DNA from: Acidobacteriota bacterium
GTDB lineage: Bacteria > Eisenbacteria > RBG-16-71-46 > SZUA-252
Direction of reading: 5' to 3'
NCBI GenBank assembly: GCA_035470985.1
Contig: DATIQI010000178.1
Coordinates: forward strand, 1-36,091
DNA length: 36,091 nucleotides
Positions 1 through 36,091 of this stretch are shown piece by piece. A model generated the notes under the pieces. That model was not told where the DNA came from, did no database searches, and worked only from the letters and a program-made list of their open reading frames with translations. The translations under genes and the position numbers were made by a program. Each line of letters opens with the position of its first letter. Position 1 is the first letter of the stretch.

Positions 1-2129
<2,129 letters not shown>

Positions 2130-2150
2130 GGATCCTCAATGGTGCCCGCG

Positions 2151-3560
2151 CTAGGCGCCGGGCGTCCGCTCGTCGTCGGCCGCCGCCGTCGTCGTGGCGG
2201 CCGGCTGGCTCTCGTCGTCCTCGGGCTGCGCTTCGGCCGCGGAGGCCGCTTCGGCCTCCGCGCGCGCGGCTTCCGCTTCCAATTCCTTCGCACGGCGCTC
2301 GGCCAGGGCCTGCGCCTCTTCCAGGAGCTTCTCGGCCGTCTTCTCCCCGATCCCCTGGATCGCGAGCAACTGGTCGAGCGGCGTCTTCAGGAGATCCTGC
2401 ACCGTCTCGATCCCCTCGCGGATCAGCTTCTCCGCGAGCTTCGGACCGGCGGCTTCCAGATCCTCGATGTCGATCCGCGCGCGGCGCTCCAGATCGCGCT
2501 GGCGCTCCCGCTCCGTCTTGGAGATGAGATCGATCTTCCAACCCGTGAGACGCGCCGCCAGCCGCGCGTTCTGCCCGCCCTTGCCGATGGCGAGCGAGAG
2601 CTGGTCGTCGGCCACGGTGACCCAGACCTTCTGCTCGGCCTCGACCACCTGGGCCTCGATCACCTTCGCCGGCGAGAGCGCCCGCGTCACGAAGACGACC
2701 GGGTCGGCGCTCCACGGCACGATGTCGATCTTCTCGCCGCCCAGCTCGCGGACGATCGCCTGCACGCGCGATCCCTTGATGCCGACGCACGCGCCGACCG
2801 GATCGATCTTGTCGTCGTTCGACACGACCGAGATCTTCGCGCGGGAGCCCGGCTCGCGGGCGATCCCCTTGATCTCGATGATCTTCTCGCCGACTTCCGG
2901 CACCTCCGACTCGAAGAGCCGGCGCAGGAATTCCGGATGCGTGCGCGAGAGGACGATCTGGGGTCCCCGCGCCAGCTTGTCCACGGCGATGATGTAGGCC
3001 TTGATGTGGTCGCCCTGGTGGAACCGGTCGCGCGCGATCTGCTCGCGCGGCGGCAGGATCGCCTCCGAGCGCTCCAGCTTCACGTAGATGTTGCCGCGAT
3101 CGACCTGCTGGACGGTGCCGCGCACCATCTCGCCGACGCGATCGTGGTAGTCCTCGTAGATCCGCTCGCGCTCGGCCTCGCGCACCTTCTGCACCAGCAC
3201 CTGCTTCGCGGCCGAAATGGCGTTCCGTCCGAGATCCTCCAGCGTCAGGTCGGAGGTGAACTCCTGGCCCATCTGGACGTTCTCGTCGATCGCCTGCGCC
3301 TCGGAGAGGTCGATCTCCAGGCCGGGATCCTCGGCGTCCTCGACGACCGTGCGCGTCAGCTTCATGAGGATCTGGCCCGTCGGCTCGTCGAACTTCACGT
3401 CCAGCTTCGCCTCGAGTCCGAAGCGCTTGCGGCCGGCCGAGAGGAGTCCGGCCACCAACGTGTCGATGACGGTGGCCTTGTCCACGCTCTTCTCGCGCGC
3501 GATCTGGGCCATCGCCTCGATCAACTCGTAGTTGGTGTTTCGCTGGGTCTCTCGTGCCAC
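2151..3560 (-). CDS. nusA: Transcription termination/antitermination factor NusA
   Basis: Track ORF 2151..3923 contains the NusA N-terminal region (NYELIEAMAQIAREKSVDKATVIDTL). It also has an S1-like block (GDHIKAYIIAVD), two KH blocks (GACVGIKGSRVQAIVRELGGEKIDIV and LAIGKGGQNARLAARLTGWKIDLIS) and an HhH (LLAIQGIGEKTAEKL). The first ~120 codons of the ORF overlap rimP and look non-coding. The GTG at 3560 has GAGG about 9 nt upstream; the ATG at 3512 is an alternative start. Confidence 0.9.
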   Translation of the reverse strand: MARETQRNTNYELIEAMAQIAREKSVDKATVIDTLVAGLLSAGRKRFGLEAKLDVKFDEPTGQILMKLTRTVVEDAEDPGLEIDLSEAQAIDENVQMGQEFTSDLTLEDLGRNAISAAKQVLVQKVREAERERIYEDYHDRVGEMVRGTVQQVDRGNIYVKLERSEAILPPREQIARDRFHQGDHIKAYIIAVDKLARGPQIVLSRTHPEFLRRLFESEVPEVGEKIIEIKGIAREPGSRAKISVVSNDDKIDPVGACVGIKGSRVQAIVRELGGEKIDIVPWSADPVVFVTRALSPAKVIEAQVVEAEQKVWVTVADDQLSLAIGKGGQNARLAARLTGWKIDLISKTERERQRDLERRARIDIEDLEAAGPKLAEKLIREGIETVQDLLKTPLDQLLAIQGIGEKTAEKLLEEAQALAERRAKELEAEAARAEAEAASAAEAQPEDDESQPAATTTAAADDERTPGA

Positions 3561-3571
3561 CGTTCGGTACC

Positions 3572-4078
3572 TCAGGCCTTTCGATCGTGTTTCCGTTTCG
3601 GCTCGCGCATCCCCTCCCAGGGATCCGCGATCACGTGCGACCGCCGGACCGACGCGAGCGGGATCGATACCGTCCCCGCCTCCGGGTCCTCCACCACGAT
3701 CGACACGTCCCCCGCCGCCCGCAGCTCGCCCCGAAACGTCCGGCGCCCGTCCTTCGGGTCGTGCAGCCGAATCTCCACCTGGCTCCCCACGAAGCGGGCG
3801 TAGTGCTCCGGTCGGGTCAGCGCCCGCTCGATGCCGGGGGAGCCGACCTCCAGCACGTAGGCTCCGCGCAGGAGATTCGCCTCCTCCAGCCAGCGCGCCA
3901 GCTTCCGGCTCCAATAGGCGCACTCGTCGAGGGTCACCCCGGGCTGGCGGTCCACGTAGACCCGCAACACGGTCCGGCCCGACTGGCCCGCGACCTCCAG
4001 GTCCCAGAGGGTGAACGCCTCCTCCTCCAGGAGCTCCCGGAACCGGGCCGCCAGCTCTTCCTTCAAATCGTTGTGCAT
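3572..4078 (-). CDS. rimP: Ribosome maturation factor RimP
   Basis: From the internal ATG (MHNDLKEELAARFRELLEEEAFTLWDLEVAG...RVYVDR...GVTLDECAYWSRKL...LEVGSPGIERAL) the size and layout are typical of RimP. It sits immediately upstream of nusA. The longer ORF start at 4186 adds an Arg/Pro-rich, non-coding-looking extension. Confidence 0.85.
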   Translation of the reverse strand: MHNDLKEELAARFRELLEEEAFTLWDLEVAGQSGRTVLRVYVDRQPGVTLDECAYWSRKLARWLEEANLLRGAYVLEVGSPGIERALTRPEHYARFVGSQVEIRLHDPKDGRRTFRGELRAAGDVSIVVEDPEAGTVSIPLASVRRSHVIADPWEGMREPKRKHDRKA

Positions 4079-4120
4079 CTTGGACTTGGCTAACGGAGCC
4101 GGCAGCCCCCCTGGGGCCGA

Positions 4121-4148
4121 AACGAAAAGAGCGGACGCGCGTCCACTC
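4121..4148 (-). terminator. Candidate intrinsic terminator after the M28-like gene
   Basis: The minus strand reads GAGTGGACGCGCGTCCGCTC followed by TTTTCGTTT. This forms an ~8-bp GC-rich stem (one G-U pair) plus a T-rich tail, about 50 nt after the stop at 4196 and before rimP. Confidence 0.45.
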
Positions 4149-4195
4149 GGACCCCTGAACCTACGGGGCTGGACCCCCCGGTTCAAGGGAAAACT

Positions 4196-4909
4196 TCAGT
4201 CGGAGAGGTAGGTCGGGTCGGAGACGAGCGAGTGGAGGACCCGGCCGACCCCGGTCAGGCTCTCGGGATCGATGATGCTCAGGTCGTCCTTCGTGGTGTG
4301 CCACTCCGGGAAGGCGAGGTCGATGAGGACGATGGCCGGAATGCCGGCGTTCTGGAAGGGAATGTGGTCGTCGTAGATCGTGTGCTTCACCTCGGAACGG
4401 AACGAGCGGACGTTCAGCTTCTTCGCGACGCCCCAGACCAGGTCCACGATGTTTCCCGCCCGGTCGTAGGAGTTCCCCTCCCAGTGGAGCGTGAGGTCGC
4501 GCTTCCCCACCATGTCCACCACGACGACGAAGATGGGAGGCGGCTCGCCCGCGCGCCAGGTGACGAACTGCTTCGAGCCGCGGAACCACCCGTTCGGATT
4601 GTCGTCGCTCCCCAGGTCCTCGCCGTCGAAGAGCGCGATGTCCACCCCGAGCGCCGGCTTCTCCCGCTGGAGCATCCGCGCCAGCTCCAGGAGCACCGCG
4701 ACGCCGGAGCCCCCGTCGTTCGCGCCCAGGACCGGCTCGTCGCGGCGCGACGTGTCGGGCTCCTGGTCGGCCCAGGGGCGCGTGTCCCAGTGCGCGCCGA
4801 GGAGGACCCGCTGGGTCGCCTTCGGCTCGAAGCGCGCGAGGAGATTGTAGAGGCGCACGTCGCGGCCGAGCCTCGGCACGAAGTAGTGGAACGTGTCGGC
4901 CTCCACCAC
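4196..4909 (-). CDS. M28-family metallopeptidase / glutaminyl-peptide cyclotransferase-like protein; probable lipoprotein whose coding region likely extends to ~5100
   Basis: M28 metal-site blocks are present: GAHWDTRPWAD, GANDGGSGVAVLLELAR, ALFDGEDLG, VVVVDMVG and DDHIPFQNAGIPAIVLID...WHT..D. The pattern resembles bacteroidetal glutaminyl cyclases. 4909 is the first canonical (GTG) start. The same frame stays open upstream and encodes AAAALLISALVLPSCGRP, a lipobox-type signal. Confidence 0.8.
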   Translation of the reverse strand: MVEADTFHYFVPRLGRDVRLYNLLARFEPKATQRVLLGAHWDTRPWADQEPDTSRRDEPVLGANDGGSGVAVLLELARMLQREKPALGVDIALFDGEDLGSDDNPNGWFRGSKQFVTWRAGEPPPIFVVVVDMVGKRDLTLHWEGNSYDRAGNIVDLVWGVAKKLNVRSFRSEVKHTIYDDHIPFQNAGIPAIVLIDLAFPEWHTTKDDLSIIDPESLTGVGRVLHSLVSDPTYLSD

Positions 4910-5102
4910 CGGGGCGAACTCCTTCAGCGTGGCGTGGAGGAAGGCGTAGCAGGATTCGTGGGCCGCCGTGCCGGGCGCGCGCGGGCCGAAGGCGACCTGC
5001 TTCGCGATCCAGTCGTAGGCGCGCTTCCCGTCGAACGACGCGGCCGACGGGCGGCCGCACGACGGAAGGACGAGCGCCGAGATCAGGAGCGCCGCGGCGG
5101 CT

Positions 5103-8100
5103 CTAGAACGAGAATTGCGCGTTGAACTCGACCGAGATGCCGCGATTCTTGACCTCGAGCTTCTTGTCGTGCGTCTGGCGGTAGGCGAAATTGAACCCTC
5201 CGGAAATGGTTCGGGTGAAATTGTACGTGGTGCCGCTGGCGACGTTCAATCGCTCCTGATTGGTCTCTTCGTAATCCCGCTCGCCGGCCCGCCGGACCAC
5301 GGCCCGGTCCCCTTGGAGCCCCACGGTCAGATTCAGGTTCAAATCGTTGGGGAGCCGGACCCGGTTCTTGCTCCAGGGGAACTTGATCCCCTTCGATGCG
5401 GGGAACGTCTTGTTCAGCCGGACGTCCGTGTTCGTCGTCTGGCGCTCCCGCTCCACGCCGAAGGCGCGGTCGTCGATGCTCGTCGCCTTCGTGACCGAGC
5501 TGCTCAGGCTGGCGCGGACGTCGTTCCGGAAGACCATGTCCCAGCCGAGGAGCGGCCCGAACGTCCGCGTCTTGGTCCGCCGCTCGGTCGGTCCGTCGGC
5601 CGGCCCCTCCTCGTCGCTCACCTTGGAGAATCCCGACTGGAGCGTCAGGTTCTTCAGCGCCGTCTCGAGGTGGAGGAACCGGTGGAGATCCGACCAGCGC
5701 CCCTTCAGATCGGGCCACTGGATCCGCTCCGTGCGCCGCTCGCCGAACGACTGGTCGGCGTACGAGAGCGCGTGATCCGCGCGGATGTCCACGTTCACCG
5801 TCGTGGAGGGACGGAACGCGGTCGAGAGATTCGTCGTGTAGCGCCGGTTCGCCGTGAAGTTGGAGCCCGAGAGACGGAGCAGCGTCGGGTCGGAGACTTG
5901 CGAGAAGCCGCTCTTGAAGGCCGTGCCGGGATCCCCGGTCACCCGGGTGAGGGTCGCCGCGCGCTCGAACGAGAAGTTCGTCTGCACGTCCTGGAACTTC
6001 GTCAGGACGTAGCGCACCGGTCCGAGGGGCGCGAGGAGCGAGAAGCCGCCGCCGGTGGTGTCGGCGGGACCGGCGCGGCGGGCGGCGCCCCGCCTTCCGA
6101 GCCGCGAGATCGGCACGCTGAACCGGACGCTGGCGCCGCCCTGGTTGTCCACGTTCTTCAGCCCCAGAGGGTCGGTGGCCGCGACGCGGCGCTCGGGGCG
6201 CGCGTCCTCGTGGTAGCGGGCCCGCAGGTTGATGTTCGGCTGGAGGATCGCGAGCCAGCGCGGCGTGTAGTTCACCTGCACGGTCTGGAGGTGGTCCACC
6301 TCCATCCCCTTGTTGAAGCCGAGTCCCGATTCCTGTTTCAGGAGCATGTCGCGCTGCGACGTGAGGTTGTACTGGATCCGGAACGACGAGAAGGGGACGT
6401 ACGACGTCGTCGTCCCGAGCGTGAGGAGCCGGACCTTGGCGTCGGAGCGGAGTTCCGTGGCCACCGAGTCGTTGAAGATCGAGCGCGAATAGGCGACGGC
6501 GCGGCTGGAGGCCCATCCGGCCGAGAAGCCGATCGTCTCCGGGAGGAGGTTCAACTTGAACTTCTTCCCCAGGGAGACGCCGCCACCGCCGATCGGGAGG
6601 TCGTAGCCGACCGACGAGCTGAACGACCAGGAGGAATCGGTGGACTGCGGATTCACGGTCCCCCGTCGCGTGTAGGCCATCGTGCCGCTGAAGGCGTCGA
6701 TCGTGTACTTGGCGAGGCCGCGGCGGATGGCGCTGCTCCGGCGGTACGAGATGTCCACCGACTGCTGGTCGAGGCGCCTCGTCTCGATGCCCGATTGATC
6801 GGCGTCGAGCGTGACGTCCGATCCCGTCCGGAACTTCGGAACGTCGGTCGAGTGCTGCATGGAGAAGCGGACGGGTAGCGAGACGCCGCTGGTCGGCATG
6901 AAGCGGTCCACCTGGAGCGTGGTGGAGAACCCGATGGCGGTGTGGTTCAGCCCGGTCCCCTGGTTTCCCCCCTGCCCGACGCGGAAGAAGTCCTCGTCCT
7001 GTTTGGCCAGACTCACGTTCACGGCCAGGAGGTCGGCGAAGTTCGCCTGGATCGAGACATTGCTGCTGAGCCCCGACTCCTTCCGCACGTCGGCCAGGCG
7101 GAGCTCGTTGATCCAGACCTCGCCCGACTGGGGCACGCCGGGGGCGCCGCCCTTCACGGCGAGGCCGAACGAGAGGCGGATGATCCGCGTGAAGGAGGGA
7201 TTCCCGAACACGGTGAAGACCTCGCTCGTCCCCGCGGCGGACGTGGAGTCCACGTACGGAGCGAACCGGGGCCAATCCAGGGGACGCTCCTCCTTCAGCC
7301 GCGAGAGCGCCTCCATCGGGAGCAGAATGCTCTGCCAGTCGCTCCGCACCGGGACGCTGTACTCGTAGTAGTTCAGGGTGTCGGGGCCGACGCGGAAGAG
7401 GGCGCGCAGGTTCTGCGACTCCACGCCGGCCTCGCCGTGGACGTAGAACTTGATGTCGCGGTACTGCGCCCAGCCGAGGCCGGTCCCCGGCTCGCCGAGC
7501 GTCCGGTAGGCGAGGAGCGTGTCCCCTTCTTCGAGCCGCGTGTAGCCGAGGGCGAGCGACTGCTCCCGCCGGTCGGCGGTGTTTCCCACCTGGTTCTGGA
7601 CTTCGTAGGGCGGCACGTAGACCCCGAGATCGTCCTTGTTGTTCCGCGTCCGGATGTCGAGCTGCACGTCGCGAAAGACCATGTTGGAATCGGTGATCGC
7701 GGCCTCCAGCCAGCGGCTCCCGACGAACTCGATGCCGCCGAGCTGGATCTTCAGCGGCTGGTCCATGTCGCTCAGCCAGACGCGCATGTGCTGGATGTTC
7801 TGCCAGTTCGGCGCTCCGATGGTCCGGAACGTGGTCCCGTCCACGGGAATCCGGAAGAGGCGCCACCCGTTCAGGGGATTGTCGTAGACGACCTTCAGGC
7901 CCGAGGTCGCGGGGTCGTTCGGGATGTCGATCGCCACGTACTGGTCGTCGGCGAGATCGATCGACGTCTCGAAGTAGCTGTTCCTCGTGTCGAAGAAGGT
8001 GTCCCGGTTCAGGTCCTCGGTGTCGGGGCGCGCGTTCGGATCGTTGATACCGTTCAACTCCAGATTGTTGATGGTGGAGTAGTCGTCGGGCGCCTCGCGG

Positions 8101-11100
8101 ACGTTGTAGCGGTAGTCGTCGCCGCTCGGATCGGGATTCAGGTTCGGGTCGTATCCCGTCTCCAGCGACGAGACCTTCCTGTCGAAGCCGGTGTCCTCGA
8201 AGACCTCGTTCGTCGGGTCGTCCGCCCCGTCCAGCTTCCCGTCGTTGTTCTTGTCCTCGGTGTCGAGGAGATTGTTCGGCGACTCCGCGGGGTGCCAGAA
8301 CGCGTCCTCGCTCACCGACCCCAGGTCGATGTGGAGCCTGGCTTTCGTCGTGGCGTGGTCCTTCCGAAGATCGTTCACCCAGATCTCCAGGAAGCGGACG
8401 CGCGAGAAGTCGAGCCCCGCGGCGGAGAGCGACTGGGTGAGGCCCGACCAGTCGGCCAGGGGGTCCACGGTCGTCTCGCCGGCCGGCGGCTTCACGTTCA
8501 GCTCCAGGACCTGGTGGGAATTGTTTCCGCCTTCGGCCTCGGTGAGGACCGGCTTCAAATCCCACTCCTTGGCCGCCGTTTCCGCCTCGGGGCGCGGGTT
8601 GTACCACTCGAGGCGCGCGTGGTCGGCGCCGAGATTCGAGAGCGTCGTGACGGCCAGGTTCGTGTCGGGCGGCAGGGTGACGCGGCGATTCACCGGCGTG
8701 CTGCTCCAGAACCACTGGAGGCGCCCCAGCCCGATCGTGTTCGACTCCCGGTTCCCTTCCATGTCGTCGATGTAGGCCTCGCCCTTCGTGTTCGGATTCG
8801 GGACGCTGGCCGAGAAGTTTCCCTGGATGTTCAGCGCCGAGGACTGGTCGGTCGTGATGCCCGGCACCTGGTCGGCCAGTCGCGTCATCCAGACCGGCCG
8901 GAAGGAGAGAACGGTGCCGAAGTCCCCGAGCATCGTGTGCGCCGGCTCCTCGCCCAGTTTCGGGTTCTGCTCGGAGGCGCCGCGCGACTCGTAGAGGAGA
9001 CTGCTGGAGAAGGAGAGGTTCGACGCGGGATTGTAGGCGCCCGACAGCCCCGCGAGGGTCCGCTGCACCTGGCCGAAGCCGGGCGCGTAGGAGAAGTCCA
9101 CCGTGATCACCTGCTGCGGTCCCGGCGGGGTGCGCAAGAAGGTCAGCTGGCCCGTCTGGTAGTCGATGCGGTAGTCGGAGTCGCGCGTCTGCGGGATGCC
9201 GTCCACCTTCACCTGCTCCGAGTTCTCCAGAATCCCGAACCGGCCGACGTAGTAGCCCTGCTGGCTGCTCCGGAACTCCGCTTCGATGTAGTAGCGCTCG
9301 TCCTTGTTCCGCTCGGGGAGGCGGTTGTAGTAGACGTTCGGATTCGCCCGCTCTCCGGTCAGGATGTTGCGGCGAAGGTCGTCGAGGCAGAGGAATCCGC
9401 CCCGCCCGGAGGCGCACGTCGAGTCGGGACCGGGCGCGAAGGGGTGGAGATCGGGGAAGAAGAGAATGCCGTCCGTCAGGTTCACGTACTGGTCGTCCAC
9501 CAGCCCGTCGGCGGCGAAGGGATCCTCCGACCCGGCCTTCGCCTGCTGGTCGAGCCCCACGATCCGGAGGATCGGCGTCCCCCCCACGTCGTCGGGGTCG
9601 GTCGCCGCCGTGTTGTCGATCCGCCGCAGCTTCACGGTGAGGGACGTCGGATCGATGTCGCGCCCCTGAAGGTCGTAGTAGTTCCGCAGCTCGTACTTCA
9701 GCGTCGAGTACCAGGGCCCCGCCGGATCGATGACATTGTTCGGGCCGTTCGGGAGATCGTTGATGCGCGGCTGAACGATCTTCAGGAGGACCTGCCCCGC
9801 TTCCTTTTCCAGGAGCGAGTCCACCTCGTCGCCGGTGAGCCCGATGCGGGTCGTGGTGGCGCCCTCGACGACGTCGTACGCGACGCCCAGGACCTGCGTC
9901 TCGCCCAGTTGGCTGCGTAGCTTGATGACCGGAATCCGAAGATCGCCCACGACGTCGGTGAGGACCCAGGGGTAGACGAGATCGAAGTCCACGCCGATGG
10001 TCAGGATCTGCCAGTAGCGGGACGGGAAGCTCGGATTCGTGAGCGAATCCCGCGGGGCCGTCGGATCGGGCCGCCCGACGCCGATGTTCAAATCCTGTTG
10101 CCCGCCCGGATTCGCCCGATAGACGCGGAGGTTCATGGTGCTCGTCTGGATCGGCGCGTCGTGGAAGAAGAAGTATGTCCGGCGGACGTAGTCGAGGTCG
10201 TAGATCCGGACCTGCCGGTTCTCGCCCGACGGCGTGAAGCGCGCCGTCTCGGTCTTCGCGTCCTGCTTGCTGGCGATGGCGGTCCAGTCGAAGTTCCCCA
10301 TCTTCATGACCGTCTTCACGCCGAAGAGACCCTCCTGCCGCAGCGACGCCCCCTGGAGCGACAGGTTGGTGTTCCCCAGCTCGATGGTCTTGATCATGTC
10401 GTCTTCGTCGCCTTCGTAGCGGAGCTTCACCCGGTTGTCCACGGAGGTGGTGACGTTGCTCGACTGGTCCACGTCCACCTTGATCTTGTCGCCGATCGAG
10501 CCGGTCAGATTGACGTTCAGCTCCTGCTTCATCTCGAAGGAGGGGAAGGCGCCCTGCCGCTTCCGCTCGCCGGTCAGGTCCTGGTAGATGCTCTTCTGCA
10601 CCGTCCAGTCGCTCGTGCCGACGATCGCGATCCGCTCGCTTCCCGAGACCTCGATGTTGGGGGCGCCGTCGCCGACGATGGAGCGGACCGCCTTGGGGAG
10701 CTGGACGGGGACCGTGAAGCGGAAGAGACCCCCCTGGCGGAGCCCCGCCTTGTTCACCGATCGGGTCGTCTGCGTCCGCTCGCGCCAGACCTTCCGGTAG
10801 GAGCGCTCGGAGAGGAGCTCGTTGTAGTCGAGGGCGCCGACGACCAGGGGCTCCCGCACCTCGACGCTCCCTTCCCGGTAGCGCTCCTGAACGACTCCCG
10901 TGGTCGGGTCGAGGGTCACCCGGACGCGGGCGGCGCCCGCCTCGAAGACCGCGGGGGGCGTCTGGAGGCGCCAGTTCGGAGGGAGTCCGTTCCCCATGGG
11001 AGGGGACATCGGATCGATGAGGAGCGCGGGATCCTGGAGCGCGCGGAATTCGAGGTCGGCGCGCGCGGAGGACGGGGCGACGGCGGAAGCCCCGAGCAGC

Positions 11101-11198
11101 GCCGCGGCGAACGCGAAAACCCCGAGCGCCACGGACCGAATGGTCCGGACCGGGCCCGCGGGGAATGACGGCCGAATGAAGCGACGAGCGATGGGCAT
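5103..11198 (-). CDS. sprA: SprA-family type IX secretion system outer-membrane translocon, ~2031 aa
   Basis: This is a giant ORF. Its SprA-type N-terminal region includes LNVNLTGSIGDKIKVDVDQSS...NRVKLRYEGDEDDMIKTIELGNTNLSLQG. A signal peptide follows the ATG at 11198 (MPIARRFIRPSF...VALGVFAFAAALLGASAVAPSSARA). The body is beta-rich and the C-terminus, ...FNAQFSF, is OMP-like. The track ORF extension to 11840 overlaps lptF and looks non-coding. Confidence 0.85.
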   Translation of the reverse strand: MPIARRFIRPSFPAGPVRTIRSVALGVFAFAAALLGASAVAPSSARADLEFRALQDPALLIDPMSPPMGNGLPPNWRLQTPPAVFEAGAARVRVTLDPTTGVVQERYREGSVEVREPLVVGALDYNELLSERSYRKVWRERTQTTRSVNKAGLRQGGLFRFTVPVQLPKAVRSIVGDGAPNIEVSGSERIAIVGTSDWTVQKSIYQDLTGERKRQGAFPSFEMKQELNVNLTGSIGDKIKVDVDQSSNVTTSVDNRVKLRYEGDEDDMIKTIELGNTNLSLQGASLRQEGLFGVKTVMKMGNFDWTAIASKQDAKTETARFTPSGENRQVRIYDLDYVRRTYFFFHDAPIQTSTMNLRVYRANPGGQQDLNIGVGRPDPTAPRDSLTNPSFPSRYWQILTIGVDFDLVYPWVLTDVVGDLRIPVIKLRSQLGETQVLGVAYDVVEGATTTRIGLTGDEVDSLLEKEAGQVLLKIVQPRINDLPNGPNNVIDPAGPWYSTLKYELRNYYDLQGRDIDPTSLTVKLRRIDNTAATDPDDVGGTPILRIVGLDQQAKAGSEDPFAADGLVDDQYVNLTDGILFFPDLHPFAPGPDSTCASGRGGFLCLDDLRRNILTGERANPNVYYNRLPERNKDERYYIEAEFRSSQQGYYVGRFGILENSEQVKVDGIPQTRDSDYRIDYQTGQLTFLRTPPGPQQVITVDFSYAPGFGQVQRTLAGLSGAYNPASNLSFSSSLLYESRGASEQNPKLGEEPAHTMLGDFGTVLSFRPVWMTRLADQVPGITTDQSSALNIQGNFSASVPNPNTKGEAYIDDMEGNRESNTIGLGRLQWFWSSTPVNRRVTLPPDTNLAVTTLSNLGADHARLEWYNPRPEAETAAKEWDLKPVLTEAEGGNNSHQVLELNVKPPAGETTVDPLADWSGLTQSLSAAGLDFSRVRFLEIWVNDLRKDHATTKARLHIDLGSVSEDAFWHPAESPNNLLDTEDKNNDGKLDGADDPTNEVFEDTGFDRKVSSLETGYDPNLNPDPSGDDYRYNVREAPDDYSTINNLELNGINDPNARPDTEDLNRDTFFDTRNSYFETSIDLADDQYVAIDIPNDPATSGLKVVYDNPLNGWRLFRIPVDGTTFRTIGAPNWQNIQHMRVWLSDMDQPLKIQLGGIEFVGSRWLEAAITDSNMVFRDVQLDIRTRNNKDDLGVYVPPYEVQNQVGNTADRREQSLALGYTRLEEGDTLLAYRTLGEPGTGLGWAQYRDIKFYVHGEAGVESQNLRALFRVGPDTLNYYEYSVPVRSDWQSILLPMEALSRLKEERPLDWPRFAPYVDSTSAAGTSEVFTVFGNPSFTRIIRLSFGLAVKGGAPGVPQSGEVWINELRLADVRKESGLSSNVSIQANFADLLAVNVSLAKQDEDFFRVGQGGNQGTGLNHTAIGFSTTLQVDRFMPTSGVSLPVRFSMQHSTDVPKFRTGSDVTLDADQSGIETRRLDQQSVDISYRRSSAIRRGLAKYTIDAFSGTMAYTRRGTVNPQSTDSSWSFSSSVGYDLPIGGGGVSLGKKFKLNLLPETIGFSAGWASSRAVAYSRSIFNDSVATELRSDAKVRLLTLGTTTSYVPFSSFRIQYNLTSQRDMLLKQESGLGFNKGMEVDHLQTVQVNYTPRWLAILQPNINLRARYHEDARPERRVAATDPLGLKNVDNQGGASVRFSVPISRLGRRGAARRAGPADTTGGGFSLLAPLGPVRYVLTKFQDVQTNFSFERAATLTRVTGDPGTAFKSGFSQVSDPTLLRLSGSNFTANRRYTTNLSTAFRPSTTVNVDIRADHALSYADQSFGERRTERIQWPDLKGRWSDLHRFLHLETALKNLTLQSGFSKVSDEEGPADGPTERRTKTRTFGPLLGWDMVFRNDVRASLSSSVTKATSIDDRAFGVERERQTTNTDVRLNKTFPASKGIKFPWSKNRVRLPNDLNLNLTVGLQGDRAVVRRAGERDYEETNQERLNVASGTTYNFTRTISGGFNFAYRQTHDKKLEVKNRGISVEFNAQFSF

Positions 11199-11321
11199 CC
11201 CTATTCGCGCTGAGGCACCCCCGGGGAGGCTGGGGCCCACGACATTCCTTGTACCCCTCGGGGTCGGCGAAGTTCGGATTGGAACCGATGCTCCTGGAAG
11301 GAGTTGGGGCCTAGGGGATGA

Positions 11322-11351
11322 TTGCGTCGCGTCGGCCGGGGTCCCTATACT
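11322..11351 (+). promoter_or_regulatory. Candidate sigma-70-type promoter for lptFG
   Basis: TTGCGT-N18-TATACT lies in the 190-bp divergent intergenic region, with the -10 element about 38 nt upstream of the lptF ATG. Confidence 0.3.
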
Positions 11352-11388
11352 GCGCCCAAGGCAGCCGAGGCCCTCCCCGGCGAACCGC

Positions 11389-12825
11389 ATGAGAATACTT
11401 GAACGATACGTCCTCCGCGAGCACGTCTTCCCGTTCCTGATCGGGTTCAGCGTCGTCGTGTTCCTGCTGACGCTCGACTTTCTGTTCGATCTGGTCGATC
11501 TGGCCATCGGGAAAGGCGTCAGCCTGACCATCGTGCTCGAGCTCTTCGTCCTCTCGCTCGGGTACATGGTGGCGCTCGCCTTTCCCTGCGCGGTCCTCAT
11601 CGCGACGCTCGCGGCCTTCGGCCGGCTCTCGCAGGACAACGAGATCGCGGCCATGCGGGCCACCGGCGTGAATCTGCTTCGCGTCATCGGAGCCCCGTTC
11701 GGCGCCGCGCTCGCCCTGGCGGGCCTCCTCGTCCTCTTCAACAACCACGTGCTCCCCGAGTCGAACCACGCGCTCGCGAATCTCATGGCCGACGTCGGCC
11801 GCAAGCGCCCCACCGCCCAGATCAGCGAAGGCGTCTTCATCGACGCCTTCGAGGGCTACAACATCTTCGTCGAGAAGGTGAACAACCGGACGAACGAGAT
11901 CCGGGGCGTGAAGATCTACCAGCTGAGCAGCACCGCCCGACCGACGACCATCCTGGCCGAGTGGGGCGTGATCCACAATTCCCCCGACGGCCGGGTGATG
12001 ACGCTCGAGCTGCACGACGGCGAGATCCACGAAGTGCCGCCGAACGACGCCGAGCGGATCTACCGGCGTCTCATGTTCAAGACGCATCTCATCAATATTC
12101 GGACGCCCGGGGCCGATCTGGAGCGGCGGGACCGGGTCGCCCGCGGCGACCGGGAGATGAACCTGACCATGATGCAGGACGCCATCCGAAAGCTCCGCAC
12201 CGACTTGGCCCAGGCGAAGGGGACCCGGGACCGGATCCTGGAGGGGGCCGGATTCGACTCCTATGAGTCCTTCGTGAAGGCCGCGATCCCCAACCCGCCC
12301 CCCCGCGGGGTGCAGGCCTGGCTCCGAAACGCCCTGCGGGCCCTGGGGTCGGTCGGCGTGATCGCGACCGGGCGGAGCGACCGGGGACGCGAGAGCACCG
12401 CCGTGCCGGTGATCGCCCCCGCCACGATGGACCTGATTCAAATGCGGCAGCTCGAGATCGACGCCTTGGAGCGCCGCCGGAACAGCCTGGAGGTGGAGGT
12501 GCAGAAGAAGTTCTCGATTCCCGCCGCGTGCCTCGTCTTCGTCCTCGTGGGGGCGCCGCTCGGCATGCGCGGGCGAAAGAGCGGCTTCGGGGTGGCGTTC
12601 CTCTCGATCCTCTTCTTCGTCTTCTACTACCTCTGCCTCGCGGGCGGCGAGGAGCTGGCGGACCGGCGGATCCTCACGCCCTGGTTCGCCATGTGGGTTC
12701 CGAACCTCGTGATCGGCGCGATCGGCTTCTGGCTGACGCTTCGCGCGGCGGAGCTGGTCCCGCGGCGCCCGCGCCGCCTCCGCGCCCGTCGCGGGCGCCG
12801 GGCCGCGCCGGCGGTCCCCGCGTGA
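11389..12825 (+). CDS. lptF: LptF/LptG-family (YjgP/YjgQ) lipopolysaccharide export permease
   Basis: The N-terminus MRILERYVLREHVFPFLIGFSVVVFLLTLDFL is the hallmark start of the family. It has three N-terminal TM segments, a large periplasmic insert and a C-terminal TM block (KKFSIPAACLVFVLVGAPLG...). It is paired with a second family member downstream. Confidence 0.85.
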   Translation: MRILERYVLREHVFPFLIGFSVVVFLLTLDFLFDLVDLAIGKGVSLTIVLELFVLSLGYMVALAFPCAVLIATLAAFGRLSQDNEIAAMRATGVNLLRVIGAPFGAALALAGLLVLFNNHVLPESNHALANLMADVGRKRPTAQISEGVFIDAFEGYNIFVEKVNNRTNEIRGVKIYQLSSTARPTTILAEWGVIHNSPDGRVMTLELHDGEIHEVPPNDAERIYRRLMFKTHLINIRTPGADLERRDRVARGDREMNLTMMQDAIRKLRTDLAQAKGTRDRILEGAGFDSYESFVKAAIPNPPPRGVQAWLRNALRALGSVGVIATGRSDRGRESTAVPVIAPATMDLIQMRQLEIDALERRRNSLEVEVQKKFSIPAACLVFVLVGAPLGMRGRKSGFGVAFLSILFFVFYYLCLAGGEELADRRILTPWFAMWVPNLVIGAIGFWLTLRAAELVPRRPRRLRARRGRRAAPAVPA

Positions 12826-13904
12826 AGATCCTCGACCGCTACGTCCTGCGGGAGACCCTGACGGCGCTCTTCGCGGGGCTCCTCTTCTTCGTCGCGGTCT
12901 TCATCGTGGTCGACATCTTCGAGAAGATCGACACGTACCTCGACAATCAGGTGCCGGTGGGCACGGTGCTCTCCTTCTACCTCATGAGCATCCCCGGCAT
13001 CGCGCTCCTCGTCCTCCCGATGGCGACTCTTCTCTCCTGCCTCCTCGCCCTGGGCCAGCTCGGCCGGACGAACGAGCTGAACGCCATGAGGACCGCGGGG
13101 TTCGGCCCCGGGCGGATCGCCGCGCCCCTGATCGGCATGGCGGCGCTCCTGAGCGGCGCGGCGTTCGTGGTGAACGAGGTGGTCCTTCCCGACCTGAACG
13201 CGAAGCGGCTCACGCTCTATCGCGTGGAGATCAAGAAGGAGGGCTCCGAGGGCGCGCAGGTCCGGTCCAATCTCGCCTACCTCGGGAGCGGCGGCCGGAC
13301 GTTTCTCATCCGGACGTACGACATCGCCCACCGCGAAATGCGGGAGGTCGTGATCCAGGAAGTGCACGACAACACGCTCGTCGGCCGGATCGACGCCGCC
13401 ACCGCGCGCTGGGAGAACGACCGGTGGATCTTCCGGAACGGCTACACGCGCCGCTTCGACGCGGGGGGCGAGACCGCCGCGCGCTTCACGGAGCTGACGA
13501 TCCCGGGCCTTCAGGAGGGGCCGGCCGACTTCGCCGAGGCGGAGGAGGATCCGAAGGCGCTCTCCTACTGGGAGCTGGAGCACTACATCGGACGGCTGAA
13601 ACAGAGCGGGAGCCGCGTGCAGCGCTACCTGGTCGAGCTCTACTTGAAGATCTCGTTCCCGCTCACGAATCTCATCGTGGTGGTCATCGGAGTGGCGCTC
13701 GCGCTCCGGAACCGGCGCGGCGGGCTCGCCCTCGCGTTCGGGCTCTCGGTCTTCATCTCGTTCCTCTACTACGCGGCGATCCGGACGGGGCAGGCGCTGG
13801 GACACAACGGCGCGCTTCCGCCCTTGCTGGGGGCGTGGCTGGGAAACCTCATCTTCGGAGCGCTGGCGCTGGAGCTCTTCCGGCGGGCGCGGCGGGGAGG
13901 CTAA
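12822..13904 (+). CDS. lptG: LptF/LptG-family lipopolysaccharide export permease
   Basis: The GTG start overlaps the lptF stop (GTGA). The protein begins VKILDRYVLRETLTALFAGLLFFVAVFIVVD, has a periplasmic beta-jellyroll-like middle and ends with a TM block (ISFPLTNLIVVVIGVALAL...). Confidence 0.85.
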   Translation: MKILDRYVLRETLTALFAGLLFFVAVFIVVDIFEKIDTYLDNQVPVGTVLSFYLMSIPGIALLVLPMATLLSCLLALGQLGRTNELNAMRTAGFGPGRIAAPLIGMAALLSGAAFVVNEVVLPDLNAKRLTLYRVEIKKEGSEGAQVRSNLAYLGSGGRTFLIRTYDIAHREMREVVIQEVHDNTLVGRIDAATARWENDRWIFRNGYTRRFDAGGETAARFTELTIPGLQEGPADFAEAEEDPKALSYWELEHYIGRLKQSGSRVQRYLVELYLKISFPLTNLIVVVIGVALALRNRRGGLALAFGLSVFISFLYYAAIRTGQALGHNGALPPLLGAWLGNLIFGALALELFRRARRGG

Positions 13905-14653
13905 AGGCCGCGGTAGGCGTCGCTACCGCGCACGATCCGGCCGTCCCTGAGGAGCGGGACGATCGGCACCGAGTCGACCGCCGCGCAGACCGGCAGGTCC
14001 TCCTCGAATCCCAGCTCGATCAGATAGCGGCCGTGGTCGCTCCTCCGGAGAATCGTCTCCGGGTCGTGACCGTGGAGCCGGTCGTACGCCGCGGCCAGCT
14101 CGGCCGAGTCGTTCATCGCGGGCTCCTCGCCGGTGGCGCAGCGCTCCACGATGCGGCGGATCAGGGCGCCGGCGCAGGCCGTGTCCTCCAGCGAGACGCG
14201 TCCGTTCCGCCCGGCGCAGACGACGACCAGGTCGGAGCCGTCGGCGCAGACCGCGTCGGTCGCCGCGCTCAGGTTCACGTACGACAGGAGCCTCTGCTCG
14301 CGGCCCACCAGGAGCCCGCTCATGAGGGGGCTCGCGTTCGTGGAAGCGAAGACGAGCGTCTTCCCCTCCACGCGGCCCGCCTCGTACTCGCGCGGGGAGT
14401 TGCCGAGATCGAACCCGCTCACCTTCGCGCCGTCCCGTTCCCCGCAGAGGAGCCTCTGCTTGGGATCGAGCGTCTGGGCGAGCCGGGTCGCTTCCTCCAC
14501 GCTCCCAACCGGGATCACCTTCGCCGCGCCGCGGCGAAGCGCGTGCGCGAGCGTGGTGCAGGAGCGGAGCACGTCCACGACCACGATCTGGCGGTGATCG
14601 AGCGGCGCGCGCTCCGCCGCGCGCGGCGTGAGGTAGAGGTCGAGCCGCTTCAC
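13901..14653 (-). CDS. comB: 2-phosphosulfolactate phosphatase family protein (ComB-like)
   Basis: The GTG start overlaps the accC stop (GTGA). The sequence reads [10 protein letters not shown]...[18 protein letters not shown]...[10 protein letters not shown]...LLCGERDG...GFDLGNSP, which is typical of the ComB family. The rest of track ORF 13901..15718 is the out-of-frame shadow of accC. Confidence 0.8.
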
Positions 14654-16008
14654 GCTTCGGCCGGGGCGGCGCTCAGGAAGGCGTCGAGATAACCGGTGTG
14701 GATGTCGCCCCGCCGGAACGCCGGGTCGACCAGGATGCGCCGGTGCAGCGGGATGGTCGTCTCGATCCCCTCGATGACGATCTCGAGGAGCGCGCGGTTC
14801 ATGCGCGCCATCGACTCCTCGCGGTTCGCGCCCCAGCAGATGATCTTCGCGACCATCGAGTCGTAATGGGGCGGCACGACGTAGCCGGAGTAGAGATGGC
14901 TGTCCACGCGGACGCCGGGGCCGCCGGGGGCGTGGAAGTACTTCACCAGCCCGGGCGAGGGGCGGAAGTTCCGTTCGGCGCTCTCCGCGTTCACGCGGCA
15001 CTCGAGCGCGTGGCCCTGGAAGGCGATCTCCGGCTGCTTCCAGGGGAGCGGATCGCCCGCCGTCACGGCGATCTGGGCCTTGATCAGGTCGAGCCGCGTC
15101 ACCTCTTCGGTGACCGGATGCTCCACCTGGATCCGCGTGTTCATCTCCATGAAGTAGAACTCGCCGTTCGGGGCGAGGAGGAACTCGATCGTGCCGGTGC
15201 TCTGGTAGCCGATGGCGGACGCCGCGCGGACCGCGGCCTCGCCCATGGCCGCCCGCAACTCGGTCGTGAGCGCCGGGCTGGGCGATTCCTCGATCAGCTT
15301 CTGGTGGCGGCGTTGGATGGAGCATTCGCGCTCGCCCAGGTGGACGACGTTCCCGTGCTTGTCGCCGATGATCTGCACCTCGATGTGGCGCGGCCGCTCC
15401 ACGTAGCGCTCCAGGTAGACCTGGCCCGAACCGAAATTGGCCTCCGCCTCCGCCTGCGCCGTGAGGACTCCGTTTCGAAGCGCGGGCTCGTCCCACGCGA
15501 CCCGCATCCCCTTCCCGCCGCCGCCCGCCGCCGCCTTGATGATGACGGGATAGCCGAGCGCCTTCGCGGTCTCCACCGCTTCGTCGGCCGAGTGGAGGAT
15601 CCCCTCGCTCCCGGGCGTCACGGGAACGCCCGCCTCCACGGCGGTCTTCCGCGCCACGGCCTTGTCGCCCATCGTCCGGATCTGTTCGGACGTCGGCCCG
15701 ATGAAGGTGATGTGGCACGACTCGCAGATCTCCGCGAAGTGCGCGTTCTCGGAGAGGAAGCCGTATCCGGGGTGGATGGCGTCGGCCGCGGTCACCTCGG
15801 CGGCGCTGATGATGCGGGGAATGTTCAGGTAGGACTGCGACGAGGGCGCGGGGCCAATGCAGACCGCCTCGTCGGCCAAGCGGACGTGCAGCGAGTCCCG
15901 GTCGGCCTCGGAGTAGACCGCGACGGTCCGGATGCCGAGTTCGCGCGCGGCACGGACCACCCGGAGGGCGATCTCGCCTCGGTTCGCGACGAGGATCTTC
16001 TGGAACAT
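14650..16008 (-). CDS. accC: Acetyl-CoA carboxylase, biotin carboxylase subunit
   Basis: [42 protein letters not shown]...[19 protein letters not shown]...[14 protein letters not shown] gives full-length similarity to AccC. Confidence 0.97.
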
Positions 16009-16033
16009 GCGCGGCGCCGCGTCCCCCGGCCGT

Positions 16034-17152
16034 CTACGCCGACTCGGGCTTCGCTTCGAACGACTTCCAGCTCTCGTCCGAGGTCGCGTGGATTCCCTTC
16101 AGCCGCAGCTCGAACTCGGTCGGATTCGACGCGTACCGGAGCGCGTTCTCCATCGAGATCTTCCCCTCGGTGTAGAAGCGCATGATCGACTGGTCGAACG
16201 TCTGCATCCCGTACTGGGAGACGCCGTCCGCGATGGCCGAGGGAATGAGCGTCGTCTTCTCCGAGTCCCGCAGGTACTCGCGGATGGTCGCGGTGACGAG
16301 CATCACCTCGCAGGCCGGCACGCGACCCTCGATGTCGGAGCGCGGCACGAGCCGGAGCGCGATCACCGCCTGGAGGGTTCCCGCGAGGAGGTAGCGGATC
16401 TCGTCGTGCTGGTGCGGCGGGAAGAAGGAGATGATCCGGTTCACCGTCTGCGCCGCGTCGATCGTGTGGAGCGTGGAGAAGACGAGGTGCCCCGTGTCGG
16501 CGGCCATGAGCGCCGTGCGCATCGTTTCCGCGTCCCGGATCTCGCCGATCATAATGACGTCGGGGTCCTGGCGGAGGATGTGCTTCAGACCCTCGTGAAA
16601 GGTCTCCGTGTCGAGCCCGACCTCGCGCTGGGAGATGCACGACTTCTTGTCGCGGAAGAGGAACTCGACCGGGTCCTCGATCGTGATGATGTTCTTCGCC
16701 TCGCGGCGGTTGATGATGTCGATCATGGCGGCCAGCGTCGTCGACTTCCCCGACCCGACCGTGCCGCAGACGAGGACCAGCCCGCGCGGGCGCGCGGCGA
16801 TCTCCTCGATCGCCTCGGGGAGGCTCAACTCCTCGAAGGCCGGGACCGTGGCCGGCACCTGCCGGAAGACCATGGCGGTGGTGCCGCGCTGCTGGTAGAA
16901 GTTCGTCCGGAACCGGGCGAGACCGGTGACGCCGAAGGCGAAGTCGACCTCCTTCGTCTCCTCGAAGATCCGCTTCTGCTTCGGCGTGAGGATCTGGTCC
17001 ACCACGGTCTCGAGATCGGCCTGCGAGGGGGCCGGCTCGTCGATCACGACGAGGGCGCCGTTCACGCGCGCGATCGGCTTCGTGCCGACCTTCACGTGGA
17101 GGTCCGACGCCTTCAACTCGACCACCTTCTGCAGCACTCGCTTGACGTTCAT
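16034..17152 (-). CDS. pilT: PilT-family type IV pilus retraction ATPase
   Basis: ASDLHVKVG is present, followed by Walker [11 protein letters not shown], an Asp box [10 protein letters not shown], Walker [13 protein letters not shown] and a His box [10 protein letters not shown]. The C-terminal block ATIREYLRD is of the PilT type. GGGAGG lies 6 nt upstream of the ATG. Confidence 0.9.
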
Positions 17153-17170
17153 CCCTGCCTCCCGCGCCGC

Positions 17171-17643
<473 letters not shown>

Positions 17644-17647
<4 letters not shown>

Positions 17648-18108
17648 GTCCGTCCACCTCGCTTGCGGCCGCCCCCCAGCCGCGCGTGGAGCGCTCGCAA
17701 CGCGAGCTCGTAGCCGGCCGGGCCGAAACCCATGACGACGCCCGTCGCGGCCGGAGCCGTGAGGTTCGTCTGGCGCTCGCGGTCGCGCGCGTACAGGTTG
17801 GAGAGATGCACCTCCACGACCGGGATCGTCATGGCGCGGAGCGTGTCCGCGATGGCGAGGCTCGTGTGCGTGAGCGCTCCGGGGTTCAGGACCACCCCGT
17901 CCGCCTCGTCCATGGCGATCTGGAGCCGGTCGATGAGGGCTCCTTCGTGATTGCTCTGGAACGACGCCACCTGGAGACCGAGCGCCTCGCCGAGCGCGGC
18001 GAGGCGCTCGTCGATCTTCGCGAGGGTCTCGCGGCCGTAGATCTTCGGCTCGCGGCGTCCGAGCAGATTCAGGTTCGGACCGTGAAGCACCCAGACGGAG
18101 CGGGCCAT
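17644..18108 (-). CDS. aroQ: Type II 3-dehydroquinate dehydratase
   Basis: [25 protein letters not shown]...[10 protein letters not shown]...[13 protein letters not shown]...P.VEVHLSN are canonical AroQ motifs. The start overlaps the stop of the upstream TPR gene (ATGA). Confidence 0.95.
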
Positions 18109-19217
18109 CAGGATCCGCCGCCGCCGAGATTGCGGAGCCACGTTTCGAACGCGTTCCGGTTGCCGGGCGCGGGCGGCTCGGCCACGGGCGGATCGGGAGC
18201 GCGAAGCGACGGTTTCGGGCGGGGGCTCGGGCTCGCCGCCGGGACCGCCGCCGGGACCGCCGCCGGGACCGCGACCCCCGACTCGGCGCGCGCTTCGTCT
18301 CCGCGCTCCGACCAGATGGCCGAGCGCGACGGGCTGCCGACTCCCGCGGGCTCGACTTCGCCTAGCGGCCTCGCCTCGATCGGGCGGAGCGCCACTTCCA
18401 GACGCTCCAGCGCGCTCTCCTGGAACTCGCCGACGTCGATCCCGCCGAGGCGATCCTCGAACGGATCGGTGGGCGGGCGATGCGCGAACGACGACGTCGA
18501 CGACGCGACCGGCGCCGGGGCGGCCGGCTCGATCTCTTCCGAGCGGATGAAGATCTCCTCCTCGGCCGGCTCGGCGACGTCGGGCGCGAGCGGCGCGGAG
18601 GCGGCGGCGGAAGCGGCGGAAGCGGCGAGACCCGCGGCCGCTTCCGACGTCGAGGGGCGAAGGAGTCCCTCCGCGTGGGTCTCCAGGGTCCGGAGTCCCA
18701 GGGCCAGCTCGGGGAGGTAGTCCTCCTCGCGCGTCAGCCGGACGGGCTGCCACCCCAGATCGCCCTGCCCCACGATCACCTCCGCGGGCCGGACCTCGGG
18801 GTAATCGCCCGACGTGATCTGATGGAGCGCGGTCTGCGACTCGAGGTCGCCCGGATCGACGCGGCAGACGGCGCGGTAGAGATCGGCGGCGTCGGCGTGG
18901 AGTCCCTCGTGGGAGAGGATTCCGGCGAGCGACTTCAGCGCGATGACGTTCTCGCGGTCGAGATCGAGGGCGGCGCGGAATTCGGCGCGCGCTTCGGTGA
19001 GGCGACCGTCGGCGAGGTAGCAGCGGCCGAGGACGATGTGGTCGCCGACGCCCCGCCCGGGCCTCACGCGCCGCTCCTCGCAAAGGCGGATCGCCTCGGC
19101 CGTCGAGCCGCGGGCGAGCAACTTCTCGGCGAGCGGCAGGTAGAACGCCGTCGTCGGATCCTGCGCGACGATTTCTTCCAGGGATACGGCTGCGCCGTGG
19201 AGTGCTTCCGTGCTCAT
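18108..19217 (-). CDS. TPR-repeat protein with a long Ala/Pro/Ser/Glu-rich disordered C-terminal half
   Basis: The N-terminal ~130 aa have TPR-like helical pairs (AEAIRLCEE..., [49 protein letters not shown]). The remainder is low complexity, including [14 protein letters not shown] do not recognise a specific family. Confidence 0.6.
18235..18270. repeat. Perfect 12-bp tandem repeat x3 (gccgccgggacc), in-frame within the TPR gene
   Basis: Three identical consecutive 12-mers encode (AVPA)n on the minus strand. Confidence 0.85.
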
Positions 19218-19226
19218 GCGCCTCCT

Positions 19227-20333
19227 CTAACTGCCGCGGACCAAGCTGTCCACCACCCGTTCGAGGGGGGTAAGCGACGGCAATGCAATCACTTTAGCCT
19301 TGCCGATCGCGGGGCACAATACCACTCGCACGCCCGCGCGTCCACGCTTCTTGTCCCGTAGGATCGCCTTCCAGAAGGAGGGTTTCACGCGCCGTCGAAG
19401 CGACGTCGGGAGTCCGAGCCGCTTCAGGAGCGCCACCACGCGGATGGCGTCCAGCGGATCGAGACCCGCGTCGATCACGCTCAACTCGAGCGCGGCCACC
19501 ATCCCGACCGCGACCGCCTCCCCGTGATGGAACCGCCGGTAGCCCTCGGACGCCTCCAGCGCGTGCCCCACCGTGTGACCGAAGTTGAGGACGCGCCGAA
19601 CGCCCTGGTCCCGCTCGTCGCGCGAGACGAACCACGCCTTCGAGACCGCGCAGGCGTGGACCAGCGGGGCGACCGCGCGCGGATCGAGCGCGCGGCCGCG
19701 GCGGGCGAGCGCCATGAGGCGCGTGAGAATGCTCGGGTCGCGGACGACGCCCATCTTCACCACCTCGGCCAGGCCGGAGCGGATCGCCCGCTTCGGAAGC
19801 GTGCGCAGCGCGTCGGGATCGGCGTAGACCGCGCGGGGATGGTGGAACGCTCCGACCAGGTTCTTCCCCGCGCGGAGGTTCACGCCCGTCTTCCCGCCGA
19901 TGGCGGCGTCGGCCTGCGCGAGGAGCGTGGTCGGGACCGCCACCCACGCGAGGCCGCGGCCGAACGCGGAGGCCGCGAAGCCGGCGACGTCGGAAACCAC
20001 CCCGCCGCCGAGCGCCACCACCACCGCGCTCTTCCCGAGACCGTCGCGCGCCCACGACTCGAAGAGGCGCGCCGCCACCGCCAGGTCCTTCGACGGCTCC
20101 CCCGGGGCGACCGTGTAGCGGCGCACGTCGCACCCCGCGGCGCGAAGGCTCCTCTCCACGCGGGCGGCGTAGAGGCGTCCGACGTTCCGGTCGGTCACCA
20201 GCGCGACGCTCGTCCCGGGCGCGAGCCCGATGTCGCGCTTCAGGCGGGGGCCGACGCGGCCGAGCAGACCGCGCTCCACGCGCACCTGGTAGCGCTGCGG
20301 CCGGCCGGGGATGGTGACGGGAATGGTCTTCAT
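19227..20333 (-). CDS. aroB: 3-dehydroquinate synthase
   Basis: From the internal ATG the sequence reads MKTIPVTIPGRPQRYQVRVERGLL...VVALGGGVVSDVAGFAASAFGRGL..VAVPTTLLAQADAAIGGKTGVN...NFGHTVGHALE...HGEAVAVGM, which are AroB signature blocks. The upstream part of track ORF 19227..21380 is a shadow of the neighbouring gene. Confidence 0.95.
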   Translation of the reverse strand: MKTIPVTIPGRPQRYQVRVERGLLGRVGPRLKRDIGLAPGTSVALVTDRNVGRLYAARVERSLRAAGCDVRRYTVAPGEPSKDLAVAARLFESWARDGLGKSAVVVALGGGVVSDVAGFAASAFGRGLAWVAVPTTLLAQADAAIGGKTGVNLRAGKNLVGAFHHPRAVYADPDALRTLPKRAIRSGLAEVVKMGVVRDPSILTRLMALARRGRALDPRAVAPLVHACAVSKAWFVSRDERDQGVRRVLNFGHTVGHALEASEGYRRFHHGEAVAVGMVAALELSVIDAGLDPLDAIRVVALLKRLGLPTSLRRRVKPSFWKAILRDKKRGRAGVRVVLCPAIGKAKVIALPSLTPLERVVDSLVRGS

Positions 20334-20341
20334 GGGCGGCG

Positions 20342-21361
20342 TCAACCTCCTCGCGCGGGCGCGATCGTCTCCGCGATCGCGTGGAGCTCGCGGAGATAGG
20401 GAAGCTTCGGACGGCCGGGCGCGAAGACGGCCAGATCGACCTGGATCCTCATCGTTCCCTTCGTCACCTCGTAGTAGCGATAGGGGCCGGCGGCGCTGAC
20501 GGCCGCGTCCTCCCAGCGGCCGTGCGACTGCCGCGTGGCGCCCGACATGACGTCGGGCGAGAGGAGCGGCTCGGAGACGTCGAGCGTCCGCTCGTCGGGC
20601 CGGAAGATCCGCGCCAGCGCCTCGCGCGCCGCGCGGACGTCCACCGGCGGCGGCTCGCCCGTGACGCGAAGGCGAAGGAGGCGCGCCGGGGGCCCCTCCT
20701 CGATCAGGAGCGCCGCGTGGCGCCCCCGGTCGAGGTGGAGGTGCATCCCGCGCGGCACGCGAAGCGCGACGCCGAGCGCCTCCTCCAGTTCGCGCTCGAT
20801 CGCCTCCGCCCGCGGGAGCGCGAGGAGTCGCTCGCGCACGCCCGCGAACGTCGCGCGGTCGAGCGCCTGGAAGAGTCGGTTTTGCGACGACGTGACGGCG
20901 GGAATCCACGCCTCCCGCGTCTCGGTCCAGACGAGGCCCGCGGTCTGGCCCCGGAGCCAGACGTCGGGCGTGAAGACGTAGGGGGCCGCGCCTTCGCCCG
21001 CGCCCTCGCCTTTCGCGTGCTTCGCGGCCGCTTCGTGCGCGCGCGCGGCCCACGCCGCGTGAAGCCGGCGGAACGGCTTCGGAATGGCGCGGGCTCCGCC
21101 GTAGCCGACGAGCACGACGTTCCGCGCCCGGTAGGCGCGCGCGTCGTCGGGCCCCACGGTGCGCACGACGTAGGCGGTCTCGTCGTCGATGCGGATGGCG
21201 GTCCGCTCCACGATGGCGCGGAGGAGGAGGATCTCGGGGGCGTCGGGCGGGAGCGAAGTCACGAGGGTCAGCTCGCGGCTCGACCCCTCGGCGAAGGGAC
21301 GGCCGCCGCACGAAACGGCGAACATGAGGATGAGCGTGGCGGCGAGGAGCCGGAGAGGCAT
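20342..21361 (-). CDS. Hypothetical lipoprotein (possibly DUF4837-like)
   Basis: It has a signal peptide with a lipobox (MPLRLLAATLILMFAVSCGG). The stop is 8 nt before the aroB start. The C-terminal GRWED...GPYRYYE...FAPGRPK..YLREL pattern is reminiscent of the bacteroidetal DUF4837 lipoprotein family. That family call is from memory and unverified. Confidence 0.6.
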   Translation of the reverse strand: MPLRLLAATLILMFAVSCGGRPFAEGSSRELTLVTSLPPDAPEILLLRAIVERTAIRIDDETAYVVRTVGPDDARAYRARNVVLVGYGGARAIPKPFRRLHAAWAARAHEAAAKHAKGEGAGEGAAPYVFTPDVWLRGQTAGLVWTETREAWIPAVTSSQNRLFQALDRATFAGVRERLLALPRAEAIERELEEALGVALRVPRGMHLHLDRGRHAALLIEEGPPARLLRLRVTGEPPPVDVRAAREALARIFRPDERTLDVSEPLLSPDVMSGATRQSHGRWEDAAVSAAGPYRYYEVTKGTMRIQVDLAVFAPGRPKLPYLRELHAIAETIAPARGG

Positions 21362-21467
21362 GACTATCGCAGGCTACCACACGCGTCGGGGAGCGGCCAG
21401 GAGACGGGGGGAGGATCCGGTCCCGCCACGCGGCGCGGGCGGGTGCGGCGCGACGCCGCGGAACGGC

Positions 21468-22715
21468 TCAGCGGCGCGGGGTCGCCTCGAGGGACTTCAG
21501 CCTTCGCTCCAGCCGGATCGACTCCTCGCGCAGGCTGTCGAGATGGGTCCGAAGCGATCGGATCTGCTCGGCGCGCGCGGGGGTCGGCCCCGACTCGCCG
21601 CCGATCACGCCGAGGACCGCCTTCACGGGGATGATCTCGGCATCGCGGAGGATCGTGAGGGCGATCTCGTCGCCGGGGTGCTTCGAGCGGACGAGCGACG
21701 TGATCTCCTCCGGCTGCGACATCTCGCGCCCCTCCATCGCGAGGATGCGGTCTCCGACGCGAATCCCGGCCGTCTCGGCGGGACTCCCGTTCCAGATCTT
21801 CACGACGCGCACGCCGAGCGAGTCGGCGGCGGACCCCACGACGAGCCCCACGCCGAGGAACGCGTGGCGCACCGCGCCGTAGGCCGCGAGATCGGAGACG
21901 ATGCGGTCCACCTGATCGACGGGGAGGGCGAGGAGAACGCTGTTCGGCTGGGGCGCCAGCTCTTCGGTTCCCGCCGGTCCGCGGTCCACGCCGTCCTCCT
22001 CGGACTCCGGACGGCTCGCCTGCGCGCGACCGACGACGATCGCGATCCACTCGCCGTCCTCGTTCAGCACGGCGGCGCCGGTCGAGCCGACGTAGGTCGG
22101 CGCGTCGATCTCCACGATCTCGCCGGCGTAGGGGAAGTCGATCCGCTCGCCGCGCCCGACGACGCGTCCCAGGGCGGCCTGCGGGCGCGTGATGGAGACG
22201 TTCGAGATGACCGCGACCCAGGACCCGACGGCGGACGACTGGGGCTGCGCGCGGCGAAGCGAGGGAAGAACGGCGCCGTCGATCTCGAAGAGCGCCAGAT
22301 TCGACGTCCGATCGACGCCGAGGAGGCGCGCCTCCTGCTCGGAGCCCTTGCCGCGGAGGACGCTCAGCGTCCCCCCGGGGAGCGCCATGCTGGCGGTGGT
22401 GATGAGCCGGCGCTCGTCGATGACGACGGCGCTCCCGATGAGGCGGCGGAGCTTCTCGCCCGGACGCGGCGGGCCGTAGCGCATCGGGTAGCCGACGACG
22501 GTGACGATGCTCTGGTTGGCGGCGTCCACGCCGTTCAGGAGGGTTCCCTCGTCCTCGCGGAGCGGACGGGTCTCCTGGGCGAGGAGCGCGGGGGGCGCCG
22601 CGGGGGGCGCGAGCGCGCCGGCGGCGATCAGGGCGAAAATAGCCGCGGCGCGGCGCACGAGGTTCCGCGCGCCGCGCCTTGGGAGGTCGCGGCTAGAACT
22701 CGATGTACACGTCAT
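21468..22715 (-). CDS. HtrA/DegS-like trypsin-fold + PDZ protein with a substituted catalytic triad (predicted pseudoprotease)
   Basis: It shows the S1C fold blocks GSAVVIDERRLITTASM, GVDRTSNLALFEI and IDAPTYVGSTGAAVLNEDGEWIAIVV. A PDZ domain follows (LGVRVVKIWNGSPAETAGIRVGDRILAMEG). The C-terminus is a heptad-like helix (QIRSLRTHLDSLREESIRLERRLKSLE). An alternative GTG start at 22658 gives MRRAAAIFALIAAGALA, a cleaner signal peptide that does not overlap the anti-sigma gene. Confidence 0.8.
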   Translation of the reverse strand: MTCTSSSSRDLPRRGARNLVRRAAAIFALIAAGALAPPAAPPALLAQETRPLREDEGTLLNGVDAANQSIVTVVGYPMRYGPPRPGEKLRRLIGSAVVIDERRLITTASMALPGGTLSVLRGKGSEQEARLLGVDRTSNLALFEIDGAVLPSLRRAQPQSSAVGSWVAVISNVSITRPQAALGRVVGRGERIDFPYAGEIVEIDAPTYVGSTGAAVLNEDGEWIAIVVGRAQASRPESEEDGVDRGPAGTEELAPQPNSVLLALPVDQVDRIVSDLAAYGAVRHAFLGVGLVVGSAADSLGVRVVKIWNGSPAETAGIRVGDRILAMEGREMSQPEEITSLVRSKHPGDEIALTILRDAEIIPVKAVLGVIGGESGPTPARAEQIRSLRTHLDSLREESIRLERRLKSLEATPRR

Positions 22716-23460
22716 CGGAGCCCCGATCCGTGACGGGTACGGCCGATGGCTGCTGCGCCCCGCCGGCCGCGCGGCCCCGCTGCAGGAGGAACTGGTCGGT
22801 GACGTACTCGTCGGTGAAGAGCGCGTTCGGATTCGGAAGGGCCGATTCCAGCTCGGTGCCCTGGCCCGGAGCGGCCCGGTCCACGATCTCGAGCACGCCG
22901 TTCGGCGCGTCGGCGCCGGTCAGGCTCGGCGTCGCGTCGGCCGGAGCGCGCCGCGAGGGCCGCGCGGGAGCCGAGGAGGCGACGACCACGGGCTCCGGCG
23001 TCACCGTCGCTTCGGCGGCGGGCGTCGCGTTGCCCGCCGGCGCGGTCACGGAAGGCGCCTGGCTCGACGAGGCGATCGGCCCGGTCCCGGGGGCGTTCGG
23101 GTCGCCGCGGTTCACGAAGAGGACCGCGAGCGCCAGCGCGCACGCCGCGGCGCCCGTCATGAAGACAGGGCGAAGGCGCGCGGGCTCCAGGAATCCCCGC
23201 AGCCACTCGATCACGGTCGGGCGCATCGCCTCGCCCGAGCGGATCCGATCCATCAGGTCGTCTTCGAAATGGGGGCTCGTCTCGACGACGGTCGCCTTCG
23301 CGGCGTCGCCCAGGAGCGCCAGCGCGCTCTTCATCTCGCGCAGCGAGTGCGAGCAGCGCCGGCAGCCGAGCAGATGCGCCTCGAACGAGCGACGCTCGGC
23401 CTGGCTCAGCGCGTCGTCGAGGAAATCGGAGAAGTGCGATTCGACGGACCGGCAGTTCAT
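22693..23460 (-). CDS. Anti-sigma factor, zf-HC2 type, single-pass membrane protein
   Basis: The ATG overlaps the sigma stop (ATGA). The N-terminus MNCRSVESHFSDFLDDALS...FEAHLLGCRRCSHSL carries the H-x3-C-x2-C zinc motif. A TM segment (VFMTGAAACALALAVLFV) and a Pro/Ala/Ser-rich periplasmic linker follow. A ~70-aa C-terminal region ends ...DDVYIEF. Confidence 0.85.
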   Translation of the reverse strand: MNCRSVESHFSDFLDDALSQAERRSFEAHLLGCRRCSHSLREMKSALALLGDAAKATVVETSPHFEDDLMDRIRSGEAMRPTVIEWLRGFLEPARLRPVFMTGAAACALALAVLFVNRGDPNAPGTGPIASSSQAPSVTAPAGNATPAAEATVTPEPVVVASSAPARPSRRAPADATPSLTGADAPNGVLEIVDRAAPGQGTELESALPNPNALFTDEYVTDQFLLQRGRAAGGAQQPSAVPVTDRGSDDVYIEF

Positions 23461-24083
23461 ACGTCCTCCACGCTCAGATGGGGCCGCAGTCGCTCCTTCA
23501 GCATCAGCCGCGCGCGGTTGATGCGCGAGCGCACCGTGCCGCCGGGGATGCGGAGAATCTGCCCCACTTCTTCGTAACTGAGACCTTCGATGTCCCGAAG
23601 CACCACCGCCTCGCGATAGCGAGGGGGAAGTTTGCGGAGCGCTTCGGCGACCTTCGACCGGATCTCTCCGGCGTTCAGGTCTTCGTCGGGCAAGGGATTC
23701 TGGTCGGGAAACGGCAGCCCCTGGCCGCCCGTCTCTTCTTCGAGGGCGTCGAGGCTGAAGGTGCCTTTGTGCCGGACCCGACTCCGGATCTCGTTCTTCG
23801 TCAGGTTCACCGCGATGGTGAAGATCCACGTGGAGAACTTGCCGCTCTTGCGATAGCGCTCGCGATTGCGGAAGACGCGCAGGAAGACTTCTTGGGAAAT
23901 CTCCTCCGCGCGGTCGCGGTCGTTGATGAACCGCGACACCAGATTCATGATCCGACCGCGATAGCGCTGCACGAGCGCGCGAAACGCGATCTCGGAGCCC
24001 GTGGCGCAGCGCTCCATCACGTCTTCGTCGCTCAGCTCGGACAGCGTGTCGAGCCGTTTCAATCGCACGAGCTCCAGTGGCAC
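23457..24083 (-). CDS. ECF (sigma-70 family, group 4) RNA polymerase sigma factor
   Basis: Region 2 reads AFRALVQRYRGRIMNLVSRFINDRDRAEEISQEVFLRVF...FSTWIFTIAVNL. Region 4 reads LPPRYREAVVLRDIEGLSYEEVGQILRIPGGTVRSRINRARLMLKE. The start is GTG with GGAGGG about 5 nt upstream. Confidence 0.93.
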   Translation of the reverse strand: MPLELVRLKRLDTLSELSDEDVMERCATGSEIAFRALVQRYRGRIMNLVSRFINDRDRAEEISQEVFLRVFRNRERYRKSGKFSTWIFTIAVNLTKNEIRSRVRHKGTFSLDALEEETGGQGLPFPDQNPLPDEDLNAGEIRSKVAEALRKLPPRYREAVVLRDIEGLSYEEVGQILRIPGGTVRSRINRARLMLKERLRPHLSVEDV

Positions 24084-24103
24084 GTCAGCCCTCCAGGTTC
24101 ATG

Positions 24104-24134
24104 CATTCGTACCCCGGCCGGTGAGGCAGGTTCC
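24104..24134 (-). promoter_or_regulatory. Candidate ECF-type autoregulatory promoter
   Basis: The minus strand reads GGAACC, then about 17 nt, then a GTACGAAT-like element, roughly 20-50 nt upstream of the sigma GTG. The -35 GGAAC matches the common ECF -35 element; the -10 assignment is weak. Confidence 0.25.
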
Positions 24135-24195
24135 TCAATTCTCGGTACTTGTGCCGGCCGGCTGAAGCACGGCCCGGGGGGGGTTGAATGGCCCG

Positions 24196-25911
24196 TCAGG
24201 GGGCCTGGAAGAGGGAGATTCCGGCCGGCTTCGTCGTCGCCCGCGGCGCCTTGGAGCGCCCCTCGGCCTCCCGCGCCTCGTTCTCGAGGCGGAGGCTGCG
24301 GCAGACGTCGGCCAGTATCTTGTTGGCGTCCAACGAACTCTCGGGACAGTCGGCCGCCCGGCGGAGGAGTTCCCGGGCGAGTTCCAGCTGACCCATCTCC
24401 CGGCGGAGCCGGCCCAAGAGGAGCAACGCCTTGCCGTTCTTGGGGTTGAGCACGACGGCCCGGTCGAGCGAAGCGATGGCCCGCTCGGGCTTCCCCTTGG
24501 CGAGGCTGGTCGAGGCGAGGAAGGTCAGACATTCGGAGGTCTCTCCACCCGATTCGACGAGCCGCTCGAACGCCCACTCGGCGAGGAGCCTGTCGCCCAT
24601 CGCCTCGGCCGCCGACCCCAGTTCCTGGTAGAGCGAGGGGCTGGCGATGCCGCGCGACGCGCTGTCGCGAATGAGGGCGACGGCCTCTCCGGGATACCCG
24701 AGGAGAGCGTAGCACAGGCTCGCGGCCAGCACCTGGCGGGGGGTTTCGAAGCCGACCGCGCGGGCCGACTCGAGGAGCGCCACGCCCCGGCGCTCGCTCC
24801 CCCTGCGGATCTCGAGGTAGGCCACCACGAGCGACTCTTCACGCGAGACGCCCGTCACCGGCAGGAGCCGGCGGTACTGCTCGAGCGCCTCGCCTTCGTC
24901 GCCCAGGGAGACCGCCGCCCTGGCCCGCAAGGCCGTGGCCCGCGTGTCCGAAACCAGAGGCTTCACGATTTCGGTCGCCTCTCGGCTCCAGCCGGCGCGG
25001 AAGAGTTCCAGGCCCGCGTCCACGCGAAGATCCCCCTCGGGGATCCCGCGCGACGCGGCCCAGCGAATCAGCTGCTTGAAGGCGTCCTTCTTCCCGGTCC
25101 GGTGCAGGAGCGCGCCGTACGCCGCCACGTCGGCGACGCGGGCGTCGGGGAGGAGCGCGAGCGAGCGGAGGAGCGTCTCCTCCAGCACGAGATCGCCGCT
25201 CGCCTGGGCGAATTGAACGCCGAGAGTAAGGACGCGCGGATCATCGGGCCGGAGTTCGAGCGCGAGTTCGAGGGCCTGCTTCGCTTCCTCCAACCGCCCA
25301 TCCTCGAGCGCCAGACTGAGGGTACCGGTGGCGATCCACGCGAAATCGGGGAGGAGAATGTCGGTCCGCTTCAAGTCCGCCAGGGCGGCCTCGTAGCGCC
25401 GCGCCAGCTCGTGGGCCAAAGCCCGGAGCCCGTACAGCTCGGGCGGCGCGCCCAGCTGCCTCAGAGGAGGGGTCAGGACCTGCACCGCGCCCGCCGCTTC
25501 CCCGGCGCGGAGCCGCATCCGGCCCACGAGCATCGCCGCGTCGACGTTCGCGCTGTCGCGCGCGAGCGCCTTCTCGCCCCAGGCGAGGGCTTCGAAATCC
25601 TGGCCCATCGTCTCGTAGAGGACGGCCACGCGCGCGTGCGCGAAGGCGCTGGCCGGACGGTACGCGGCGAGCGACTCGGCCCAGGCGATCGCGCCTTCGG
25701 CGTCGCCGGCCGCTTCGGCCAATTCGGAGCGCGCGAGGAGGGTCAGGTCGGGAGGGGGGAGCAAGCGGTATTGGGCATGCGCCGACGGCGCCGCCAAGAA
25801 CGCGAACGAAAGCGCCAAACCGAGGACTGTCACCGGAACCGCCCTTTGAACTCCCACCCCGATTCGCACCAGTCGTCTCCATATCCAGAAAAGGGAACGA
25901 GGAAGGCCCAT
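24196..25911 (-). CDS. Secreted TPR-repeat protein
   Basis: It has a signal peptide (…VLGLALSFAFLAAPSAHAQ) followed by many TPR-like helical hairpins along its length (e.g. AEGAIAWAESLAAYRP, FEALAWGEKALARDSANV, LEEAKQALELALELRPDDP, PERAIASLDRAVVLNPKNGKALLLLGRL). A GGGGAGGAAGG RBS precedes the ATG. Confidence 0.75.
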   Translation of the reverse strand: MGLPRSLFWIWRRLVRIGVGVQRAVPVTVLGLALSFAFLAAPSAHAQYRLLPPPDLTLLARSELAEAAGDAEGAIAWAESLAAYRPASAFAHARVAVLYETMGQDFEALAWGEKALARDSANVDAAMLVGRMRLRAGEAAGAVQVLTPPLRQLGAPPELYGLRALAHELARRYEAALADLKRTDILLPDFAWIATGTLSLALEDGRLEEAKQALELALELRPDDPRVLTLGVQFAQASGDLVLEETLLRSLALLPDARVADVAAYGALLHRTGKKDAFKQLIRWAASRGIPEGDLRVDAGLELFRAGWSREATEIVKPLVSDTRATALRARAAVSLGDEGEALEQYRRLLPVTGVSREESLVVAYLEIRRGSERRGVALLESARAVGFETPRQVLAASLCYALLGYPGEAVALIRDSASRGIASPSLYQELGSAAEAMGDRLLAEWAFERLVESGGETSECLTFLASTSLAKGKPERAIASLDRAVVLNPKNGKALLLLGRLRREMGQLELARELLRRAADCPESSLDANKILADVCRSLRLENEAREAEGRSKAPRATTKPAGISLFQAP

Positions 25912-25946
25912 CGGAGCCTTCCTCCCCTGTTCGAGACGACGACAGT

Positions 25947-25975
25947 ATTATAGCGGCTTAGTTCTCGCCGCGCAA
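25947..25975 (-). promoter_or_regulatory. Candidate strong sigma-70-type promoter (TTGCGC-N17-TATAAT)
   Basis: The minus strand reads TTGCGCggcgagaactaagccgcTATAAT. The -35 element lies inside the last codons of rnc. The -10 is a perfect consensus hexamer in an AT-rich pocket of the 46-nt rnc/TPR spacer, about 35 nt before the TPR ATG. Confidence 0.45.
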
Positions 25976-27145
25976 GCTCGATGACCCTACGGGCGGCTCG
26001 TTCGTCCCTTCTCCGCCTCCCGGCGACTCGCCTCCGGAGGGCGTTCCCTCCGTCCGGCCCTCGCCGCGCCCCTTCCCGCCCCGGCGGCCGCGTCCTCCGC
26101 GACGCCGGCGACGCCGTCCGTCGCGGTCGGTGCCCCGTTCCCGCTCGATCCGGTCGGCCGCGGCCTCCGCCGCCTCCGCCGTCTCACCGCCGCGAGCCGG
26201 ACGCGACTCGCTCCGGTCGTTCCCATGCCGCTCGCGCCCCTCGCGCCCTTCCTTCCCCTCGCGCCCTTCCCGGCCTTCTCGGCCTTCGCGACCTTCCCGG
26301 CCTTCCCGGCCTTCCCGGCCGTTCCGTCCGCCGCGGTGCGGCGCCGCGCGCCGCTCCGGCCGTCCGGTGGCCTTCTCGAAGTGGAGGAGCGCGTCGCGTG
26401 CCGCTTCCTGCTCGGCCTCCTTCTTGTTCTTGCCGTGCCCGCGACCGATGGTCTTCCCCGAGACGACCACCTCCACCGTGAAGAGCTTCTGGTGGTCGGG
26501 GCCGTTCTCGCTGGAGATCCGGTACTGGGGGTGGCTCTTGAATTCGCCCTGCACGAACTCCTGCAGCATCGACTTGTAGTTCGCCAGGTCGGCGTCGCTG
26601 AGGATCGTGTGGACTTCCTTGAGGAGGAGCCGCGCCGTGAGCTGCCGCGCCGGCTCCAGCCCGCCGTCCAAGTAGATCGCCCCGATCACCCCTTCCAGCG
26701 TGTCCGCGAGGATGGAGGCGCGGCTCCGGCCCCCCGATCCCCGCTCGGCCTCGCTGAGGAGGATGTAGTGCCCGAGGCCCATCTGGCTCGCGACGCGGGA
26801 GAGGATGACGCGGCTCACGAGGAGCGACTTCATCTTCGTCATCTCGCCTTCGCGGAGCTTCGTGAATTTCTTGTAGAGGAATTCGTTCACCACGAGGCCC
26901 ACCACCGAGTCGCCGAGGAACTCCAGGCGCTCGTTCGACTCCCCGCCGCGGCCGGGGGCCGCGTGGAGGTACGAACGGTGGGTCATGGCCAGGCGCGCGA
27001 GCGACGCGTCCTTGAACTTGTAGTGGACGCAGCGCTCCAGCCCGCGCAGATCGAAATCGCGGTCCTTGCCGCGAGGGGCCGGCGCCGCGGGGCGCTCCAG
27101 CCCGAAGAGCTTTCTTAGGAATTGCACGATGTCGGACGCCGCCAC
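25958..27145 (-). CDS. rnc: Ribonuclease III with a ~137-aa Arg/Gly/Glu-rich C-terminal extension
   Basis: The RNase III signature NERLEFLGDSVVGLVV is present, as is the second acidic site LADTLEGVIGAIYLDGG. The dsRBD reads YKSMLQEFVQ...PQYRI...GPDHQKLFTVEV...GRGHGKNKKEAEQEAARDAL. The start is GTG with GGAGGA 10 nt upstream. Confidence 0.93.
   Translation of the reverse strand: MAASDIVQFLRKLFGLERPAAPAPRGKDRDFDLRGLERCVHYKFKDASLARLAMTHRSYLHAAPGRGGESNERLEFLGDSVVGLVVNEFLYKKFTKLREGEMTKMKSLLVSRVILSRVASQMGLGHYILLSEAERGSGGRSRASILADTLEGVIGAIYLDGGLEPARQLTARLLLKEVHTILSDADLANYKSMLQEFVQGEFKSHPQYRISSENGPDHQKLFTVEVVVSGKTIGRGHGKNKKEAEQEAARDALLHFEKATGRPERRAAPHRGGRNGREGREGREGREGREGREGREGKEGREGRERHGNDRSESRPARGGETAEAAEAAADRIERERGTDRDGRRRRRRGGRGRRGGKGRGEGRTEGTPSGGESPGGGEGTNEPPVGSSSLRGEN
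26236..26327. repeat. Imperfect 9-bp tandem repeat (~10 units, core ccttcccgg x3 perfect), in-frame within rnc
   Basis: A 9-nt periodicity is visible from ~26236. Three perfect copies lie at ~26292-26318. On the minus strand the tract encodes GREGREGREGREGREGREGKEGREGRE. Confidence 0.8.
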
Positions 27146-27160
27146 GAAGGCGGCGTCCTC

Positions 27161-28417
27161 CTACGCCATGTACCGCGACAACGCCAGGGTGACGTTATGC
27201 CCGCCAAAGCCCAGTGAATTGGAGAGGGCCGCCTGCACTTCGACCGTGCGTGCAGTGTTGGGGACGTAGTCGAGGTCGCAGTCGGGATCCGGGTTCTCGT
27301 AATTGATCGTCGGGGGGAGCGTATGACTCCGCAGGGCGAGGACGCAGATCACGGTCTCGAGCCCTCCGGCCGCTCCCAGGAGATGCCCCGTCATCGACTT
27401 CGTCGAGCTGACGGCGATCTTACCGGCGTGTTCCCCGAATACCGACTTGATGGCCTGTGTTTCGAATTTGTCGTTGAGCGGCGTGGAGGTGCCGTGGGCG
27501 TTCAAGTATCCGAACGATTCGGGTGGGATCCCCGAATCGGCGATCGCCGCCCTCATGGCCCGCGCCGCACCCTCACCCTCGGGGGCGGGCGCGGTCATGT
27601 GATGGGCATCTCCCGTGGCGCCGTAACCGACGACCTCGGCCAGGATGGTGGCCCCCCGGCGTTTCGCATGCTCGAGCTCTTCGAGCACCAGGACGCCCGC
27701 GCCCTCCCCCATCACGAATCCATCGCGCTGGGAATCGAAGGGTCGCGACGCCCGGCCCGGGTCGTCGTTCCGCGTGGACATGGCTTTCATGGAGCAGAAC
27801 CCGGCGAACGATACGGGGGTCACCGGCGCCTCGGCGCCTCCCGTGATCATGACGTCCGCCTCGTCGTTCTGGATGTGCCGCATCGCGTCTCCGACCGCGT
27901 GGGCGCCCGACGCGCACGCCGAAACCGTGCAGTAGTTGGGGCCCTTGGCGCCGAGCTGGATCGAGATCTGCCCGGCGGCCATGTCGGAGATCATCATCGG
28001 GATGAAGAACGGGCTGACGCGTCCCGGCCCCTTCTCGAGCAGCGTGCGGTGCTGGTCCTCGAGGGTGGCGATGCCGCCGATGCCGGATCCCACGATCACG
28101 CCGTAGCGCGTGGGATCGACGGTCTCGGCCGAGACGCCCGCCTGCTTCACGGCTTGCACCGCGGCGCCGATCGCGTACTGAACGAAGAGGTCGGCCCTCC
28201 GGACTTCCTTGCGATCCAGGTAGTCCTCGGCCTTGAATCCCTGCACCTCTCCGGCGATCGTGGTGTCGTAGCCGGTCGTGTCGAAACGCGTGACGCGACC
28301 GATGCCCGACTCGCCCGCGACGAGCCGCCGCCAGAACGTTTCGACGTCCGAACCGAGAGGGGACACCACTCCCAGTCCGGTGACGACGACCCGTCGCGGC
28401 GTAGCGTTCTTCTTCAT
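27161..28417 (-). CDS. fabF: Beta-ketoacyl-ACP synthase II
   Basis: [13 protein letters not shown]..., the active-site region [15 protein letters not shown], and [10 protein letters not shown]...[12 protein letters not shown]...GFGGHN show the canonical FabF Cys-His-His architecture. Confidence 0.96.
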
Positions 28418-28495
28418 GACGTGGGTAGGCTCCGTGACGGCGCGCCCGCCGGATTCCCCGTCCGGCCGCGCGCCGCGCGCTCGCGAGCGCGTTCC

Positions 28496-28744
28496 TTAGG
28501 CGTTCTTCGGGACGTGCGACTCGAGGTACTTGATGGCGTCGGCGACCGTCGTCATCTTCTCCGCGTCCTCGTCCGGAATCTCGAGGTCGAACGCCTCCTC
28601 CAGGGCCATCACCAGCTCCACCGTGTCCAGCGAGTCGGCGCCGAGGTCGTCGATGAACGACGCTTCCGGCGTGACCTGCTCGGGCGCGACGCCCAACTGG
28701 TCCACGATGATCTGCTTGACGCGGTCCTCACTAAACGTTGCCAT
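28496..28744 (-). CDS. acpP: Acyl carrier protein
   Basis: It is an 82-aa protein with the phosphopantetheine attachment motif [17 protein letters not shown]. Confidence 0.96.
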
Positions 28745-28792
28745 GCTGTGACCTTCCTCCGTTTGATGCGTCTCCGCCCGGGCGGGACGCGC

Positions 28793-29554
28793 CTACATCA
28801 CCATGCCGCCGTCGACCGGCAGCACTTGACCCGTGACGTACCCGGCGTCCTCCGAACAGAGGAAGGCCACCGCGTGCGCCACGTCATCGGCCGTTCCGAG
28901 CCGGCCGAGCGGGATCCGGGCCTGGAGGCCCTCCCGCACTTCGTCTCCAAGCGCTTCGGTCATCGCCGTTTGGATGAACCCGGGCGCCACTGCGTTCACG
29001 GTAATATGCCGAGAGGCCAATTCCTTGGCAACGGACTTCGTCAGCCCGATCAGGCCCGCTTTCGAGGCCGCGTAGTTCGCCTGCCCCGCGTTGCCGATCA
29101 GCCCGATCACCGACGTGATGTTCACGATCCGCCCCCAGCGCTGCTTCATCATCGGCTTCGTGAAGGCGCGGATGGCGCGGAAGGCCCCCTTCAGATTCGT
29201 GTCCACGACCGCGTCCCAGTCCTCGTCCGACATCCGAAGGAGGAGCCCGTCGCGCGTGACGCCGGCGTTGTTCACCAGGATGTCCGCGCGGCCGAACGCC
29301 TGGAGCGCCGCGGCGCAGAGCTTGTCGCCTTCGCCCGCCTTCCCGAGGTCCACGACGACGGCCAGCGCGCGCCCACCGGCCGCGGCGGTCTCGGCGACGA
29401 ACGCGTCGAGCGCGGCCTGGTCGCGGCCCGCGACGACGACGGCGCAGCCCTCCTTCGCGAGGCGGCGCGCGATGGCGAGGCCGATCCCCTTCCCGCCTCC
29501 CGTGACGACGGCGACGCGCGCTCCCTCGTGCGGTGCGGCCGGGGCGGCGCTCAC
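28793..29554 (-). CDS. fabG: 3-oxoacyl-ACP reductase
   Basis: The GTG start overlaps the fabD stop (GTGA). SDR motifs are VVTGGGKGIG, NNAG, S...YAASK and PGFIQT. Its position between fabD and acpP supports the call. Confidence 0.93.
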   Translation of the reverse strand: MSAAPAAPHEGARVAVVTGGGKGIGLAIARRLAKEGCAVVVAGRDQAALDAFVAETAAAGGRALAVVVDLGKAGEGDKLCAAALQAFGRADILVNNAGVTRDGLLLRMSDEDWDAVVDTNLKGAFRAIRAFTKPMMKQRWGRIVNITSVIGLIGNAGQANYAASKAGLIGLTKSVAKELASRHITVNAVAPGFIQTAMTEALGDEVREGLQARIPLGRLGTADDVAHAVAFLCSEDAGYVTGQVLPVDGGMVM

Positions 29555-30492
29555 GCCGGGGCTCCCGCGAGGGCCTGCGCGGTCGCTTCGATCGCGTCGG
29601 GCTCCTCGCTTCCGAGGAGGACGGCGCCCTTCTCGACGCCGCGCACGAGTCCGCGGAGCACCTTGCCGTGCCCCACCTCGACGAACGTGCCGACGCCGGC
29701 GGCCACCATCGCCCGCACGGTCTGCTCCCAGCGGACCGCGCCGAGGAGCTGCTCGCGGAGCGTGCGGCGGATCTCGTCGGGCGCCGTGACCGGCGCCGCG
29801 CTCACGTTCGCGTAGACCGGGAAGCGGGCCGGCGCGATGGCGACCCGGTCGAGGGCTTCGTTCAGGGACGCGACCGCCGCCTCCATGAGCGGCGAGTGGA
29901 AGGCGGCGCTGACCGTCAGCGGCACCACCTTCTTCGCGCCGATCCGCTTCGCCTCCTCCGCGCCCCACTCCAGCGCCTCCAGCGTCCCGGAGAGGACCAC
30001 CTGGCCCGGCGAGTTGTAGTTCGCGGCGGCGAGATCGCGCGGGAGGTTCACCGCGCGGAGCACGTCGTCGATCTGGTCGGCCGTGAGCCCGAGGATCGCG
30101 GTCATGGAGCCGGGACGGACCGCGCCGGCGCCGGCCATCGCTTCGCCGCGGCGGCGGATCAGGCGGAGCCCGTCCGCGAACGTGAGCGAGCCCGCCGCCA
30201 CGTGCGCGGCGTACTCGCCCGCGCTGTGCCCCGCCGCGCAGGCGGGCGCGGCGCCGCGCGCCTCCAGCACGCGGTAGGCCGCGATGCTGGTCGCGAGGAG
30301 CGCGGGCTGCGTGTTCTGCGTCTCGGTCAGCGTCTCGGCCGGTCCCTCGAAGCAGAGCGCGGAGAGCGCGAAGCCGAGGACCTGGTCCGCCTCCTCGAAG
30401 ACGGCGCGCGCCTCGGGATAGCGCTCGGCGAGCGCCTTCCCCATGCCGACCGCCTGGGAGCCCTGTCCCGGGAAGAGGAACGCCGCGCTCAA
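29551..30492 (-). CDS. fabD: Malonyl CoA-ACP transacylase
   Basis: The TTG start overlaps the fabH stop (TTGA). The sequence reads LSAAFLFPGQGSQAVGMG, has the active site GHSAGEYAA, and includes VSAAFHSPLM. The predicted 313 aa matches typical FabD size. Confidence 0.93.
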   Translation of the reverse strand: MSAAFLFPGQGSQAVGMGKALAERYPEARAVFEEADQVLGFALSALCFEGPAETLTETQNTQPALLATSIAAYRVLEARGAAPACAAGHSAGEYAAHVAAGSLTFADGLRLIRRRGEAMAGAGAVRPGSMTAILGLTADQIDDVLRAVNLPRDLAAANYNSPGQVVLSGTLEALEWGAEEAKRIGAKKVVPLTVSAAFHSPLMEAAVASLNEALDRVAIAPARFPVYANVSAAPVTAPDEIRRTLREQLLGAVRWEQTVRAMVAAGVGTFVEVGHGKVLRGLVRGVEKGAVLLGSEEPDAIEATAQALAGAPA

Positions 30493-31481
30493 AACTGGAC
30501 CACCGCGCCGGCCCAGGTGAAGCCGCCGCCGAACGTGACCATCGCCACGAGGTCGCCCGCCTTCACGCGCCCCGTCCGGCGCGCCTCGTCGAGTGCGAGC
30601 GGGATGGAGGCCGACGACGTGTTGCCGTACTTGTGGAGATTCACGAAGACCTTCTCCATCGGAACGCCGAGCCGCTCCGCGGTCGCCTGGATGATGCGCA
30701 GATTCGCCTGGTGCGGCACGAGGAGCGCCAGGTCCTCGGCGCTCTTCCCCGCGGCCTCCAGCGCCTCGATGGCCACCGCCTGCATGGCCCGGACCGCGTG
30801 CTTGAAGACGTCGTTCCCGCTCATGTGGATCGTGTGGAGCCTCTGCTCCACCGTCTCGTGCGTGGGCGGCATGAGCGATCCGCCGGCCGGCATCTCGAGG
30901 AGGTGGACCAGCGCGCCGTCGCTGTGGACCCGCGTCGAGAGGATGCCGCCGGGCTCCCCCGTCGAACGGAGCACCACCGCCCCGGCCGCGTCTCCGAAGA
31001 GGACGCAGGTGTTCCGGTCGGTCCAGTTCACGATCTTGCTCAGGGTCTCCACGCCGATCACGAGGACCGTCTTCGCCGTTCCCGCGCGGATCGTGTCGCA
31101 ACCGACCTGGAGCCCGTACATCCAGCCGGCGCAGGCCGCGCTCACGTCGAACGCGTAGGCGTTCGAGGCGCCGAGGACGTCCTGCACGGTGCAGGCGGTG
31201 GAGGGGAAGGTCCGGTCGCCCGTCACGGTGCCGACGATGATCTGGTCGAGTTCCTTCGGGTCCACCTTGGCGTCCGCCAGGGCGCGCTTCGCGGCCTCCG
31301 ACGCCAGGAACGAGGAGGGGGTCCCGGGCTCGGAGATCCGCCGCTCCCGGATGCCGGTCCGCGAGACGATCCACTCGTCGGACGTGTCGACGATCGCCTC
31401 CAGGTCCCGGTTCGTGAGGACGCGCTCCGGCGTGTAGGAGCCGGTGCCGAGGATGTGGACGTCGCGGGCGGGTGCGATCAT
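30489..31481 (-). CDS. fabH: Beta-ketoacyl-ACP synthase III
   Basis: The ATG overlaps the plsX stop (ATGA). The sequence reads ILGTGSYTPERVLTNRDLE..VDTSDEWIVSRTGIRERR, has the active-site FDVSAACAGW, and includes PHQANLRII and KYGNTSSASIPLAL. Confidence 0.95.
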   Translation of the reverse strand: MIAPARDVHILGTGSYTPERVLTNRDLEAIVDTSDEWIVSRTGIRERRISEPGTPSSFLASEAAKRALADAKVDPKELDQIIVGTVTGDRTFPSTACTVQDVLGASNAYAFDVSAACAGWMYGLQVGCDTIRAGTAKTVLVIGVETLSKIVNWTDRNTCVLFGDAAGAVVLRSTGEPGGILSTRVHSDGALVHLLEMPAGGSLMPPTHETVEQRLHTIHMSGNDVFKHAVRAMQAVAIEALEAAGKSAEDLALLVPHQANLRIIQATAERLGVPMEKVFVNLHKYGNTSSASIPLALDEARRTGRVKAGDLVAMVTFGGGFTWAGAVVQF

Positions 31482-32515
31482 GCGGCTTCGGGCTCCAATC
31501 GAGTCAGCTCCTCGCGAATGGAGTCGGCCACGCGCGCCTCCGCGCAGCGGGCCGCCACCTTGATCGCGTTCTTGATCGCGCGGACGTTCGACCGACCGTG
31601 CGCGATGATGCACGTTCCGTTCACGCCCAGGAGCGGCGCGCCGCCCACCTCGGCGTAGTCGAGCCGGCGCTTCAGCCGCCGGAACGCCGGCTTCAGGAGG
31701 AGCCCGGCCATCATGCTGAGCGGGTGGGCCGCGATCTCGTCCTTGATCATGGTCGAGATGCTGGGGATCACGCTCTCCGCGAACTTCAAGAGCACGTTCC
31801 CCACGAATCCGTCGCAGACGACCACGTCGGCCGTTCCGAGGATGACGTCGCGCCCCTCCACGTTTCCCACGAAGTGGACCGGGCTCCGCTTCAGGAGCTG
31901 GTGCGCCTCGTAGTAGAGCTCGCTGCCCTTCTCCGCCTCCTCGCCGATGTTCAAGAGTCCCACCCGCGGCTTCTCCACGCGCATCACCAGGCGCGCGTAG
32001 ATGCTCCCCATCAGGGCGAACTGGGCGAGGTGCGCCGGCTTGCAGTCGGAGGTGGCGCCGACGTCGAGAATGACGACGTTTCCCTGCGGCGTCGGAAGGA
32101 CGGTGGCGATGGCGGGGCGCTGGATCCGCTCGATGCGGCCCAGCTCGAAGAGGCCCGACGCGACGACGGCGCCCGTGTTCCCGGCCGAGACCACGGCGTG
32201 GGTCTCGCCCGACTTGTGAAGCCGCGCGCAGACGTTGATGGAGGCGTCGCGCTTCTTCCGCACGGCCTGCGCCGCGTGTTCGGACATCTCCACCTGCTCG
32301 GGAGCGTGAATGATGCGAGGGAGTCGGTCGGCGACGCCGAGGCGAGCCGCCTCGTCGCGGATCGCCTTCTCGTCCCCGACGAGGGCGACGTCGAACGAGG
32401 CGCCGGGTTCGCCCAGCGCCTCGAGCGCCCCCTGAATGTTCACGCGGGGCGCCAAGTCGCCACCCATGGCGTCCACTCCGATGACTGGTCCTCGGCGTCC
32501 TTGGCCCATCGTCAT
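31478..32515 (-). CDS. plsX: Phosphate acyltransferase PlsX
   Basis: IGVDAMGGDLAP, VSAGNTGAVVA, GFVGNVLLK, GAPLLGVNG..IIAHGRS are PlsX hallmark blocks. Its position downstream of rpmF supports the call. Confidence 0.95.
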   Translation of the reverse strand: MTMGQGRRGPVIGVDAMGGDLAPRVNIQGALEALGEPGASFDVALVGDEKAIRDEAARLGVADRLPRIIHAPEQVEMSEHAAQAVRKKRDASINVCARLHKSGETHAVVSAGNTGAVVASGLFELGRIERIQRPAIATVLPTPQGNVVILDVGATSDCKPAHLAQFALMGSIYARLVMRVEKPRVGLLNIGEEAEKGSELYYEAHQLLKRSPVHFVGNVEGRDVILGTADVVVCDGFVGNVLLKFAESVIPSISTMIKDEIAAHPLSMMAGLLLKPAFRRLKRRLDYAEVGGAPLLGVNGTCIIAHGRSNVRAIKNAIKVAARCAEARVADSIREELTRLEPEAA

Positions 32516-32524
32516 CCGGATGGA

Positions 32525-32716
32525 CTACGCGTTGCGGGAGTGCTCCTGGACGATCACTTCTTCGCCCGCGTAATAGCCGCAGTGGGCGCAGACGCGGTGC
32601 GGAAGCTTGGGCTGGCTGCAGTGCGAGCAAAGGGAACGCGACGGCTTCCGGAGCTTCCAGTTCGTGCGGCGGTTCTTGCCGCGGGTGCTCGAATGCCGTC
32701 TCTTGGGTACCGCCAT
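32525..32716 (-). CDS. rpmF: 50S ribosomal protein L32
   Basis: MAVPKRRHSSTRGKNRRTNWKL...C..C......HRVC..CGYY is the canonical L32 sequence with its zinc ribbon. Confidence 0.96.
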   Translation of the reverse strand: MAVPKRRHSSTRGKNRRTNWKLRKPSRSLCSHCSQPKLPHRVCAHCGYYAGEEVIVQEHSRNA

Positions 32717-32762
32717 GGCTTACATCCTCTGGTTACGGGGCATACCCGGGCCGGACCGGGTT

Positions 32763-33251
32763 CTATCCCTCCGCGGTCGCGGCGCGCGCGCAGCGGCAGG
32801 GTCCCTGGTTCAGGTCTTCGCCGCAGCGGGGACAGAGGCCCGCGCAGGCTTCCCGGCAGAGCGGTTGCATCGGGAGGCCCAGAATCACCGCCTCCCGAAT
32901 CTCGCCGTCGATGGTGAGCACCCGGCCGTCGTGGGGGTGTACCCCCCCGTCTTCCTCGTCGAGGGCCTTGTGGCTCACCACGTTGGGATTCTGCACCTTA
33001 GCACAGAAGACATCGAACTCCAAATCGAGATTCTGGGCGTATTCGGCGAGGCAGCGGCCGCATTCCTGCTTGGCCGCGCCGGTCGCCTTGCCCCGGATCC
33101 AGATCTCGTCCCCCCGCCGGTCCAGGTAGAGGTGGACGTGGAGGGGCCCCTCGAGGACCGCCTCGGATTTGGCCAGCCCGAACGACTCGGCCGCCAGGTC
33201 GAGGTCGAGGGTGCTGGCGCCCTCGGGTAGGTCTCTCAGGTCGATCTGCAT
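32763..33251 (-). CDS. yceD: YceD/DUF177 family protein (23S rRNA accumulation protein-like)
   Basis: From the internal ATG it is 162 aa, with the pattern CGRCL...E......PLCREACAGLCPRCGEDLN..PC.C. Its conserved position immediately upstream of rpmF-plsX supports the call. Confidence 0.85.
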   Translation of the reverse strand: MQIDLRDLPEGASTLDLDLAAESFGLAKSEAVLEGPLHVHLYLDRRGDEIWIRGKATGAAKQECGRCLAEYAQNLDLEFDVFCAKVQNPNVVSHKALDEEDGGVHPHDGRVLTIDGEIREAVILGLPMQPLCREACAGLCPRCGEDLNQGPCRCARAATAEG

Positions 33252-33294
33252 TCGCAATACCCCTTCGAATCTCCATCTCCGACGAGGTCCGTTC

Positions 33295-33843
33295 CTAGCG
33301 CCACTTGTACGCTCGCACGGGCCCGGCGTAGCCATAGGTGGCTCCACGGCTGGTCACTTCCACGGAGTCTCCTGTGAACCGCCCGAATCGTACTTCTTCG
33401 TCATACCACCCACTCGTTTGGAACATACCGACGACGCGTTCGACTCTTGTCAGACCCTCATCCACCACGAAGACGCCGAACATCTCGTCTTTGAAGTCAC
33501 CTCGAAACGTCATGTCACTGACGATGGCCCAACCGATCACCAGACGAGGACCGAGAAAGTCCCAAGCACGAAGATCCACAATGGTCACTTTGGCTAGTTT
33601 CGGATTGACCGCCCGAAACTTCGCTCGCAGCGAATCCACCAACGGATTCGTTTGGACAATCAGGCCGGAGTCCGGTCTCGTGGCCCCTTCGTCAGACCTC
33701 GCCGTCTCAAGATGAGCGACTGGAGCCTCGCCGGAATCTCCTCGATCGCACCCAGAAGAGCCGACAACGACAAAAACGACAAATGAGATGGCCCAGAGCA
33801 CTCTGAGTTTCGCCCCTGGTATGCGGCAGGAGCGGAGACTCAC
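33295..33843 (-). CDS. Hypothetical lipoprotein, compositionally foreign (low-GC) orphan
   Basis: The GTG at 33843 gives MSLRSCRIPGAKLRVLWAISFVVFVVVGSSGC, with a basic n-region, a hydrophobic core and a Cys. The ORF start at 33957 would overlap ndk by 74 nt. Codon usage is rich in AGA, ATA, TTT, AAA, GGT and GAT, unlike the neighbours. I do not recognise a family. Confidence 0.6.
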   Translation of the reverse strand: MSLRSCRIPGAKLRVLWAISFVVFVVVGSSGCDRGDSGEAPVAHLETARSDEGATRPDSGLIVQTNPLVDSLRAKFRAVNPKLAKVTIVDLRAWDFLGPRLVIGWAIVSDMTFRGDFKDEMFGVFVVDEGLTRVERVVGMFQTSGWYDEEVRFGRFTGDSVEVTSRGATYGYAGPVRAYKWR

Positions 33844-33883
33844 GGCAATGACCAGCGCCGGCCTGACATTGTTCCTCGCCTGC

Positions 33884-34303
33884 CTAGCGCGCGGCCCCGA
33901 CGGTTCCGAACATGAACTCGAGTTCGATCGCCGCGTTTTCCGGCGAATCGGAGGCATGGACCGCGTTCATCCCCTTGCTCTCGGCGTAGAGGGCGCGGAT
34001 CGTCCCCGGCTTCGCTTCCTTGGGATCGGTCGCGCCGATCGTCTCGCGGAGCGCGAGGACCGCGTTCTCGCGGCGGAGCCGGCAGGGAACGACCGGGCCG
34101 GACGACATGAAGGCGACCAGCTCGTTCAGAAAGGGCTTCCCTTCGTGGACGGCGTAGAAGCGGCGCGCCTGCTCGGCCGAGAGCGTGATCATCCGCATCT
34201 CGAGGATCTCGAATCCCGCCTTCTCGATCTCGGCGAGGATGAGGCCCGTCTTCCGTCCGCGGACGGCGTCGGGCTTGATCATGAAGAGAGTCTCTTGAAC
34301 CAA
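33884..34303 (-). CDS. ndk: Nucleoside diphosphate kinase
   Basis: (M)VQETLFMIKPDAV...FYAVHEGKPFLNELVAFMSSGPVV...IGATDP..A.PGTIR......NAVHASDS are canonical Ndk blocks, including the active-site His. The start is TTG with GGAGGA 4-5 nt upstream. Confidence 0.95.
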   Translation of the reverse strand: MVQETLFMIKPDAVRGRKTGLILAEIEKAGFEILEMRMITLSAEQARRFYAVHEGKPFLNELVAFMSSGPVVPCRLRRENAVLALRETIGATDPKEAKPGTIRALYAESKGMNAVHASDSPENAAIELEFMFGTVGAAR

Positions 34304-34335
34304 AGGATTCCTCCGGTTGGCGTCGCTCGGGTCGT

Positions 34336-34373
34336 GGAAACGAACCGCGGCCGGCGCGACGGGCCGGCCGCGG
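34336..34373 (-). terminator. Candidate intrinsic terminator after sucD
   Basis: The minus strand reads CCGCGGCCGGC-ccgtcgc-GCCGGCCGCGG, a perfect 11-bp GC stem with a 7-nt loop, followed by TTCGTTTCC. It starts about 20 nt after the sucD stop. Confidence 0.5.
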
Positions 34374-34394
34374 CGTCTGTGTGCGTCGTCTTCT

Positions 34395-35498
34395 CTAGCG
34401 GCGGGCTTTCTTGCGCGCGGGCTTCTTCGCCGCCGAGCGCTTCGCCGCGGCCGGCTTCTTCGCCACCGAACGCTTCGCCGCGGCCGGCTTCTTCGCGGCC
34501 GGGCGCTTCGCCGCGGCGGCCTTCTTCGGAGCCGGCCGCTTCGCTTTGGATGCCGCCTTCTTCGTTCCGGTCTTCGCGGCGGCCTTCGTCCCGCCCATCA
34601 CGACCTTCAACCCCGTCTTCCTGCGGCGCTTCGCGAGCGCGGTGGCCACGAGACCCGGGATCTCCGAGGGCACCTTCGCCACCGGGACTCCGGCCCGCTC
34701 GAAGCGCGCGATCTTCTCCGCCGCGGTCCCCGCGCCGCCCGAGACGATGGCGCCGGCGTGGCCCATCCGCTTCCCCGGAGGAGCCGTCTGGCCCGCGATG
34801 AAGGCGACGACCGGCTTCGTGACGTGCTCCTCGATCAGGGCCGCCGCGTCCTCCTCGTCGGTCCCGCCGATCTCACCGATCAGGACGATCGCGTCGGTGC
34901 CGTCGTCCGCCTCGAACTGGGCGAGCGCGTCCACGAAGCGCGTGCCGACGATCGGGTCGCCGCCGATTCCGATGCAGGTGGACTGCCCCATCTTCGCGCG
35001 CGTCAGCTGCCAGACGACCTCGTACGTGAGCGTGCCGCTCCGCGAGACGAGGCCGATCCGGCCGGGCGCGTGGATGAAGCCGGGCATGATGCCGACCTTG
35101 CAGGCGCCCGGCGTGATGAGGCCCGGGCAATTGGGACCGATGAGGCGCGTCGATTTCCCGCGGAGATAGGCCGAGACCTCGATCATGTCGCGGACCGGGA
35201 CCCCCTCCGTGATGCAGACGACGAGCGGGATCTCCGCGTCGGCCGCCTCGTAGATCGCGTCCTGCGCCAGGGGCGCGGGGACGTAGATCACCGAGACGTT
35301 CGCCTTCGTCCGCGCCACGGCCTCCTCGACCGAGTCGAAGACCGGGATGCCGTCCACGCTCTGGCCGCCCTTCCCCGGGGTGACGCCGGCGACGACCTTC
35401 GTGCCGTATTCCTTCATGCCGCGCGCGTGGAACGAGCCGTCGCGGCCGGTGATTCCCTGGACCAGGACGCGGGAGTCGCGTCCGACGAAAATGCTCAC
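34395..35498 (-). CDS. sucD: Succinyl-CoA synthetase alpha subunit with a ~75-aa Lys/Ala/Pro-rich C-terminal tail
   Basis: The GTG start overlaps the sucC stop (GTGA). The canonical SucD body reads [23 protein letters not shown]..., [24 protein letters not shown] and the phosphohistidine loop MGHAGAIV. The tail then reads [78 protein letters not shown]. Confidence 0.93.
34413..34533. repeat. 33-bp tandem repeat (3 near-identical units plus a partial one), in-frame within the sucD tail
   Basis: The units at 34435-34467, 34468-34500 and 34501-34533 share gcgcttcgccgcggc(c/g)ggc(t/c)ttcttcg. On the minus strand they encode 11-aa [11 protein letters not shown] repeats. Confidence 0.8.
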
Positions 35499-36091
35499 GC
35501 CGCCTCCGCCGCTCGGGCGATCACCGCGCGGACCGCCTCGTCCATGTCGCTCAACGCCGTCATACCGCGCGCGCTCAGCATCTCGCGCGCCTCCTTCTCG
35601 TTCGTGCCCGTCAGCCGGATGACGATCGGGAGCTTCGTGCCGATCCGGTCGAGCGCCGCGAGGAGTCCGCGCGCGACGTCGTCGCAGCGCGTGATGCCGC
35701 CGAAGATGTTGAAGAGAACGGCGCGGACGCGCTGGTCTCTCGTGAGAATGCTCATGGCCGCCGTCACCTTGTCGGGATTCGACGAGCCGCCGATGTCGAG
35801 GAAGTTGGCCGGCTTGCCGCCGTGGAACTGGATCAGGTCCATGGTCGCCATGGCGAGCCCGGCTCCGTTCACCACGCAGCCGATCGTTCCGTCGAGACGG
35901 ACGTACGAGAGGCCCTTCTCGCGCGCCTCCACCTCGCCCGGATCCTCCGCGCCGAGATCCCGCATGGCGGCGACCTCGGGGTGGCGGTCGAGCGCGTTGT
36001 CGTCCACGACGACCTTCGCGTCGATGGCCCAGACCTCCTCGGACGGCGTGACGATCAGGGGGTTGATCTCGGCCAGCGAGCAGTCCTGCTC
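35495..36091 (-). CDS. sucC: Succinyl-CoA synthetase beta subunit (5' end lies outside the window)
   Basis: The C-terminal ligase-CoA domain reads [16 protein letters not shown]...[14 protein letters not shown] and [12 protein letters not shown]...A......PIVIRL.GTN. The frame stays open to the window end beyond the ORF-track start at 36007. Confidence 0.92.

Follow-up and report, generated by a model that had tools for sequence, protein, structure and literature searches.

As judged from conserved sequence and gene order, three genes on the minus strand of the window (the whole 36,091-nucleotide contig analysed here) form an operon of the sigma-E type that is the core envelope-stress unit of Eisenbacteria and of uncultured lineages related to them; it is probably autoregulated from a predicted GGAAC...GTA promoter. 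The genes encode an ECF sigma factor, an anti-sigma factor whose C-terminus resembles that of an outer-membrane protein (OMP), and a DegS relative whose catalytic triad has been lost. The combination of a dead DegS-like protein with an OMP-like end on the anti-sigma suggests that envelope stress is sensed by binding or competition and not by a protease cut. The operon is laid out as follows.

24110..24134, minus strand: predicted ECF-type promoter, GGAAC-N14-GGGGTA, about 27 nt 5' of the sigma start
23457..24083, minus strand: ECF sigma factor, 208 aa, RpoE/SigW-like (Pfam, TIGR02937)
22693..23460, minus strand: single-pass zf-HC2 anti-sigma factor, 255 aa (Pfam, AF2 model)
21468..22715, minus strand: HtrA/DegS-like pseudoprotease, predicted to be exported, 415 aa, or 396 aa if the start is V20 (Pfam, profile alignment, AF2, Foldseek)

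The positions and common strand of the three genes agree with the preliminary description, and each gene product has recognizable Pfam domains. The sigma factor consists of the sigma-2 and sigma-4 domains only (Sigma70_r2, E=3.5e-17; r4_2, E=1.8e-17) and belongs to the ECF group (group IV), as it scores 107.5 bits against TIGR02937 (sigma70-ECF, cutoff 42.9). It is RpoE-like without being an RpoE equivalog (143.9 bits against TIGR02939, below the cutoff of 236.15). Its stop codon shares an ATGA with the anti-sigma start at 23460-23457, so the overlap that had been described is real. In the window's own clade of Eisenbacteria (clade A), where the sigma factor is 84-95% identical between loci, the motif GGAAC-N14-17-G[GT]GTA occurs once per locus and always 5' of sigma (26/26 loci; none elsewhere in those loci). 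Equivalent GGAAC(TT)-N15-16-xGTA motifs lie 5' of sigma in a second Eisenbacteria clade (clade B), in Zixibacteria, and in the unclassified lineage L111. The overlap and the conserved predicted motif supply the co-transcribed anti-sigma and the GGAAC-type promoter by which ECF sigma factors are recognized. The overlap between the anti-sigma and HtrA-like genes is 23 nt under only one choice of start, and NCBI places the start at V20. Under the longer choice, the conserved anti-sigma tail, DDVYIEF*, gives the conserved N-terminus of the HtrA-like protein (MTCTSSS) when it is read in the other frame.

Synteny of the trio extends across Eisenbacteria clades A and B, Zixibacteria, and three unclassified lineages (L030, L111, and L117), and a survey of relatives found the loss of the catalytic His conserved along with it. 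In clade A, sigma and anti-sigma lie directly upstream of the HtrA-like gene in all 25 loci with enough flanking sequence, and the trio is complete in 12/12 Zixibacteria loci with upstream sequence. The layout had been thought to be undescribed, which is incorrect: the order rpoE-rseA-mucD is known from Xanthomonas and Stenotrophomonas (PMC4229105), and together with algU-mucABCD it provides precedents with active MucD-type proteases. What we did not find described in the searchable literature is the conserved pseudoprotease together with an OMP-mimic anti-sigma tail.

Two neighbours had been suggested as further members of the module.

24196..25911, minus strand: secreted TPR protein, syntenic neighbour 5' of the ECF promoter (TPR families, Pfam)
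20342..21361, minus strand: DUF4837 lipoprotein, accessory fourth gene (Pfam DUF4837)

Both are accessory and not part of the core. The TPR gene, which lies beyond the ECF promoter and is probably outside the unit, was found in Eisenbacteria clades A and B only and is absent upstream of the trio in L030, L111, L117, and the Zixibacteria locus L043. The DUF4837 gene is downstream of the trio in three lineages (L111, L117, and clade A, there in about 20 loci); it is absent in clade B and L030 and has no tblastn match in Zixibacteria. The window also encodes LptF/G and SprA, which indicates that an outer membrane is present.

The HtrA-like protein has the architecture of the HtrA family (MEROPS S1C), namely a chymotrypsin/trypsin fold with one or more PDZ domains C-terminal to it.

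22023..22508, minus strand: trypsin-fold domain without a catalytic triad, residues 70-231 (Pfam Trypsin_2, Foldseek)
21615..21938, minus strand: PDZ domain, residues 260-367 (Pfam PDZ_2, PDZ_6, PDZ; AF2)
21849..21869, minus strand: PDZ carboxylate-binding loop RHAFLGV, family consensus RRGFLGV (alignment)
21486..21575, minus strand: C-terminal coiled-coil helix, residues 381-410 (AF2 helix, heptad register)
22389..22391, minus strand: Ser109 codon, at the position of the catalytic His (family-profile alignment)
22299..22301, minus strand: Asn139 codon, at the position of the catalytic Asp (family-profile alignment)
22080..22082, minus strand: Thr212 codon, at the position of the nucleophile Ser, GSTGA for GNSGG (family-profile alignment)

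Pfam finds Trypsin_2 (E=2.7e-14) and a single PDZ (PDZ_2, E=1e-12), and the AF2 model (pLDDT 80.7) has the DegS/AlgW fold, with AlgW, DegS, DegP, DegQ, and MucD as the best Foldseek matches (E ~1e-21). The protein falls far short of the DegS equivalogs (63.1 bits against a cutoff of 408 for NF008147 and 57.6 against 422.95 for TIGR02038) and of the Do family of DegP and MucD (TIGR02037, 90.9 bits against 416.2; it has one PDZ and no triad). The PDZ domain retains a canonical and conserved carboxylate-binding loop, R-x-[AG]-[FY]-L-G-[VI], in which L287 and G288 are invariant and conservation reaches 90% or more at R283 and F286. This loop aligns with RGYLGV and RGWLGV of solved HtrAs and fits the pattern R/K-x-x-x-Phi-G-Phi. 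The predicted C-terminal coiled coil was also confirmed, as the AF2 helix has a clean a/d heptad (I384, L387, L391, L394, L401, L405, and L408), and it is found in most of the aligned distant relatives. At the N-terminus, a hydrophobic helix (residues 20-35) is followed in homologues by AxA-like sites (LLA/QE, ARA/ID, SHA/VP), which suggests that it is probably a cleavable signal peptide.

All three triad substitutions that had been read by eye hold up in family-profile alignments to DegP/DegQ structures. (One single-sequence alignment put the catalytic His position at M110 instead of S109.) Where the S1C family has TNxHV, D[IL]A[LV], and GNSGG, the protein has S109, N139, and T212, which makes it a non-peptidase homologue on that basis. 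An intact triad is not hidden elsewhere in the sequence, and the protease domain contains no histidine at all. Among about 240 homologues we found none with a canonical triad: the His position holds Ser in 119 of 121 sequences from clade A and in all 120 from clade B, and His in none, and the Asp position is Asn in every sequence of both clades (121/121 and 120/120). The two Zixibacteria representatives (P0358 and P0305) and 12 other distant relatives that we read also lack the His. The nucleophile position is more variable. In clade A it is Thr in 86, Ser in 33, and Ala in 2 of 121 sequences; it is Ser in all 120 clade-B sequences and in P0358 and P0305, within GNSG[GA] or a close variant; and it is Ile in L111. 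Because the replacement residues are nearly invariant, the site appears to have been repurposed rather than to have decayed, and we conclude from these alignments that the HtrA-like protein is an authentic pseudoprotease of ancient origin, not a copy in recent decay.

The anti-sigma factor has a conserved cytoplasmic end and a conserved periplasmic end, joined by a variable linker.

23353..23454, minus strand: zf-HC2 anti-sigma domain, residues 3-36 (Pfam E=3.4e-10)
23110..23184, minus strand: transmembrane helix, residues 93-117 (AF2 helix; hydrophobic stretch in the alignment)
22840..23109, minus strand: variable Pro/Ala/Ser/Thr-rich periplasmic linker, residues 118-207, predicted to be disordered (pLDDT, alignment)
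22696..22839, minus strand: conserved periplasmic C-terminal module, residues 208-255, with DEYxxDxF, RG, VPV, and the tail (invariant residues)
22696..22716, minus strand: C-terminal tail DDVYIEF-COOH with an aromatic end, similar to an OMP beta-signal or to a ligand of PDZ domains (homologue tails)

With its invariant H29-x3-C33-x2-C36 motif and one transmembrane helix, it is a class I zf-HC2 anti-sigma. The linker has pLDDT below 50 over most of its length in the AF2 model and cannot be aligned between loci. The C-terminal module is predicted to be unstructured too, although D217, Y219, D222, F224, P242, V243, I253, and F255 are invariant. The anti-sigma, which is anchored in the inner membrane, carries a predicted disordered periplasmic tether of about 70-140 residues that is poorly conserved outside of short motifs and the tail.

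The ...DDVYIEF-COOH terminus, which the preliminary description had singled out, is conserved. Among full-length clade-A homologues, the last residue is Phe in 117/117 and the residue at position −2 is Ile in 115/117, while position −1 varies; this pattern is as expected for a PDZ or beta-strand ligand. The tails of other lineages end in AVITF, VYVAF, KTDY/RRDF, PDDF, or GDAF, so that a terminal aromatic is found in every one of them, even where the genes do not overlap. The Zixibacteria tails (..KTDY and ..RRDF) belong to another class of PDZ ligand than I-x-F; only the terminal aromatic residue is universal. In these alignments, nothing else in the predicted-disordered periplasmic part persists as well as the aromatic C-terminus. 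The local outer-membrane proteins end in ..FSF, ..YRF, and ..FRF, which are of the same Phi-x-F type as the anti-sigma tail.

From gene adjacency and conservation, it seems that the pseudoprotease may bind or lock the anti-sigma, as had been suggested. We propose, with a probability of roughly 40%, that its PDZ domain caps the anti-sigma tail and shields the anti-sigma until the C-termini of unassembled OMPs displace it. In an unstressed cell, the PDZ would bind the tail, and the former substrate cleft might hold the conserved VPV and DEYxxDxF motifs as well. Capping would protect the C-terminus and the disordered chain from periplasmic proteases, such as a tail-specific protease of the Prc/Ctp type, and, with the pseudoprotease bound, the anti-sigma would also be too large for the site-2 protease to act on. 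If OMPs accumulated without being assembled, their free C-termini would compete for the PDZ; the anti-sigma tail would be freed and trimmed, intramembrane proteolysis would follow, and sigma would be released. Sigma would then raise transcription of the operon, including the pseudoprotease, and so reset the system. The two halves of this scheme have precedents: the PDZ domains of DegS and AlgW read OMP or MucE C-termini (PMC8103513; PMC8545111), and in cell-surface signalling the binding of a partner protects the anti-sigma from proteolysis by Prc (PMC11637429, PMC10392083). The best explanation that we have thus suggests an HtrA-family partner that has been converted to a non-catalytic receptor. 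The full version, in which a member of the DegS/AlgW family acts as a competitive-displacement receptor from which a built-in OMP-mimic tail on a disordered tether is evicted, exposing the anti-sigma to degradation, is more tentative. Also, another PDZ protein, a TPR protein, or BAM could just as well read the tail.

A second possibility, which we consider less likely, is that the HtrA-like protein is an effector or buffer. It would be a holdase derived from MucD or DegP that binds unfolded OMPs via its PDZ and its dead cleft, and it would be in the operon only as a member of the regulon. Protease-dead DegP (S210A) is still active as a chaperone, the conserved cleft residues and the PDZ would suit client binding, and the single predicted promoter appears to drive the HtrA-like gene too. 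By analogy, an HtrA gene in a sigma-E operon also fits a pure effector such as mucD: rpoE-rseA-mucD operons carry HtrA-family regulon members or negative regulators (PMC4229105). Sequestering OMP C-termini would then damp the signal, as negative feedback without degradation, and an unlinked active protease (DegS/AlgW-like or Ctp) would read the anti-sigma tail. This reading, however, leaves two things unaccounted for: the joint presence of the aromatic tail and the pseudoprotease in every examined lineage, and the single loss, with no later regain in these lineages, of a proteolytic activity that an effector could use.

Third, the pseudoprotease could be an adaptor and positive regulator, which is unlikely. 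It would bind the anti-sigma tail or motifs and present the disordered chain to an active protease (an HtrA paralogue within a mixed trimer, or Ctp/Prc), with the PDZ still sensing OMP C-termini and DegS-like allosteric loops still switching. Conservation is strong in the L3-equivalent loop (G187, R188, G189, E190, R191, and D193) and in the N-terminal elements that form the trimer; the coiled coil might serve to recruit a partner; and plant DEG7 uses degenerate HtrA domains for oligomerisation (PMC3194040). But we identified no active paralogue or partner, and none of the examined loci contains a linked second protease gene.

Fourth, the tail might mimic a beta-signal and report on BAM, with the disordered tether reaching BamD/BamA at the outer membrane and the pseudoprotease competing for the tail or chaperoning it. 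The tail does resemble the local OMP ends, an outer membrane is present, and by our own estimate 70-140 disordered residues could span the periplasm. We view this as quite improbable: it is purely speculative, no bam gene is linked in any locus, and the linkers of L030 and L111 are short.

Fifth, the protein could be a non-canonical protease in which the Ser (GNSGG) retained in clade B and Zixibacteria works with another base or with a His from the substrate. Engineered serine proteases that lack the His can use a substrate His, and Ser is universal at this position in clade B and present in the Zixibacteria representatives. This seems still less probable, because the window's own clade mixes Thr, Ser, and Ala there and L111 has Ile, neither a His nor a Lys is conserved in the protease domain, and the anti-sigma periplasmic module has no His that is conserved across lineages. 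Finally, a recently decayed copy, or an artefact of annotation or assembly, is refuted by about 240 homologues with common substitutions and intact reading frames, by the confident AF2 fold, and by synteny in several deep lineages.

The operon differs in several ways from the systems that it most resembles. Like RpoE-RseA-RseB/DegS/RseP of E. coli, it combines an ECF sigma, probably autoregulated through a GGAAC-type −35, with a single-pass anti-sigma that is co-transcribed with it; its HtrA-family protein likewise has the DegS/AlgW fold and one PDZ, and aromatic Phi-x-F C-termini are the putative class of ligand (PMC8103513; Foldseek). However, DegS is an active protease anchored in the membrane, and its gene is not linked to rpoE, whereas the homologue here is encoded in the operon, is without the His and Asp, has a coiled coil, and probably bears a signal peptide that is cleaved. 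Also, the aromatic C-terminus is on the anti-sigma itself, and the anti-sigma is of the zf-HC2 class instead of the RseA_N type. No RseB/MucB family match was found among the scanned proteins of the locus, so the RseB-like role that had been proposed would hold by analogy only. AlgU-MucA-MucB-MucC-MucD of P. aeruginosa and rpoE-rseA-mucD of Xanthomonas and Stenotrophomonas share the order of sigma, anti-sigma, and HtrA-family protein in a sigma-dependent operon (PMC4229105), but MucD is an active DegP-type protease with two PDZs, in contrast to the protein here, which has a single PDZ and a coiled coil and lacks the triad. P. aeruginosa also has a dedicated C-terminal aromatic signal, MucE, that is read by the AlgW PDZ (PMC8545111); MucE is a separate protein, whereas here a MucE-like signal is fused to the anti-sigma.

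Other degenerate HtrA relatives have been put to new uses. MamO of magnetotactic bacteria has a trypsin fold with a degenerate triad and was repurposed for binding (PMC4794232), but it is an integral magnetosome membrane protein that binds metal for biomineralisation and has no link to a sigma or anti-sigma. Plant DEG7 and other degenerate Deg/HtrA domains have lost catalysis and are kept for protein-protein contacts (PMC3194040), but the dead domain of DEG7 is fused to an active one for oligomerisation, and this eukaryotic protein has no role in sigma-factor signalling. The proposed logic is that of RseB/MucB or of TonB-dependent transducers (CSS anti-sigmas versus Prc), in which a periplasmic partner that is bound to the anti-sigma blocks site-1 proteolysis until a signal arrives (PMC8103513; PMC11637429). 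Those protectors have an unrelated fold, while here the protector would derive from the very family of proteases that makes the site-1 cut. If true, sigma-E-type responses would here follow a signalling logic of their own, and it would operate in a core-genome operon of Eisenbacteria, Zixibacteria, and other uncultured lineages.

On the minus strand of the window, positions 21468-24134 hold a promoter-like motif and three genes:

24134-24110, minus strand: promoter-like motif GGAAC-N14-17-G[GT]GTA, just upstream of the sigma gene
23457-24083, minus strand: ECF sigma factor of 208 aa with Sigma70_r2 and r4_2 domains, first of the three genes
22693-23460, minus strand: anti-sigma factor of 255 aa with a zf-HC2 domain, second gene
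21468-22715, minus strand: HtrA-like pseudoprotease of 415 aa with Trypsin_2 and PDZ domains, third gene

The sigma factor passes the NCBIfam cutoff for the sigma70-ECF superfamily and falls short of that for the RpoE equivalog (143.9 bits versus a cutoff of 236). The anti-sigma start (MNCRS) and the sigma stop share an ATGA overlap. The GGAAC-N14-17-G[GT]GTA motif is found once per locus, always just 5' of the sigma gene and nowhere else in the locus, in 26/26 loci from clade A (the window's own Eisenbacteria clade). An equivalent motif, GGAAC(TT)-N15-16-xGTA, is present in clade B (a second Eisenbacteria clade), in Zixibacteria, and in L111, a locus of an unclassified lineage. This conserved motif is predicted to be the autoregulated promoter expected of an ECF operon.

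The flanking genes are core housekeeping genes (nusA, lptF/G, accC, aroQ, aroB, rnc, fabF/G/D, plsX, and sucD), together with one for a 2245-aa SprA-like T9SS protein. The latter ORF (5103-11840, minus strand) combines a SprA_N domain (type IX secretion translocon) with an OMP-like end (..FNAQFSF); together, it and LptF/G (12528-13904) point to a diderm envelope with T9SS. The RNase III ORF (25958-27145, minus strand) carries a long low-complexity C-terminal extension of tandem REG repeats (GREGREGREGREGREGREGKEGREG) and then an Arg/Gly-rich tail, and its tblastn matches in relatives mostly end at about residue 258-270. The aroB-containing ORF (19227-21380, minus strand; 717 aa) overlaps the DUF4837 gene, and its 3-dehydroquinate synthase match is limited to the C-terminal ~370 aa (about 19227-20339). 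At 70% GC, the window has many long spurious ORFs over real genes on both strands. NCBI labels the window and the public record of its pseudoprotease (P0001) as "Acidobacteriota bacterium". As most named close relatives and syntenic loci are Candidatus Eisenbacteria, this MAG label looks wrong or outdated.

The preliminary description had proposed, from an alignment by eye, that all three catalytic residues of the HtrA-like protein are replaced. A profile of 80 family members, aligned to solved DegP, DegQ, and HtrA chains, bears this out: it places "ilTTASl" on "ILTNNHV", "qSNiAl" on "rSDVAV", and "pGatGgA" on "PGNAGG/PGNSGG", which puts Ser109, Asn139, and Thr212 of the window protein at the positions of the catalytic His, Asp, and Ser. 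(One single-sequence alignment moved the His position onto Met110.) The protease domain of the window protein contains no histidine; all three His of the protein are in the PDZ domain and the C-terminal helix. AF2 gives a confident model (pLDDT 80.7), which best matches the structures of AlgW, DegS, DegP, DegQ, and MucD (E about 1e-21). The carboxylate-binding loop of the PDZ domain is canonical and conserved (RHAFLGV in the window, RRGFLGV in the family consensus), and a helix at residues 381-410 has the clean heptad pattern of a coiled coil. For DegS, DegP, and MucD, the protein stays below every curated cutoff, and it likewise lacks the triad. It is a predicted HtrA-fold non-peptidase homologue outside these equivalogs; judged by sequence, this homologue of a sensor protease is demonstrably non-catalytic.

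Two start codons, M1 and V20, are possible for the pseudoprotease. Many homologues are called with a conserved N-terminus, MTCTS(S/P)S, which arises when the stretch coding for the conserved anti-sigma tail D[DG]VYI[ET]F and its stop codon (22693-22715 in the window) is read in the +1 frame. Translation may in fact begin at the downstream GTG (V20, about 22658), as in the NCBI annotation, and gene callers probably over-extend many of these ORFs.

Among 121 clade-A sequences (48-100% identity), none has His at the first triad position, and 119 carry Ser there. Asn stands in for Asp in every one of the 121, and the nucleophile position holds Thr (86 sequences), Ser (33), or Ala (2). In clade B, the three positions read Ser/Asn/Ser in 120/120 sequences. 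When 1.84 billion representatives were searched exhaustively with HMMER, clade A formed a tight island; the more distant proteins below it have a single PDZ domain, mostly with a coiled coil, and lack the His. We considered whether these distant relatives are paralogues and rejected this, as they occupy the same syntenic position and are positional orthologues.

The trio of genes is also kept outside clade A. The order in clade B is TPR, sigma, zf-HC2, Trypsin_2/PDZ, aroB, aroQ, accB. In L030 (an unclassified lineage), it is acpP, fabF, rnc, two opposite-strand genes (one for a FadL-type OMP), sigma, anti-sigma, HtrA-like, aroB. All 12 of the 12 Zixibacteria loci that have upstream sequence carry sigma, zf-HC2, and HtrA-like genes, and in L111 and L117, which are two unclassified lineages, these are followed by DUF4837. 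(The lineages other than Eisenbacteria and Zixibacteria are MAGs without a taxonomic label.) The near-invariance of the replacement residues argues that the triad was not lost by decay and that the site was probably repurposed for binding. Separately, a long-read metagenome locus (L114; ENA ERZ25039533 contig_31000, 1643-3000) has frameshifts in sigma and anti-sigma and an intact pseudoprotease; the frameshifts most likely reflect faulty assembly, not biology.

Alignment and AF2 give the anti-sigma factor this layout:

Residues 6-56, 65-74, and 83-90: helices of the cytoplasmic anti-sigma domain
Residues 93-117: transmembrane helix
Residues 118-255: periplasmic part, predicted to be disordered

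Within the periplasmic part, a variable linker rich in Pro/Ala/Ser/Thr comes first, and a short conserved module (DEYxxDxF, RG, VPV, and the tail) lies at the end. The terminal residue is Phe in 117/117 full-length homologues (n = 120 in all; the other three are short or partial, 146-203 aa). Ile occupies position −2 in 115/117, and position −1 varies (T, E, Q, V, or I). Conservation thus falls on one face of a terminal beta-strand, the pattern expected of a PDZ ligand. Tails elsewhere are AVITF or AVISF in clade B, VYVAF in L030, PDDF in L111, GDAF in L117, and ..KTDY, ..RRDF, or ..KSSF in Zixibacteria; the terminal aromatic residue is the only feature common to every lineage. The organism's own OMPs share such ends (SprA ..FNAQFSF; FadL-like ..TAYRF and ..ATFRF). 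The tail is not a by-product of gene overlap, as it persists where the anti-sigma and HtrA-like genes do not overlap. Rather than the zinc-finger, the best-conserved stretch of the anti-sigma factor is PHFEDDLMDRIRSGEAMRP, a cytoplasmic segment immediately ahead of the membrane (residues 63-82, window 23215-23274), with F65, R72, R74, S75, G76, E77, R80, and P81 invariant. It may correspond to helix IV of the anti-sigma domain, or serve as an element by which the site-2 or cytoplasmic proteases recognise the protein.

The upstream TPR protein and the downstream lipoprotein had been suggested as further members of the module. Given the position of the motif just upstream of sigma, the TPR gene falls outside the unit, and the protein is confined to Eisenbacteria. 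The DUF4837 lipoprotein gene follows the pseudoprotease gene in about 20 clade-A loci, L111, and L117 (window versus L111 copy, pairwise E = 5e-17; Pfam E-values down to 3e-29). It is missing from clade B and L030, a tblastn search of the Zixibacteria loci did not find it, and its sequence has only chance-level matches in the PDB. Both are accessory genes. In Zixibacteria locus L043 (2161-3438) and in the unclassified lineage L030 (2357-3757), a FadL/Toluene_X-type OMP gene adjoins sigma, where Eisenbacteria have the TPR protein. In L111 (1907-2740) and L117 (1358-2119), an unannotated ORF of 250-280 aa with no Pfam match precedes sigma; on inspection by eye, the two ORFs have motifs in common at their C-termini, and they may form a fifth, lineage-specific component.

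At the level of sequence and predicted structure, these comparisons show a conserved, apparently autoregulated ECF operon whose HtrA-family protein is a pseudoenzyme that keeps its PDZ domain intact and whose anti-sigma factor presents an OMP-like C-terminus on a disordered tether. We infer that the PDZ domain binds this tail. Because a disordered single-pass anti-sigma factor cannot plausibly relay a conformational signal across the membrane, control through proteolysis is likely. The simplest role for the pseudoprotease would then be a protective cap: its PDZ domain would cover the tail, and free OMP C-termini would displace it. We give this a probability of roughly 0.4. Precedents are described both for partner binding that shields anti-sigmas from Prc-type site-1 cleavage (PMC11637429, PMC10392083) and for PDZ domains that read OMP or MucE C-termini (PMC8103513; PMC8545111).

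A second possibility is that the pseudoprotease is a MucD-type effector, acting as a holdase or signal buffer; we regard this role as somewhat unlikely. Third, it could be an adaptor that hands the anti-sigma factor to an active protease, which seems rather improbable. That the OMP-like tail is a beta-signal mimic directed at BAM is very doubtful. Residual non-canonical proteolysis is the least probable of these. Substrate-assisted catalysis was rejected, as no His is conserved in the periplasmic module of the anti-sigma factor across lineages.

The sigma-E/RseA/DegS system is the textbook example of stress sensing via proteolytic activation. The preliminary description instead proposed a pseudoprotease that binds or locks the anti-sigma factor; this reading is plausible and has partial support. 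Its view that the layout is undescribed was too strong, as the order sigma, anti-sigma, HtrA is the same in algU-mucABCD and rpoE-rseA-mucD (PMC4229105). What sets the present operon apart from those is the systematic loss of the triad from a protein that keeps the fold, PDZ domain, and loop regions, the DegS-like single PDZ domain plus coiled coil of that protein, and the fusion of a MucE/OMP-like signal to the anti-sigma factor. MamO is likewise a bacterial HtrA-fold pseudoprotease (PMC4794232) but does not have this role in a sigma/anti-sigma operon. Searches of the literature for pseudoprotease/HtrA/anti-sigma, inactive HtrA homologues, inactive PDZ/ECF, and DUF4837 found no description of the module (they led to MamO, DEG7, and rpoE-rseA-mucD), and the main text of the ECF reclassification paper does not mention HtrA, trypsin, or PDZ (PMC7826278).

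Here, a DegS-like homologue that is non-catalytic by sequence is still coupled to a sigma/anti-sigma pair across deep bacterial lineages, and the "S1C family serine protease" annotation of several hundred database entries is probably wrong as to function. If the PDZ domain does cap the tail until OMP ends compete it away, then an OMP signal could be transduced without a dedicated site-1 protease, and this would be a natural case of a pseudoenzyme in an enzyme's place within a signalling cascade. The PDZ domain and peptide tail would also make a small portable sensor module for synthetic envelope-stress reporters. For candidate phyla that are known only through metagenomes, the operon offers a first functional way into the study of envelope homeostasis.
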